Assembly: GCA_028532855.1 (NCBI GenBank)
Contig: JAQQAL010000022.1
Span: 4,844-68,843, forward strand
DNA length: 64,000 bases
Reading direction: 5' to 3'
Source: Candidatus Thalassospirochaeta sargassi
GTDB lineage: Bacteria > Spirochaetota > Spirochaetia > UBA9216
The notes under the pieces: generated by a model
What the model saw: the letters and a program-made list of their open reading frames with translations, nothing else
The model's database searches: none
What the model was told of the DNA's origin: nothing
Shown: one piece after another, positions 1 to 64,000 of the stretch
Layout of the letters: every line of letters begins with the position of its first letter
Numbering within the stretch: position 1 is the first letter of the stretch
Translations under genes and position numbers: made by a program

Positions 1-555
1 TTTGCGATTTTACCATTCTATATCCCAATGTTAATTGCGGTTGATTTGAGATTTCTAAGAATTTTACGATTAACAAGACTGTTACGAGTATTAAAAATAA
101 ATCGATACACAAATTCCCTCAAGTTAATTGTAAAGGTGTTAAAAAGAAAAAAGGAAGAACTGATTGTTACCATCTTTGTAATGGTGATAATGTTATTATT
201 GTCTGCTTCGATAATGTATTATTTAGAAACAGATGCACAGCCGGAAGCTTTCCCAAATATAATAGCCGCATTCTGGTGGGCTATAGCAACCTTAACGACT
301 GTTGGTTATGGAGATGTATATCCAGTAACAGTTTTGGGAAAAGTTTTAAGTGCAATTATTGCTGTTATAGGAATTGGAATAGTTGCATTGCCTACAGGAA
401 TCATAAGTTCTGGATTTATTGAAGAGATAAATAAAGAAAATATAAGAAGTAGAAAAAATAGAAGGAAAAAGAATATTAGGAATTTAGAGAGAAGGAAACA
501 GAAAAGAAGATACAATACTAAAATAAAGAAAATAAATGGTTTTAAGGGTGAATAA
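1..555 (+). CDS. Voltage-gated K+ channel (6TM Kv-like), 5'-truncated at the window edge
   Basis: The reading frame is open from nt 1. It has an S4-like RxxRxxR segment (LRILRLTRLLRVLK), a pore helix with the K+ selectivity filter TTVGYGD, and a basic C-terminal tail. Confidence 0.8.
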   Translation, partial: FAILPFYIPMLIAVDLRFLRILRLTRLLRVLKINRYTNSLKLIVKVLKRKKEELIVTIFVMVIMLLLSASIMYYLETDAQPEAFPNIIAAFWWAIATLTTVGYGDVYPVTVLGKVLSAIIAVIGIGIVALPTGIISSGFIEEINKENIRSRKNRRKKNIRNLERRKQKRRYNTKIKKINGFKGE

Positions 556-575
556 TTAAAATACTTGGAGAAGAG

Positions 576-1382
576 ATGAATATATTTGAAGAAATTGGAG
601 AAATATTCCCCGAATTAGATGTGCTCTCTTTTTTGTTGCCAACTACTGATGATGAATTATTGAAAAAATATAGTTCGACTATTGATAATTATAATAATCT
701 AAAAACACTGCCAGTAAAATTTAATGAAATATTCGCCTCGAATGGGTGGATAGCTACTGATGATCTATCAGTACCAGTAATGAAAGAATCTATAGAAATA
801 TATAAAAAAGAAGGTATAGGAAAAGCAGAAGACTTTTTGGTTAATGAATTTACTGAAGATTATTTTTATAATAATTTAAGAAGAATGTGTGCTGTATGGG
901 TTTTTGAAGATAGAAAAGATTTAATAGAACTAGCATATAAAGACCATTCTAAAGAAAGATATCACGCCTCTGTGCCGGTAGTTTTAGCACAAATTGATGG
1001 AATAATTCATGATATTGCGAATCAAAGTTTTTATGAATTAGATAAGAAATTAGATATATTTAAAATAGATAGCGCAATAACCGGATTAAAAAATGAATTG
1101 CATACGATAGCTAAAAAGATGAATAAAACAAGGAATGAGACGAAGAACTCTCCATTATCATTTCCGTATCGTAATGGAATAATACATGGGCGTGATTTAA
1201 ATTATAGTAATAAATATGTCTCTACAAAATGTTTTTTTAATTTATTTGCAATTAGACCATGGGCTTTATTTATTCAGCAAAATGAGATGAAAAAAAGGCA
1301 AGGCGCTGAGTTTATAGATATACCTAAGTTGAAAATAGGAAAAAAATTGGATGAAAAGATTGAAAAATTATTAAAGGATTAG
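576..1382 (+). CDS. Hypothetical cassette protein carrying a possible HEPN-like Rx4H motif (RNGIIHGRD)
   Basis: 268-aa ORF followed directly by attC1. The motif SFPYRNGIIHGRDLNY resembles the HEPN R-x4-6-H signature (HepT/Abi-like). There is no other recognisable domain. Confidence 0.5.
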   Translation: MNIFEEIGEIFPELDVLSFLLPTTDDELLKKYSSTIDNYNNLKTLPVKFNEIFASNGWIATDDLSVPVMKESIEIYKKEGIGKAEDFLVNEFTEDYFYNNLRRMCAVWVFEDRKDLIELAYKDHSKERYHASVPVVLAQIDGIIHDIANQSFYELDKKLDIFKIDSAITGLKNELHTIAKKMNKTRNETKNSPLSFPYRNGIIHGRDLNYSNKYVSTKCFFNLFAIRPWALFIQQNEMKKRQGAEFIDIPKLKIGKKLDEKIEKLLKD

Positions 1383-1403
1383 TTTGCTTTGAAGAAAAAT
1401 CTT

Positions 1404-1534
1404 CATAACAAGCAGTTGGAGCAGTCCTGACTATTGTCACGATTCTGGCAAAGACGTTCGCTGATCGCTCACTCCAGAATCGCGCCAATACCTCGGAAGA
1501 CCTCGGCCGTCAGGCAGCTCAACTGGTCGTTATA
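1404..1534 (+). repeat. Integron attC site 1
   Basis: R''-like cATAACAa at about 1405, an internal gattctgg...ccagaatc hairpin, and the conserved 3' arm cgccaatacctcggaagacctcggccgtcaggcagctcaactggtcGTTATAA. Confidence 0.8.
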
Positions 1535-1592
1535 AATAATAAAGACTTGCGTGTTATAGTAATATATGTTACAGTAAAATATATTACGTTAT

Positions 1593-2939
1593 TTGAGGTT
1601 TTTTATGAAGTTCTATGCAAGAGAACGTGAGTTGGAGCTACTCGAGAAACAATACACCCAGGTTAAAGATAAATCGATCATGACTGTGATAACTGGAAGA
1701 AGGCGAATAGGGAAAACATCACTGTCAAAATTATACGCTAAGAATAAGAAAACTCTCTATCTGTTCATTTCAAAGAAGGATGAAGTGCTCCTTTGTGAAG
1801 AATTTATAGAAAGAATCAAAGCAGAATTTAATATACCCGTAATTGGGGATATAAGAAAGTTTCGTGACCTATTCAAATTAATAATGGAAATAGGTAAGAA
1901 AGAGAAAATTGTAGTAATTATTGACGAGTTTCAGGAATTCTTTCAGATTAATGAATCAGTATATTCAGAAATACAAAATTTATGGGATGAATATAAAAAC
2001 CAAGCGAAAGTACATCTAATTTTTATAGGATCAATTTATTCATTGATGCATAAAATATTTAAGAATAGTAAAGAACCACTATTTGGAAGAGCTGACAGGA
2101 TATTATATCTAAAGGCTTTTCCTCCAAAAGTTATAAAAGAAATTTTATCAGATAATAAGAAGTATAGTGTAAATAATTTATTTGTAAATTATTTATTGAC
2201 TGGAGGTGTCCCAAGATATCAAGAGATATTGTTGGATAATGAAAAATATTCTGAAGAAGAAATACTGGATTTCTACTTTGAAGTAGATTCTCCGTTTATT
2301 GAAGAGGGACGGACGATTCTGATTGAAGAATTTGGAAAAGAATATGGAACATATTTTTCGATATTAGAACTAATGTCAGATGGAAGAACATCACGAAGTG
2401 AAATAGAATCAATCTTAGAAAAAGATATTGGTGGATATTTAGAAAAATTAGTTACAGATTACGATATAGTGGGAAAGATAAAACCTATAGGTTCAAAACC
2501 GACTGGAAGAATACAGAAGTATTATATAAAAGATAATTTTTTGAAATTCTGGTTTAGATTTGTTTATAAATATCGTTCTGCAATAGAGAATAATAATTAT
2601 TTATATATAAGAAAGAATATAGAAGAAAATTTAAGAACCTATAGCGGTCCGATACTTGAAAGACTATATCATGAAATATATCGAAACTCTGGAAATTATA
2701 ATGAAATAGGAAATTATTGGGAGAAGGGTAATCAAAATGAAATTGATTTAGTCTGTATAGATGAGATGAATAAGAGAATGATTATTGGTGAAATTAAAAT
2801 GAATAAAGATAAAGTAAATATGAAGAAGTTGAATGAAAAATCTAAGAAATTGATCAAGAAATATAAAGAATATGAAATTGAAGAAGTAGGGCTCGGATTG
2901 CAGGATTTAGATGAGGTATTAGAAGAAAAATATTTATAA
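1593..2939 (+). CDS. AAA+ ATPase (Arch_ATPase/DUF234-type ATP-binding protein)
   Basis: Walker A ITGRRRIGKTSL and Walker B VVIIDEFQEF; 448 aa; followed by attC2. Confidence 0.7.
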   Translation: MRFFMKFYARERELELLEKQYTQVKDKSIMTVITGRRRIGKTSLSKLYAKNKKTLYLFISKKDEVLLCEEFIERIKAEFNIPVIGDIRKFRDLFKLIMEIGKKEKIVVIIDEFQEFFQINESVYSEIQNLWDEYKNQAKVHLIFIGSIYSLMHKIFKNSKEPLFGRADRILYLKAFPPKVIKEILSDNKKYSVNNLFVNYLLTGGVPRYQEILLDNEKYSEEEILDFYFEVDSPFIEEGRTILIEEFGKEYGTYFSILELMSDGRTSRSEIESILEKDIGGYLEKLVTDYDIVGKIKPIGSKPTGRIQKYYIKDNFLKFWFRFVYKYRSAIENNNYLYIRKNIEENLRTYSGPILERLYHEIYRNSGNYNEIGNYWEKGNQNEIDLVCIDEMNKRMIIGEIKMNKDKVNMKKLNEKSKKLIKKYKEYEIEEVGLGLQDLDEVLEEKYL

Positions 2940-3048
2940 CAAAAGATTTGGAGCAGTCTTAGCTATTGTCACGAAGTTTGCTAATGCAAACTTCCCGCCA
3001 ATGCCCTCGAAGACTCGGGCCGCTAAGCAGCTCAAATCGTCGTTATGT
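2935..3048 (+). repeat. Integron attC site 2
   Basis: TATAACAaaagatttggagcagtcttagc ... gctaagcagctcaaatcgtcGTTATGT. The 5' and 3' arms are reverse complements with bulged bases. The ORF stop TAA overlaps R''. Confidence 0.85.
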
Positions 3049-3079
3049 TTATCGAAAATTTTGGAGAAATTAAAAGTAA

Positions 3080-4153
3080 GTGAATAATACCGATTGGGAT
3101 GAATATGAAAATATAAAAGACAATATCATTTATCTGGATTGGAACATCATTTCTTATTTAAATAAGGGATTGGATCTTCATAATGAAATGGATAGAAAAA
3201 TATATTGTTTATCTTATGTTATGAATAATATTCTTAACCGAAGGAAATGTGTATTCCCGTATAGTAATGGACATTTTTTAGATATAAAAATGGGTTCTGA
3301 TGAATTAATTGATAATTGCTTGCAACAGCTTTTCGATATATCCGGTGGTTGGGAAATATATGAAAACCCAAGAAATCAAGATGAATTAATGATTATTAAA
3401 ACTAATATCCGAGAAAGATATAGGGAATATTCAGACTATCTTGATAAACAGAATGAATATGCAAATAAGAATAAAGTGAATTTAGAAAAATTGATTCAAC
3501 CTTATCGGGATAATGCTAATGTAATTATTGCAAATAATAATCTTAAGAATACAGATGTTGATATGGTGAATAAAGTATTTGATGCATTAATGTACGGTGA
3601 AGATCAATCTCCACAAATTGAAGTCATGAAATTAAACAAGTTTTTAAGAAATATTAAGGGCGAGAAGAAAATCAAATATCCAAATTCATAAAAATGTATA
3701 GAGGATTTTGAAGAAAATAATATAGAAAAAGAATTTGATAAGATGTTTGAAGAAAGTGATTTGCCTTATAGCACATGTGATGATTTTCTTAAGATCATTG
3801 TTGATGTTCCGATATTATCTGAATTTAAGAATAAAATAATTAAATTATGTGCATTGTCAGATATGTTAGGGTTTACATCTGAAAAGACTAAAAAGAAGAC
3901 TTCATTTCAGAGTACAATTAACGATCAGTGTCATCTCTCATATGGATTAAAAACAAAATATTTTGTAACAGAAGATAAGAATCTATATAAAAAGGGGCTT
4001 TTAATAAAAAAATACTTAAAATTAAATGTTGAAGTATTTAAAATTGATGATTTTATAATAAAAATATTAAGATTAATGAAGAAAGATAAGAAAAAAATCG
4101 AGTTGATTGTTAAAAGTGAAAATGGAGATGAAATTTATAGATATGAAGCATGA
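3080..4153 (+). pseudogene. Cassette ORF interrupted by a single in-frame TAA (3689-3691); ORFs 3080..3691 and 3743..4153 share one frame
   Basis: Both ORFs are in frame 2 with no other stop between 3692 and 3743. No attC lies between them. A single attC3 follows the second ORF. Confidence 0.45.
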
Positions 4154-4155
4154 AA

Positions 4156-4272
4156 ACATAACAAGAGATTTGGAGCAGTCTTAGCTATTGTCACGGAAAT
4201 TTTGCTTGCGCAAAATCCGCGCCAATGCCCTCGAAGACTCGGGCCGCTAAGCAGCTCAAATCGTCGTTAAAT
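4156..4272 (+). repeat. Integron attC site 3
   Basis: cATAACAagagatttggagcagtcttagctattgtcacg...cgccaatgccctcgaagactcgggccgctaagcagctcaaatcgtcGTTAAAT. Confidence 0.85.
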
Positions 4273-4370
4273 ACACGAAAAGGGTAAATTATAAAAATGT
4301 TAGGATATTTTTGTTGATGGGTGTAAAATAAAAGGAAGAAATCGCCCGGACCTCCGGCCGACGGGCGATA

Positions 4371-5195
4371 ATGGAATGCTACAATATCTATAGGATTTTA
4401 TATAAAATGTTTTATTTAGGGATAATATTTATTTTCACAATGGCAATATTCTTTAGGATTAAAATTAAAAGGAATAAAACTGTTGATAGTTTTGAGGAAA
4501 AGAACAAATACGATCCTAATTTTTTTACTGAAGATGGGAAGGAGAAGCATATTTTTGAATATATCTTTATTCAGGATAAGTTTCCTGATGAAGGTTCAAT
4601 ATTGATAGAATATAATGAACAAAAAAATCAAATTTATAAAGAGAATAAAGCACGTTATAAGAATATACCAGATGATGAATTACAGTATATAAGTATATTT
4701 GATCTGGAGAAAAATAGTGTAAATGAATTAAAGAATGAAGGAATTGTAAATCCTACATTTATTGGGCGAAAGTATAAAATAGTTAAGAATAAACTACTTA
4801 TTAACGTTTGGGAAATACCATCATTAACCGATTCATTCATCAATGGAAGAAAAGAAAAAGATTTAAAAATTGCTTTAGGAAATCTTATACATAAAAAGTT
4901 GAATATTGATATAGGATTTATTGATGATTTTAGAGGTCCTCTTAGGAAGTATCTTTACTTTCATCAATCAATCCAGACGACTTTTCAGAGTGAATATGGT
5001 ACGCCAATGTTTATTGAGATATTTGGAATAGTTGTGCATGTTAATGGAAAGGATATTATTGATCCTGATATAAAAGAAAATGGATTTCGAAGATCTCTTG
5101 AAGAAGAACTTCCAGGGCCAATTATTATAAGAGTCTTGCAAGCCAATTGGTCAAAAATTAGTTATCCAGGGGTTAATGTTCCATGTTATATGTAA
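4371..5195 (+). CDS. Hypothetical cassette protein with an N-terminal transmembrane anchor
   Basis: 274-aa ORF with a hydrophobic N-terminus (LGIIFIFTMAIFF); followed by attC4. No recognisable domain. Confidence 0.5.
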   Translation: MECYNIYRILYKMFYLGIIFIFTMAIFFRIKIKRNKTVDSFEEKNKYDPNFFTEDGKEKHIFEYIFIQDKFPDEGSILIEYNEQKNQIYKENKARYKNIPDDELQYISIFDLEKNSVNELKNEGIVNPTFIGRKYKIVKNKLLINVWEIPSLTDSFINGRKEKDLKIALGNLIHKKLNIDIGFIDDFRGPLRKYLYFHQSIQTTFQSEYGTPMFIEIFGIVVHVNGKDIIDPDIKENGFRRSLEEELPGPIIIRVLQANWSKISYPGVNVPCYM

Positions 5196-5307
5196 ATACA
5201 ATTGAATATGAAAAATTATAAATATTTAATTTGAATTAATTATATTAGGATATTATTTAAGAAAGAAATCAAGCTTTGACTCCGTCGTACAGCTTGATAA
5301 GAAACGG

Positions 5308-5444
5308 TATTTAACAAGAGATTTGGAGCAGTCTTAGCTATTGTTCACGATTCTGGCGGAGACGTTCGGCTGATCGCCTCTCTCCAGAATCGCGCCAATG
5401 CCCTCGAAGACTCGGGTCGCTAAGCAGCTCAAATCGTCGTTATA
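5308..5444 (+). repeat. Integron attC site 4
   Basis: ATTTAACaagagatttggagcagtcttagctattgttcacgattctggcggagacgttcggctgatcgcc...cgccaatgccctcgaagactcgggtcgctaagcagctcaaatcgtcGTTATAA. Confidence 0.85.
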
Positions 5445-5664
5445 AGTAACCAAGGAATGGGTTTACAAAAGTCTAAGGACATCGTTTACATTTAAGGATG
5501 GAAATGTTTAAGAAGAGATATCAAAAATTATTAATACAGTTGTAATGTTTGTATTGCTTGTAATAGAAATCATTCGTTGTGAGATCTACTTGAGCAAGAA
5601 TAAAGGATAATACAATTATGGGAATCGAGACTTCGTAAAAAAAGATAAGGTTTTGGGTTAGAAA

Positions 5665-6240
5665 ATGATAAGTATAAAATGGGAAGAGATAAAGACAATA
5701 GACCATTCAAAGTATAGGGACTTTGAACGTTTTAGGAATTTTACATTAGCTGAATATGAAAAAGTTAAGAAGGGCTATGTAAACAATGAATGGGTTCTGG
5801 ATTGGAGTAATGATAAACTGAATTGTATTAAAAAAACTGGAGAAATAATATATGAAATAAAATTTACCCATGATGAAAATACTGTTCACATTGAAACAAC
5901 TGATGTAAAAGTGAAGTATGAAGAGGATAAGACAGTATTAAATAATGATAAAGAATACCACCATAGTTTGATACATGATCTTTTTGGATATTTATTAATG
6001 TTTAAAGGTAAAATAAAATTTACTGAAGTAGAAAATATGGTAAAATTTTTCAAAAAATTTGTACTTTTGTATAGAGGTCAAAAGATATTAAAAGTAACTG
6101 ATTTAATGAAGGTTTCTAAAGAAATTACTTGGAAATATCAAATTAATGGAATCGCGTTTTCTGAACCTATTAATCTTAATGGTTATATTAGTGATGAGAC
6201 TAACGAGATTATGTTTACAGCTGAATATCATTTATTATGA
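5665..6240 (+). CDS. Hypothetical cassette protein
   Basis: 191-aa ORF between attC4 and attC5. No recognisable motif. Confidence 0.5.
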   Translation: MISIKWEEIKTIDHSKYRDFERFRNFTLAEYEKVKKGYVNNEWVLDWSNDKLNCIKKTGEIIYEIKFTHDENTVHIETTDVKVKYEEDKTVLNNDKEYHHSLIHDLFGYLLMFKGKIKFTEVENMVKFFKKFVLLYRGQKILKVTDLMKVSKEITWKYQINGIAFSEPINLNGYISDETNEIMFTAEYHLL

Positions 6241-6357
6241 AGAGATGATTATTATGGGGAAGCACAATCTGATGAATGATATTAGTAATGTTAATTGAGA
6301 GAAAAGAAAAGGATAGTTTCAATGATGAAAGAGGTCTATCCTATTTTGGAGAAGTAC

Positions 6358-6497
6358 TTATAACAAGAGATTTGGAGCAGTCTTAGCTATTGTCATGATT
6401 CTGGCAGAGACGTTCCGCGCTGATCGCGCTCCACTCCAGAATCGCGCCAATGCCGCTGAAGACAGCGGCCGCTAAGCAGCTCAAATCGTCGTTATGC
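6358..6497 (+). repeat. Integron attC site 5
   Basis: TTATAACaagagatttggagcagtcttagctattgtcatgattctggcagagacg...cgccaatgccgctgaagacagcggccgctaagcagctcaaatcgtcGTTATGC. Confidence 0.85.
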
Positions 6498-6512
6498 ACC
6501 CGCAGAGCGGGT

Positions 6513-7397
6513 ATGGAAAAAATATCTTTAATAAATTTAATGTTTCAGGTTGCAATAACTGTAAATTTTAAAGATATAGGAGCTAATGGTAATAAAGGTA
6601 AAATAGATTTGGTGAATAAAATGATAAAGTGTACAAATGAAAATAAAAATGAATTACTTACTTTTTTAAAACATAATCCTGCAGAGAATTGTTTCATTAT
6701 AGGTGATTTAGAGAATTACAGTATGGATGAAGAATTCATTGAAATATGGATGATAAGAAAAAAGAAAAATATAACAACCGTATTATTGAGGTTTTATAAT
6801 TACTATACTGTTTCCACCCATGATGAAGATGATATAGAAGAAATTATTAATCATCTAAATGCTGAAAAAGAATTAATAACATTAACTGGCGTAGAATCCG
6901 TGATCGATAAAATCTCGAAAGGAATGGAATTCTCTAAAATTAAAAGAGCAAATTTTGCGGAATTAATAGAAATAAAGAATTATAAAGAAAATTTGCTAAT
7001 TGATATTAAAAAAGCAAATATTGAAGAGATTAATGAATTATTTGAATTCCATAAGAGTATAAAAGAATTTGAAGTAAAAGAAGAAAGCAAAGAAAATTTT
7101 GGAAAAGAATTATTGGATAATACTGGAAGAATTTATTATACAAGAGAAAATAAAAAAATTGTATCGATGGCAATGATAACAGCAGAGAATAGCGTAAATG
7201 GGATGATAATGGGTGTGGCAACAGCCCAAAAATATAGAAGAAAAGGATATGCGAGAGCAATAGTTCAAGAAATATGCAAAAGTATGATTGATAATGGGAA
7301 ATCTGTAGTATTATTTTATGATAATCCAGAAGCAGGGAAAATGTATAAGGAAATTGGATTTGAAGATATAAATCGCCAAGCGACAATATATGCATAA
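6513..7397 (+). CDS. GNAT family N-acetyltransferase, cassette-borne
   Basis: C-terminal GNAT motif A (QKYRRKGYARAIVQEI) with a following YDNPEAGKMYKEIGFE. The track ORF starts at 6450 inside attC5. The start was moved to the ATG at 6513 (MEKISLINL). Confidence 0.7.
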   Translation: MEKISLINLMFQVAITVNFKDIGANGNKGKIDLVNKMIKCTNENKNELLTFLKHNPAENCFIIGDLENYSMDEEFIEIWMIRKKKNITTVLLRFYNYYTVSTHDEDDIEEIINHLNAEKELITLTGVESVIDKISKGMEFSKIKRANFAELIEIKNYKENLLIDIKKANIEEINELFEFHKSIKEFEVKEESKENFGKELLDNTGRIYYTRENKKIVSMAMITAENSVNGMIMGVATAQKYRRKGYARAIVQEICKSMIDNGKSVVLFYDNPEAGKMYKEIGFEDINRQATIYA

Positions 7398-7507
7398 CAA
7401 GCAGTTGGAGCTGTCTTATCTATTGTCACGGAAATTTTGCTTGCGCAAAATCCGCGCCAATACCCTCGAAGACTCGGGCCGCTAAGCAGCTCAACTGGTC
7501 GTTATGT
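7393..7507 (+). repeat. Integron attC site 6
   Basis: cATAACAagcagttggagctgtcttatctattgtcacggaaattttgcttgcgcaaaatccgcgccaataccctcgaagactcgggccgctaagcagctcaactggtcGTTATGT. Confidence 0.85.
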
Positions 7508-7579
7508 TTACATGGAATATATACTATAGTAACGTATAAAAAGCTTGTGAATTATATGATTTACTGGTAAAATGATCAA

Positions 7580-8758
7580 ATGGAAGAATTACTATATCAA
7601 TACAACCCTTGGTGGTCAGACGAATTCGATGTTGAGGATCTAATAATTAGAACCAATTACTTCAACAAATTAAAAAGGAATGTAGAAAATAAATCAATTA
7701 TCTTTCTGACTGGATTAAGAAGAGTTGGGAAGACAACTCTTATGAAATTGTTGATACAAGATTTAATAGAGTCAGGGATAGAAACTAAAAATATATTCTA
7801 TATAAGTTTAGATGATTACGTTTTGATAGATAAACCGTTAAGAGATATTCTTACGGAATATAGAAAGATTCATAAATTATCAATGAAAGATAAGGTGTAT
7901 ATCTTCTTTGATGAAATAACATATTCAAAGGATTATCATCAGCAATTAAAAAATATTTATGATACTCAGAACACTAAAGTGTTTGCTACATCTTCGTCAA
8001 GTTCTTTGTTAAAGGATAAAAAAGCATTTTTAACTGGTAGAGCGATTACATATGAAGTTAAACCACTTGATTTTAATGAATATTTAAAATTTAAGAATAT
8101 AAAAGTGAAAAAGAGTGAAGGATATTTATTAGAAACATATTTTAAAGATTATATGCGAGAAGGCGGAATGCCAGAAAATGTTCTTAATCCTAGTAGAGAA
8201 TATTTAATGAATTTGATAGATGATATAATCCAAAAAGATATAACAGCCTATAATGGTTTAAGAAACCATCAGATTGTCAGGGATTATTATACTTTGTTAA
8301 TGGAGAGAAGTGGAAAGCAATTAAGCATAAATAAAATAGGAAATATTCTGAAACTGTCAGTAGATACAGCACGAAGATATTTGGGGTATTTTGAAGAAAC
8401 TTATTTAATACATTTGTTATCACGGTATGGAAAAACAAATGAAAAATTGCTATCGGCAAAAAAAATATATGCATGTGATCTAGGGATAAAACATCTTTTC
8501 ATAGGTGAAAGAGATTTAGGAAGCTATTTAGAAAATTATATATATCTCAAGATGAGGAATAATAAAGACTTATTTTATTTATATGAAAATGGGAATGAAA
8601 TAGATTTTATTACAAGAGATGGGATATTAATAGAATCAAAATATTTTTCAGAGATGAATGAGAAACAAAAGAAACTATTTGAAGAAACAGAAGCAACTGC
8701 AAAGTATGTTATAGACAATATTAAAAAGCTTGAAATCCTAGAAGAATTCGAAACATAA
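7580..8758 (+). CDS. AAA+ ATPase (COG1373-like, DUF4143-type ATP-binding protein)
   Basis: Walker A FLTGLRRVGKTTL and Walker B VYIFFDEITY; 392 aa; followed by attC7. Confidence 0.7.
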   Translation: MEELLYQYNPWWSDEFDVEDLIIRTNYFNKLKRNVENKSIIFLTGLRRVGKTTLMKLLIQDLIESGIETKNIFYISLDDYVLIDKPLRDILTEYRKIHKLSMKDKVYIFFDEITYSKDYHQQLKNIYDTQNTKVFATSSSSSLLKDKKAFLTGRAITYEVKPLDFNEYLKFKNIKVKKSEGYLLETYFKDYMREGGMPENVLNPSREYLMNLIDDIIQKDITAYNGLRNHQIVRDYYTLLMERSGKQLSINKIGNILKLSVDTARRYLGYFEETYLIHLLSRYGKTNEKLLSAKKIYACDLGIKHLFIGERDLGSYLENYIYLKMRNNKDLFYLYENGNEIDFITRDGILIESKYFSEMNEKQKKLFEETEATAKYVIDNIKKLEILEEFET

Positions 8759-8869
8759 CAAGAGATTTGGAGCAGTCTTAGCTATTGTCATGGAAATTTT
8801 GCTTACGCAAAATCCGCGCCAATGCCCTCGAAGACTCGGGTCGCTAAGCAGCTCAAATCGTCGTTAAAC
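8754..8869 (+). repeat. Integron attC site 7 (last complete site)
   Basis: ACATAACAagagatttggagcagtcttagctattgtcatggaaattttgcttacgcaaaatccgcgccaatgccctcgaagactcgggtcgctaagcagctcaaatcgtcGTTAAAC. Confidence 0.85.
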
Positions 8870-9094
8870 CGCTCAATTCTGTAGATTGCTGTCTATTACT
8901 TTATATTACTTCTATATAAGAAATTAGTCAAATCTTATTGCTCCTGGTTAAGTTGGATTCGGTCTGGTCGCAACTAATTCCTATCACTAACTGCTGTCAT
9001 ATATGTATACACTAATAAGCTTTATTGCTACTTTCTTGTTGGTGCCTATTTTATCATCCTGTTAATGTCTTGTCTTAAAATCATTATATCTTTT

Positions 9095-9122
9095 GGAGGT
9101 TATTTGGCCACCTCTTTTTTTT
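9095..9122 (+). terminator. Putative rho-independent terminator downstream of the cassette array
   Basis: Hairpin GGAGGT-tatttggcc-ACCTCT followed by a T8 run. Confidence 0.35.
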
Positions 9123-9257
9123 CTCAACTGTCAGGTTAATAACCTCACTGTAAACTATTATAACTGTTAAATATTAAAACTATTTTTGTACTAACTAATT
9201 GAATAGTTTCTAATATAACAAAAAAGTATATTTTATTCTTTCTACGTCGGGAATTTT

Positions 9258-10523
9258 TTAAGTATAGGTTTTTACTTTTACTTCATCTATTGTTTCATTT
9301 GTAAAAGGTATTTTAATACTTACTTCAAATCCATTCGATTTTGAAAAAAATATAACATCACCTCTAAGTTGATATTTTACAATATTTTTTACTAATGGTA
9401 ATCCTAATGTTTTAGATTTATCTAAGCTAATAGTGTCTTCACCTCCTTTCCCATTATCAATTATACTAATATATATTTTTTCATCATTCTGATAGCTACA
9501 TTCTATTCTGATATGTATAATTTCTTGACCATAATCAGAGTGCTCAATAGCGTTTAGAATAATTTCATTCATGATAAGTCCAATAGGTATTGATATTTCA
9601 AAAGGGATTTTAATATCAACAACATCTAAAGTCACCAAGACTCTATCACTATTAAGAACATAAGAGCTGTAAATTTCTTTTGTCAAATCATATATATAAT
9701 CTTTCAACGAAATAAATCTCAGATCATTAGCAGCATATAGTTTCTTATGCACAATAGACATTGCGTCCAATCGAGATATTGATTTTTTTAATACTGATTT
9801 AACTTCAGTATTTTCGCTATTCATAATCTGAATGTTTGTTAATGAAGAAATTATTTGCATATTATTTTTTGTTCTGTGATAAAGTTCTTTTAATAAAACA
9901 TCTTTTTCATCTAAAGCTTTTTTTAAAATTTTATTTCTATTAAAAACTTTTTTTTCTAATATAGCGTTATTATTTTCTAATTCCTGCTGTCGTTTATCAA
10001 GAATAAATCTTGTGAATAAATTTGTAATTATAAAAAAAATATTTATAATAAACCATGATATAAAGATATCTTTTGTAATATTTGTTGAAAATATGAATAA
10101 TAGAGATGCAAAAGTAATTTGTAAAATTGTATAAATTATAACTTGTTTTAATTTTAGAAATAAACTTGCAATAAAGATCGTTACGGTAATCCAAACTAAA
10201 GCAGTCATAGAGTTTTTACCAGTTACATCATATTTAAAAACAACTAAATAGCAAACTAGTAAAGTTCCAAAGATTGACATTAAACCACCAATTTTAAAAT
10301 TACGTAGTTTAGCTATTAAGTAACTTATAAAAAAGATTGGCGATCCAATTGTAAGTACTTCAGTTATTCCTGGTGGTGAATGAAATATTCCAATAGTACA
10401 AATAATTGTGTATAGCAATAAGAATAACAAAAGTCCCTTTACTTTATCATATTCTAAAGAACTGTTTGATGAAATATTTGGATAAATTAAAGATTTTATC
10501 AAGTGTAACTTTCGTAGCCTCAT
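9258..10523 (-). CDS. Membrane sensor histidine kinase of HisKA_2 type; orphan, with no adjacent response regulator
   Basis: Five to six N-terminal transmembrane helices. H-box HRTKNNMQIISSL (HisKA_2 family). C-terminal HATPase-like region (NAIEHS...DNGKG). Very AT-rich, like the cassettes. Confidence 0.7.
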   Translation of the reverse strand: MRLRKLHLIKSLIYPNISSNSSLEYDKVKGLLLFLLLYTIICTIGIFHSPPGITEVLTIGSPIFFISYLIAKLRNFKIGGLMSIFGTLLVCYLVVFKYDVTGKNSMTALVWITVTIFIASLFLKLKQVIIYTILQITFASLLFIFSTNITKDIFISWFIINIFFIITNLFTRFILDKRQQELENNNAILEKKVFNRNKILKKALDEKDVLLKELYHRTKNNMQIISSLTNIQIMNSENTEVKSVLKKSISRLDAMSIVHKKLYAANDLRFISLKDYIYDLTKEIYSSYVLNSDRVLVTLDVVDIKIPFEISIPIGLIMNEIILNAIEHSDYGQEIIHIRIECSYQNDEKIYISIIDNGKGGEDTISLDKSKTLGLPLVKNIVKYQLRGDVIFFSKSNGFEVSIKIPFTNETIDEVKVKTYT

Positions 10524-10684
10524 TCTAATTCCTTAGCAGAGTTTATAGGACTTCTTCTTGTTTTTAAAATAATTAAGAAACTATCTGTGTGACTGTAAGA
10601 CTGACATACAAATAGTTTCACATAGAAAAATGCTTTCGTCAAGAAAAATGTTATGTTTTAAAAGATAATAAAAACCTTCTCTTT

Positions 10685-11335
10685 ACCGGCTACCGCCCAT
10701 GAACCTTCTTCCGCATCCAGCCTATAACCCGGCTCACGGACTGCTACCGCAGACCGTCGGCTTCTATCCCGGCAGGGTTGCAAAAACCCGCGCCGAGGAC
10801 GTCGCTCCTGTTTTTGCTCTGCGGCCAATCGCTCCTGTTTCCGGCAACCGCGCTGCCACGCTCTCTTTGCCGGGCCTGCTAATAAAGCCTCTGCCGGCAC
10901 GTGCAGCTGCCGCGCATCCATGCGCGGCAATAAGGGTAAACTTTTCATGTAACTTTACCGGTCCTCATCAAACAGCCGTCCAGTAGAAATCGGGCAGGGT
11001 AGGTAATCTCTTCGTCTTTTCGGGAAGCACAATCAGTGCACTTGTATTAGAGAACCGGAACAGACTACCGGCCGGCTGCTATCTTCGGCCCGATTTTTAC
11101 GGCTTCCATCCGGACCAGCGCTGTTAAGGTAATTTATTGTATTTCTCCCCCCTCCCGTCCCCCCGTTGGGGGGAGCGTCCGGACTCCAGCCGTAAAAAAG
11201 GCCCGCGCAGCCGCCGTGTTTCACACCGCGGCCCCTATACATCATCATAAACCTATTCCCCGATTTGGATTCTTCATCATTGCCCGTCTCCGGCAAAACC
11301 GAAGGCTGTGCCTTCAGTTCAACCTCTGCCACTAA
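10685..11335. other. ~650 bp GC-rich island (~60% GC by eye) in an AT-rich context; probably non-coding, function unknown
   Basis: Composition shifts abruptly. The only ORFs are three mutually overlapping ones on both strands with Arg/Ala/Pro/Gly-rich low-complexity translations. It contains C/G-tract hairpins (tccccccgttgggggga; ggccgcggtgtgaaacacggcggc on the minus strand). Confidence 0.3.
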
Positions 11336-11403
11336 TTCTACACTGATTTATATAATTATCTATGTTTGTGGTATGTTGTAATTAAGAATTTATAATACAT
11401 AAA

Positions 11404-12120
11404 TTAAATCAATCTAACTTCGATATTTTCATTAAGGTAATCTCGCCATCTTTTCCAGTCGGGGTAAACCTTTGTCAGCAGCTTAAAAAAGCGGAGGCTG
11501 TGGTTATGTTCAATTATGTGGCATAGTTCATGGAATATAACGTAATCGATGCATGGTTTCGGTGCTGCTACGAGTTCGGGATTCAGATATATTCTTCCTT
11601 CTTTTGTACAGCTTCCCCAGCGCTTCGGCATTGTTTTAACTTTCAATTCAGGGATATTTATCACTTCGATTACAGAAAATGAGTTAACGCATTTCTGCAT
11701 TCTTTCATAGAATATCTGTCGCCCCTTTTCTTTATACCAATCAAGAAGAAGTTTTTCTTTTTTTTCAATAGTAAAATCTTCAGGTGTTGAAAGGTGGAAT
11801 CTTCCATTTTTTAATTTTACTTCAGGAGGACCGTTAAAAACTTTAAGCCTATATTGTTTCCCGAGATATCTGAACGTTTCTCCGTTATTATATTTTGGTT
11901 TAGGTTGAGCCGGCTGTATACGATCAAATTTGAGTTGTTGTTTATATATCCAGGAAGAACGTTTTCTGACTTTTTCCATTATTTTATCGATCGAAGCATC
12001 TTCCGGTGCTATGACTTCAACATGCTTATCCGGATAAACATGAATTGCAAGCGTTTTCCTGTTCCTGCGGTCGAGATCGAACCGGATTTCAGTTTTACCG
12101 TATCGGACGTTATAGTTCAC
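11404..12120 (-). CDS. YgjP-like (DUF45/M48-like) zinc metallopeptidase; last gene of the type I R-M operon
   Basis: WGSCTKEGRIYLNPELV...DYVIFHELCHIIEHNHS (HExxH). It overlaps the hsdR stop by 11 nt. Confidence 0.85.
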   Translation of the reverse strand: MNYNVRYGKTEIRFDLDRRNRKTLAIHVYPDKHVEVIAPEDASIDKIMEKVRKRSSWIYKQQLKFDRIQPAQPKPKYNNGETFRYLGKQYRLKVFNGPPEVKLKNGRFHLSTPEDFTIEKKEKLLLDWYKEKGRQIFYERMQKCVNSFSVIEVINIPELKVKTMPKRWGSCTKEGRIYLNPELVAAPKPCIDYVIFHELCHIIEHNHSLRFFKLLTKVYPDWKRWRDYLNENIEVRLI

Positions 12121-15100
12121 GATGTTTGGCTATCTCCAGAGATTGTTCGATGATTCGGTCTATTGCGTCATAATCCCATGAAAGGTCATAACGCCCCTTT
12201 ATCTGGAAAAGGTAGTCCTCAATGTCATTAAAAATTTTATTATGCACACTTGAATCATTTATCCAATCCCGCTTCTTGTGTTTATAAATTATATCATCAA
12301 CCTGTTTGGCTACATCCGAAGCAATATAAGCAGGAGTTTTTTCGCAAACCATATCATTCGGTAGTTCTTCAGCAATTAAGCGATAGTAAGGTCTTGCCGA
12401 TTCATGTTTTTTCAGCTCATCGGGAACATCGCTTCCGCCGCTTTCTCTCATCTCGTTCATTGCTTCACGTACTCTATTCAGATACTCGGCGTCCGATAAC
12501 CTCTTCGCTCTATGTTCGGCTATAGCCTCACTTATGATTTCTGATAACCGTTTATAGAGCAGGGGATCTTCCTGCATTTTTTCATGGATGGTTTTCTTCA
12601 TTCTGGAAGCAATTGTATCCGCTTTAGCTGCGTCTCCCTCAATACCTTCAAGTTCTCTTTCAAAGTCATCAATATTAAACAGATCAACGGGCTCTATTAT
12701 ATTTTTCACTTCATCGGCACCGATATATTTATTTACCATATTACGTATTTGTATTTCGTATGAAGAATAATCGACGGTTTCACCGAATCGTTGTTTGATA
12801 GTGTTTCTTAATGAGATGAACATTTTGAGATCGCTTTTATATCTCTCGATTGTATCAGATGAAGTATGTTCAAGAAATGCGGCATTAGAAAGGGCAAGGC
12901 GAAGCGTGTTGAAAAAAATTCTTAATGTTTCATAGAAACGATGCCGCACATCCTCTGGTTCAAGATGAAGCTGCATTGCTTCTGTATCTGTTTTATTGGC
13001 TATTTCAGAAAATATTGCCCAGAGATTGGTATGATACTCATGCAGTTTCGTGATTTCATCGGTTGTAGTAGTTAGTGTTCCGATGATATCTTCACGATCA
13101 AATCCTTTCTCTTCGAGGGTGTTGTAAAGCTCGATGGCCTCGTTGAGCTGTCCGAAAATACCCCTGTAATCAATAATTAAACCGTATTCCTTTCCGTCGT
13201 ATAATCGGTTGACGCGGGCTATAGCCTGTAAAATGTTATGTTCCTTGAGTCTTTTATCAATATAGAGGACCCCGTTTCTCGGTTCATCAAAACCGGTAAG
13301 GAGCTTGTGTATAACAATAATAATTTCAGGATCATCAGAATTGTGAAATCTGTCTATTATCGTATCCTGATAGGCTTTCGGAGTTCCGAATCTGTCCATC
13401 ATTGATTTCCAGAATCTCTGTACTTCAGGTATATTTGATTCGTCAACCTCGCTATGATCGGTTCTTGTATCAGGCGGAGACATAACTATTTCTGTGCTTA
13501 TATCACCAAGCTCATCAAAGCAGTTTTTGTATTTTACCGCCTCCAGTCGTGAAGATACGGCAAATTGTCCTTTCAAACCCGATTTACGAAATTGGCTGTA
13601 GTGCTGAATAATATCATATGTAATCTCTTTAAGCCTATCGTCGGATTTGGTAAGTTCCTCCTCTCGTCTGAACCTTTTTTTCAGATCCAGCTTCTGATCT
13701 TCGGTGAGATCTGATGTTATTCGTTCAAACCATTTGTCTATCTGATTGCGATCCCCCCGCAGTTCGCTCATTCTTCCTTCGTAAATAAGGGGAGTAACCG
13801 CCCGGTCGGCTATAGCCTGATTCATTGTATATGAATGAATAAATCCCCCGAACTTTCTTGCCGTACTTTTTTCATTCCTTAAAAGCGGTGTTCCGGTAAA
13901 ACCGATATAACATGCATTCGGGAAAACCCGTTTCATATTTGCATGTGCAGAACCGTATTGCGAACGATGACTTTCATCCACAAGTACAAATATATTTCTG
14001 CTTTCCGATTTCAGTTTGTTCTTTCTGAGTCCCGCTTCAAATTTATCGATTATTGTCGTGATAATACTTGCCTTGTTCTCTTCAATCAATTTAAAGAGGT
14101 TTTCGCCGCTGGTTGCCCGCTTTACAGCTTTTCCACAGTTCTTGAAGGTTTTATATATCTGATCATCGAGATCAACTCTGTCCGTTACGAGTATAATCCT
14201 CGGATCAATTATCGAACTTTCAAGGCTGATTGCCTTTGCCAGAAGCACCATCGTAATTGATTTGCCAGAACCGGTTGTATGCCATATAACTCCGCCCTGT
14301 CTCGGTAAATCTCCTTTCGCCTTCGTTATTTTTGAAACAGTTTCCTTTACTGCAAAGTATTGCTGGTAGCGGGGAACCTTCTTTATTTTGTTGTCGAAAA
14401 CGACGAATGATTGCGTCAATTCCAGAATACGTTCAATCCGTAATAGGCTGTATATAGTTCTATCCTGCTCAGAAGGTTTTCTGTCGCCGGCATTCCAAAT
14501 CTCCAACATCTTTTGTTTTTGCCAATCAGGTCTTTCGGAAAAAAGATGCGTCAGTGTTGATTCATCAAGTTTTTTATTAATCGAATGATTTAACTTTGTC
14601 TCATCTGTAGAATCGTATTCCTCTCTCCATATGGACCAGAATTTTTCAGGGGTTCCTGCAGTTGCATATGATGCCTGGTTCTGAGCAATGGAAAAAAGGA
14701 GCTGGCTATACACAAAAAGGTGGGGGATTTCATCAACACCCTGATTGCGTATATGCTGGCTGATACCTTCTTTTATAGAATCGGGTTTATCGGGTCTCTT
14801 TGCTTCTATTACGGCGAGCGGAATACCGTTTACAAAAAGCACAATATCGGGCTTTCTTGTTCTCCGGCTGTGTCGCTGTTCGATAATAAACTCATCGCAA
14901 ACATGGAAAACATTATTTTCCGGATTGTCCCAGTCGATGTAATTAAGTGAAAAGCTTTTTGTATATCCTTCAATTGTCTGCTCAAAACTCTTGCCGAGTG
15001 TTATCAGATCATAAATGAGTTCATTCGTAGTAATCAGACTGTCAAACGGAACCTCGCGTATCTCCTGAACTGCCTTTTCAATATTTGATTCAGTAAATTT

Positions 15101-15301
15101 GTGATTTTTTCCTTTAAATGAAAAAGAGTTTATTTTATGAAGCTGTTCTCTGAGTATTTTATCCAGTATCGGTTGATGAAGCCTGCCTCCCCGCATGGAT
15201 TCGCATTCAGAAGGTGTAATATATTCATATCCAAGATTGATAAGCTGTTTGAGTGCCGGGATAAGTGAAATTAGATCTTCCTGATATTCAGAAATTGACA
15301 T
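12110..15301 (-). CDS. hsdR: Type I restriction enzyme R subunit
   Basis: 1063 aa. Helicase motif I TTGSGKS and DEAH-like VLVDESHRSQ. N-terminal nuclease region. Sits in an operon with hsdM and hsdS. Confidence 0.9.
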   Translation of the reverse strand: MSISEYQEDLISLIPALKQLINLGYEYITPSECESMRGGRLHQPILDKILREQLHKINSFSFKGKNHKFTESNIEKAVQEIREVPFDSLITTNELIYDLITLGKSFEQTIEGYTKSFSLNYIDWDNPENNVFHVCDEFIIEQRHSRRTRKPDIVLFVNGIPLAVIEAKRPDKPDSIKEGISQHIRNQGVDEIPHLFVYSQLLFSIAQNQASYATAGTPEKFWSIWREEYDSTDETKLNHSINKKLDESTLTHLFSERPDWQKQKMLEIWNAGDRKPSEQDRTIYSLLRIERILELTQSFVVFDNKIKKVPRYQQYFAVKETVSKITKAKGDLPRQGGVIWHTTGSGKSITMVLLAKAISLESSIIDPRIILVTDRVDLDDQIYKTFKNCGKAVKRATSGENLFKLIEENKASIITTIIDKFEAGLRKNKLKSESRNIFVLVDESHRSQYGSAHANMKRVFPNACYIGFTGTPLLRNEKSTARKFGGFIHSYTMNQAIADRAVTPLIYEGRMSELRGDRNQIDKWFERITSDLTEDQKLDLKKRFRREEELTKSDDRLKEITYDIIQHYSQFRKSGLKGQFAVSSRLEAVKYKNCFDELGDISTEIVMSPPDTRTDHSEVDESNIPEVQRFWKSMMDRFGTPKAYQDTIIDRFHNSDDPEIIIVIHKLLTGFDEPRNGVLYIDKRLKEHNILQAIARVNRLYDGKEYGLIIDYRGIFGQLNEAIELYNTLEEKGFDREDIIGTLTTTTDEITKLHEYHTNLWAIFSEIANKTDTEAMQLHLEPEDVRHRFYETLRIFFNTLRLALSNAAFLEHTSSDTIERYKSDLKMFISLRNTIKQRFGETVDYSSYEIQIRNMVNKYIGADEVKNIIEPVDLFNIDDFERELEGIEGDAAKADTIASRMKKTIHEKMQEDPLLYKRLSEIISEAIAEHRAKRLSDAEYLNRVREAMNEMRESGGSDVPDELKKHESARPYYRLIAEELPNDMVCEKTPAYIASDVAKQVDDIIYKHKKRDWINDSSVHNKIFNDIEDYLFQIKGRYDLSWDYDAIDRIIEQSLEIAKHREL

Positions 15302-15310
15302 TAAAAACTC

Positions 15311-16705
15311 CTATTTATCAATACCATATTTTCTTGCCTTTTCCCAGAATGACCTCTTGCGGCCGTGTTCTGCCTTTATCCTACTGAAATAATCGGCATG
15401 AGATTCGAGATTGTCCGGATACTGAGTAATTCGTTCATCGAGAATAATCAGTTCTCTCAGGTACCCGATGCCGTATTTATATGCTTTAGAATAAGCTCGC
15501 CTTAAAATGTCGTTCAGAAGCGCCCGGTACAATACTACCTGTCCGCATAACGCATTATCTGGTCCGAGCTGCTCGAGGATGTTTAGGATGGATGTGTAGC
15601 CTAATGTCTCGAAATCCGCAGCATCATTTATCAGTCTTTGTTCTGCCTCTGCAATTTTATTCAAATAGAGAAGAACCGGAACTGCCCGCTCAGGCTGGGG
15701 ATCATTAAGGGCTGTTTTTACAGCTTCTGCAAGAATCTTTTTGTGGGTGCCCGGTTCCGCAATTGAATGGTATTCTTTTAAATAATACAGACACGGATTT
15801 TCTTTCCATTTTCTCTCCTGCAAAATACGTAGTTGTTCCGTATCTCCCGTCAACTCAAACAGCTTTTTATATAATTCATCCCTGTCGGAATTAAATCTGA
15901 TTTGCCAGGTTGTTTCCTCGAGTAATTCCCTGGCTTTTTTGAAGTCAGAGAATTGTAGATAGATTTGAATAAGTCTTTTTATCTGAAGATTATTCGGTTC
16001 AGGATTACGAATACGTAAAGCCTCTTCGTAAGCTGCCGGATTATGCATGGCGATAGCGATTTGTTCCATATTTATTTCAAAACCGGCGGCGGTATGATCA
16101 TAGCCTTCGATATTGGAGCAGTCCCAATCAAGCAGTCGGTTTTTATAGATATAGTAAATTTTCTGCAATGAATCAGGAGTAAACAAAATATCCGCAGAGT
16201 TAAGTATCAGCTCCCGGCAGCCGTAATCATTGCCGTCTGCTATATCCATGATTAAGGGAATCCAGTATTCGTCCGCTTTTTTCGTTCCGGCTGCTGCTTC
16301 GAGCCAGAGAATGCAGAATTGATTGAGTTCAGTACCGACTGCGCCTCCACTGTCGTCGACATTTTCGATGATGCTTCCGTCGTTGCGCAATACAAAGTCG
16401 GCCAAGCGCCACGCTTCATCAGGGGCTGAAGGTAGTAGTGTTTCGGTAATTTCTTCGCGAAGGTCTGCAATCTCTTCAGCGAAATCAAAACTGCTGTTGT
16501 AATTTATAAACTGATTTGACTCAATCCAGTTGTTGATCCTTTTTTTAAAGAATGCGGCAACAGTGCTGTAATCATCTTTGTTAAGGCGGTTATCAATGTA
16601 ACTGCTGATTCTTTCATCCTGCTTTTGGTAGATACTCATTATTAGTTCAATGAGTTCGTTTTTTGTCATATCCTCAAGCTTGTTTTTTACTTCTTCAAAA
16701 TCCAT
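15311..16705 (-). CDS. Hypothetical protein embedded between hsdS and hsdR
   Basis: 464-aa ORF, 10-14 nt from each neighbour on the same strand. No recognisable catalytic or NTP-binding motif. Probably helical. Confidence 0.6.
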   Translation of the reverse strand: MDFEEVKNKLEDMTKNELIELIMSIYQKQDERISSYIDNRLNKDDYSTVAAFFKKRINNWIESNQFINYNSSFDFAEEIADLREEITETLLPSAPDEAWRLADFVLRNDGSIIENVDDSGGAVGTELNQFCILWLEAAAGTKKADEYWIPLIMDIADGNDYGCRELILNSADILFTPDSLQKIYYIYKNRLLDWDCSNIEGYDHTAAGFEINMEQIAIAMHNPAAYEEALRIRNPEPNNLQIKRLIQIYLQFSDFKKARELLEETTWQIRFNSDRDELYKKLFELTGDTEQLRILQERKWKENPCLYYLKEYHSIAEPGTHKKILAEAVKTALNDPQPERAVPVLLYLNKIAEAEQRLINDAADFETLGYTSILNILEQLGPDNALCGQVVLYRALLNDILRRAYSKAYKYGIGYLRELIILDERITQYPDNLESHADYFSRIKAEHGRKRSFWEKARKYGIDK

Positions 16706-16719
16706 AAGAATAACCCTGC

Positions 16720-18009
16720 CTAAACCTTCACCCGGATTTCGCCGGTTAGCAGTTTCTGCATAAGGCCGCGTTTTTGGGATTTTATATTCTCTAATGTTTT
16801 TTTTAGGTAACTCAAATCAGCACGGAAGGTTTTTATTATATTTACTATCTCTTGCTGTTCTTTCAAAGGGGGGATTATCAAATTAATTCCATAAAAATCT
16901 GCTTTTGAAATATTAAGCAAGCCATGTGCTCTTGCACCGACCTGAACTCTACCGTTTAGTTCTATATTACAAAGACCAGACTCAAAATACTCATCAATAT
17001 ATGCTAAATTTACATTTGATTCATCTATCGCAAAACATATATATAATGTGGATAAGACACCGGCATCATATTTATCAAGAATCTTTATAGCACCAAAAGG
17101 ATATCCTTTCATTGAACTTCTGTTATATGCAAATTCATTTTTCTTTAATAAATAATAGTTTGAAAGATTTTCTCCGGATACGTTTCTTTTAAAATATTCT
17201 TTCTGGTCTACAAGACCGTTTGTTCCAGATGCCGTTAGTACATGGGAAGATTCGCCATTATTTTTACGTGTGATATCAATAGCAATATCTTTGAGTTTAA
17301 TTTTCTTCCATCCATCTAAAATTATATTATTACTGTTTGTAGGAAAACCAAAACCAGGTAATCTTCTCTTTCCGGTAAAAAGCTCATTCATTAACCCTTT
17401 TTTTCGTTTTTCTTTAAGTTCAATCAGCTTTTCAAGCTTCTCTATTGCCTCATCCCAGGTTGAGAGGATTTCGGCGATCTTTTTCTGTTCGGAGAGAGGC
17501 GGGATTGCTATAATGAAAGCTCTAACATCACCTTTCGTAATATTTGGATCTTTTCTACTGCTTGCGGCATAATTTCTCCAGCGATTTATTTCACCATTTA
17601 GATAATGAAGGAGATACTCTGAATGATGATTTTTACTTGGAAACATTGCCGACAGAGCTTGATTGCATGATGCTCTTTTCTTTAAAATCCCAGTCCGGCC
17701 GATTTGTTTGAATCCACCATACATTGCCACAAAAACAGTATCTATTGGTAAAAGTTTACAAGAACATTCAATTAGAGCAATATCAGTGATGCACTCTTCT
17801 GTATTTACGATTTCACGATTATTTAGATCTGTAGTTTTTACCCATGGATGAATACCATCTTTAAAATAGCGAACGTATTCTCCTCTATAAGGAGTTGTTC
17901 CACTCACAATTTTTGTAACATCCTTTAGTCGTTTTGTATTCCACTCTTCAGGTATCCAGCCAATCTTTGTTTCTTTATACCCGGGGCGTCCTTCGTTTAC
18001 TTTCGTCAT
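16720..18009 (-). CDS. hsdS: Type I restriction-modification specificity subunit with two target-recognition domains (TRDs)
   Basis: 429 aa. Conserved central and C-terminal coiled repeats (SEQKKIAEILS...LMNELFTG ; KEQQEIVNII...LMQKLLTG). Directly abuts hsdM. Confidence 0.85.
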   Translation of the reverse strand: MTKVNEGRPGYKETKIGWIPEEWNTKRLKDVTKIVSGTTPYRGEYVRYFKDGIHPWVKTTDLNNREIVNTEECITDIALIECSCKLLPIDTVFVAMYGGFKQIGRTGILKKRASCNQALSAMFPSKNHHSEYLLHYLNGEINRWRNYAASSRKDPNITKGDVRAFIIAIPPLSEQKKIAEILSTWDEAIEKLEKLIELKEKRKKGLMNELFTGKRRLPGFGFPTNSNNIILDGWKKIKLKDIAIDITRKNNGESSHVLTASGTNGLVDQKEYFKRNVSGENLSNYYLLKKNEFAYNRSSMKGYPFGAIKILDKYDAGVLSTLYICFAIDESNVNLAYIDEYFESGLCNIELNGRVQVGARAHGLLNISKADFYGINLIIPPLKEQQEIVNIIKTFRADLSYLKKTLENIKSQKRGLMQKLLTGEIRVKV

Positions 18010-19554
18010 CTAAAATCCCAACTCTTTCAAATATCCGTTCATCTTTGTTCTTAGCTCGCTGAGTTCTCCCTCAAGCTGCTCTATCTCTTTCTGAACGGCG
18101 GGGATGTCGACCGGTTCTTCCTCTTCGAAGGTATCAACGTAGCGGGGGATGTTCAGGTTGTAATCATTCTCCTGAATCTCTTCCTGTGAGGCAAGGTAGC
18201 TGTATTTATCTTTTGTTTCTCTATTCTTGAAGGTTGAAACGATCTTGTCGATATTTTCGCTTGTTAACCTGTTCTGATTCTTGCTGTTCTGAAATTCTCG
18301 GCTGGCATCAATGAAAAGTATATCCGTTGATTTTCGGTTTCTCTTGAAAACAAGAACGGCTGTTGGAATTCCGGTGCCGTAGAAGAGATTTCCCGGAAGT
18401 CCTATCACGGCGTCGAGCAGGTTCTCTTCAATTAGCTTCTGTCGTATCTTGCCTTCGCTTGCACCCCTGAAAAGTACCCCGTGCGGAACTACGACTCCGA
18501 TTCTGCCGTTTCCCATTGTTATAGTTTCAATCATGTGGCTGATGAATGCATAATCACCCTTTGATTTCGGCGGCAGTCCGCGGTGAAAGCGGTTGTAGGT
18601 ATCAGTCTGTGCTTCTTCAATTCCCCATTTATCAAGAGAGAAGGGCGGATTCGCAACGACAACCTCAAACTTCATGGTTGTATCGTTTTCAAGCAGCTTG
18701 GGACTTCTTATTGTATCTCCCCATTCAATTCTGGCTGAATCCATACCGTGAAGGAACATATTCATCTTGGCAAGTGCCCATGTTGAACCGGTTATTTCCT
18801 GTCCGTACAGAGCGAAATCGTTAGAATCCTTGTTTTTTACCTGATTGCCGCATTTGATAAGTAGGGAGCCTGACCCACAGGCCGGATCGCATATACGCTC
18901 GCCCGGTTTCGGATCAAGCAGTTCCGCGAGCAATTCCGACACCTCCGCAGGCGTATAGAACTCGCCAGCCTTTTTGCCGGCGCCGGCTGCAAATCTTGCA
19001 ATTAAGTACTCATAGGCATTGCCGATAACATCCATGTTACCGGTTTTTGAGGGCCTCAAATCAAGTTTCGGATTATTAAAATCCTCCAACAGGTGCTTTA
19101 ACCTCGCATTACGGTCTTTTGTCTGTCCGAGTGCTGCCTCAGAGTTGAAATCGATATTACGGAAAACCCCCTGAAGCTTCTCCCTGTTGCCTTCTTCTAT
19201 TTGTTCAAGCGCAACATTGATTATTTCTCCAAGGTTGTTTGCCTGACGTTGGGAATACAAATCGTTAAAACTGCACCCTTTGGGAAGTTTGAAGCGTTCG
19301 CGATCCAGTCTACGCCTGATTCGTTCTTCATCATTACTGAATTCTTCTATTAGGCTGTTATAGTGTTCGGTCCAGACATCGGAAATATACTTTAGAAAGA
19401 GCATTACAAGGATGTAGTTTTTATATTCAGAGGCTTCTACAACGCCCCTGAAGGTATCGCATGCCGCCCATAATACTGCCTCGATTTCCTGTTGCTTTGT
19501 TTGTGAATTGTTCTGCATATTATTCCTCATGTCCATAATTTTGATTGCTGCCAA
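18010..19554 (-). CDS. hsdM: Type I R-M N6-adenine DNA methyltransferase subunit
   Basis: Motif I DPACGSGSLL and motif IV VVANPPFS; HsdM N-terminal domain. Confidence 0.9.
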   Translation of the reverse strand: MAAIKIMDMRNNMQNNSQTKQQEIEAVLWAACDTFRGVVEASEYKNYILVMLFLKYISDVWTEHYNSLIEEFSNDEERIRRRLDRERFKLPKGCSFNDLYSQRQANNLGEIINVALEQIEEGNREKLQGVFRNIDFNSEAALGQTKDRNARLKHLLEDFNNPKLDLRPSKTGNMDVIGNAYEYLIARFAAGAGKKAGEFYTPAEVSELLAELLDPKPGERICDPACGSGSLLIKCGNQVKNKDSNDFALYGQEITGSTWALAKMNMFLHGMDSARIEWGDTIRSPKLLENDTTMKFEVVVANPPFSLDKWGIEEAQTDTYNRFHRGLPPKSKGDYAFISHMIETITMGNGRIGVVVPHGVLFRGASEGKIRQKLIEENLLDAVIGLPGNLFYGTGIPTAVLVFKRNRKSTDILFIDASREFQNSKNQNRLTSENIDKIVSTFKNRETKDKYSYLASQEEIQENDYNLNIPRYVDTFEEEEPVDIPAVQKEIEQLEGELSELRTKMNGYLKELGF

Positions 19555-20417
19555 TTGCGCGGGAATGTATTCTTTATTTCCGGTACTGATTCATACTTAT
19601 CGAATAGATCCTTTATTTCAGAGCTCCATGAACTTCCGGCACCAATTACTGATAATAGATAGTTACATATAGTTAATGCCGTAAAAACGTTGCTGTTCGA
19701 TATTCTCACAGGGCTGAACCATTCCGGATGTTTCCTTTCTCTCGGAAGTTTAAAGCTGTAACCCAGGCGTCTGTTATATAATCTTGAATGATGTGCGCAG
19801 ATATTCCGGATGCTGTTTATGCCTACTATCCATGATGACAGAACCTGATCAGGAACACCGAAGTCTTTGGCGATTGTCTGTTTCAGGCTATTGGATACGC
19901 CCCGGTATAGACTTACTATTGAGCCGAATGTCATGATTTCAACGGCCATCCATAAAGGCGGTTCTTTATGTATGTCGCCGTATTTATTCATGAAATGCCG
20001 GATAAACTCTTCACGACTTCTTTCAGTTTCTTTATGGATATTCTCTATTAGTTGTATACGCCTATAGTCTTCAAGTTCAGGTAATGCGGATTTATCAGTA
20101 TAGGCAAAGGGTCCGTTAGCCATGCTGAAGTGATAGGCTATTACTGATCTGAACGATACTTCAATCTTGTCTATGGCTGAAAGAAGATGATTTCTGAGTT
20201 TCTGATCATATTCACATATTGTGAGGATTTTTTCCAAATTAATAGATGAACTATATCTTTCATCCGGTCTTCTGAATGGATATAGATAACCGGTTAGTCG
20301 GTAGTAATTGTTATATCTCAAATATTCAAGCAACTTTTCTTTATCCGCTATAAATCCGCGGGAAATGAGTAAATCTGCTTGATCATTGATGGTTAACGGA
20401 GGTTTTGAATAGATCAT
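19527..20417 (-). CDS. Abi_2 (AbiD/AbiF-like) abortive-infection protein with a HEPN motif
   Basis: N-terminus KPPLTINDQADLLISRGF...YNNYYRLTGYLYPF and HEPN signature RNICAHHSRLYN (R-x4-H-H-x-R-L-[WY]-N). It overlaps the hsdM start by 28 nt. Confidence 0.75.
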   Translation of the reverse strand: MIYSKPPLTINDQADLLISRGFIADKEKLLEYLRYNNYYRLTGYLYPFRRPDERYSSSINLEKILTICEYDQKLRNHLLSAIDKIEVSFRSVIAYHFSMANGPFAYTDKSALPELEDYRRIQLIENIHKETERSREEFIRHFMNKYGDIHKEPPLWMAVEIMTFGSIVSLYRGVSNSLKQTIAKDFGVPDQVLSSWIVGINSIRNICAHHSRLYNRRLGYSFKLPRERKHPEWFSPVRISNSNVFTALTICNYLLSVIGAGSSWSSEIKDLFDKYESVPEIKNTFPRNWQQSKLWT

Positions 20418-20490
20418 GATAAACCTCCGGATAAAAAAACACCCGCCGAATTACGCTTGCAAAGCAGAGGCGCGGCAGGTTTGCTATAAT

Positions 20491-20519
20491 TAATATAATC
20501 CGAAAACGAGCGACTGTCA
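20491..20519 (-). promoter_or_regulatory. Putative sigma70-like promoter for the abi-hsdM-hsdS-orf-hsdR-ygjP operon
   Basis: On the minus strand: TTGACA, a 17-nt spacer, then TATATT. It lies ~75 nt upstream of the Abi ATG. Confidence 0.4.
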
Positions 20520-20558
20520 ACTTTTGGTAAGCTGAAATTAAGTAATAATCCTGTCATT

Positions 20559-21137
20559 TTAACTGTTTAATCCTTTTAAGATAATACTTTCAAGTAATTG
20601 TTGTTTTTTAGCATACAATTCATCCATAATCTGTTTTTCATGATTAACCGATTTTACTAATTCGGCAAAAATGTGAATGTCATTATCATTCGGCAATGGA
20701 ATTGTACAATTTTCCAGTACTCTCCGATTTACATTTATGAGTAAACTCGCTCCTGCATTCTTCCTGAAGTAATGTTGACCGGGCGACGAATTAATATACC
20801 ATGCTATGTATTCGGCAGGTAGATTGCTTTGGGGTGTTAAAACGGAAAATTGTTGTCCTGCAGCTGTATTCTTATCAACAGTTGATATCGGAACTGCAAA
20901 AATCCTTGTTCCCCGGCCGCAGAAGACGACATCGTTAGGTTTTAAAAAATCAGGCAAGCTTAAACCGACTTGGTTTATGCGAACCAGTTCTCCCCAATTT
21001 ATGCCTTCGGGGCTTGCATCTTTCATTTGAATGATGGAAAAGGCACCGTCAGGATCTTCGATTAATCTTCCCCTCACTGCATATCCGGTACGAATTTTGG
21101 TAATTTCTTTGAGTGGAACGTGTTTTAATTCCTTCAT
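20559..21137 (-). CDS. Orphan half-HsdS (single target-recognition domain plus conserved C-terminal helix)
   Basis: 192 aa with TRD-like LKEITKIRTGYAVRG...VVFCGRGTRIFAV and a C-terminus HEKQIMDELYAKKQQLLESIILKGL resembling the HsdS conserved repeat. Confidence 0.65.
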   Translation of the reverse strand: MKELKHVPLKEITKIRTGYAVRGRLIEDPDGAFSIIQMKDASPEGINWGELVRINQVGLSLPDFLKPNDVVFCGRGTRIFAVPISTVDKNTAAGQQFSVLTPQSNLPAEYIAWYINSSPGQHYFRKNAGASLLINVNRRVLENCTIPLPNDNDIHIFAELVKSVNHEKQIMDELYAKKQQLLESIILKGLNS

Positions 21138-21269
21138 TTATACTGATTTTACTCATGTTAATGCATTATGTCAATGAATAAGTGTTTTATTACATAATTT
21201 ATGCTTGACGTTTGAATTGTTTGGAATTATATTCCAATCATAAGATTTGTCATTGTAAAAAACGTAATC

Positions 21270-21949
21270 ATGCAGCTTCCAGACATTCAATCAAAAAATA
21301 TCCGGAGAAGGAGAATATTGATGGATATCTCAAAACAAGAATATTTAGAAAATGTACTTTCCTCATACAGAATGAGGCACATTAGTCGGCTTGTAGAAAA
21401 GCATAGAACCAGACGCGACGAGATTAAGGAGTATCTTGAAGCACATTATGGAGGGAAAATCTACAATCCGATGAATTCAGGCTCTTTTGCAAAGCATACT
21501 GCAATAAACAGTAAATTTGATCTGGATCTCGTTGTTCCTTTTAAGCGTGATTCATTTGATACTTTGGAGGGGATGTTCAAAGACATATTCAAATTGTTGA
21601 ATGCTGCCTACAAAAATCGTGCTGTTGTCAGAAAGCAAAAGGTTTCCATTGGTATTGAATTTTATGCAGATAATGACGGTGATGAAATCAGTATCGATGT
21701 AGTACCGGGGAGAGAACTGGAACAGGATAAATATCCCGATAACTATAATTTAAATCTATTTGTGAATTCCCGCTACGGAACTATAGAAGAGAAGAATTTT
21801 CTGAAAACTAACATTAAGGCTCAAATTGAATATATCAAGGCTCGTGACAATGAAAGAAAAGTAATCAGATTGCTTAAAGTCTGGAAAAACAGGCATAATC
21901 GCCCGTATAAATCATTTTTATTGGAACTGCTCACGATTAAGGCTTTTGA
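21270..21949 (+). pseudogene. Pol-beta superfamily nucleotidyltransferase (cGAS/DncV/SMODS-like, or ANT-like), N-terminal 226 codons, disrupted by IS3 insertion; the C-terminal piece resumes in frame at 23148-23226
   Basis: Motifs GSFAKHTAINSKFDLDLVVPF (GS...DxD) and LKVWKNRHN...FLLELLTIKAF. Joining 21949 to 23148 restores the frame (..TIKAF-E-NDKTINKF...GG*). Confidence 0.6.
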
Positions 21950-21966
21950 TGACCTTACCCCCAGAT

Positions 21967-22794
21967 TCATCCACTTACACTTAGAGGTTCCGGCATTTTT
22001 CCTGCTTCAAACTTATCCCGAAATTCATTCGGTGACAAGTTCCCTAATGAACTATGCGGCCTAATTGTGTTATATTCATGCCGCCAATTTTCAATAATTT
22101 TCCTGGCTTCATTTAGGTTTGGAAACCAATTCATATTTAAACAATCATCCCTAAACCGACCATTGAAACTTTCTATGAAACAGTTTTCAATCGGCTTTCC
22201 GGGAGTGATAAAAGTTAATTTAATCCCTTTTGAATAACACCAGCTATCAAGGATTCTGCTTATAAATTCCGGTCCATTATCACATAATATAAAATCTGGA
22301 AATCCTCGCAATAAACCTATTCTTTCCAATGTTGCTGCTACTCTTCTTCCTGGCAATGATGAATCAACTTCGATAGCGAGTGCTTCTCTTGTAAACTCAT
22401 CAATCACATTAAAAGTACGAAATCTTCTACCACCGGCAATACTATCTGATACAAAATCCATTGACCATTTTTCATTCGGTCGAACAGGAGCATCCGGCCG
22501 TTCCCTGTTCTCAGAGCGAATCCTTCTTTTTCGTTTGCGACGCAGGCTTAATTCTTCTTCACGATAGATTCTCTCAACTTTCTTGTGATTTACTTTTACG
22601 CCTTCACGTCTTAAAAGAACATGAATTCTTGGGCTTCCATATCTCGGATATCTTCTTGCAAGAAATTTAATCCGTTCTCTGAGTTCTGTTTCTTCATGTC
22701 CTTTCTTTTCGTATCTGAAAGTGCTGCGATTAAGATGCGAGAGTTTGCATGCTCGTCGTTCAGATAGCCCGAAGTTATTGATTAGACGGTTCAC
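21967..22794 (-). CDS. IS3 transposase OrfB (DDE/rve integrase core)
   Basis: WSMDFVSDS...NVIDEFTREAL...CDNGPEF...NCFIESFNGRFRDDCLN; typical IS3 catalytic domain. Confidence 0.85.
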   Translation of the reverse strand: MNRLINNFGLSERRACKLSHLNRSTFRYEKKGHEETELRERIKFLARRYPRYGSPRIHVLLRREGVKVNHKKVERIYREEELSLRRKRKRRIRSENRERPDAPVRPNEKWSMDFVSDSIAGGRRFRTFNVIDEFTREALAIEVDSSLPGRRVAATLERIGLLRGFPDFILCDNGPEFISRILDSWCYSKGIKLTFITPGKPIENCFIESFNGRFRDDCLNMNWFPNLNEARKIIENWRHEYNTIRPHSSLGNLSPNEFRDKFEAGKMPEPLSVSG

Positions 22795-22805
22795 CGCTGT
22801 TCGTT

Positions 22806-23078
22806 TTACTTCGGGCTGCAGTAGTTTTTTACTAAATCATTTAAAGCAAGAATATCAAGAGCCTGATCTGCTACCAGCCGTTTTAGTTTCTGGTTTTCAG
22901 ATTCCAGTTCTTTAAGCCTTTTAACATCGCTGATCTGCATCCCACCATATTTACTTTTCCAATTGTAATAGGTTGCATCGCTTATTTCATACTTGCGACA
23001 GACATCAAGAACCTTCGCTCCTGCGATTACCTCATTCAAAATCTGGACAATTTTCTCTTCTGAATACTTTGTTTTCAT
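22806..23078 (-). CDS. IS3 transposase OrfA (HTH plus leucine zipper)
   Basis: MKTKYSEEKIVQILNE...ATYYNWKSKY...LKELESENQKLKRLVADQ; ends at the frameshift site. Confidence 0.85.
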   Translation of the reverse strand: MKTKYSEEKIVQILNEVIAGAKVLDVCRKYEISDATYYNWKSKYGGMQISDVKRLKELESENQKLKRLVADQALDILALNDLVKNYCSPK

Positions 23079-23147
23079 CCTGACCTCTCCTTAATTTTCG
23101 GCCGGATTACTAAGCTGCTTTTGGACTAATTTTAAGGGGAAAGGTCA

Positions 23148-23226
23148 GAATGATAAGACAATCAATAAATTTCTAATATATGAGTGTACAATTAATGGCA
23201 TATGTAAATCATGGAAAGGAGGATAA
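23148..23226 (+). pseudogene. C-terminal remnant of the IS-disrupted nucleotidyltransferase
   Basis: In-frame continuation NDKTINKFLIYECTINGICKSWKGG* immediately after the IS right end. Confidence 0.5.
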
Positions 23227-23337
23227 TTTGCCAGCGATGGAGATGACCGCAATGGATCAGAAGAAAGAATTTATTCTACTCTGGAAATCCGGGCAGTATA
23301 GTTTCAGTCGGAAAACACAAAAGATAAATTCCGAATA

Positions 23338-23398
23338 TCAATAGACTTGGAGCAGTCTTAGCTATTGTTGCGAAAAATTTGCTTGCGAAAATCTGCGT
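23338..23398 (+). repeat. Truncated attC (5' half only)
   Basis: acttggagcagtcttagctattgttgcgaaaaatttgcttgcgaaaatctgcg matches the 5' arm and variable hairpin of attC3/6/7. It lacks the conserved 3' arm cgccaatgccc...gtcGTTA. Confidence 0.75.
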
Positions 23399-23418
23399 GA
23401 ATAATATGTAGAAAATTA

Positions 23419-24249
23419 CTATATGGGCTTTTTGACATTCTTCAGCTTAATCTTGCGAATAAGAATGCAGATTAGAAATTCAGCAGTTAATGCCAGAACA
23501 ATAGACGGACCGGAAGATAGATCTATATAGAAGGATACATAGAATCCTATTATAGTCGCTAAACCAGCCAAAAGTAGAGAAAGGCCAATTATGCTCGGTA
23601 GACGCCTGGATACTAAAGAGGCTGAGGCGCCTGGGGTTACCAAAAGTGCCAAAACCAGTACAACACCAACCGTTTGAATAGCCACCACCGTTGTTAGTGC
23701 AAGCATAATCAATACGATATACCGCACTAACGCCGGCGACAAACCAATGGCTGTAGAATGAGCCGGATCAAATGATGCTGTGACAATTTCTTTAAAGGAT
23801 AGAAACGTACCTGCGATAACTATTACCGTTACGACAGCCATCATAATCAGATCCTGAGTTGAAACTCCAAGAATATTCCCGAAAAGGATATGAGAAAGAT
23901 CTGAGAAGGTTGCTACTCGGCTCAGCATTAAAATCCCTAACGCAAAGAATCCGGTAAAAACAACTCCTATTGCAGTGTCCTCCCGCAGATTACCTTTTGA
24001 AGAGATTAGACCTATACCTATAACGACGAAAGAAGCAGCACCCAATGCTCCCCATAGCAGCGATATCCCAAGTATATAGGCTACTACTATACCCGGCAGA
24101 ACTGAGTGAGCGAGTGCATCTCCCATAAAAGACATGCCACGCCATACAACAAAGGCGCTTAAAGTAGCGCAGGCTGCTGCGGTAAACAGGCCGCCAATTA
24201 ATCCTCGGAGAATGAATCCGTACTGGAGAGGCTCAATTATGAATTCCAT
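23419..24249 (-). CDS. Metal (Zn/Mn) ABC transporter permease
   Basis: 276-aa polytopic membrane protein of ZnuB/TroC-D type; overlaps the upstream ATPase gene. Confidence 0.8.
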   Translation of the reverse strand: MEFIIEPLQYGFILRGLIGGLFTAAACATLSAFVVWRGMSFMGDALAHSVLPGIVVAYILGISLLWGALGAASFVVIGIGLISSKGNLREDTAIGVVFTGFFALGILMLSRVATFSDLSHILFGNILGVSTQDLIMMAVVTVIVIAGTFLSFKEIVTASFDPAHSTAIGLSPALVRYIVLIMLALTTVVAIQTVGVVLVLALLVTPGASASLVSRRLPSIIGLSLLLAGLATIIGFYVSFYIDLSSGPSIVLALTAEFLICILIRKIKLKNVKKPI

Positions 24250-25049
24250 GGTTGGTAGTCCTTGTGAAACTCAAAGCCGTAGGCTTTGGCAATAGTATCT
24301 GGAGTAAGAACATCTTTAGGTGTTCCATCTGCAATAATTTTTTTATCAAGGAATATGGCCCGGCTGAAATGAACAGTCAGAACACCCAGATCGTGGGTAC
24401 TGACAATGACGGCCTTCTTATCCTGAACTGTGATTTTTTCCAGTGTATGGAAAATCAGTTCCTGGGTCTTGATATCTACATGGTTTAATGGTTCATCCAG
24501 AAGCATTAAATCTGCATCATGGGCCAAGGTGCGTGCAAGCATAACCCTCTGCTGTTGGCCGCCGGATAATTCACCGACCTGCCGGTCTGCCAGATTAGTT
24601 ATTTCCATTGTCTCCATAGCCGAATCAACTGCTTCATGATCTATCTTTCCTGGTCTTTTGAACCATCCCAGGTGGACGAACCGCCCCATCATAACAACTT
24701 GTCGAACAGTAACAGGAAAATTCCAGTCTACTGTTGATCGCTGTGGAACAATTGCCACCCGGTGAAGACACTGGGTGGCAGGATGACCATATACAACGAT
24801 ATTACCCCGTTCTAGTTTTTCTATACCGAGGATTAATTTAAGGAGGGTTGATTTCCCTGCTCCGTTTGGTCCTACCAGAGCAACCCGCTCACCCGGCTGA
24901 ACCTCCAGTGAAACATTTTGAAGAACATCCGCCTGATTCCCCGGATATCGGTGATAGAGATTATTGCAGCTCAATGCCGTGCTATGACTTTCAGCGGGAA
25001 GGTTACAAACTCCTCCGTAACCGAATCTGGAAAATATGGATGAAATCAT
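24237..25049 (-). CDS. Metal ABC transporter ATP-binding protein
   Basis: Walker A GPNGAGKSTLLK, signature LSGGQQQRV, Walker B LMLLDEP. Confidence 0.85.
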   Translation of the reverse strand: MISSIFSRFGYGGVCNLPAESHSTALSCNNLYHRYPGNQADVLQNVSLEVQPGERVALVGPNGAGKSTLLKLILGIEKLERGNIVVYGHPATQCLHRVAIVPQRSTVDWNFPVTVRQVVMMGRFVHLGWFKRPGKIDHEAVDSAMETMEITNLADRQVGELSGGQQQRVMLARTLAHDADLMLLDEPLNHVDIKTQELIFHTLEKITVQDKKAVIVSTHDLGVLTVHFSRAIFLDKKIIADGTPKDVLTPDTIAKAYGFEFHKDYQPWNS

Positions 25050-25061
25050 CGTATTCCTCTG

Positions 25062-26051
25062 TTACCTTGCTAAAGCTTCGACAATCTGCTCTGTGTTATA
25101 ACGGGCAAAGTCAAGATAGTCGGTTCCGCGTCCGTCCGCGGCCAGTGAACCGGTCAACAGACTAACAACCGGCAAAGGTCGGCTGGTTTCCTCCGCTACC
25201 GCATCTGCCATTTTTATCACATTTTGTCCTGCGGTTCCGCCGACAAAAATAGCACGTATATCATTTACCTCAACAATTTTTACCACTTCAGCGATATGCT
25301 TTGCCGAAGGATCAGCCTGATCGCTCATATGGGGCAGAAGATTTGCCATAATCGTGAAACCGTAATCATCTGCGAAATATTCAAACGATTCATGATCCAT
25401 CACAAGTTTGCGATCTTCAGGTTCTACTCGCTCAATAAGTTCCCGCATTTCAGCATCAAGAGCAAGAATCTTAGCTTCATAAGCCTCTCCATTTTCATGA
25501 TATAATTCAGCATTATCCGAATCTACGTCCTCAAGTGTTTCGACGATTTCATGAACCCAATGTACAACCTTTAGCGGCGAGAACCAGAAATGAGGATTCC
25601 CATCATGGTGATGATGGTCTGCTTCGTGTTCATCGTGATGGTCTGCTTCATGTTCATCGTGATGGTCTGCTTCGTGCTCATCATGATGGTCGGCTTCAGC
25701 AATAAGGCCGTGAGAAACTTCGACTATAATTGGTCCATCAAGATTTTCAAGAACCGGCAACAGCTCTTCTTCTAAACCCAGACCATTAACAAAAATAATA
25801 TCCGCTGACTCCATCGCCGCTATATTACGCGGGGTAGGGGTATAAGAGTGGGGGTTCTGCCCCAACGGCATCAGGACCGTTAACTCACCGTTATCCTGAA
25901 GAACCTGTTTCACAACGTCTCCGATGATATTTGTTGTTGCTACTACCTTTACTCCAGCCTGATCCTGCGAAGTACTCTCAGCATTCCCGTTTGCGAATAC
26001 CGTCAATGTTACAATCAGTAACAAAAATAAACCGAGGGATGCTTTTTTCAT
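25062..26051 (-). CDS. Periplasmic metal-binding protein (TroA/ZnuA cluster A-I) with a His-rich loop
   Basis: Signal peptide. His/Asp/Glu-rich insert HDEHEADHHDEHEADHHDEHEADHHHHDGNPH typical of ZnuA. Confidence 0.85.
   Translation of the reverse strand: MKKASLGLFLLLIVTLTVFANGNAESTSQDQAGVKVVATTNIIGDVVKQVLQDNGELTVLMPLGQNPHSYTPTPRNIAAMESADIIFVNGLGLEEELLPVLENLDGPIIVEVSHGLIAEADHHDEHEADHHDEHEADHHDEHEADHHHHDGNPHFWFSPLKVVHWVHEIVETLEDVDSDNAELYHENGEAYEAKILALDAEMRELIERVEPEDRKLVMDHESFEYFADDYGFTIMANLLPHMSDQADPSAKHIAEVVKIVEVNDIRAIFVGGTAGQNVIKMADAVAEETSRPLPVVSLLTGSLAADGRGTDYLDFARYNTEQIVEALAR
25603..25700 (-). repeat. 24-bp coding tandem repeat (~3.5 copies) encoding the (HEADHHDE)n His-rich loop
   Basis: gtgatggtctgcttcgtgttcatc repeated with minor variation. 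Confidence 0.8.
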
Positions 26052-26098
26052 TTTAAACTCCTATAAAGATTTTCTCACCACGAAGGGAGAGTATAAAA

Positions 26099-26126
26099 TT
26101 TGAAGTTTGACTTTTCAAACTTCAAA
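26099..26126. promoter_or_regulatory. 12-4-12 perfect palindrome, a candidate metalloregulator operator (or bidirectional hairpin), between the regulator gene and the metal-uptake operon
   Basis: TTTGAAGTTTGA-cttt-TCAAACTTCAAA, located ~50-75 nt upstream of the troA/znuA-like start. Confidence 0.5.
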
Positions 26127-26184
26127 ATGATAAAAATATAATGGAAAATATTTTTATCATTCCTACAATATAAATTCAGTTTTT

Positions 26185-26454
26185 TTACTGCACTTCATGG
26201 TCGCATACCAAATGTGTATTATTGCATTCGGTGCAGGTTTGAAGATGGTGATGTCGTGTGAATTCCTCCCAATGTTTCCGTTGTGCCGGATTCATCGTAC
26301 CCGTACCATTGCAGAGAGGACAGACATTACCCAATGCGGACAGTATTGCACCTCGAATAAAACTCGACCGGTTAGATATCCCGGACATTGCCTCTGACAA
26401 AGCCTCATCTACTTTAAAAGTAATGACTTCTGCTTTTGGTCCTTCACCCTTCAT
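26185..26454 (-). CDS. Small ribbon-helix-helix protein with a Cys/His-rich C-terminus; putative metal-responsive regulator
   Basis: RHH-like EVITFKVDEALSEAMSGISNRSSFIRGAILSAL, then CPLCNGTG...HHHLQTCTECNNTHLVCDH. It sits immediately upstream of the Zn/Mn uptake operon on the same strand. Confidence 0.55.
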   Translation of the reverse strand: MKGEGPKAEVITFKVDEALSEAMSGISNRSSFIRGAILSALGNVCPLCNGTGTMNPAQRKHWEEFTRHHHLQTCTECNNTHLVCDHEVQ

Positions 26455-26686
26455 AATTACCTGCCGTATTACTTAATATTGTAATAACATAATACTAAGT
26501 AATACCAAGGTCAAGAGTATTCGTGAATTTTAATATAGAAAAACTGCACAGTGCGGTATCGAACAGTTAATGGTTGCATGGATATGTAATTAGATTTATT
26601 ATTAAACATAAGTGTTCTATCGCAGGAAATGGAGCAGTGTCATTCTATATCCTTTGACAACAGACATTATTGAGCAGGAGATTTAA

Positions 26687-28327
26687 ATGAACTATTCCAA
26701 CATAAAAACTATACCGGATTTTTTTTATGAGTGCACGGCAAGATATTCAAAACGTGATTCGCTCTCGTTCATCGATGAAACGCCTCTAACATATAAAGAT
26801 GTTTTTAATCATGCAACATTTTTATCAAAAAAGCTTAAACAGGACGGATTGAAAACAGGAGAGAAGGTCGCTATTTTAAGTGAGAATTCACCAAGCTGGG
26901 TAATTGCATATTTCAGCATTTCATGTGCAGGTGGGGTTATGGTTCCTATTCTTCCGGATTTTCATCAAAAAGAAGTCTTAAATATTCTTGAACATGCTGA
27001 AGTTTCAGGAATTTTTATTTCTAAAAAACATCTGCCCAAAATTAAAGATGTTGAAGATAAATATAAAGTTATGATTCTTGAAGAATTATTCCAGAATGTA
27101 GATTTTTCATCTATTGAAGAAGAATCGCTTAAAGAGAGAGAAGTATTAGCACAACCTGAAGACCTTGCCTGTATCATTTACACGTCAGGAACAACCGGTT
27201 CATCTAAAGGAGTAATGCTTTCTCACCGGAATATTATCAGTAATGTCCTCGGAAGCAGACATATACCTCCGCTCAGACATTATGACAGAGCCCTTTCAGT
27301 CTTACCTCTGGCCCACACCTATGAGGGAACGCTGGGTCTTTATGTTCCTTTTTTAAGGGGAACAACTATTTTTTATCTAAAAAGACCGCCATCAACAAGT
27401 GTACTCCTTCCGGCACTTAAAAAAATCAGGCCGGGAATGATGCTCACAGTGCCTCTCTTAATGGAGAAGATTTATGCGGGAATAAAAACAACAAAAATTC
27501 AAAAAAGCAAATTGTTGTCGTTCATGTATAAAAAAGATTTTACCAGATTTATAGCAAACAGACTGATTGGAATTAGTTTGAAAAAGACATTCGGCGGAAA
27601 ACTTAGATTCTACGGAATAGGAGGAGCACCTCTTACCGAAGAAACTGAGGTGTTTTTAAGACAGGCTAAATTCCCATACGCAATTGGTTACGGTCTCACC
27701 GAAACCTCTCCCCTCTTAGCTGGAGATAACGCAAAAAATACAAAATTCCGTTCCACCGGTCGTTTTCTTTCTGAGGTAGAACATAAACTTGATCTTTCGA
27801 AAGGAAAAGACGGAGCCGGTGAAATACTTGTGCGTGGTCCCAACATAATGATGGGGTACTATAAAGATCCCGAAAAAACAAAAGACGTACTGTCGAAAGA
27901 CGGATGGTTCCGTACCGGAGACCTGGGGGCTGTTAAAAACGGATATCTCACAATAAAAGGCCGTATTAAAAATATGATTCTCGGTGCGAACGGGGAAAAT
28001 ATTTATCCGGAAAACATTGAGAATTTAATTAACAAAGAAACTTTTGTCGAAGAATGTCTGGTTTTTCACGATGAAGAAACAAAAACTCTTGTTGCTAAAA
28101 TCCATTTAAACTATGACAATTTCAGCGAGCATATTAAAAATCTTCCTAAGAGCGCAGGAGTCTTTCAGGAAGATATAAGTAATTATCTCAGTGAGATTAA
28201 AGAAAGAATCAACAATGAATTGGGACGTTTTTCTAAGGTTAATGAGGTAATGGAACAGAAAGAACCATTTATAAAAACCCCAACATTAAAGATTAAAAGA
28301 TTTCTTCACTCAAAACGCAAGGAGTAA
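26687..28327 (+). CDS. Long-chain fatty acid--CoA ligase (AMP-binding family)
   Basis: AMP-binding motif IYTSGTTGSSKGVMLSHRN; GYGLTETS; 546 aa. Confidence 0.85.
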   Translation: MNYSNIKTIPDFFYECTARYSKRDSLSFIDETPLTYKDVFNHATFLSKKLKQDGLKTGEKVAILSENSPSWVIAYFSISCAGGVMVPILPDFHQKEVLNILEHAEVSGIFISKKHLPKIKDVEDKYKVMILEELFQNVDFSSIEEESLKEREVLAQPEDLACIIYTSGTTGSSKGVMLSHRNIISNVLGSRHIPPLRHYDRALSVLPLAHTYEGTLGLYVPFLRGTTIFYLKRPPSTSVLLPALKKIRPGMMLTVPLLMEKIYAGIKTTKIQKSKLLSFMYKKDFTRFIANRLIGISLKKTFGGKLRFYGIGGAPLTEETEVFLRQAKFPYAIGYGLTETSPLLAGDNAKNTKFRSTGRFLSEVEHKLDLSKGKDGAGEILVRGPNIMMGYYKDPEKTKDVLSKDGWFRTGDLGAVKNGYLTIKGRIKNMILGANGENIYPENIENLINKETFVEECLVFHDEETKTLVAKIHLNYDNFSEHIKNLPKSAGVFQEDISNYLSEIKERINNELGRFSKVNEVMEQKEPFIKTPTLKIKRFLHSKRKE

Positions 28328-28906
28328 ATGACTATTCAGTAATTAAAAATAATCTACTCATCAGTGATATTCCTTTTATTCAGTGTAAAAAAATTTCGCA
28401 GACAGTGAGCTCCTCGGAGCCGGACTGTACTCGATTATCGGCAGCGGCAGTGCAATGACATTAAAAAAAATATTATTCTGATGACTAGCTTTTCTCCTGG
28501 GTGCTATCTGATTGTATAAGAGACGGGTATCAGATAAACAATAAATTGTAGTTCCGACGTTAATGTAAGTGCATATCGCCTATGTGCAGTTATTATTCAT
28601 CTGTTAGAAACAAGTTTGGTTATATACAAAAATAAAAAAATTTACTTTTGCAGCTCTGCCGATATTTATATTAGCAGTGTGTTCTATTTTTCTGAACCTA
28701 GTGGTAAAATGAAGAAAATCTGTTCAATTTTGAGGAAGATTCAGCAGATCCGATAGTATTGGTCAGAGTCATTAAATCTGTAACATGAGCGTCAGGTTTA
28801 AATGCTCCACAATCTACCAAATGAGCGCCATTAAACAGCTGAATCATCTAATGAATCCTTTTTCCTATTGTCATATTCTCATTCAGAGGCTTCTTCATCC
28901 GGTTGC

Positions 28907-29023
28907 AGCATTCAGATAAGTTCCGAAAATGCTGCTGCAGAAGCGTTCTTCAAAAGCTTGAAACTTGAACAAATTTGGAAGAATAAATACAAGCTCCTTG
29001 CTGAAACTTGTATTAGAGGATAG
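28907..29023 (+). pseudogene. Remnant of an IS3-family transposase (OrfB C-terminal fragment)
   Basis: The translation ..SENAAAEAFFKSLKLEQIWKNKYKLLAETCIRG* matches the IS3 OrfB C-terminal ..DNAxAESFFxxLKxE.. block. The upstream frame is degenerate. Confidence 0.5.
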
Positions 29024-29193
29024 ACCTTTGTCTAATTAAAGGTATCCATAAATCTGAGAGGGTTCTAACTTGATGAAGTCTGAAGTGAAAATTTTACCTT
29101 CTTCAGGTGTTTTTATAGTTTTATAAGTATCTTTTTAAATAGCCGTTTTATAATTCAAATATTACTTTATAAATAAGATACAGGGGGTAAATA

Positions 29194-29865
29194 ATGAAAA
29201 ATGAATTTACAAGCAAACGGCTATTGAGTGATGATTTAAATAAAAAGAAAGCTGATTTCACAGCTACAGCTTCGACTGAAATAAAAAAAATCTATGCTGA
29301 TGGACTTAAATCTGTTAGAGATGATAAAATTGTTGAAAAAGCACTGAAGGTAGGTGATACTGCAATTAATTTTACTCTGAAGAATGCTGTAGGTGATTCT
29401 GTCACTTTATATGAAAAACTTGCAGAAGGACCAGTTATTCTCATGTGGTATCGAGGGGGCTGGTGCCCATATTGTAATTTTACACTTCATCATATGCAGG
29501 AGTATCTATCAGAGTTTTCTAAATATAACGCTGCATTAATTGCGCTAACCCCTGAGGTACCTGATAAATCAATGTCATCTATAGAAAAACACGATCTGAA
29601 ATTTGAAGTTTTGAGTGATCTAGACAATAATATTGCATCTGAATATAAGGTCGTTTTTAAATTAACCGATGATGTAGCAGGTGTATATGAGGATAAATTC
29701 GGGCTAAGTGCTTATAATGGAAATAATAAAGCTGAATTACCGCTGGCTGCTACATATGTAATAGATACAGATAAAATAATTAAATATGCTTTTTTAGATG
29801 CTGATTATAGAAAGAGGGCTGAACCATCAGATATTGTTAAGTTCCTTAAAAATAATCTTCAGTAA
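29194..29865 (+). CDS. Thioredoxin-fold redoxin/peroxiredoxin-like protein
   Basis: WYRGGWCPYCN (CxxC) in an AhpC/TSA-redoxin-like context; 223 aa. Confidence 0.55.
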   Translation: MKNEFTSKRLLSDDLNKKKADFTATASTEIKKIYADGLKSVRDDKIVEKALKVGDTAINFTLKNAVGDSVTLYEKLAEGPVILMWYRGGWCPYCNFTLHHMQEYLSEFSKYNAALIALTPEVPDKSMSSIEKHDLKFEVLSDLDNNIASEYKVVFKLTDDVAGVYEDKFGLSAYNGNNKAELPLAATYVIDTDKIIKYAFLDADYRKRAEPSDIVKFLKNNLQ

Positions 29866-29986
29866 AAAGCGACAAAACTTTGATGCTTTAAATCCTGTGT
29901 TCGAGATATAGTCAGGAAAAAATAGTCTTTAATATTTTTAACTGGTATAATTAATAGTTATCATTTTTTTTGTAAGAGGAGATATA

Positions 29987-30988
29987 GTGAAAAATAAGGA
30001 ATATAAAGCTTACGTAGTGAATGAAGAAGAGCATAATTACATTGGTAAAATTACCAAGAAGAAAATTGATAGTCTGCAGGAGGGAGAGCTTCTGGTTAAG
30101 GTATATTACTCCTCCTTAAATTATAAAGATGCTTTATCTGCTTCTGGAAACAAGGGGGTTACCAAAGAATATCCTCATACTCCCGGTATAGATGCTGCGG
30201 GAGTAGTCGTAAGTTCAAAAGATAAAAGCTTCAGTATAGACGACAAGGTAATAGTTACAAGTTACGACCTCGGTATGAATACTAATGGAGGATTTGCTGA
30301 ATACATACAGGTCCCTTCAAAATGGGCTTTAAAATTGCCTGAAAAATTATCCATGAAGGAAGCAATGATTTTTGGAACTGCAGGGTTGACAGCGGGAATA
30401 TCAGTATTGAGACTTACAGAATTAGTTAAGCCTGAAGAAGGGAGTATTATAGTTTCCGGCGCAACAGGAGGAGTCGGTAGCCTGAGTATAGCTATTCTGA
30501 ATAAGCTAGGCTATTCAGTCACGGCTATTACAGGAAAAGAAATAGAAGAGAAATATTTATTAGAACTTGGTGCAAATGAAATCATATTGAGAAAAGATTT
30601 TGAAGGTTTAGATAAAAAGCCATTATTAAAGCCACTGTATGCAGGTGCGATTGATACAGTAGGCGGATTGATTCTGGAAAATATAATTAAGTCCATCAAG
30701 CAAAATGGTGCAGTTACATGCTGTGGTAATGTTGCCTCTGCAAAATTGGATTTAACAGTTTTTCCTTTTATTCTACGGGGAGTAACATTGATAGGTGTTG
30801 ACTCACAGAATTTACCAATGATATCCAGAGAGAAGGTATGGGAAAAATTAGCATCAGATTGGAAGCCTCTCAGCTTACTGGATTCTTACGATGAGATTTC
30901 TCTTGATGATATTGATCAAAAAATATCATTGATGCTTCAAGGAAAGCTTAAGGGGCGAACCATTATAAACGTGAATAAAAAAGCATAA
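29987..30988 (+). CDS. MDR-family NADPH:quinone/acrylyl-CoA reductase (YhdH/AcuI type)
   Basis: Hallmark VYYSSLNYKDALSASGNKGVTKEYPHTPGIDAAG; GATGGVGS Rossmann motif. Confidence 0.8.
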   Translation: MKNKEYKAYVVNEEEHNYIGKITKKKIDSLQEGELLVKVYYSSLNYKDALSASGNKGVTKEYPHTPGIDAAGVVVSSKDKSFSIDDKVIVTSYDLGMNTNGGFAEYIQVPSKWALKLPEKLSMKEAMIFGTAGLTAGISVLRLTELVKPEEGSIIVSGATGGVGSLSIAILNKLGYSVTAITGKEIEEKYLLELGANEIILRKDFEGLDKKPLLKPLYAGAIDTVGGLILENIIKSIKQNGAVTCCGNVASAKLDLTVFPFILRGVTLIGVDSQNLPMISREKVWEKLASDWKPLSLLDSYDEISLDDIDQKISLMLQGKLKGRTIINVNKKA

Positions 30989-31201
30989 TTATACATCTGG
31001 TAGATAATGCTCAGGAGTGAAATAGTAAAAGCTATATATAGGCATAGTATAATGTTGGACGTTGTTTTAATCTAATGATAAATTGTGGGTGAATACAGTC
31101 AAAAACCATGTTATGATATTATTGAAAAAAATGGAGCTTTAAAAGTTAAATTATCAGAATACTTATAGAGTGTCCCAAATAGTAAAGGACAGGGGGTAAT
31201 T

Positions 31202-31585
31202 ATGCCTGAATTTGGAAATCCATTCAGTGTAATGGATAGTGAGAGAAAATTGAATGATGAGGAACTTGTTCGAGCCATCAGAATGATGATAGCAGCCGAG
31301 TATGAGGCGATACAGCTATATCAACAATTAGCAGCTTCCACCGATAATACTCTTGCAAAGAATGTTCTCATCGATATAGCGGACGAGGAAAAAGTTCATG
31401 CTGGTGAATTCCTGAGATTACTCAGAGAGTTGGATCCAGAGGAAGAGGGCTTCTATAATGAAGGAGCACAGGAAGTGGAGGAAGAATTTCTGGGAGCAGC
31501 GGCTGTTGATGGAGGAGCTTCTACAACTGAAGTTGGTAACGGAACTTTTTCCGGAGGTTTAGGAATAGGAAGTCTTAAGAAATAA
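31202..31585 (+). CDS. Encapsulated ferritin-like protein (EncFtn/Flp cargo) with a C-terminal encapsulin targeting peptide
   Basis: Ferritin-like EYEAIQLYQQL...EEKVHAGEF. C-terminus GGLGIGSLKK matches the family-1 cargo-loading peptide (LGIGSLK). Directly upstream of the shell gene. Confidence 0.8.
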   Translation: MPEFGNPFSVMDSERKLNDEELVRAIRMMIAAEYEAIQLYQQLAASTDNTLAKNVLIDIADEEKVHAGEFLRLLRELDPEEEGFYNEGAQEVEEEFLGAAAVDGGASTTEVGNGTFSGGLGIGSLKK

Positions 31586-31601
31586 GGCAAAGGAAAAAAA
31601 G

Positions 31602-32399
31602 ATGGATATATTGAAAAAAAATCTAGCTCCAATCAGCGATTTGGCGTGGAGTGAGATAGATGAGATGGCAAAGAATACACTGGTCGCAAATCTTTCGGCA
31701 CGTAAATTCCTTGATTTTGACGGCCCCCATGGGTTCAGCTATACAAGCATCAACCTTGGTAGACTATCAATGGGGGAGAGTCCTGATAAAAATGGCGTCA
31801 AATATGGTATTTATAATATTCAGCCCCTAGTTGAATCTAGAGTGAATTTTTCACTTAAAACCTGGGAATTGGATAATATTGAACGGGGTGCCAAGGATAT
31901 TTCACTGGATTCATTGGTTGAAGCGACTAAAAAGATTGCATCCTTTGAAGAAAGTGCTATTTATAATGGATTCGAAGTCGGAGGCATTAAAGGAATACAC
32001 GAATTATCCGGTGGTAACACTATTAAGATGGATTTAGATAATGATTCGATACTTGACTCTCTGACCGAGGCTCAAACACGAATGCAATCAGAGGGCGTGG
32101 ATGGTAACTGTAATTTAATTGTGAATCCAGCACTCTGGAAATTCCTTGGTCGCGTAAGTCCCGGCGGTTCTCTAAAAACACTTGTGGAGAAACAGATTGG
32201 CGGTAGTGTTATTTATTCTGATGCCGTGACTGGAGCTTTGCTTATGTCTTCTCGCGGTGGAGATGCGGAAATTATAGTAGGACAGGATATGTCAATTGGT
32301 TATGATCATCATACATCTGATGAAGTTTTTCTATTTTTAACGGAATCTTTTACTTTCAGAGTGATATCACCTGAAGCAATAGTTTCATTTAAAATTTAA
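31602..32399 (+). CDS. Family 1 encapsulin nanocompartment shell protein (linocin M18-like)
   Basis: Collinear with T. maritima encapsulin: LAPISD..W.EID, DFDGPHG, TWELDNIERG, SSRGGDAEIIVGQDMSIGY, FLTESFTFRVISPEAIV. Confidence 0.9.
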   Translation: MDILKKNLAPISDLAWSEIDEMAKNTLVANLSARKFLDFDGPHGFSYTSINLGRLSMGESPDKNGVKYGIYNIQPLVESRVNFSLKTWELDNIERGAKDISLDSLVEATKKIASFEESAIYNGFEVGGIKGIHELSGGNTIKMDLDNDSILDSLTEAQTRMQSEGVDGNCNLIVNPALWKFLGRVSPGGSLKTLVEKQIGGSVIYSDAVTGALLMSSRGGDAEIIVGQDMSIGYDHHTSDEVFLFLTESFTFRVISPEAIVSFKI

Positions 32400-32452
32400 G
32401 CAATAAGCAGTATTTTAAAGGGCTGCTATTATTGTGGCCTTTTTTTCTAAAA

Positions 32453-32483
32453 TATAAAAAAGCCCGGGATTTAACACCGGGCT
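32453..32483 (-). terminator. Rho-independent terminator of the ilvBN-leuA-cimA operon
   Basis: On the minus strand: AAAGCCCGG-tgttaaatc-CCGGGCTTTTTT. Confidence 0.7.
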
Positions 32484-32512
32484 TTAACAATTAGTATTGT
32501 ATAATCTGAGAA

Positions 32513-34072
32513 TCAATCATCAATCTTGTTGTAATAATACTCAAAACTGTCTATCAGGGCTTCCCATGAAGCCTCAACGATATTTTCGGATACGCCTACC
32601 GTATCCCAGGTGTGCTCATGATCAGAGGATGTTATAAAAACCCTTACCTTTGCGGCAGACGCCTGCTCCGGATTTAAAACACGTACCTTATAGTCTACCA
32701 GAGTAATCCGGTTAATAAATGGGTGAAAGGGCAGTAGTGCATCTCTGAGTGCCATATCAAGCGTACCGACAGGCCCTATATCGTTGCCGGCCCCCATAAT
32801 CCGTTTACCGTCGGCTTCAAGGAAAATACGCCCTGTGGTCTTTGATGCGAATCCGCCGGTTTTAAATGATTCAAGATGATAATTATTAAGTTCGGCGATT
32901 CTCTTATATTTACCCAGCTGTTTTCGGACAAGAAGATCGAAGGATGCTTCGGCTGCCTCGTATTCGTAACCGGCATTTTCTTTTTGTTTGAGTTCTTCGA
33001 TAATTGCCTTAACCTCGGGTGATTTTTTATCATATGAGCCGTATTTATCAAGCTTCTTTACGATGGTAGATTTACCGGCAAGCTCAGATACCAGGATCCT
33101 TCTGGTATTTCCAATAGCCTCACCGGATAAATGCTCCATAAGTTCCGGGGCTTTGGATATAACATCGGCATGCTGGCCGGCTTTATGACTGAATGCTGCC
33201 TCGCCGACGTAGGGAGCCCTCTTGTTTGGAATGATGTTGGCCTTTTCCGCGACAAAGCGAGAGAGGGATGTGAGCTCGGTAAGTTTCGGAGAAATCGCAA
33301 CATCAAAATCTGTTTTAAAGGCAATATTAGGAGCAATTGAGCAGAGGTTGGCGTTTCCGCATCTTTCACCCCAGCCATTAATTGTTCCCTGAATATGTAC
33401 AGCCCCCCTATCAAGGCTGCAGACCGAATTAGCAACAGCAGTGCCGCAGTCATCGTGAAAATGAACACCAAGGGGAGCCAGCTCAGCCTGTGGCAGTTCG
33501 CCAATAATCTTCATGACCTCGCCCGGAAGGGTCCCGCCGTTTGTGTCACAGAGAATCAGTCCATCTGCGCCTGCCTCAGTTCCGGCTTTCATTATTTCAA
33601 GGACAAACTCAGGTGCATCCTTGTAGCCGTCGAAGAAGTGCTCAAGGTCAAGGAATACCTCGTCCGTATGCTTCTTACAGAATGCTACGGATTCGATAAT
33701 CATTCGCAGATTTTCCTTTTCACTGGTATTAATAACCTTTTCAACATGTGCTTTCCAGGATTTGCCGACAATTGTGATGGCGGGCATTTCTGTTTTGATC
33801 ATGGCGTTAAGGGCCGGATCAGTCTCAGCATTACCTCCCGGAGCCATTGTAGATCCGAAGGCGACTACCTTGGCATGTTCGAGGTTTTCTTTTTTGATAG
33901 CTTCGAAAAATGCAGCTTCCTTTTCATTCGAGTAGGGGAAACCACCCTCAATGTAATCTATTCCAATATCATCAAGCGCTTTCGCAATCTGTATTTTATC
34001 TTCAAGAGTGAAATTAACCTCTATTCCCTGCATTCCGTCGCGCAGGGTGGTATCGTATAAATCTACTTTCAT
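32513..34072 (-). CDS. cimA: (R)-citramalate synthase / 2-isopropylmalate synthase family (CimA-type with LeuA-dimer C-terminus)
   Basis: MKVDLYDTTLRDGMQG...; HFHDDCGTAVANS. Start set at Met23 of the track ORF (RBS GGAG upstream). Confidence 0.8.
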   Translation of the reverse strand: MKVDLYDTTLRDGMQGIEVNFTLEDKIQIAKALDDIGIDYIEGGFPYSNEKEAAFFEAIKKENLEHAKVVAFGSTMAPGGNAETDPALNAMIKTEMPAITIVGKSWKAHVEKVINTSEKENLRMIIESVAFCKKHTDEVFLDLEHFFDGYKDAPEFVLEIMKAGTEAGADGLILCDTNGGTLPGEVMKIIGELPQAELAPLGVHFHDDCGTAVANSVCSLDRGAVHIQGTINGWGERCGNANLCSIAPNIAFKTDFDVAISPKLTELTSLSRFVAEKANIIPNKRAPYVGEAAFSHKAGQHADVISKAPELMEHLSGEAIGNTRRILVSELAGKSTIVKKLDKYGSYDKKSPEVKAIIEELKQKENAGYEYEAAEASFDLLVRKQLGKYKRIAELNNYHLESFKTGGFASKTTGRIFLEADGKRIMGAGNDIGPVGTLDMALRDALLPFHPFINRITLVDYKVRVLNPEQASAAKVRVFITSSDHEHTWDTVGVSENIVEASWEALIDSFEYYYNKIDD

Positions 34073-34073
34073 T

Positions 34074-35594
34074 CTAAGCTCCGGCGTTTTCCAAAGCGAG
34101 CTTATAACGGTTAAGCGCGCTGATATAGGCTCTGGCACTGGCTTTCAGTATGTCAGTAGACGAGCCTTTTCCGTTGTAAACATTGCCCTTGATATTGACA
34201 ACAACAGATACCTCACCAATTGCCTGCTTACCGGCGGTTATTGCATTTACATGGAATTCTTCGAGCCTGCCGGTTAGACCTGTCGCCTTGTCGATAGCCT
34301 GGAAAATAGCTGAAATAGGCCCGTCACCGGTGGCCGCTTCTTCAGTAGCCTCATCTTTGAATTTAATTCTGACAGTAGCTGTGGGAATTGCAGCGTTTCC
34401 TGAGGTTACGTTGAAGTAATCGAGTTCAAAGAATAATGATTTTTTACCCAGAACAGAACCGGCAATCTGGAGAATATCCTCATCAAACACCTCTTTCTTC
34501 CGGTCAGCAAGGCTCAGAAAAACCTTGAACGCGTTTCCAATCTGCTCCTCATTAAGTGTAAGACCGAGCTCTTTGACTCTCTTTGAGAAGCCATGAAGGC
34601 CTGAATGACGACCGAGGATAATCTCGGAATCTTCACGACCAACAGACTCCGGAGTCATAATCTCATATGTTTCTCTGTGAGAAAGCATTCCGTGCTGATG
34701 AATACCTGATTCATGTGAGAAAGCATTGGCTCCGGTAATAGGTTTATTTCTAGGAATAGGGGATGCGATAATAGTTGAGAGCATCTTGGACGTGTAGAAA
34801 AGCTGTTTCGTATCTATGTTTGTCTCAATTTCATGAAGATCTTTTCTTACCTCAAGAGCCATTACAAGTTCTTCAAGTGCAGCATTTCCAGCACGTTCGC
34901 CTATACCATTCATTGAAACCTCAGCCTGTCCGGCTCCGTTCTTAATAGCCGAAAGAGTATTTGCAACACCCATACCGAGGTCATTGTGGTTGTGCGTACT
35001 TAAGATGGCTTTATCAATATTGGGAACGTTATTCATGATTGATGAAAAAATATGACCTATTTCATCCGGCATTGTGTATCCAACTGTATCGGGAACATTA
35101 ATAACGGTTGCACCGGCATCAATAACGGCCTCAATGATTCTATAGAGGAACTCAAGCTCGGACCTTGTCCCGTCCTCGGGGGAAAACTCTACCTGTGCAA
35201 ATTTATTCCTTGCATAAGTTACCGCCTTGACTGCATTTTCAACAACCTGGTCGGGAGTCATTTTAAGTTTGTATTCCATATGAATGGGTGATGTTGCAAT
35301 AAAGGTATGCAGTCTTGAGGTTTCAGCGCCTTTTAACGCACCATGAACAGCATCTATATCTTTTTCAACAGCTCGTGCAAGCCCTGCAATTACAGATCCC
35401 TTAACATTGTCCGCAATTAGTTTGCATGCTTCAAACTGCTGTGGTGAAGAAACAGGGAAACCTGCTTCAATGACATCAACACCTAGTCTTGAGAGCTGAA
35501 GCCCAAACTCGTATTTTTGCTCAATAGTCATCGATGCGCCGGGCGCCTGTTCTCCATCCCTGAGGGTAGTATCGAATATCTCAATTTTTCTCAT
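34074..35594 (-). CDS. leuA: 2-isopropylmalate synthase
   Basis: [23 protein letters not shown]...; [12 protein letters not shown]. Start set at the internal Met 14 nt downstream of the ilvN stop. Confidence 0.85.
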
Positions 35595-35607
35595 ATTTGT
35601 CTCCTGT

Positions 35608-36111
35608 TTAGTCTTTGTGAGTTTTCTGCGTGGAAGATTTTTTACCCCGCTCCATTGAAACAAGACCGCTTCGCGCAATCTCGATGATATTTCCATTTAA
35701 TAGCTCAACAAAATCCTCTATTTTTTTCTCGCCGCCGGTAACCTCAAGGATCATGGTATTGTTTCCTACGTCCATTACGCTTGCTCCGAAAACCTCCGCG
35801 AGCTGGATTATCTCGCCGCGATTACCGTGAACAACTGAAATTTTGATAAGTGCAAATTGGCGGTCAAGTGTTGGTTTATGGGTAAGATCCGTTACCTTGA
35901 TCACCTCAATCAATTTGTTAAGTTGTTTTTTTATCTGATCAATTATTTCATCTTCTCCCTTGCAGACGAGGGTAATTCTTGTTATTTCAGGATCAAGGGT
36001 CGGGCCTGACGAGAAGCTTTCAACGTTATAGCCCCGGCCGGAAAGAAGCCCTGAAACTCTCGAAAGAACTCCGGCATTGTTTTCTACCAACAGTGATATT
36101 GTATGATTCAT
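35608..36111 (-). CDS. ilvN: Acetolactate synthase small (regulatory) subunit
   Basis: ACT domain ISLLVENNAGVLSRVSGLLSGRGYNVES; 167 aa. Confidence 0.85.
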   Translation of the reverse strand: MNHTISLLVENNAGVLSRVSGLLSGRGYNVESFSSGPTLDPEITRITLVCKGEDEIIDQIKKQLNKLIEVIKVTDLTHKPTLDRQFALIKISVVHGNRGEIIQLAEVFGASVMDVGNNTMILEVTGGEKKIEDFVELLNGNIIEIARSGLVSMERGKKSSTQKTHKD

Positions 36112-36114
36112 TTT

Positions 36115-37872
36115 TTACTCCTCATCCTCATTGGTACAGAAAACCATTTCTTCGAGCCCGGCCCCCGGAGGAACCATGGGGAAGACATTGGCTTCCGGTT
36201 CAATTATACAGTCTATTATAGTCGGTCCGCTTGTGTTTGCGGAGGCTTTCTCAATAGCTTCTGAAAGATCGTTGCTGTTATAGACCCTGTAGCCTGCGGC
36301 GCCGTAGGCATCGGCCAGTTTAATAAAGTCCGGAGTACCGTCGGGGGTTACTTCTGGCTGTTTTTCAAGTGTCTCAACATCGTTAAGATGGGTGGAGGAA
36401 TAGCGTTTACCATAAAACATCTCCTGCCACTGACGAACCATTCCCAGATATCCGTTGTTCAGGATGACAATTACAATTGACAACTTATTTTTTACAGCAG
36501 TAGCAAGTTCCTGAAGATTCATCTGAAATGAACCGTCGCCGGAGACTGCAATTACACGCTTATCAGGATTTGCTATCGCAGCTCCAACAGCAGCGGGGAA
36601 TCCGTACCCCATCGTGCCCAGACCGCCTGAGGTTATGAATGTCCGTGATTTTTTGAACTCCCAGTAAAGGGCCGTCCACATCTGGTTTTGGCCAACCTCA
36701 GTTGTTACAATTGCTTCCGGGAATTTTCTGTTAACTTTATTAATCACTTCAAGAGGCATCAACCGAGCCGTGGGTATTTCTGGAAGGTCTTTTCCCTCAG
36801 TCGCGTTTTTACATTTCGCAGCCTTTTTCCAATCTGCGATGATGCTGTGCCATTCGCTTCGTTCCGGTGTATCTAATAGAGGTAAAAGCTCTTCTAAAAC
36901 AAGACCGGCGTCGCCTACTATAGGAATTTCAACCGGGACATTTCGCGCAATTGCAGAGGGATCAATATCAAGATGGACTATTTTCGCATGCGGCGCGAAT
37001 TTGGCAAGATCGCCTGTAACCCTGTCGTCAAAACGAACTCCGATCCCGAAAATGAGGTCACAGCTTGAAACAGCCATATTGGCAGCATAGGTGCCGTGCA
37101 TACCGAGCATGCCGAGATTATTTTCATTATTAGTGTCTATCGCGCCGATTCCCATAAGAGAAGTGACGACGGGGATTTTTGTCTTTTTAACAATTTTTCT
37201 GAAAATATCAGAAGAATCACCTACGTTTATACCGCCGCCTGCGAATAACAGGGGTTTCTGGGCTTCATTGATTGCCGCTGCGGCTCTTTTAACCTGCCCC
37301 TTGTGTCCCTTACCGGGGGTCGAATAACCAATCAGACTGACCTTACTGGGATATGAATCCTCTATAGGCTGGGTAAAAACATCTTTTGGAACATCTATAA
37401 CGACGGGGCCTGGACGTCCGGTAGATGCAATGTGAAATGATTCCTTTAGAGTCTTGGATAGTTTTTCTCTTTCGGTAACAATATAGTTATGTTTGGTGAC
37501 GGGGCGGGTAATACCTACGACATCCGCTTCCTGAAAAGCATCATTCCCAATCATGTTGCGGGGAACCTGACCGGATATGCAGACAAGGGGCACCGAATCA
37601 AAATTGGCAGTTGCCAGTCCTGTAACGGTATTTGTGGCGCCTGGGCCGCTGGTAACAAGACATACCCCTGTTTTTCCGCTAGAACGCGCATACGCATCTG
37701 CTGCGTGAACTGCGGCCTGCTCATGCCGGGTAAGAATAACATTGATGTCGTTCGCATGAAATAGAGTATCGAATACAGGGATAACAACTCCACCGGGATA
37801 CCCGAAAATAGTATCAACACCTTCTTTGCGGAGGCATTCAATTACCATCTCTGCGCCTGTATAAACCATCAT
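36115..37872 (-). CDS. ilvB: Acetolactate synthase large subunit (TPP-dependent)
   Basis: 585 aa; GYPGG; TPP motif GDGSFQMNLQELAT; FAD/TPP domains. Confidence 0.9.
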   Translation of the reverse strand: MMVYTGAEMVIECLRKEGVDTIFGYPGGVVIPVFDTLFHANDINVILTRHEQAAVHAADAYARSSGKTGVCLVTSGPGATNTVTGLATANFDSVPLVCISGQVPRNMIGNDAFQEADVVGITRPVTKHNYIVTEREKLSKTLKESFHIASTGRPGPVVIDVPKDVFTQPIEDSYPSKVSLIGYSTPGKGHKGQVKRAAAAINEAQKPLLFAGGGINVGDSSDIFRKIVKKTKIPVVTSLMGIGAIDTNNENNLGMLGMHGTYAANMAVSSCDLIFGIGVRFDDRVTGDLAKFAPHAKIVHLDIDPSAIARNVPVEIPIVGDAGLVLEELLPLLDTPERSEWHSIIADWKKAAKCKNATEGKDLPEIPTARLMPLEVINKVNRKFPEAIVTTEVGQNQMWTALYWEFKKSRTFITSGGLGTMGYGFPAAVGAAIANPDKRVIAVSGDGSFQMNLQELATAVKNKLSIVIVILNNGYLGMVRQWQEMFYGKRYSSTHLNDVETLEKQPEVTPDGTPDFIKLADAYGAAGYRVYNSNDLSEAIEKASANTSGPTIIDCIIEPEANVFPMVPPGAGLEEMVFCTNEDEE

Positions 37873-37897
37873 TTTCTCCTTGTGTCAAAGTCAATAT

Positions 37898-37930
37898 AAA
37901 AAAAACCGTTCTTCCTGAAAGGAAGAACGG
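37898..37930 (-). terminator. Attenuator terminator in the ilvB leader
   Basis: On the minus strand: CCGTTCTTCC-tttca-GGAAGAACGG followed by T8. It ends ~25 nt before the ilvB RBS. Confidence 0.75.
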
Positions 37931-37954
37931 TCCGTTTAACAAATTACCGGTAAA

Positions 37955-38041
37955 TCAATCTCCCTGTTCAGAGTGCTTATTGAGTAGAATAATAATGCTT
38001 AGAATAGAGATTAGGGATTTACCTGAAACTGGTCTTTTCAT
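37955..38041 (-). CDS. ilv leader peptide (28 aa, Ile/Leu-rich)
   Basis: MKRPVSGKSLISILSIIILLNKHSEQGD*. It is preceded by TTGACA/TTGACT-like -35 boxes and followed by the attenuator hairpin. Confidence 0.55.
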   Translation of the reverse strand: MKRPVSGKSLISILSIIILLNKHSEQGD

Positions 38042-38153
38042 AGTCAAGAGGTTAAAAGAGAAATGGTGTTTTGTCAAGCTGCTTTAATGATTTTTAAACT
38101 AATGAAGTAATATTAAAGTTTGATGTTTTATTCAAAAGGTATATAATATTAAG

Positions 38154-38771
38154 ATGGACTTTTATATAGAATATTTCGGCACTGCAGCATCAGTTATAGT
38201 TGCAATATCGCTGACACAGAAAAATATCAAAAAGCTGAGGATCCTCAACCTGATTGGTGCCGCAGCCTTCGCTGTTTACGGACTCTTTATCCGTGCATGG
38301 CCGGTACTTGGATTGAATGCTTTTATAGCGGTAATAGATATCTACTACCTAATTGAAATGAAAAGGCTGAAAAATTATTTTGAGCTGATGCAAATTGATA
38401 ATCCTCTTGACTCAATATATCTCAAAAGATTTCTTGAGTTTTATGGTGATGATATAAACGGCTTTATTCCTTCATGGAAGGTTGAAAGCCTAAATAAATA
38501 TAAAGCGGTTTTTGTATTGAGGAATCTGCTACCGGTATCACTTGTTCTTTATGTGGAGAAGGATGACGAGGTGGAAATAGCGGTTGATTATGCAATACCG
38601 GCTTACAGAGATATGAAAAATGCAAGCTATTTTTTTGGTGAAATTACCGAAATATTCAAAGAAGTAAAAGTGTTTACCGCCATGTCGGGAAGCAGAAAGC
38701 ATAACAAGTATCTTGAAAAGATAGGGTTTCGTTTTTCTGATAAACTAAAGAAGTATCAATATCAAAGATAG
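38154..38771 (+). CDS. Hypothetical protein with an N-terminal YgjV-like 3-TM membrane domain
   Basis: 205-aa ORF; hydrophobic N-terminal third. Confidence 0.5.
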   Translation: MDFYIEYFGTAASVIVAISLTQKNIKKLRILNLIGAAAFAVYGLFIRAWPVLGLNAFIAVIDIYYLIEMKRLKNYFELMQIDNPLDSIYLKRFLEFYGDDINGFIPSWKVESLNKYKAVFVLRNLLPVSLVLYVEKDDEVEIAVDYAIPAYRDMKNASYFFGEITEIFKEVKVFTAMSGSRKHNKYLEKIGFRFSDKLKKYQYQR

Positions 38772-38792
38772 AAAGGGGCTGTTCTCCAACAT

Positions 38793-40469
38793 ATGGAAAA
38801 TTCTGAAGTATTTGAAAGACTGGTAAAAGAGCTTGATCCGATTGAACGAAAGGAACTTCTTGAAAAACTGACCTCTGATAAGGTTCTGGAAGCGGAACCC
38901 ATGATTAGAAATGAGGGGGAGGTGGAAGTAGATCTTGAAAAAGAATATTATTCATTAGGCATTTTTCGCAGATTCGTTATCTTTTTAATGGTTATTTTCA
39001 GAGGGGAGGATAAATTTCAGATAACCGAAGAGCTGATTCTTAAGGATATTGAGAGGGATCTTAAAAGGACTGCCGGCAACATTATTTCTTATGACAAGGG
39101 ACAGCTTCTGATAGATTTTCTTGATGAGGTAGATAAACTGCATGAGGCTGTAATGTTCTTCTCATCAGTACTTGAATCCGCCGGAGGAGCATCAAGAGAT
39201 GAGTTCCTGAACTTTCTGGGGAGTCTGCAGATACCCGTTATACATCATCAGCTGATTATCGATACGGATTTTCAGCGGGCTGAGAAGAAGACAGGTTTCA
39301 GTAATCCCAATGATGTTCGAAAGGATGTGCTGCTGAATGTTGAAGCCAACCTTGCCAAGATAACGGGGGATCTTAGAAAAAGAATGTACATGCATTCAAA
39401 AACAATTGCCGTAATGAGTGAACTTGTACATTATGATTTTAATGAATTTGCAAATTTATTTACAAAGATGAGCGGTCAGGATGACAAAAGCTGCTATTTC
39501 GGTGATGCGAGGAACAGGCTCGAAAAACTGACGGAGATTTTATCAGCATTTAAATTCTCCCCTGATAAGCAGCTGCTGGAAGCTATGTATCTTTTTCATA
39601 ACAGTTCTCTGAAGGTGAAGGATCAGGAAGCTATAAGTGATGAACTGAAATCATTCATCGATGAATCCTCAAAGAATCTGAAAGTGATAAGGAAGTTTAA
39701 TCTTAAAATGCAGCTGCCTAAGGTAATGAGACTGGTTACGGGAAACATAGAATACAAGCCCAAGCCTGTTTCAGGTGGTGAAGACTGGTTTAACTTGTAC
39801 ACAAGATACTGGAATAATATAGCCGAGATGAAATTCAAGTATTACAGTGCTGAGAAACGCAAACAGAAGATATACCAGGATATGCAGATGTATTTTAATA
39901 AGAATAATCTTCCGGTTCTTGAGTTCTACCGCCATAAGTTCAGATACAGCTGCGGTTTCCTGAGTCTTTTTCTCCGTGAACAGTTTACGGCTGGTATGAA
40001 TGATGTGCTTAAAAAGATACTTGTTGACGGCAAGTTTTACAAGAAAAGTAATAAGGAAGATTTTACAGATTCATACAGTGCCCTTCTAGGCCTTTATGAA
40101 AAACTGAGAATATTTGATGAAAAGAATTCTGCCAAGGGCGAGTTCGGGATGAAGATTACTAATGTAAACGAGGAAGTTATAGGTGAATCAAGGAAGGCGG
40201 GTAAAATTTCAGCAATCATAGAAGCCGCAGATTTGGAGGCCCTTGATATCATTAAAATCGGACTCGAAGGTCTTAAAACGATGAAGAACGTTCTATATGG
40301 AATCCTTCATGGTAAGGCCGGAGGGCAATATGACAGCCTGTCTAACCTGAATAAACTTATAACGATAGAAAGCCGTGATTTCATCATCGATCTTAATACT
40401 GTTTACTCAAATATCGATGATGCGGACAGGATTTTATGTGATATTCTAACTCTTGAAGAATCTGACTGA
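38793..40469 (+). CDS. Hypothetical protein
   Basis: 558-aa ORF; no recognisable motif. Confidence 0.5.
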   Translation: MENSEVFERLVKELDPIERKELLEKLTSDKVLEAEPMIRNEGEVEVDLEKEYYSLGIFRRFVIFLMVIFRGEDKFQITEELILKDIERDLKRTAGNIISYDKGQLLIDFLDEVDKLHEAVMFFSSVLESAGGASRDEFLNFLGSLQIPVIHHQLIIDTDFQRAEKKTGFSNPNDVRKDVLLNVEANLAKITGDLRKRMYMHSKTIAVMSELVHYDFNEFANLFTKMSGQDDKSCYFGDARNRLEKLTEILSAFKFSPDKQLLEAMYLFHNSSLKVKDQEAISDELKSFIDESSKNLKVIRKFNLKMQLPKVMRLVTGNIEYKPKPVSGGEDWFNLYTRYWNNIAEMKFKYYSAEKRKQKIYQDMQMYFNKNNLPVLEFYRHKFRYSCGFLSLFLREQFTAGMNDVLKKILVDGKFYKKSNKEDFTDSYSALLGLYEKLRIFDEKNSAKGEFGMKITNVNEEVIGESRKAGKISAIIEAADLEALDIIKIGLEGLKTMKNVLYGILHGKAGGQYDSLSNLNKLITIESRDFIIDLNTVYSNIDDADRILCDILTLEESD

Positions 40470-40483
40470 GCAGAGGGCAGACA

Positions 40484-41179
40484 TTGGTTAATATAGATGA
40501 ACTCCTTGAAATTAATGGCTACCGCCTTGTGATGACCAATCTTGATGCCGGTCCAATGGGTCCCTCATGGGACAGGTTTAACCCTAACCGGGTTAATGCT
40601 CTTAAGGGAATTGGTCTTGAGGCATCTGAAGTTTATTTTGTAAGGCAGCAGCATACAAAAGAGATTGTTTCTACCGAAGAATGGTTGGCCCACCCCCTGA
40701 CAGAAGCCGACGGCCTGATAAGCCGGAGGAGTCCGGACTCTATAGCCGTTACGGTAGCTGACTGTATGCCTGTATATCTTCATGACAGAAAAAAAGATGT
40801 ACGGGCAATCCTGCACAGCGGCTGGAAGGGGACGGGTATCGCCGAAAAGGCCCTTGAGCGAATGGTTCGGGAATACGGCTGCATGGCGGCAGATGTCACT
40901 GCGGTTCTGGGGCCTGCAATAGGCGCCTGCTGCTACAATGTCGATAACGATCGTGCCGATTTTTTCCGAAACACCTGGGGTGCGGACTCGGTAGAAAAAC
41001 GCGGTGGAAAAAACTACATTTCACTGCGGAAGGCAAATATTGCAATGCTTGAGAAAGCCGGTATAAGTGAGATAGTTTCAGTAGATAAATGTACTGCCTG
41101 CAGCAGTGCACTCGGTTCATTTCGACGCGAGGGCGCAGGGACGTTTACGCAGATGTTTTGTCTGAGCTATCGAAAGTAA
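40484..41179 (+). CDS. pgeF: Peptidoglycan editing factor / purine nucleoside phosphorylase YfiH (DUF152)
   Basis: ADCMPVYL, AILHSGWKGT, LGPAIGACCY. Confidence 0.8.
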   Translation: MVNIDELLEINGYRLVMTNLDAGPMGPSWDRFNPNRVNALKGIGLEASEVYFVRQQHTKEIVSTEEWLAHPLTEADGLISRRSPDSIAVTVADCMPVYLHDRKKDVRAILHSGWKGTGIAEKALERMVREYGCMAADVTAVLGPAIGACCYNVDNDRADFFRNTWGADSVEKRGGKNYISLRKANIAMLEKAGISEIVSVDKCTACSSALGSFRREGAGTFTQMFCLSYRK

Positions 41180-41262
41180 AATGAGCTTTCAGTTACTTGC
41201 ATGAGTACTGATTATGTGTAATTATAAAAAATCGTTTCTAAAAACATCCGGAGGAAATAACA

Positions 41263-43032
41263 ATGACTGCTTTAAAAGGTAAATGGCAGAGCTATATATT
41301 TAACGCAATAATTTCAGCCGCAGAAAAGGCCGGTGTCGATGCCGGTGTTGAATCGCCTGAGAAAATAATAGTCGGAAACCCTCCGAAGCCGGAGATGGGT
41401 GATTTTGCTTTTGCCATGTTTCCATTTGCCAAAGCGTTTAAAACTGCACCTCCGGCAATAGCAGGCATGGTTATAGCAGAGCTGGAGAATGACGCAGAAG
41501 CGGCGGCATCAGGCAGTTTTACGACGGCCGGACCATACGTTAATGTTAAGGTTGATATGTCTGATACAGCATCCGAAGTCCTTGACGATATTATTTCAAG
41601 AGGTGAGGATTACGGTCGAGTAGAAAGCCTTGCGGGCAAAAAAATCATGGTCGAGTTTTCATGTCCGAATACCAATAAGCCGCTGCATCTCGGGCATCTT
41701 CGTAACGATTCCATCGGGGCCTGTATTTCAAGGATTCTCGACGCAGCAGGAGCCGAGGTAATGAAGGTTAACCTTATAAACGATCGCGGTATACACATCT
41801 GCAAATCAATGCTCGCATATGAAAAATTCGGTGAAGGCTCAACCCCCGAATCAACCGGGGTAAAAAGCGACCATTTTGTCGGTGATTACTATGTTAAATT
41901 TAACAAATGGTCTAAAGAAGATGATACCGCCATAGAGGGGGCAAGAAAGATGCTCCAGGACTGGGAAGCCGGTGATAAGGACACTGTTGAACTCTGGAAG
42001 CAGATGAATAAGTGGACAATTGACGGTATCGAAGAAACTTACCAGGCTACGGGAATCAGTTTTGATAAGGTTTATTATGAGAGCAATACCTATTCAAGCG
42101 GTAAAGAAGAAGTTCTTAAAGGGCTTGAAGACGGTGTTTTTTATAAGGAAGAGGATAATTCTATATGGATTGATCTATCTGAAATTAAACTGGATAAAAA
42201 AGTACTCCTCCGGGGAGACGGAACATCGCTGTACATGACTCAGGATCTTGGAACCGCAATTGCCCGTCAATCCGACTGGCCGTTTGATCAGTTGATTTAT
42301 GTAGTAGGATCTGAGCAACAGTATCATTTCAGGGTTCTGTTTCACATACTGCAGAAACTCGGTTACACATGGGCGGAAGATTTAAAACATCTTTCGTACG
42401 GGATGGTAAATCTGCCTGATGGAAAAATGAAATCACGCGAGGGAACTGTTGTCGATGCTGATGACCTTGTAAAACAGCTTACTGAGCTTGCACGCGAAGA
42501 AATTATCGGCAAGGAAAGAGCGGAAGAAGTCGATAATCTTGATTATACTTCGCATGCAATTGCATTAGGCGCGCTTAATTATTATCTGCTGCAGGTTAGC
42601 CCCTCGAAGGATATGATTTTTAATCCTTCGGAGTCTCTGTCTTTTAACGGCAACACAGGACCGTACCTGCAGTATATGGGAGCGCGTATTTCGAGCATGA
42701 TAAGGAAATATGATGAGCGAAAACCGGATTTTGCCGGAATTGAGGCGGATGCATCGCTGCTTCAGGTAGAAGAGGAGAAGGAACTCATTAAAATGCTGAT
42801 TTCCTGGCCTGAAATGGTCAGTCAGGCAGCTTCGGACTATAATCCGTCGATTATTACTGCTTTTATGTATGATCTTGCGAAAACCTTTTCAAGGTTCTAT
42901 CATGATAATCCTGTTTTGAATAATGATGATAAGATTCTTGCGGTTACGAGGATGAAATTATCAGCCGCAGTATTGAACGTGTTGAAAAGCGGCTTCAAAT
43001 TAATAGGAATTCCTTATCTGGAAAAGATGTAA
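41263..43032 (+). CDS. argS: Arginine--tRNA ligase
   Basis: Class I HIGH motif PNTNKPLHLGHLRN; 589 aa; DALR-type anticodon-binding C-terminus. Confidence 0.9.
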   Translation: MTALKGKWQSYIFNAIISAAEKAGVDAGVESPEKIIVGNPPKPEMGDFAFAMFPFAKAFKTAPPAIAGMVIAELENDAEAAASGSFTTAGPYVNVKVDMSDTASEVLDDIISRGEDYGRVESLAGKKIMVEFSCPNTNKPLHLGHLRNDSIGACISRILDAAGAEVMKVNLINDRGIHICKSMLAYEKFGEGSTPESTGVKSDHFVGDYYVKFNKWSKEDDTAIEGARKMLQDWEAGDKDTVELWKQMNKWTIDGIEETYQATGISFDKVYYESNTYSSGKEEVLKGLEDGVFYKEEDNSIWIDLSEIKLDKKVLLRGDGTSLYMTQDLGTAIARQSDWPFDQLIYVVGSEQQYHFRVLFHILQKLGYTWAEDLKHLSYGMVNLPDGKMKSREGTVVDADDLVKQLTELAREEIIGKERAEEVDNLDYTSHAIALGALNYYLLQVSPSKDMIFNPSESLSFNGNTGPYLQYMGARISSMIRKYDERKPDFAGIEADASLLQVEEEKELIKMLISWPEMVSQAASDYNPSIITAFMYDLAKTFSRFYHDNPVLNNDDKILAVTRMKLSAAVLNVLKSGFKLIGIPYLEKM

Positions 43033-43045
43033 ACATTGGTACGGC

Positions 43046-43077
43046 TTGACTTTAAGCCGCTGATTATGGTATATAAT
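43046..43077 (+). promoter_or_regulatory. Putative sigma70 promoter for the rplU-prp-rpmA-obgE operon
   Basis: TTGACT, an 18-nt spacer, then TATATAAT; ~35 nt upstream of rplU. Confidence 0.45.
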
Positions 43078-43108
43078 GTTTCACTATATTTGTATTAAGG
43101 TTGGATAA

Positions 43109-43420
43109 ATGTACGCACTGGTTGAAATTAAAGGTAAACAGTACAAAGCCGAAAAGGGCAGCCTGCTTGAGGTTGATAAGATAGAGGGTGAAAAAGGCGA
43201 CAAAATGGAGTTTGATTCTGTGCTTATGCTCAGTGGAGACGACGTTAAGGTTGGAACCCCTTATGTAGACGGCGCGAAAGTAAAGGTTACTCTTGAAGAG
43301 CAGACAAAAGGCAAAAAAGTTAAAATCTTTAAGTATAAGAGAAGAAAAAACTATAGTCTTAGAAAAGGTCACAGACAGAAGTACACTACAGTACGTGTCG
43401 AGGAAATAATCGGAGCCTGA
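43109..43420 (+). CDS. rplU: 50S ribosomal protein L21
   Basis: MYALVEIKGKQYKAEKG... Confidence 0.9.
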   Translation: MYALVEIKGKQYKAEKGSLLEVDKIEGEKGDKMEFDSVLMLSGDDVKVGTPYVDGAKVKVTLEEQTKGKKVKIFKYKRRKNYSLRKGHRQKYTTVRVEEIIGA

Positions 43421-43421
43421 T

Positions 43422-43754
43422 TTGATTGATATTATGATTGCCGTTGATTTGAACGGTAATCTTCGATCAATAAAGTCTGAAGGGCATTCAATGTCCGCCG
43501 CAAAGGGCGGTAACATCATCTGTGCGGCTGTGTCTGCACAGATCAGAAGCGTTGTAAGGGTGCTTGATAAGGGCACCGGATGTATCAGTCGTGTTAAGGC
43601 TGATCAAGACGGATATCTGGAGCTTTCGGTAGAAGCTGGTGAAGGGGAAAACCGATGGCTGAAGGGTGTTACTGATGTACTTGTGGCGGGGCTGTTGGAA
43701 ACAGAACGGGACTATCCCGATGAATGCAGCGTAAAACTGATTAAATTGAGTTGA
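43422..43754 (+). CDS. prp: Ribosomal-processing cysteine protease Prp (DUF464)
   Basis: Located between rplU and rpmA; catalytic-region CAAVSA; 110 aa. Confidence 0.75.
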   Translation: MIDIMIAVDLNGNLRSIKSEGHSMSAAKGGNIICAAVSAQIRSVVRVLDKGTGCISRVKADQDGYLELSVEAGEGENRWLKGVTDVLVAGLLETERDYPDECSVKLIKLS

Positions 43755-43768
43755 ATAGGAGCTAATAG

Positions 43769-44023
43769 ATGGCACATAAAAAGGGCGGCGGAAGCAGTAA
43801 AAACGGAAGAGATTCAAACGCTCAAAGACTTGGCGTTAAAAGATTCGGCGGACAGGTAGTCAAAGCCGGCGAAATCCTTGTTAGACAGAGAGGAACAAAA
43901 ATCCACCCTGGTCTTAATGTTGGAAAGGGTAAAGATGATACTCTTTTTGCAAAGATTGAAGGATCTGTTGAATATAACAAAAGGATGGGAAGAAACTTCG
44001 TTTCTATCGTTCCGGGTGAATAA
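43769..44023 (+). CDS. rpmA: 50S ribosomal protein L27
   Basis: [29 protein letters not shown]. Confidence 0.9.
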
Positions 44024-44030
44024 ATAAATA

Positions 44031-45026
44031 ATGACAGGTTTTGCTGACGAGACCTATATAGACGTCTCATCCGGTAAGGGTGGTGATGGATGTGTCTCGT
44101 TCAGACGTGAAAAATATGTTCCCAAGGGCGGACCGGACGGCGGAGACGGCGGACGGGGCGGAGATATAGTCTTCGTTGTACGTGATAACCTTAAAACCCT
44201 TATGCATCTTAGAAACAGAAGGGTTTATAAGGCTGAAAACGGCCGCCCGGGTATGGGACGGAGAAAGCACGGACGTAATGGTAATGATGCTATTATTGAA
44301 GTCCCGCCCGGAACCCTCATTAAAAATGCCGAAACTGGCGAACTTCTCAAAGATTTAACTGAAATCAACGACAGCTGGACAGCCTTGAAAGGTGGAGCCG
44401 GTGGCAACGGGAACTGGCACTATAAATCGTCGGTAAAACAGACTCCTAGACATGCCCAGGCAGGTGTTCCGGGTGAAGAATGTCGTCTGCATATTGAACT
44501 GAATGTTATTGCCGATGCGGGGCTTGTAGGTTTTCCTAATGCCGGAAAATCAAGTCTGCTGAAAAAAATAACAAATGCTGATCCCAAAATCGGTGCATAT
44601 GCTTTTACTACAAAGATTCCCAACCTTGGTGTGATAAATTACGGATACGGAACTGCTGTAATTGCTGATATACCCGGCATTATAGAAGGTGCATCTCAGG
44701 GCGCCGGTCTTGGTATTAAATTTTTAAAACATATCTCCAGGACCTCCGTTCTTGTCTTTCTAATAGATCTTTTAGATGAAAATTATCTTGAAGCTTTTGA
44801 CCTTCTGCTTGATGAGCTTGAGGCGTTTTCTCCTGTGCTGGCCGGTAAAAGAAGGCTGGTTGTAGGGACTAAGCTTGATCTTGAAGGCGCAACTGATAAT
44901 TTAGAAGAACTTAGAGAAAAACTCAGCGGTGAAGAGGTTATAGGAATCTCAACCTTCAGTCATATCGGAATGGAAGAATTCAATAAAAAACTTGCGGAAC
45001 TTATTAACTGGAAAAATGCAGACTGA
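44031..45026 (+). CDS. obgE: GTPase Obg/CgtA (short form without the C-terminal extension)
   Basis: Gly-rich Obg fold (GGDGG..GGRGGD), G1 GFPNAGKSSLL, G4 TKLD. Confidence 0.9.
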   Translation: MTGFADETYIDVSSGKGGDGCVSFRREKYVPKGGPDGGDGGRGGDIVFVVRDNLKTLMHLRNRRVYKAENGRPGMGRRKHGRNGNDAIIEVPPGTLIKNAETGELLKDLTEINDSWTALKGGAGGNGNWHYKSSVKQTPRHAQAGVPGEECRLHIELNVIADAGLVGFPNAGKSSLLKKITNADPKIGAYAFTTKIPNLGVINYGYGTAVIADIPGIIEGASQGAGLGIKFLKHISRTSVLVFLIDLLDENYLEAFDLLLDELEAFSPVLAGKRRLVVGTKLDLEGATDNLEELREKLSGEEVIGISTFSHIGMEEFNKKLAELINWKNAD

Positions 45027-45597
45027 TATAGATACAGTTATAATGGGCGGCACCTTCAACCCTGTTCACATAGGCCACCTGCATCTTGCTGAAGAGGTAA
45101 GGCACACATTTAACCCGAAAAGAATTTTCTTAGTTCCGGCATTTATATCAGCACACAAACAGGGTGACCCCGTTATTTCTGCCAGGCACAGGCTTGAGAT
45201 GCTGAGAATTGCCTGCAGTGAATCTGTTTTTGAAATCGAAACATGTGAAATTGAAAGGAAAGGTGTATCATATTCAATTGACACCCTTAGATATATAAAA
45301 GAAAAGTACGGTTTAAAAACAAAACCCGGTCTGATTATCGGTGATGATCTTGTGAAAGGATTTAAGGACTGGAAAAACGCTTCGGCTGTTGCCGAGGAGG
45401 CAAATCTGATTTTGGGCTGCCGTCAGTCGGATGATGAAGTATTCGCATACAGACATCTGAAGATTGATAATCTTATCATCGATATTTCATCAAGTGAAAT
45501 AAGGAAAAGGATTGCAGAAGGCAGAGCTTTCAGATATTTGATACCGGCAGGTGTATATGATTACATTGTCAGGAACAAACTGTACGGAGAAGGTTAA
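45016..45597 (+). CDS. nadD: Nicotinate-nucleotide adenylyltransferase
   Basis: GGTFNPVHIGHL. Start placed at MQTDID (the track ORF starts at 44992, overlapping obgE). Confidence 0.8.
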   Translation: MQTDIDTVIMGGTFNPVHIGHLHLAEEVRHTFNPKRIFLVPAFISAHKQGDPVISARHRLEMLRIACSESVFEIETCEIERKGVSYSIDTLRYIKEKYGLKTKPGLIIGDDLVKGFKDWKNASAVAEEANLILGCRQSDDEVFAYRHLKIDNLIIDISSSEIRKRIAEGRAFRYLIPAGVYDYIVRNKLYGEG

Positions 45598-46166
45598 TGT
45601 CTGAAAACAGAGATATTGAACTATACCTGAAAAAAAATCTTAGTGAAAAACGTTTTATGCATTCCAGAAGGACGGCTGAAACTGCAGAGAAACTTTGTAT
45701 GCTCTACGGTTACAGTCCTGAAAAAGGACGAACTGCCGGTCTGCTTCACGATATAGCCAGAGAGATTTCAAATGAAGAAATTTTCAGTCTTGTTGCTGAA
45801 GACGGATTTGGAATAAGCAAGATTGAAAAAGATTATCCAGTGCTCCTTCACGGCAGAGCAGGTGCTGTTATTTCTATAAGGGAGCTCGGGATAAACGATG
45901 AAGAGATTCTCGAGGCTGTAAGATGGCATACAACCGGCAGACGGCGTATGAACGGCATCACATCAATTCTTTATGTTGCTGACTATATTGAACCCGGCCG
46001 GATGCATATTGACAATGAATTCAGAAAAAAAATTCGTGAAATGAATCTTGATCAGCTTGTGATGGAGGTTGTTCGAAGCAGCATCACTTACTGCAGATCC
46101 AAGGGGTATTCTGTTGCTGAACAGACATTTATGTTATATCATGACCTTGAAAAGAAGGTGAGCTGA
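45597..46166 (+). CDS. yqeK: HD-domain protein YqeK (bis(5'-nucleosyl)-tetraphosphatase)
   Basis: HS..T...L.HDIAR. HD motif. Located downstream of nadD. Confidence 0.8.
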   Translation: MSENRDIELYLKKNLSEKRFMHSRRTAETAEKLCMLYGYSPEKGRTAGLLHDIAREISNEEIFSLVAEDGFGISKIEKDYPVLLHGRAGAVISIRELGINDEEILEAVRWHTTGRRRMNGITSILYVADYIEPGRMHIDNEFRKKIREMNLDQLVMEVVRSSITYCRSKGYSVAEQTFMLYHDLEKKVS

Positions 46167-46168
46167 AA

Positions 46169-47377
46169 TTGAAATCAAGAATCGAATTTGATAAAAGTCT
46201 TATTCTTATAGCTGCAATTATTCTTGTTGTTGCAGCGGCAGTTTTTCTGATTATAAGAAACACGAGAACTGATAGTATTACAGAGATGATTGAAAACGGT
46301 AAAGACATTAATTCCGTATTTCTTATTCATGATGGTGAAGAACTGCTTTTTACGGAAATACTGTTTTATAATACCTCTACAGCAAAAGGGGCGCTTCTTG
46401 ATGTTCCCGGAGAGACAGGTATTATTATCAAGAAGCTCGGTAAATTCGATAGAATCGACCAGCTGTATAATCAGCAGGATCCGCTGGAATATATAAGAGC
46501 TGTTGAGAATATGATAAAGCAGGAGATTGAGTATTATTATCAGATAAACCTGAAGGATTTTGTTTCTCTTGTTGATATTGTCGGTGGTCTTGAGATGTTT
46601 ATTGATAATCCGATAGAGATAATCGACAATGAGCAAATTGTTTTGCTGCCCTCAGGAAGCATTGTTCTTGATGGAGATAAGGTTGAAACTTATATATCAT
46701 ATCATGATCCGGATGAAAGCGAAACAGAGGCAAGCGGAAGGCGTGAGAAAACTATCCAGTCTTTACTTAAGGCCTTTCAGCAGCAGAGTGATGTACTGCT
46801 TAATGACAAAATGTTCAATTATTTTAAGAGAACACTGGATACGAATGTTGATGATTCATCGCTTGAAGCATTTATAGCGGAGTTGGAAAACCTTGATACT
46901 GGACGCATCGTCTTTCAGCGTGTATTGGGAACAAGACGTACTGTAGATGAACAGGAGCTGCTGTTCAGCCACTATGACGGAACACTTCTGCGCGAGACCG
47001 TGAGACAGACAGTGACCTCACTGGCCAATGTTGATGTTGTGAGTGATGATGAGCTCAATGTTACTATTGAGATTCTGAATGGAACTGCCGTCAACGGTAT
47101 GGCGTCAAGAACCTCACAGGTTTTTCAGAGTTTCGGTTATGATGTTGCCCATATAGGAAATTATGAAAGCAGCGATGTAGAAAAAACATTTGTTATAGAC
47201 AAACGCGGCGATATAGTGCAAGCTCAGCGGGTTGCAAATGTTATTCAATGTTCAAATGTAGAATCCCAGGCTCCTGAAAACGGAGATTTTGAGCTTTTTT
47301 CAGGTGAACCGGGTGAAGATATAGATTTGATTATAGTACTTGGAAAGGATTTTGATGGAAGATACTGCAAAGAATGA
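46169..47377 (+). CDS. LytR-CpsA-Psr (LCP) family cell-envelope phosphotransferase
   Basis: N-terminal TM anchor plus LCP domain (NSVFLIHDGEE...VDIVGGLE). Conserved yqeK-LCP-rsfS order. Confidence 0.75.
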   Translation: MKSRIEFDKSLILIAAIILVVAAAVFLIIRNTRTDSITEMIENGKDINSVFLIHDGEELLFTEILFYNTSTAKGALLDVPGETGIIIKKLGKFDRIDQLYNQQDPLEYIRAVENMIKQEIEYYYQINLKDFVSLVDIVGGLEMFIDNPIEIIDNEQIVLLPSGSIVLDGDKVETYISYHDPDESETEASGRREKTIQSLLKAFQQQSDVLLNDKMFNYFKRTLDTNVDDSSLEAFIAELENLDTGRIVFQRVLGTRRTVDEQELLFSHYDGTLLRETVRQTVTSLANVDVVSDDELNVTIEILNGTAVNGMASRTSQVFQSFGYDVAHIGNYESSDVEKTFVIDKRGDIVQAQRVANVIQCSNVESQAPENGDFELFSGEPGEDIDLIIVLGKDFDGRYCKE

Positions 47378-47726
47378 TAAAGATAAGCTGATACTGGAAA
47401 CAGCTAAATTATTAGAAGAACATAAAGCCAGAGATGTTGCCGCGATTGATGTGCAGGGACAGAACAGCTGGACTGATTATTTTATTCTGGCTACCGCCAA
47501 CAGTCAGGGGCATATGAGAGGACTGCTTAAAAATGTAAGGAGCTTTCTTGTTGAACAAAACGTAGAGTTTAAGAATAAATATAAGCATATTGATGATTTT
47601 ACCTGGCTTTTCATTGACTGCGGTTTTATGGTGATCCACCTGATGGATGATGAAACCAGAGAATTCTATGATTTAGAAAAACTCTGGTTCAATGGACGAA
47701 GTATTTACTCCTCTAAATCCTCGTAA
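47340..47726 (+). CDS. rsfS: Ribosome silencing factor RsfS (iojap)
   Basis: DVAAIDVQGQNSWTDYFILATANSQGHMRGL. Confidence 0.8.
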   Translation: MERILMEDTAKNDKDKLILETAKLLEEHKARDVAAIDVQGQNSWTDYFILATANSQGHMRGLLKNVRSFLVEQNVEFKNKYKHIDDFTWLFIDCGFMVIHLMDDETREFYDLEKLWFNGRSIYSSKSS

Positions 47727-48004
47727 TCAAAACCGCTGTCGTAATCCAGTTCGTCTTCCTCTTCTGAATACTCGTCAAAATCCTCTTCTTCGATTTCGAA
47801 TGACTCACTGAGGGCATCGTCAATTACTTCCTCTTCTTCGTCAATCTCATCATCATCTTCAAATTCGTCCAACTCTTCGTCGTATTCGGAATCGTAGTTG
47901 TCGAAGTTATCTTCATAGAAGTCATCATCATCGTGATACCGATCATCAAAATCATCATCACCGGCGTAAAAATAACCTTTTCCTCCCGACATTATCCTCT
48001 CCAA
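47705..48004 (-). CDS. Highly acidic small protein (Asp/Glu/Tyr/Phe-rich, 99 aa)
   Basis: The ORF carries GAA/GAT codon periodicity. About 60% of residues are D/E. No overlapping + strand gene except a 22-nt convergent overlap with rsfS. Confidence 0.5.
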   Translation of the reverse strand: MERIMSGGKGYFYAGDDDFDDRYHDDDDFYEDNFDNYDSEYDEELDEFEDDDEIDEEEEVIDDALSESFEIEEEDFDEYSEEEDELDYDSGFDYEDLEE

Positions 48005-48077
48005 AAAAAGTATATTATATAAACAATTTACGTAGATGATTTACCAGTTGTCAATAGTTTTTTCAACTTCGATAGAA

Positions 48078-48545
48078 TTAATTTGTAAGACCGACAAATA
48101 AGCCTATTTCTCCAAATTCTCCAGAGATACTTATGATAGCCGTAGAACCGTATGTACTGGTATTTATGTAGATGTTGTTTCCTTTGATGATTGTCGGCGG
48201 TGTTATATCGCTATCAATACCGTTCTCAGATAGTTTAATTGTAGTTCTACCGCCAAGCTGGTTGAGGAGTTCTGCAAAAGTTTCTTTAAACATAGGATCG
48301 CTGTCGGAAATCTCCTGATCCATACCCATGTTTCTGAAAAGCTCTTCTACGAGTTTGACCGCCGTATCGAGTTTAGAATATAGAATCAAGTGGCCCTGTA
48401 TTTCACCTGCCATTCCGATGGTTGCCGTTATATTTGTTGCGTCAAAAGAAACGCTGCTGGAATCTGTATTAATGCTGCTGAGTCCGTTTTCTTTAAATAC
48501 TTCTTCGCATGCTTTCTCAATAAGATTTATGTTGCTTTCACTCAT
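48078..48545 (-). CDS. CheX/CheC-like chemotaxis phosphatase (tentative)
   Basis: 155 aa; N-terminus INLIEKACEEVFKENG..; size and pattern resemble spirochaete CheX. Confidence 0.45.
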   Translation of the reverse strand: MSESNINLIEKACEEVFKENGLSSINTDSSSVSFDATNITATIGMAGEIQGHLILYSKLDTAVKLVEELFRNMGMDQEISDSDPMFKETFAELLNQLGGRTTIKLSENGIDSDITPPTIIKGNNIYINTSTYGSTAIISISGEFGEIGLFVGLTN

Positions 48546-48663
48546 TCATAAAGTATAGGTAAATCTTTCATTCTATGCAAGAAAATTAGTATTAAAATCA
48601 GCTTTTCACATATAACGCGTCTCATTGACAGTATTAATTTTATCAGTATAATATTCTGACATT

Positions 48664-49542
48664 ATGCAAAAGCGGTGTATCCTGAAAGCTCCTGCCAAAC
48701 TTAATCTTCATCTACAGATTGGAGGGAAGCGGGCGGACGGATTTCATGATATTAATTCGCTGTTCATAATGGTCGATCTCTTTGATGAGTTTGACGCAAG
48801 TTCTTTGAAAACAGGTAATGATTGCAGAATAATCGGAGACTTTAACTGTAAAACTGAGCAAAACCTGATATACAAAGCCTGGCAGCTTTTCTGCCTTGAA
48901 GCCGGTAGCAAATACGGTATCGAATTCAGGGTAAGAAAGAATATACCCAGCTTTGCCGGTTTGGGCGGTGGATCATCGGATGCCGCTGCTGCTCTGAAGA
49001 TAATGAATAATATCTTTGATGTAGGATTCTCTGACGACCAGTTAATTGAAATCGGATGCAGGCTTGGAAGTGATGTTCCCTTTTTTTTGACTTCACCAGC
49101 CGCCTTGATAAGCGGAAGGGGTGAGGATGTGAAGGAGATTGATACTGAAGAACTGCACTTTGTGGTTGTACAACCGGATGTAGAGATTTCTACAGCTGAG
49201 GCATACGGATGGATTGATTCTTCTGAAATTAGTCGAAAGCCTTTTTTAACACAAGGTGAAATAATAGACATTTTCAGAGGGCCCGCGGGTGGATATACAG
49301 CTTACTCGAATGATTTTGAAGACGAATTGAATGCGAGATTTGATGAGTTTTTGAAGGCAGAGTCTTTGCTTTATAATGAAGGTGCGCTTTACAGCACTGT
49401 GACAGGAAGCGGTTCGGCCGTTTTGGGACTCTTTGAAAGCCCTGAAAAGGCAGAAAAAGCGAAAAATTCACTCCAAAACAGCTATAAATTCGTTCAAAAA
49501 ATAAAATCGCTTGATAGAATTCCATATGCCATATTAGAATAA
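48664..49542 (+). CDS. ispE: 4-diphosphocytidyl-2-C-methyl-D-erythritol kinase
   Basis: KAPAKLNLHLQIGGKRADGFH; GHMP motif AGLGGGSSDAAAAL. Confidence 0.9.
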   Translation: MQKRCILKAPAKLNLHLQIGGKRADGFHDINSLFIMVDLFDEFDASSLKTGNDCRIIGDFNCKTEQNLIYKAWQLFCLEAGSKYGIEFRVRKNIPSFAGLGGGSSDAAAALKIMNNIFDVGFSDDQLIEIGCRLGSDVPFFLTSPAALISGRGEDVKEIDTEELHFVVVQPDVEISTAEAYGWIDSSEISRKPFLTQGEIIDIFRGPAGGYTAYSNDFEDELNARFDEFLKAESLLYNEGALYSTVTGSGSAVLGLFESPEKAEKAKNSLQNSYKFVQKIKSLDRIPYAILE

Positions 49543-49579
49543 CTATGCCTGAATAATGTACAAGCAAGGAGAGAGGTAT

Positions 49580-49870
49580 ATGGACATTACAGATATCCGT
49601 ATTCGGAGGGTCAGCGCTGATGGTAAACTTCGCGCTTATGTAACTGTAACTTTTGAGGATTGTTTTGTTGTGCACAACGTAAAGGTTATAGAAGGAAAGA
49701 ATGGAGCTTTTATAGCAATGCCCAGCAGAAAAACGAAGACCGGAGAATACAAAGATGTAGCTCATCCTATAAACTCCGAATTTCGCGGACTTCTCCAGAA
49801 AAAAATTCTCGAGGAGTACGAGAAGGCGCTTGAAGATGATTCAACCGTTATGATCTCGTCCGACGAGTAG
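49580..49870 (+). CDS. spoVG: Septation protein SpoVG
   Basis: [51 protein letters not shown]. Start moved to the internal Met. Confidence 0.9.
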
Positions 49871-49937
49871 AACGTTAAAAAACAATATAGTTAAATTCTC
49901 GCAAACAGGCTTTTCTGTTACATTACCTGATAGACAT

Positions 49938-50010
49938 TGGGACGTCGGCAAGCGGTTAAGCCTCCGGTTTTTGGAGCCGGTATGCGCAGGTTCGAATCCT
50001 GCCGTCCCAG
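49938..50010 (+). tRNA. tRNA-Gln (anticodon UUG)
   Basis: Manually folded: acceptor TGGGACG/CGTCCCA, D-arm GGC..GCC, anticodon stem CCGGT/GCCGG with loop TTTTGGA (anticodon TTG), T-arm GCAGG-TTCGAAT-CCTGC, discriminator G. Confidence 0.8.
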
Positions 50011-50053
50011 GATAGTAGTAAGAATAATAATAGACGGGAAAGGAGTGCCTTAA

Positions 50054-50680
50054 ATGGACAACAAAACGCTAAGCGCGGAAATAAGAACCGACCTTAAAAA
50101 AAGCGGTGCAAAAAAAGTTAGAGGCAGCGGTAGAATACCAGCTGTAATCTACGGACATAACGAACCGGTTGTTATATCTGTAGATGAGAGAGAATTTACA
50201 AATAAGTTTGAGAAAATCTCTGAAAATACAATTATAACAATCAATGTAGATAAAAACAGCTACAGTGTGCTTGTAAAGGATTTTCAGGATGATATTCTTA
50301 CATCGAAGATTCAGCACATCGATTTTTATGAAATTGAGAAGGGCAAGACTCTTAAGACAAATGTTCCTGTTCATGTGGAAGGAAGTGCAAAGGGTGTTCG
50401 CGAAGGCGGTCTCCTTGACGTCAGACTCCATGAACTTGAAGTTGAATGTCTGCCTAAGGATATTCCCGAGTCAGTTACTGTTGATGTCAGCGACCTTGAA
50501 GCCGGTGATGCTATCCACGTTGCTGATGTGCCAGTTCCGGACGGAGTTAAGGTTCTGAATATGCCTGAACAGACTGTTGTTTCTGTAACTCTCGTTAAGG
50601 CGGAAGTTGAAGAAGCTGAGGGTGAAGAGGAACTTGAAGAAGGTGAAGCATCCGCTGAAACCGAACAGGCTGAAGAATAA
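50054..50680 (+). CDS. rplY: 50S ribosomal protein L25 / general stress protein Ctc
   Basis: IPAVIYGHNEPVVISVDEREF; acidic C-terminal tail. Confidence 0.85.
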   Translation: MDNKTLSAEIRTDLKKSGAKKVRGSGRIPAVIYGHNEPVVISVDEREFTNKFEKISENTIITINVDKNSYSVLVKDFQDDILTSKIQHIDFYEIEKGKTLKTNVPVHVEGSAKGVREGGLLDVRLHELEVECLPKDIPESVTVDVSDLEAGDAIHVADVPVPDGVKVLNMPEQTVVSVTLVKAEVEEAEGEEELEEGEASAETEQAEE

Positions 50681-51254
50681 AAACTTAATCTTAATCGGCC
50701 TTGGTAATCCGGGCGATAAATACCGCGAAACCAGGCATAATGCGGGCTTCGCGGTTATTGATTACTTATCTGAAAAATTTGAAGCACCTCTTAATAAAGC
50801 TTTTTTAAGACCCGTTAGCTACGGGTCTTTTGCTTTCTCGGAATATAATGTGTATTTGGTAAAGCCGTTAACCTTCATGAATCGTTCAGGTGATGTACTG
50901 CCGTATATTCTCCGGAAAACAGCTTGTTCGGCTGATGATGTTGTTCTTGTCTGTGATAATATGGATCTTGTTCCCGGGATGATCAGATTGAAGAAAAAAG
51001 GCTCTTCAGCAGGCCACAATGGGATAAAATCGGTTATAGAAAGTCTGCAGACTGATAAATTCAAGCGGATGTATATTGGTGTAGGACGCAGTAAAACCGG
51101 AGAATCCGTAGTTGACCATGTCCTGGGCTGTTTTAATGAATCGGACAGGCAGGAATTCAATAAAGCGGTTAAAGCAGCAGCTGATGCCCTTATAGGGCTT
51201 ACTGTAAAAGATGAAAACCTGGTGATGAATGAAATCAATAAAAAACAGGATTGA
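50607..51254 (+). CDS. pth: Peptidyl-tRNA hydrolase (start uncertain)
   Basis: LILIGLGNPGDKYRETRHNAGF..HNGIKS. The only in-frame ATG (50607) overlaps rplY by 74 nt, so the real start may be a non-ATG codon near 50670-50690. Confidence 0.8.
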   Translation: MKKLRVKRNLKKVKHPLKPNRLKNKNLILIGLGNPGDKYRETRHNAGFAVIDYLSEKFEAPLNKAFLRPVSYGSFAFSEYNVYLVKPLTFMNRSGDVLPYILRKTACSADDVVLVCDNMDLVPGMIRLKKKGSSAGHNGIKSVIESLQTDKFKRMYIGVGRSKTGESVVDHVLGCFNESDRQEFNKAVKAAADALIGLTVKDENLVMNEINKKQD

Positions 51255-52632
51255 TGAACAGGTAAAACAATATCTCAAAGATTACGGAATAAAACCCGGA
51301 GCCAGAATTATTGCTGCATGGTCAGGCGGAACCGATTCGACGGCTATGCTGTCAATTCTGAAGAACCTCGATGGATTCAATTTTGATATAACTGCAGCCT
51401 GGTATAATCACTGTCTTCGTGATGAGGCCGATATGTTGTCCGAAGAACAGCTTGTAAACAGGCTCGCAGCAGAATTCGAAGTACATTTGGTGAAAGGTTA
51501 TGCTGGTAAAGGTGTGCTTAAGAAGATGGCTCAGCAGGAATCTTTAAGTCTCGAGGAAGCGGCCCGAAATGCACGTTATTCATTCCTGGAAGAAACGCTG
51601 AAAACACGTAACGCTGATTTTATTTCTCTTGGACATAATCTGAATGATAATACCGAAACTATGCTGATGAGAATTATGCAGAATGCAGGCTTGAGGGGCT
51701 TATCGGGCATACCTGAAAAACGAGGTGTAATTATAAGACCTATGTGCAGGTTAAGTCGCGGCGAGATAGAGGAATATCTCGATTCTGTGCGATTATCATT
51801 CAGTACTGACAGAACAAATCTTGAAAACGAATTTCTTAGAAACAGGCTTCGAAACAAGGTGATACCGGCAGCCAGGGAGATTTTCCCTGTGCTGGACAGA
51901 AGTATGTATGAACTTTCAGGAAAAATAAAAGAGCAGAATGATTTTATTGACAATGAGACCGTAAAACGTCTGAAATGGACTGAAGACCTGGGTGTGTGGA
52001 AGATAGAGCAGAGTATTTTTTATGCACAGCCCCTTATTTTAAGAATTAACAGCATATTCATGATACTGAACAGAATAGGTATAGGTTCGCGTATCAGGTA
52101 TAAAGCTATAGAGCAGGCTGTCGATGGAAATTTTCCCGGAAACGGGAAGACTCTACTTAGAACATCATCCTTTGAGATTGCGGCACGAAGCGGCTATATT
52201 TTCATTCAGAGACTTGTAAATCAGGCTGAAAAAAGTTATTTTATATACTTGGAACCGGGTATGCACAGGATGTTCGCAGGGCAGAGTTTAACCGTATATG
52301 AATCTGACGGTTATAAAAACTCTGAACCTCCGGCTCTTAATCGAATGACGGTGTCATCGAACGGCGATTTGATAATACGCTCTTATCGGGAGGGTGATTA
52401 TATATACACCGAAAACGGTAAAAAAAGCGTGAAGAAAATATTTAATGAGTGGAAGGTAGTATCGGCCGACAGGTCACGTCTGCCGCTTGTTGAAAGCTGC
52501 GGTATTATTATAGCAGTTGCCGGCAAGCACCTCGGTTATGAAAACAGATTCAGCGTTGATTCCAATAAGAATCAGTGCAGAAAGAAAATCCTGTTAATTT
52601 TTAACAGTGATACGGAGACTATTTGTGAGTGA
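51229..52632 (+). CDS. tilS: tRNA(Ile)-lysidine synthetase
   Basis: PP-loop SGGTDSTAML. Confidence 0.85.
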   Translation: MKSIKNRIDEQVKQYLKDYGIKPGARIIAAWSGGTDSTAMLSILKNLDGFNFDITAAWYNHCLRDEADMLSEEQLVNRLAAEFEVHLVKGYAGKGVLKKMAQQESLSLEEAARNARYSFLEETLKTRNADFISLGHNLNDNTETMLMRIMQNAGLRGLSGIPEKRGVIIRPMCRLSRGEIEEYLDSVRLSFSTDRTNLENEFLRNRLRNKVIPAAREIFPVLDRSMYELSGKIKEQNDFIDNETVKRLKWTEDLGVWKIEQSIFYAQPLILRINSIFMILNRIGIGSRIRYKAIEQAVDGNFPGNGKTLLRTSSFEIAARSGYIFIQRLVNQAEKSYFIYLEPGMHRMFAGQSLTVYESDGYKNSEPPALNRMTVSSNGDLIIRSYREGDYIYTENGKKSVKKIFNEWKVVSADRSRLPLVESCGIIIAVAGKHLGYENRFSVDSNKNQCRKKILLIFNSDTETICE

Positions 52633-54508
52633 TAACAACCAAGAACCTGGAAGAAATAATGACAATAAACCCGGGTTTGATCTGAACAGAAATAATAAAT
52701 TTGCATTATTTTTTCTGGTTTCATTAATAATAATGTTTTTTGTCTTATTTCTTCTAAACGACAGGACTGCGGGAACAGAGATCCCCTATTCAACCTTTAT
52801 GAATTATCTCGAAAGTGGACAGATAACCGCGGTTAAGATTTACGACAACAAAACGATTCAGGGAACCATGACTGGTCCTACCGGAATGGCTACTGTGTTT
52901 GAAACAGACATCCCGTACTTTGACGATTACCTGATGGAGAAGCTGCGGGATAATAACGTAATAATCGAAGGGGCCGAAAGCAATGCCGGAGCGGCAACCA
53001 TATTCATTCAGATTATTCCCTGGATTATTGGTTTTGGATTTATCTGGTTTATGCTGAGGCAGATGCAGGGGGGGGGGAACAAAGCCTTCTCATTTGGCAA
53101 GAGCCGGGCAAAAAGGTATACCCAGAGTGATAAAAAGATTACCTTCAATGATGTTGCCGGTCAGGAAGAAGCCAAATATGAGCTTCAGGAAGTTGTAGAC
53201 TTTCTGAAGAACCCCGGAAAATTCCAGAAACTAGGAGCACGGGTTCCGAAGGGCGTTCTGCTTGTCGGCATGCCCGGAACCGGTAAAACTCTGCTTGCAA
53301 AAGCAGCAGCCGGAGAAGCCGGTGTGAACTTTTTTCATATGTCCGGTTCGGATTTTGTTGAGATGTTTGTCGGTGTAGGTGCAAGCCGGGTTAGAGACCT
53401 CTTTGATCAGGGCCGAAAAAACGCTCCCTGTATTCTCTTTATAGATGAGCTTGATGCTGTGGGACGTACCAGAGGCGCCGGATACGGAGGCGGGCATGAT
53501 GAGCGAGAACAGACGCTTAATCAGATGCTTGTTGAGATGGACGGCTTTGATACCAAAGATGGTGTTATGATACTTGCTGCAACAAACCGGCCTGATGTAC
53601 TCGACCCTGCCTTACTTAGACCGGGCCGTTTTGACCGGCAGGTTGTTGTTGATATGCCGGATCTTAAAGAAAGGCATGCAATACTTAAAATACATGTCCA
53701 GAAGATTAAGATGCAGGAAGATGTGGAATTAGGGAAAATAGCAAGATCGACCCCTGGCACCTCCGGTGCTGATCTGGCCAATCTTGTAAATGAAGCTGCC
53801 CTTTTTGCGGGACGTCACGGACGTGATATAGTTACGAGCTCGGATTTCGAAGAGGCTCGCGACAAGATACTTCTTGGTGTGGCAAGAACCTCAAGAATGA
53901 TTTCACCGGAAGAAAAACTTGCGACATCATGGCATGAGGCTGGACACGCTCTTCTTCATTATCATCTGGAGTATGCTGATCCCCTGCATAAGGTAACTGT
54001 TATACCCCACGGTCAGGCTTTAGGGCTTGCGCTGTCACTTCCTGAGAAAGATTCATACTCTATGAGAAGAGGCTGGATACTGGACAGGATAAAGATAACC
54101 ATGGGCGGTTATGTTGCTGAGAAGATAAAATACGGCGAAACAACTACAGGTACCAAAAACGATATTGAGCAGGCTACCATGCTCGCACGAAGGATGATTA
54201 CCGAATGGGGTATGTCGGATAAAATCGGCTTTGTATCATACGGTGCTGAAGATGAACCAATTTTTATCGGGAAAGAGATTGCGCAGCATAAGGATTATTC
54301 AGAAGAGACGGCAAAGCTTATTGACTCTGAAATTAACAATGTTCTCAGTACCTGTCTAAGTGATACAGAGAGAATTCTTACTGACAACAAAAAGCAGCTC
54401 GAAAAACTGGCGCAGGAACTGTTTGAAAAAGAAACACTTGACGACGATCAGATAAGAGAGCTGCTGAATCTTGGACCGGCAGTAAAACATATAGATACTG
54501 AAGAATAA
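52607..54508 (+). CDS. ftsH: ATP-dependent zinc metalloprotease FtsH
   Basis: AAA module [23 protein letters not shown]; HEAGHAL zinc motif; N-terminal TM helices. Confidence 0.95.
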
Positions 54509-54528
54509 ATTTATTTCCGTCTCAGGTA

Positions 54529-54567
54529 AAAGCCCCCTTTGCGCCGATAATCAAAGGGGGTTTTTTT
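54529..54567 (+). terminator. Rho-independent terminator after ftsH
   Basis: AAAGCCCCCTTTG-cgccgataat-CAAAGGGGGTTTTTTT. Confidence 0.8.
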
Positions 54568-56235
54568 ATGAAGAAATCAATGTTGCTCACTGCGGCTTTT
54601 ATTTTCATTGCAGTATTTAGAATATATTCTTTTGACGATATGAACCGCAGGATAGGTATTATCTATCTGAAGAATGCTGCTGCTTATTATCTGAATGAAC
54701 AGTATGATGAGGCGGAAAGATTTCTTGAAAAAACCAGCGAATTCCATGACACATCATCTGATTATGAATACCTCTACGGATTAATAAGGCTTGAAAAAGA
54801 AAATAGAATCAATGACGCTGCTGATTATTTTGAGAGAGCGATTGATAATGGCAACTGGATTCTCCTTGATAAAAAGGACTGTGTTACAGATTTATCTTTG
54901 ATTCTTTTCAGAAAAAAAGAATACCTGAAACTCATCAATATAGTTGAGCAGGAAGCTTACCCCGATTATAACGACAATGATTTGATGTATCTATATCTTC
55001 TAAGTCTTAAATACGCCGGACGTTCTAATGATTTCAGCGTGGTATTGAATAGAGCTGTAAGCAGATATTCAGATGATTACAGATTTGCACTTCTATTCGT
55101 CCATGAAAACATCAACTACAGAAACCGAGTCCTGTCCGGTATGCAGGTTTTCAGGAATGAAGAAGGGCAGGCTGCGGTAATGTTTGAGGCTGCAATGACT
55201 CTTGAGGACAGCGGAGAAAAGCTTGCTGCAATTAAGAAGTATCACTCTGCAGGAGGAAAGGATGTTTCTTCATATATTGAATATTACAGACTGCGCGGTA
55301 ATATAACCGATGAAGAGCTTGAGGGTCTTTTGAGCAAAAAGATTTTTGAAAATCCAGCCAATATAAAAAGACTAGAATCTATTCTTCCGAGAATCGAACA
55401 GCGAAGAAGGCTTGAAGAAGCCTGGCAGAGCTATACCGGGAATGTATATTATGATTTCAATGACGACGGATATTTTGAAGAACTTCATTTATACGAAAAC
55501 GGTATTCCGGTAGGTGTAAGCATTGATGAAAATCAGGACGGGATAATAGAGGTGATGCTAATTTTTGATGGTGAGAATCCTGCAGAGGTAATTATATCAG
55601 GAGAAACATTCAGTGTGATTTCTTTTGAAGACTATCCTTATGTAAAAGAACTCAGTGTCTCAGAAGGGAGCGAACGGGAGGTTTATACGTTTTTGAAGGC
55701 TAAACTCAGCCTTCCGGTTTATGAGATAAGATCTGCAGATAATAAACTTGTTTTTAATAAAGATAATGTTGAACAGTTTCTTAGTGACCTCGAAGTTTTG
55801 AAAAATTCGGCGGTAAGAATCTCCAGTTATACAGGCGGGGGGGCAAAGGATAATTATGTTTATCTGAAGAAAGAACTTGAACGTCGGGACGAGTTATATT
55901 CTGTACTGAAAATTTACAATAAAATTATAGGAAACTATGTATATCAGCAGGTGAATGACAAGAGAACAACAGGTTTTGCAGATATAGATTATGATAATCT
56001 TATAGACCTAAAGGAAAATTATAAGGATGGACGGATAATTTCAATCGAGGCTGATGATAATAAAAACGGTATTTTTGATTTCAAAATAACCTTTGATGAA
56101 GACAAGTCTGTTTCATGGTGGGATTTTAATGAAGACGGCCTCTATGACTGTAGGCAGTATTCGGAAAATGGTGTAATAATTAATGAGTATTCTTCAAATT
56201 TTGATGGAAATTTTGACATTATTGAAAGGAATTAA
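54568..56235 (+). CDS. Hypothetical secreted protein (signal peptide, TPR-like helical N-terminus)
   Basis: 555-aa ORF; N-terminus MKKSMLLTAAFIFIAVFRIYS. Confidence 0.5.
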   Translation: MKKSMLLTAAFIFIAVFRIYSFDDMNRRIGIIYLKNAAAYYLNEQYDEAERFLEKTSEFHDTSSDYEYLYGLIRLEKENRINDAADYFERAIDNGNWILLDKKDCVTDLSLILFRKKEYLKLINIVEQEAYPDYNDNDLMYLYLLSLKYAGRSNDFSVVLNRAVSRYSDDYRFALLFVHENINYRNRVLSGMQVFRNEEGQAAVMFEAAMTLEDSGEKLAAIKKYHSAGGKDVSSYIEYYRLRGNITDEELEGLLSKKIFENPANIKRLESILPRIEQRRRLEEAWQSYTGNVYYDFNDDGYFEELHLYENGIPVGVSIDENQDGIIEVMLIFDGENPAEVIISGETFSVISFEDYPYVKELSVSEGSEREVYTFLKAKLSLPVYEIRSADNKLVFNKDNVEQFLSDLEVLKNSAVRISSYTGGGAKDNYVYLKKELERRDELYSVLKIYNKIIGNYVYQQVNDKRTTGFADIDYDNLIDLKENYKDGRIISIEADDNKNGIFDFKITFDEDKSVSWWDFNEDGLYDCRQYSENGVIINEYSSNFDGNFDIIERN

Positions 56236-56237
56236 AA

Positions 56238-58004
56238 GTGCAACGCAGTATCCAAATATTAATCTCATTTTTTTTACTTATGCTTATCTTCTCATGTGCT
56301 ACAGATACCGATGCTGTTCGTGAAATACCTGAATACAGTGAAGCTTTCATAGATAAGATCAACGAATATATAGATGCTGGAGAATACGGACGGGCAATAT
56401 CACTCTGCCGTACCGTAGAGGACGAAAGAATTGCCAAGCTTGAAAAAAAAGCAGTTGCCGGCATACATAAAGCCCTTGCGGTAGCTATAGTAGAGAAAAA
56501 ATTTATAGAGGCTGCGGAATTTCTAAAATCATTAGATGCAGCAGGAGCTGAACACGAATATAATCTGGCTGAAATATATATTTCCAGTATTGAAAAGGCT
56601 TTGGACGATGATGCCGAAGCACTTGCGCTAGCAGTTTTTCAACGGGATATTATTAACCGTGATTCTGACTACAGTATGACTGCTGAAACTGAATCTCTAC
56701 TTTTCGATGCATCACTTGAAAACCGGAATGAAATTGTTCTGGATTATCTGTTGGAGCGTAATTCTGAATTGTCTGAAAACCGTGAAGATGAAATAGCTGC
56801 GGCACGTAAAACTCCGGAAAAAAATGAGATGATAAGCGGTACGGTGACAGTCTGGATAGACAGGGGCATAAAACTTGAAGGCGGTTTGGGTTATCCGGAC
56901 AGGGTAATCGGAAGCGGTTTTTATATAGACAGACGTGGATATGTTCTGACTAATTATCATGTTATATCAAGCGAAGTGGATCCTGAATATGAGGGGTTTT
57001 CGAGGCTGTATATTAAATACGACAAGAATGAAGAAAAAATACCAGCTACTGTTGTCGGCTGGGATGAATCATTGGATATCGCTTTACTGAAAGCCGCAAT
57101 TACGCCGGAATATATATACAACTTTCCTGAACTCAGAGAATATAAACCAGGTGAATCAATATTTGCTATTGGATCACCTGGCGGTCTGGATAAAACAATA
57201 ACCTCAGGGATAATATCTGCTACCGGTGACAGACGGCTTTTACCGCTGGGTGATACCATACAGGTGGATGTCCCCATAAACAGCGGAAACAGCGGGGGAC
57301 CTGTTGTCGACGAAGATGGAAAGCTTGTAGGGGTTGTCTTCGCCGGCATCGAGCAGTTTGAGGGCGTAAACTTCATAATTCCTGTGAAATGGATTATGAA
57401 CAGTTTGTCTGAGCTGTACGTTGAGGGACGAAACAGGCAGTCATGGCTGGGTTTGTCGGTTCACGAGAGTAATGACGGGCTGGAGATAATCTATGTGATG
57501 CCGGGGACTTCGGGCTTCATAGCGGGTGTAGGCGCCGGAGACAGGATTGTGAGTATAGGCGGCAGAGCTGCTGAGGAAATTACAGATGCTCAGGAAGTAA
57601 TGCTGTCATATCGTCCCGGCACGCTCGTGAATCTTGTTGTAGAGAGGGACGAAGAAGAGCTTGAGTTCCTGCTTATTGCCGAAGAAAGAAAAAACATGCC
57701 TATGAAGAAAGCTCTGCAGCTGGACAGCAGAAAAAATCTAATGGCGCCTTTTCTTGGCATGGCTGTGGAAAGGGGTAATGAGGATGTCATGGGACAGCAG
57801 TACATTATTAAAAGAGTCTACCGCGGAATGAGTGCAGATGAAACTGGTTTATCGGTTGACGATCCGTTCTCGATAGTCAACTGGGAAGTCGATGAAAAAA
57901 ACGGTGTAATATATGCAGGAATCAGAATAAAGAAACGAAAAGCCGGATTTCTTGAAACGGCAATTCAGCTAGGCAGTTATATAGATATAAATAATACAAT
58001 ATGA
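56238..58004 (+). CDS. Trypsin-like serine protease with PDZ domain (HtrA/DegP family), probable lipoprotein
   Basis: Lipobox LIFSC; catalytic GNSGGPVVD; PDZ GDRIVSIGG. Confidence 0.8.
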   Translation: MQRSIQILISFFLLMLIFSCATDTDAVREIPEYSEAFIDKINEYIDAGEYGRAISLCRTVEDERIAKLEKKAVAGIHKALAVAIVEKKFIEAAEFLKSLDAAGAEHEYNLAEIYISSIEKALDDDAEALALAVFQRDIINRDSDYSMTAETESLLFDASLENRNEIVLDYLLERNSELSENREDEIAAARKTPEKNEMISGTVTVWIDRGIKLEGGLGYPDRVIGSGFYIDRRGYVLTNYHVISSEVDPEYEGFSRLYIKYDKNEEKIPATVVGWDESLDIALLKAAITPEYIYNFPELREYKPGESIFAIGSPGGLDKTITSGIISATGDRRLLPLGDTIQVDVPINSGNSGGPVVDEDGKLVGVVFAGIEQFEGVNFIIPVKWIMNSLSELYVEGRNRQSWLGLSVHESNDGLEIIYVMPGTSGFIAGVGAGDRIVSIGGRAAEEITDAQEVMLSYRPGTLVNLVVERDEEELEFLLIAEERKNMPMKKALQLDSRKNLMAPFLGMAVERGNEDVMGQQYIIKRVYRGMSADETGLSVDDPFSIVNWEVDEKNGVIYAGIRIKKRKAGFLETAIQLGSYIDINNTI

Positions 58005-59770
58005 AAAAAACACGTATACTGATAGTAGAAGACGAAGTCATTCTCTCAATGGATATGACAAGCAGTCTTGAATCCATGGGGTATGAGGTTGTTGATGCAG
58101 TTCCCTCCGGAGAGGAAGCATTGAGCCTTGTGGAAACCGACCCTCCTGATCTGGTCTTGATGGATGTACAGCTTGAAGGGGAACTTGATGGCATCCAGAC
58201 TGCAGAAAAAATAAATAATCGAGACTTTATTCCGATTATCTATATATCAGGGCATACAGATGAACTGACTCTGTCGAGAGCCAAAATAACCGGTCCGTAC
58301 GGGTATATATCTAAATCCTTTAATTACAACGAGCTTCGGACTGCCATTGACATGGCTATTTATAAAAATGAGATGCAGCGAAAGGTTGTTGAGAATGAGA
58401 CCCTTCTTGATATAACACTGGAAAATATTGAAGACGCAGTGATAAACATAGATGAGGAAGGATTTATAAAATATCTGAATTTGACAGCAGCCAAGCTGCT
58501 GGGTATTAGTAAAAAACAGGCAGAGTATACACGAATTGACAGGATAGGCATTATCTGGAAGCGTCCTGATGGAACTGAACTAGTACATCCCTATAACAGT
58601 AAAAAGAAAAAGAAGTTTGAAAAGTCCGAGTATATACTCTACAACGCAGCATCAGGAATTTCCATCCCAGTCGAATGCTCCATAAATGTTCTTCATAATA
58701 CGAAGCAAAAGGTGATAGGGTGGGTTTACCTGATCCAGAATATAGTCGAAAGAAAAAAGATTGACGCCGTTCAGTCTAGACTGGCGTCTATTGTTGAGTC
58801 TTCGCAGGATGCGATTATTGGAATAGATATTAACGGAATAATAAGATCCTGGAACAGCGGCGCTGTTGAAATATTCGGTTACAGTTTTGACGAGGTTGTC
58901 GGACAGAATATAAGCTTGCTTCATCCGCCTAACTATCCGAATGAAATGCCGGAGAAAATTGAATTGCTTCGCTCCGGAGAAATAGTTCCTCATTATGAGG
59001 GTGTCAGGCAGCGCAAGAACGGCGAACTGATTGAAATGTCGATTCTGCCGTCACCTATTAAAGATCCAAATGGAATAATCACAGGAATTTCTTTCATCGC
59101 ACGAGATGTGACCGAGAATAAAAACCTTGAAAAAGAGGTTATAGAAATAGGAGAGAAGGAGCGAGAGAGGATAGGACAGGACCTTCACGACAGCCTTGGG
59201 CAACAGCTTACTGGTATTCTGCTGAATATGAAAACATTGGAAAATCTAGTCAGGAATAAACTTGATAAGGATGAAATGCAACATTTGCTGGATACTGAAT
59301 CGCTTTTGAAAGAAACAATACAGCAGACCCGGACGATGGCTAAGAATTTGATACCTGTAAAGCTTCAAACAGAAGGATTGCCTCACGCCCTTGAGGATCT
59401 TGCTAATTTTGCAAGGACAGTTTACAAAACAAGAGTTATTACCGATATAAAAGAAGGGATAAAAAATGTAGGGGTTATGGTTGAGACCCAGCTTTATCAC
59501 ATCGCTCAGGAAGCTGTTAATAATTCAGTGAAGCACAGCAGGGGCGATACTCTCAGTATTAGTTTGGAAATTGTAAATGCTGAATTAATCTTATCGGTAA
59601 AGGATAATGGGACCGGTATAAAAGAGACAGCGGCCAACGGGATAGGCATGAGTATTATGAACTACAGATCCAATCTTATAAATGGCAACCTTTTCATACA
59701 CAGCGAAAAGGATGAGGGGACGTTAATACTCTGCCGTGTTCCGTTGCCGGAATTGGAGACTTCTGAATGA
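58001..59770 (+). CDS. Hybrid sensor histidine kinase: REC - 2xPAS - HisKA_3 - HATPase
   Basis: Receiver ILIVEDE..DLVLMDVQL; H-box DLHDSLGQQLTGI (HisKA_3); C-terminal ATPase G-boxes. Confidence 0.8.
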   Translation: MKKTRILIVEDEVILSMDMTSSLESMGYEVVDAVPSGEEALSLVETDPPDLVLMDVQLEGELDGIQTAEKINNRDFIPIIYISGHTDELTLSRAKITGPYGYISKSFNYNELRTAIDMAIYKNEMQRKVVENETLLDITLENIEDAVINIDEEGFIKYLNLTAAKLLGISKKQAEYTRIDRIGIIWKRPDGTELVHPYNSKKKKKFEKSEYILYNAASGISIPVECSINVLHNTKQKVIGWVYLIQNIVERKKIDAVQSRLASIVESSQDAIIGIDINGIIRSWNSGAVEIFGYSFDEVVGQNISLLHPPNYPNEMPEKIELLRSGEIVPHYEGVRQRKNGELIEMSILPSPIKDPNGIITGISFIARDVTENKNLEKEVIEIGEKERERIGQDLHDSLGQQLTGILLNMKTLENLVRNKLDKDEMQHLLDTESLLKETIQQTRTMAKNLIPVKLQTEGLPHALEDLANFARTVYKTRVITDIKEGIKNVGVMVETQLYHIAQEAVNNSVKHSRGDTLSISLEIVNAELILSVKDNGTGIKETAANGIGMSIMNYRSNLINGNLFIHSEKDEGTLILCRVPLPELETSE

Positions 59771-60417
59771 TGAATGTTGTAATTGTTGATGATCATCCTA
59801 TTGTAAGAGAAGGTTTTAAGAAACTGATAGACGGTGAAGATGATTTCAATGTTGTAGGAACTGCAGAAACAGCGGCTGATGCTGTTGATATTATAACATC
59901 AACGAAGCCTGACATTGCTATGGTTGATCTTTCGTTGAAAGAGAGCAGCGGGATTGAGCTTATAAAGGACCTTGTGGTCATCTGTCCAGATGTCCGAATA
60001 CTGGTAGTGTCCCTGCATGATGAAGATATCTATGCTGAAAGGGTTCTGCGGGCTGGAGCGAAGGGCTTCATAATGAAGGCGGAGGCTGTGGATGACATTA
60101 TCACAGCGGTGAGAAAGGTAGCTGCAGGTGAGATTTATCTTAGCCCCGGAATGCAGTCAAAAATGATTGAAATAATGACATCAGGCAGGAAAAATACAAA
60201 TCTTAATCCCATCAATATCCTCAGTGATCGCGAATTGGAAGTTTTCCAGCTGATAGGACAGGGCGTGAAGACAAAAAATATCGCGGAACAGCTTAAACTC
60301 AGTGTAAAAACTATTGAAACATATAAATCTCATTTAAAGTTAAAGCTTCAACTAAAAGACGGTATCGAGCTGATACAGCGAGCAATTGAATGGGAAATGA
60401 AGCAGAATGTACGATAG
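59767..60417 (+). CDS. NarL/FixJ-family response regulator (REC + LuxR HTH)
   Basis: IAMVDLSLK receiver; HTH LSDRELEVFQLIGQGVKTKNIAEQLKLSVKTIETYKSHL. Confidence 0.85.
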   Translation: MMNVVIVDDHPIVREGFKKLIDGEDDFNVVGTAETAADAVDIITSTKPDIAMVDLSLKESSGIELIKDLVVICPDVRILVVSLHDEDIYAERVLRAGAKGFIMKAEAVDDIITAVRKVAAGEIYLSPGMQSKMIEIMTSGRKNTNLNPINILSDRELEVFQLIGQGVKTKNIAEQLKLSVKTIETYKSHLKLKLQLKDGIELIQRAIEWEMKQNVR

Positions 60418-60464
60418 CTTGAATTTAGTCATTAAATAGTTATAATAACACCATATCAGTTCAG

Positions 60465-62285
60465 TTGGAGAATCACACACAAATGAGCGCACCCGAAAAT
60501 ATCAGAAATTTCTGTATAATTGCACATATAGACCACGGTAAATCCACACTAGCAGACAGATTCATTGAAAAAGCGATGATCATCTCAGAAAGAGAATATA
60601 AGGATCAGATCCTCGACAGTATGGATATTGAGAGGGAGCGGGGGATTACTATAAAATCTCAAGCGGTTACAATTCCTTTCAAGGCTAAGGACGGTACAGA
60701 GTATACGCTTAACCTTGTAGACACACCGGGCCACGTAGACTTTGCATATGAAGTATCGAGGGCTATCTCTTCATGTGAGGGGGCATTGCTGCTTATTGAT
60801 GCCAGTCAGGGTGTTGAGGCACAGACTCTCGCAAATCTTTATATGGCGCTTGAATATGATCTGGAAATAATACCGGTTATAAATAAGATAGATCTGCCGA
60901 GTGCGGATATTCCAATGGTAAAACATCAGATTGATAACGAGCTCGGTCTTGATTCAGAAATGACCAGCCTTGTGTCAGCGAAGACAGGAGAGGGGGTGGG
61001 TGAGCTTTTTGAAGCAATAGTCGACTTTATTCCCGGACCTAAAGGTGAAAAAAAGAATCCCCTTAAGGCTTTGATATTTGACTCGCATTATGACCCTTAT
61101 CGCGGCGTCATAGTTCATGTCAGGATAATTGACGGTGAACTTAAAGCAGGTGAGACCATAAAGCTCTGGGCAGGCGGATCAACATACAAGGTTGAAGAAA
61201 CCGGGATTTTCAGGGTAGGGCTTGATAAGGTTAATAAGCTTTCAGCCGGTGACGTAGGTTACTTCATAGCCGGTATTAAAACCATTTCCGATATCAGGGT
61301 TGGTGATACCGTTACAAACGCCTCAATGCCCTGCAGCAGCCCCCTGGATGGATTCAGAGAGGTGAAACCAGTTGTTTTCTCATCGATTTATCCGGTTGAC
61401 TCTAACGATTACAATGAACTTCTCAGTGCGATGGAGAAACTCAAGCTGAATGATGCATCTTTAATCTACGAGAAAGATGCATCAGTTGCCCTGGGCTTCG
61501 GTTTCAGGTGCGGATTTCTAGGACTCCTTCATCTGGAGGTTGTGCAGGAGAGGCTGGAGCGGGAATTCGGACTCTCAATTGTGCTTACCGCACCCTCGGT
61601 AGCATATAAAATTGAGATGAACAACGGAGAACGTGTCGTAATCGATAATCCATCCGAATATCCTGACCCTGTACAAATCGCGTCCACCGAAGAACCCTAT
61701 ATCAGGGCTGAGATAATCTGTCCACAGGAATATATAGGCCCCATCATCAACCTCTGCCTCGAAAAGAGGGGAGTCCAGACCTCGCTGAACTATCTTGATG
61801 AAAAGCGGGTTGAATTGGTTTATGAAATGCCGCTAGCCGATGTTCTGTTTGACTTCTACGATAGACTAAAATCGGTAAGCCGCGGCTACGCATCATTTGA
61901 CTATGAAACAACAGATTACAGGGCGACCGACCTGGTAAAGCTTGAAATACTCATAAACGGTGACAAGGTAGACGCCCTGTCCCAGCTCGTCTTCCGTGAG
62001 AGCGCCACAGCGCGTGCCAGACTGGCCTGCAGGCGCCTAAAGGATGAGATACCCCGGCATCAGTTTAAAATTGCGCTGCAGGGCTCTATCGGCTCTCAGA
62101 TAATCGCAAGGGAAACAATCTCTGCGCTTAGAAAGGACGTTACCGCTAAATGTTACGGCGGCGATATCTCGCGTAAGAGAAAACTCCTTGAGAAGCAGAA
62201 AGAGGGAAAAAAGCGGATGAAAATGGTTGGAAACGTCGAGCTGCCTCAGAAGGCTTTTCTTTCGGTTCTCAAGACTGAAGATTAA
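60465..62285 (+). CDS. lepA: Elongation factor 4
   Basis: [18 protein letters not shown]; DTPGHVDF; LepA C-terminal domain. Confidence 0.95.
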
Positions 62286-62289
62286 TCTT

Positions 62290-63951
62290 TTAATCAATTA
62301 TGCTCAGGGCGTTTGAAATCTGCGACGACATCCAGGCCGCCGAGAATAGAAAACGCCTTATGAAACTCGGATCTGAGGACGGAAGGGGCTTCCGGTCCGG
62401 GAAAAAAATCCAGCAGTAGTCGACGCTTTTCAGCAGGGCTTCAAGGTCCTCCGGCAGCCGGCTTCCTCTACCCTCCATAGAATCAGTTCTGGTATTTTGA
62501 AAATCAACAGCCGCAGAAATTGCAGCATTAAGTCTATCCAGCTGCTGCTTCAGAAAAGCAGTGGAAGCCGATCTGCCGGCCGGACCGGAGAAAGCGTCAG
62601 GTAGTTCTCTGATCCTTTTATAGTTTACAGCCGCTTCAAAGTCTGGTTTGCCGCTGATTTCTGCAGACATATTATCGAAAAGAGCGTCACTGTATTTAGG
62701 TGCCGGATTATCAAGACCGTAAACACCCATGTCTATAAGCCTGCCCGAATGTTCAATCAGCTCGGACAGGGTATCCGAATACGACGACATGATAATGTCC
62801 GTATAGACAATACGACCAGCCTTATCTACAGTTTTTGTCCTTCCGTCGCGGAAAGCCGCCGCAAAGAAACTGCTCCTGTGAAGTCTGTTTTCACTCATCT
62901 GGGTAATAATGTGAGAAGGCGAACCGGATGCGTGGTATTTATCAGGTGTGAATGAGAAATCAAGACCCGAAAAAAGAATCGGCTGGTCAGTAATCATAAG
63001 TGAAATCATGATGGAGGTAAGACCTACGGATCCAAGCGGAGGCAGCAGGGGCGGAAGAATTCCGGAATTATCAAGAAGTCTGAATATACATGAAAAATCA
63101 AACTCAGATATGAAAAGGTACAGGGGCCCGCGGATCTTTCGAAGAAGTTCTGGGGATGATGTCATGTCTGCTGCAACAGGCAGGTTTAGAGATTCATCCT
63201 CATAGAAATCATATAAATTAGCATGCTGTGATTCGACTGCAACGACAAGGTCGGGCTTGATACCGCCCAGCAGCAGGCTTGTGACCGCAGTATCGGCGGC
63301 CACGACAAAAAAGCCGCCTCGGCGCCGTTTTATGAAAGCAAGGCTTTCTTCCAGGCTTTCGCCTGCGCCAAGGCATATAACCGGTTTGTCGGTCGAGATA
63401 TCGGTTATAAAGCCGGCGCGGTAAATCTCCACCGTGTTCAGAAAAATATTCCTGCACCATAATCTGCCCATATGAATGGTTGTCATTCTGTTTTTCCAGA
63501 ATGACGCAAGTCCGTTCTCAAGCTTATTCAGCATATCGTCGTAAAACGCACGCTCAATCATATATCCGCGATTCAGTTTAACGGGAATAATACGGCGAAA
63601 CCAGCTATCCGTAAGGCTGCGTAAAAGAGTTGCGGCAGAGTCTTCATCAACATAGATATAACGGAAATTTTTAACGCCTGATTGTTTATGAAAGCTCAGG
63701 GTAGCATTGTAAATATCATGATTATGTTCAACAGCAATACAGGATGAACCCTCAGGAATGATCTCAAGTAATTCATCCACGCCATAGAACAGAAGTGGCG
63801 AAACTACAATATAAAGGGCATCAGACGCATGAGGGAGGCCTCTGACGCGTTTTTCGGGCGGTGAGCCATCAGAATAGAGCGGCTTCCCGTTAAAGCTTAT
63901 GCCGGGGCGATTTACGCCCCTTGTAACCTCAACCGGAAACCTTTTTTTCAT
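62290..63951 (-). CDS. MptE-like/DUF115 (Maf, motility-accessory-factor-like) protein
   Basis: VICLGAGESLEE..FVVAADTAVTSLLLGGIKPDLVVAVESQ resembles the 6-hydroxymethylpterin diphosphokinase MptE-like fold of Maf proteins. Confidence 0.5.
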   Translation of the reverse strand: MKKRFPVEVTRGVNRPGISFNGKPLYSDGSPPEKRVRGLPHASDALYIVVSPLLFYGVDELLEIIPEGSSCIAVEHNHDIYNATLSFHKQSGVKNFRYIYVDEDSAATLLRSLTDSWFRRIIPVKLNRGYMIERAFYDDMLNKLENGLASFWKNRMTTIHMGRLWCRNIFLNTVEIYRAGFITDISTDKPVICLGAGESLEESLAFIKRRRGGFFVVAADTAVTSLLLGGIKPDLVVAVESQHANLYDFYEDESLNLPVAADMTSSPELLRKIRGPLYLFISEFDFSCIFRLLDNSGILPPLLPPLGSVGLTSIMISLMITDQPILFSGLDFSFTPDKYHASGSPSHIITQMSENRLHRSSFFAAAFRDGRTKTVDKAGRIVYTDIIMSSYSDTLSELIEHSGRLIDMGVYGLDNPAPKYSDALFDNMSAEISGKPDFEAAVNYKRIRELPDAFSGPAGRSASTAFLKQQLDRLNAAISAAVDFQNTRTDSMEGRGSRLPEDLEALLKSVDYCWIFFPDRKPLPSSDPSFIRRFLFSAAWMSSQISNALSIID

Positions 63952-64000
63952 TCCTAATTAAGTGAAAAGATTTGTGAAAAGACCTCAGCGAAGTTGTCCT

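Follow-up and report, generated by a model that had tools for sequence, protein, structure and literature searches.

A 5' remnant of a type II CBASS cyclase gene between a defence island and an IS3-family element in a Spirochaetales genome

The 64-kb stretch of DNA analysed here (the window) holds an incomplete CD-NTase gene, lying between a type I R-M/AbiD defence island and an intact insertion sequence (IS), followed by a short cassette tail and half of an attC-like repeat. The features, with the evidence for them, are:

12110 to 21137, minus strand: type I R-M/AbiD defence island (profile matches), adjoining the CBASS remnant on the opposite strand
12110 to 15301, minus strand: hsdR
15311 to 16705, minus strand: DUF6880 protein
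16720 to 18009, minus strand: hsdS
18010 to 19554, minus strand: hsdM
19527 to 20417, minus strand: AbiD/Abi_2
20559 to 21137, minus strand: single-TRD hsdS-like ORF
21321 to 21949, plus strand: CD-NTase (SMODS) type II CBASS 5' remnant, codons 1–209 plus 2 nt (Pfam, PADLOC, tblastn, HMM)
21950 to 23147, transposase on the minus strand: intact IS3-family insertion sequence, 1198 bp (inverted repeats, Pfam, NCBIfam)
21967 to 22794, minus strand: IS3 orfB, 275 aa from GTG, DDE integrase core with HTH_21, rve and rve_3 (Pfam, NCBIfam)
22806 to 23078, minus strand: IS3 orfA, 90 aa, HTH_Tnp_1 (Pfam)
23148 to 23334, plus strand: integron-type cassette tail, unrelated to the cyclase, AT-rich (34% GC)
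23335 to 23399, plus strand: attC-like repeat, left half only (nhmmer, profile positions 7–72 of ~130, E 2.4e-9)

The nucleotidyltransferase ORF spans 21270–22064 on the plus strand and runs into the IS, where it stops at 22064. The 226 codons that the first-pass annotation counted ahead of the IS hold for an in-frame ATG at 21270, but the ATG at 21321 (MDISKQEY) is the likelier start and gives 209. The fragment matched the Pfam SMODS profile PF18144 (30.6 bits, cut-off 26.5), the PADLOC Cyclase profile PDLC00803 (E 2.5e-65, covering profile positions 2–191 of 253) and the NCBIfam model CBASS_cyclase_a (E 9.5e-22; 77.5 bits, under the model's 200-bit equivalog cut-off). Over residues 1–210 it was 59–68% identical to more than 100 full-length family members, and it is identical to the NCBI protein PQJ61_09655, from a Spirochaetales bacterium MAG. 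The Pol-beta catalytic motifs GSFAKHTAINSKFDLD and ISIDVVPG are present, with the pattern G[GS]x9-13[DE]x[DE] and a third acidic residue in place; the catalytic columns S53 G54 S55, D67 D69 and D126, invariant across 20–25 homologues, are retained, as are 65 of the 67 invariant columns of the family. No ANT or Lnu profile matched at E ≤ 0.1 in Pfam or NCBIfam, the matches being to SMODS, to CBASS cyclases and, weakly, to a CCA-adding enzyme. Judged by these profile matches, the gene is a CD-NTase/SMODS CBASS cyclase and not an ANT/Lnu resistance enzyme. The earlier description of a cGAS/DncV/SMODS-like Pol-beta nucleotidyltransferase was therefore borne out by the HMM search that it had proposed (CD-NTase, SMODS and ANT), and the resistance enzyme that it had kept as an option fell away. 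Among solved cyclases, the family profile came closest to CdnC of E. coli MS115-1 (PDB 6p80, E 1.6e-9). An AF2 model of the homologue P0002, of moderate quality (pLDDT 69.7, pTM 0.54), gave Foldseek matches to the CdnD, CdnG, CdnE, DncV, cGAS and OAS folds at a TM of ~0.3, which is the right superfamily and serves as supporting evidence only.

Intact members of this family are ~320 aa long, and 115 of the 120 best homologues measure 310–335 aa. In the window, homology stops at the left end of the IS: tblastn alignments with five full-length homologues and an HMM built from 115 sequences all end at 21950–21953, the HMM being aligned to the fragment only up to profile position 211 of 319 (homologue residues 1–210/211). 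Profile positions 212–319 found no match in any frame of the 64-kb window, even with the filters off (hmmsearch --max; E ≤ 100). The conserved C-terminal ~108 residues of the homologues (KAFDK..ISGNLWEKLK...DPGNS...RFG) are thus missing both after the IS and from the window as a whole. On the predicted fold of a full-length homologue, the truncation coincides with the end of helix 198–211, and the fragment is not a complete two-lobed enzyme, since helices 218–232, 250–253, 256–275 and 277–283 and the tail 291–319 are missing. One half of the active-site cleft is contributed by the C-terminal lobe in known CD-NTase structures.

The element adjoining codon 209 has terminal inverted repeats at 21950–21961 and 23136–23147 that are complementary at 11 of 12 positions (TGACCTTACCCC / TGACCTTTCCCC), and its ends read TG...CA (TGACCTTACCCC / GGGGAAAGGTCA). 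It resembles IS3-family insertion sequences in its OrfA (HTH) and OrfB (DDE rve) proteins and in an A AAA AAC slippery site at 22824–22830 for a -1 frameshift from the orfA frame into orfB; its transposase scored 248 bits against the NCBIfam IS3 model NF033516 (cut-off 160). Unlike typical members, it lacks a 3–5-bp direct repeat at its flanks (...TTTTGA before the IS, GAATGA... after it). Because the ends were set by the inverted repeats, with no second copy to compare, this call depends on the chosen boundary; we read the absent target-site duplication as a sign of later deletion or rearrangement and not as an argument against IS3 membership. No further copies or fragments of the element occur in the 64-kb window, and PLSDB held no close DNA relative, only distant fragments (the best with ~69% identity over 15% of the length). 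In its 1.2-kb size and TGACCT..CCCC ends it may resemble the IS407 group.

To the right of the IS, no HMM or tblastn match to the cyclase C-terminus, Cap2, Cap3 or NucC was found. The flank carries a small orphan ORF at 23237–23344 on the plus strand (35 aa from ATG 23237, stop TAG 23344), for which a TTG at 23228 behind the Shine-Dalgarno sequence GGAAAGGAGGA (23213–23223) or an ATG at 23180 (54 aa) are alternative starts. The small ORF matched nothing in Pfam, PADLOC or NCBIfam, and a search of 5.8 billion proteins with the 54-aa form recovered nothing but the same ORF of the same sample; the idea of a decayed IS481-type HTH N-terminus was dropped because there was no family match and the sole database relative was the ORF itself. 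Its TAG stop lies inside the half attC, in which the R'' core ATAAC has become ATATC and the right half with the GTTAT core is missing. This copy accordingly lacks the inverted R''/R' cores and the hairpin-forming strand of an attC: no hairpin can form, and the single-stranded DNA fold had a z score of +0.8, against -5.5 for a full copy. A GTTATGTTT motif near 10648, considered as the lost right half, was put down to chance, as nhmmer did not support it even at E ≤ 10. With its own Shine-Dalgarno sequence just before the half attC, the small ORF looks like a separate small cassette.

Sedentary arrays with species-specific attC repeats are known in chromosomal integrons, for instance that of Treponema denticola. 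In the window, seven complete attC-like repeats of ~125–145 nt lie co-oriented within 1401–8874, the last complete one at 8752–8874. The full copies have ATAAC...GTTAT cores, a bottom-strand fold of -29.5 kcal/mol (z -5.5) and eight covarying pairs with compensatory changes, and the array units hold one or two ORFs each. The co-oriented repeats are like those of the sedentary chromosomal arrays of Vibrio (VCR/VXR, PMC13638679); unlike the Vibrio-type integrons, the window contains no integrase or attI, and the copy near the remnant is a left half only. Given the cassette orientation, an intI would lie beyond the left edge of the window, ahead of position 1. The half attC lies 14.5 kb past the last complete one, with a histidine kinase gene, the type I R-M/AbiD island, the CBASS remnant and the IS in between, and the cassette tail that bears it adjoins znuBCA. 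No attC or attC fragment was detected by nhmmer in 8875–23334, a range that includes the stretch separating the hsdS-like gene from the start of the cyclase.

The loci of homologous cyclases point to the context from which the remnant probably derives. Of 83 homologue loci, at least 60 show the order cyclase–Cap2 (E1-E2)–Cap3 (JAB)–NucC, with the cyclase first; all the others, contig-end truncations aside, combine Cap2 and Cap3 with another effector. In these loci Cap2 matched PADLOC E1-E2 (PDLC00852, E 1.3e-208), Cap3 matched PADLOC JAB (PDLC00890, E 2.2e-49) and the effector matched PADLOC NucC (PDLC00745, E 3.4e-94); the effector is also a clear relative of the MS115-1 NucC structure (PDB 6p7o, E 3.5e-44). 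Cap2/Cap3 pairing in this cyclase family differs from the type III CBASS of E. coli MS115-1, where regulation is by HORMA/TRIP13. The final G319 was invariant in 25 intact homologues, a few of which have 1–4 extra residues after it, and R317 and F318 were at least 90% conserved; the cyclase C-terminal glycine is the site of Cap2 conjugation (10.1101/2022.03.31.486616). With two of the loci as queries, Cap2, Cap3, NucC and the other homologue-locus neighbours gave no tblastn match in the 64-kb window at E ≤ 1, and the glycine-ending tail, the Cap2 conjugation substrate, is likewise absent from it. Compared with the PADLOC model of type II CBASS with NucC, whose genes are exactly those carried by the loci of its kin, the fragment keeps the catalytic motifs; only the first 209 codons are present here, and the C-terminal lobe, the RFG tail and the adjoining Cap2, Cap3 and effector genes of a type II operon are not in the window.

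These observations very probably reflect an IS-truncated 5' pseudogene of the cyclase of a four-gene type II CBASS system, the rest of which was lost by IS-linked deletion or rearrangement. The ancestral cyclase would have headed an operon of cyclase, Cap2 E1-E2 ligase, Cap3 JAB protease and NucC endonuclease. The IS3-family element would have come to adjoin codon 209, and the last ~108 cyclase codons would have been lost along with cap2, cap3 and the effector gene, most likely through an IS-associated adjacent deletion or through some other rearrangement ending at the IS. The same event would have joined the right end of the IS to unrelated DNA, namely the integron-type cassette tail and half attC. 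Because the partners and the cyclase C-terminus are nowhere in the 64-kb window, the IS is at a deletion or rearrangement junction, with the CBASS 5' remnant on its left and the unrelated cassette tail on its right. The near-perfect conservation of the remnant, together with the intact ORFs, frameshift site and inverted repeats of the IS, indicates that the truncation was recent. The order and mechanism of the deletion are our reconstruction around the identity of the gene, its truncation point, the absence of the missing parts from the window and the operon content of the homologue loci; since no uninterrupted locus was found, the closest intact homologue having 68% identity, the deletion is deduced from absence and not from a before-and-after comparison. 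As this absence covers the 64-kb window, part of a contig of ~250 kb, the missing half could lie elsewhere in the genome if, say, the IS had mediated an inversion or a translocation. It is possible, as had been suggested, that IS insertion silenced a costly gene, although the locus displays the loss of a whole system and not merely an insertion.

By homology, phage infection would have led the ancestral cyclase to make a cyclic oligonucleotide, which would have activated NucC to degrade DNA in an abortive infection. Cap2 would have primed the enzyme through conjugation of the cyclase's C-terminal glycine, a step that Cap3 would have undone. Since NucC effectors answer to cA3, the signal was probably a cyclic trinucleotide. 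The remnant itself is almost certainly non-functional, an ordinary pseudogene, because it has lost all of its partners, the ...RFG tail used for conjugation and half of the helical lobe at the C-terminus.

The first-pass annotation had instead seen a ~255-aa nucleotidyltransferase, cleanly interrupted by a simple IS3 insertion, in which excision would restore a minimal signalling or resistance enzyme on a decayed integron cassette. Parts of that description stand, including the IS3-family assignment and the 35-aa ORF whose stop overlaps the truncated attC, and the gene and the half attC do share an orientation. In-silico excision of 21950–23147 also leaves the frame open, for 25 full codons and a split codon, as had been noted; however, shuffles of the right flank gave an open run of at least 25 codons in 11% of cases in that frame and in 30% in any frame, and the resulting peptide NDKTINKFLIYECTINGICKSWKGG aligned with none of the residues that the family conserves beyond position 209 (G216 N217 L218 W219, D242 P243 G244 N245, R317 F318 G319). 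Homologues cross the junction with ~108 different conserved residues, so the frame continuity across the IS is not meaningful and the coincidence that the annotation had itself named as a refutation is what was found. The family length and the end of the profile match at 211 of 319 argue against a protein of ~255 aa, the Cap2–Cap3–effector operons of the homologues against a minimal module, and the missing target-site duplication against a simple insertion. Nor does the cyclase appear to be cassette-borne, since no attC precedes it, it adjoins the R-M/AbiD island, and the small ORF and half attC are unrelated DNA. A clean split is therefore barely credible. Had the post-IS codons been genuine, the expected form would be a ~250-aa homologue with an ending like NDKTINKFLIYE...; more generally, an open frame over an IS is no proof of a clean split unless homologues are checked. 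Only slightly less remote is expression of the truncated protein (a 209-aa core plus 38 IS-encoded residues, 247 aa) as a decoy, regulator or residual nucleotidyltransferase. The intact GS...DxD...D motifs and invariant positions and the open frame to 22064 would be consistent with this, but a recent truncation explains the high conservation equally well, the cut removes the helices and tail listed above, the window holds no effector to take the signal, and no natural homologue as short was seen (the two short ones were a frameshifted variant and a contig-end fragment).

The junction might also be an artefact, in which the assembly took the left flank from one copy of a repeated IS (the cyclase) and the right flank from a second copy (the integron), leaving the 3' part of the cyclase and cap2-cap3-nucC on another contig. 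The source is a short-read MAG, and the missing duplication and unrelated flanks fit a join across a repeat. Against this, Logan contig SRR22388478_17049 is 100% identical over 21331–23416, with both IS junctions unbroken; it was built independently, although probably from the reads that also went into the MAG. Nothing points to a second IS copy, because a 153-billion-gene index recorded the exact OrfA and OrfB on that contig only, and the rest of the window has neither a copy nor a fragment. We consider such a chimera improbable. Somewhat less so, though still unlikely, is that the whole type II CBASS operon was carried by the integron, as a cassette or within the array; the half attC would then be what is left of the operon's own attC, and the interior would have gone in the IS-linked deletion. 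This variant is compatible with the truncation and deletion that we favour. The array of seven cassettes at 1–8874 runs in the same direction as the cyclase and the half attC, and phage-defence systems, among them a CBASS-type-I-like pair, have been reported from integron cassettes (10.1101/2024.07.02.601719). The attC-free interval from 8875 to 23334 speaks against it, as does the GC content (36% in the cyclase and ~40% in its neighbours, against ~30% in the cassettes), the attC family matched none of the 83 homologue loci, and the small ORF ahead of the half attC looks like a cassette in its own right. Equally doubtful is the broader view that the integron array took in, or fused with, an island of R-M, AbiD and type II CBASS between the attCs at 8752–8874 and 23335–23399, in its strongest form with the CBASS operon as an oversized cassette later purged by IS-linked deletion. 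If true, integron arrays would be acceptor sites for full-size defence operons, which ISs then prune.

Under the preferred reading of a truncated and partly deleted operon, PQJ61_09655 should be annotated as a truncated CBASS CD-NTase pseudogene and not as a hypothetical protein or an intact minimal nucleotidyltransferase, and the genome should not count as CBASS-positive. The finding is an ordinary one; it adds one more case of defence-system loss tied to IS activity in a defence island and matters little beyond annotation. A better lead, for cataloguing integron cargo, is the integron-type array of this Spirochaetales MAG, in which two cassettes match PADLOC candidate defence families.

The nucleotidyltransferase (NTase) ORF runs into an insertion sequence (IS) at 21950, beyond which a short flank follows:

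21270-22064, + strand: NTase ORF, with Pol-beta nucleotidyltransferase motifs GSFAKHTAINSKFDLD and ISIDVVPG in the product
21950-23147: IS3-family IS, 1198 bp, with 11/12-matching terminal inverted repeats TGACCTTACCCC ... GGGGAAAGGTCA
23148-23334: right flank of the IS, 34% GC

Because homologues begin at the second ATG (21321, MDISKQEY), this is probably the coding start. After in silico removal of the IS, the reconstructed protein matched Pfam SMODS (30.6 bits; cut-off 26.5), 21 PADLOC CBASS 'Cyclase' models (top PDLC00803, E 2.5e-65) and NCBIfam CBASS cyclase models, the last with scores under their equivalog cut-offs; no ANT or Lnu family was among its Pfam, PADLOC and NCBIfam matches. 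The full-length homologue P0002 was modelled with AlphaFold2; the model, moderate in quality (pLDDT 69.7), retrieved the folds of CdnD, CdnG, CdnE, DncV, cGAS, OAS and other Mab21-type proteins, and the nearest solved sequence by family profile was E. coli CdnC (6p80). These results confirm the cGAS/DncV/SMODS-like assignment of the first-pass annotation and exclude the ANT/Lnu resistance enzyme as an alternative. The cyclase belongs to CBASS type II/NucC, a known family with many members.

The minus strand of the IS codes for a 90-aa HTH_Tnp_1 protein and a 275-aa HTH_21/rve/rve_3 protein, with a slippery heptamer (A AAA AAC, 22824-22830) in the orfA frame. The IS3 transposase model NF033516 (NCBIfam) scored 248 bits versus a cut-off of 160, and the element is an intact member of the IS3 family. 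No target-site duplication surrounds it: the sequence on its left ends in TTTTGA and that on its right starts with GAATGA.

The gene had been described as cleanly split, its frame resuming after the IS, and simple excision does leave the frame open for 25 more codons and a split codon before TAA. A large protein search returned 1054 relatives, 115 of the best 120 being 310-335 aa long; the sole 100%-identical entry was the protein annotated in the MAG itself, PQJ61_09655 (Spirochaetales bacterium), which reads into the IS. Residues 1-209/210 of five full-length homologues aligned to 21321-21947/21950 (tblastn), where the alignment ended. Similarly, a family HMM built from 115 full-length proteins (profile length 319) matched at positions 1-211/319, ending at 21953, and positions 212-319 had no match in six frames of the 64-kb window with filters off at E<=100. 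After KAF, the family alignment is conserved as D/E-K-x-x-I-S-G-N-L-W-E-K-L-K ... D-P-G-N-S ... Y-F-P ... R-F-G; none of these positions is present in the post-IS peptide NDKTINKFLIYECTINGICKSWKGG. Shuffling the right flank gave open runs of at least 25 codons in 11% of trials in a fixed frame and 30% in any frame. Homologue length, alignment ends, shuffles and the missing duplication therefore indicate that the frame continuity is coincidental, the outcome that the first-pass annotation had itself named as telling against it, and the clean split gives way to a truncated gene followed by an unrelated peptide.

In the predicted model, the cut falls at the end of helix 198-211 and removes helices 218-232, 250-253, 256-275 and 277-283 as well as the tail. 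With the final third of the protein, its conjugation tail and every partner missing, the remnant (codons 1-209) is best read as a pseudogene, and it is very unlikely that the truncated enzyme is still functional. The retention of 65 of the 67 columns invariant in 20 homologues, together with the intact IS, points to a recent truncation. In P0016, a 246-aa homologue from an ENA contig, unrelated sequence begins right after ...KAFKNENISGNL and runs to the end; it is probably a frameshifted copy, and decay of this cyclase family is therefore not unique to the window.

Searching by genomic context and scanning one genome per species yielded 83 loci with intact homologues. After ORF clustering, the gene order was cyclase (~320 aa) followed by proteins of ~555, ~154 and ~275 aa in at least 60 of the 83; the fourth gene was a 2-TM protein (PADLOC Mem_03) in six and a TM-fused second cyclase-like protein in three, and the remaining loci end at contig ends. 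Matches to Cap2 (PADLOC E1-E2, E 1.3e-208; Pfam ThiF), Cap3 (JAB, E 2.2e-49) and NucC (PADLOC E 3.4e-94; PDB 6p7o E 3.5e-44) identify a type II CBASS with NucC nuclease. Cap2-mediated conjugation requires the C-terminal glycine of the cyclase (10.1101/2022.03.31.486616; PMC10097602), with which the conserved ...RFG C-terminus of the family agrees. Cap2, Cap3 and NucC had no match anywhere in the window.

The second cyclase-like protein (~350-360 aa, N-terminal transmembrane segment; PADLOC Cyclase PDLC00803, E 4.7e-36) comes after NucC, and takes its place as fourth gene in loci L007, L008 and L017. A membrane-anchored CD-NTase paralogue within a type II CBASS operon is unusual. Its positions are:

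Homologue locus L005: 11886-12962
Homologue locus L007: 11103-12173
Homologue locus L046: 11837-12901
Also present in ~10 other homologue loci

The sequence to the left of the remnant includes:

1401-1541, 2932-3056, 4155-4277, 5308-5450, 6356-6500, 7390-7514 and 8752-8874, + strand: seven complete attC-like repeats
1593-2939: cassette ORF ATPase_2/DUF234, PADLOC candidate defence family PDC-S27 (E 2e-48)
7580-8758: cassette ORF AAA_14/DUF4143, PADLOC candidate defence family PDC-S01 (E 1.4e-73)
9258-10523: histidine kinase gene, AT-rich, 25% GC
11404-21137, - strand: type I R-M locus (YgjP-like metallopeptidase, hsdR, DUF6880 protein, hsdS, hsdM, AbiD/Abi_2, hsdS-like ORF)
20559-21137, - strand: single-TRD hsdS-like ORF, 192 aa

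Each complete repeat (~125-145 nt; ATAAC at the start, GTTAT at the end, variable central stem) is preceded by one or two + strand ORFs in DNA of ~30% GC. As single-stranded DNA the repeats fold better on the bottom strand (-29.5 kcal/mol, z -5.5), with compensatory changes in eight base pairs. They have the properties of chromosomal-integron attC sites; no integrase lies in the window, and it would be left of position 1. Right of the IS, the flank at 23148-23334 has no relative except itself, and the small ORF (35 aa from ATG 23237; possibly 54 aa from ATG 23180 or 38 aa from TTG 23228, the latter 4 nt past a GGAAAGGAGGA Shine-Dalgarno) has its TAG stop within a repeat copy at 23335-23399. 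This copy covers profile positions 7-72 only, has ATATC where complete copies have ATAAC and fails to fold (z +0.8), which confirms the truncated attC reported earlier. Its proposed tie to the cyclase did not hold: no attC or attC fragment lies between 8875 and 23334, the repeat is absent from the homologue CBASS loci, and left of the cyclase is a type I R-M locus with embedded AbiD and the extra hsdS-like ORF, on the opposite strand at ~40% GC. The IS therefore parts two unrelated pieces of DNA.

The simplest history has two steps, tentative in order and mechanism. An IS3 element would have inserted into the cyclase of a CBASS operon that lay within a defence island. All DNA up to a cassette tail at the edge of the integron and znuBCA would then have been lost, through an adjacent deletion associated with the IS or through a different rearrangement with its end there. 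IS-associated loss of defence systems within defence islands is commonplace. The main technical rival is a chimeric assembly join across a repeated IS in this short-read MAG; however, both IS ends are spanned by a Logan contig from SRR22388478 with 100% identity over 21331-23416, exact matches to OrfA and OrfB are on record from that contig only, and the window holds no second IS copy.

That the CBASS operon arose as an integron cassette is unsupported and improbable. For the integron context, rather than the cyclase, there is a slim chance that the array absorbed, or was fused to, a full defence island. The sequence feature is real, but not as a minimal, cleanly split, cassette-borne signalling module; cyclase, IS and repeat are each members of known families (CBASS type II/NucC, IS3 and attC-like).

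The PDC-S27 and PDC-S01 matches indicate that the integron cassettes carry candidate phage-defence genes. Among the ORFs of the array (1-8874; Spirochaetales MAG) are two ATPases, a GNAT and an ion-channel fragment, and several have no family match. Between the histidine kinase gene and the YgjP/type I R-M block, an abrupt GC-rich stretch (10680-11330; ~55-60% by eye) looks structured, with no convincing ORF, no Rfam match at gathering (only noise at E<=1) and no PLSDB match. Motif GTTATGTTTTA at 10645-10660 is similar to the R' end, with the bases downstream of it, in some copies of the attC (such as GTTATGTTTAC at 7505); without profile support, it is probably a chance occurrence in AT-rich DNA. 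In the R-M locus, the DUF6880 protein between hsdR and hsdS has a weak PADLOC PDC-S62 match, AbiD/Abi_2 overlaps the hsdM start, and the single-TRD ORF may encode a specificity subunit, either spare or truncated. Directly right of the half attC lies the znuBCA operon, in which the His-rich loop of ZnuA (25062-26051, - strand) consists of three tandem HDEHEADH units, then HHHDGNPH.
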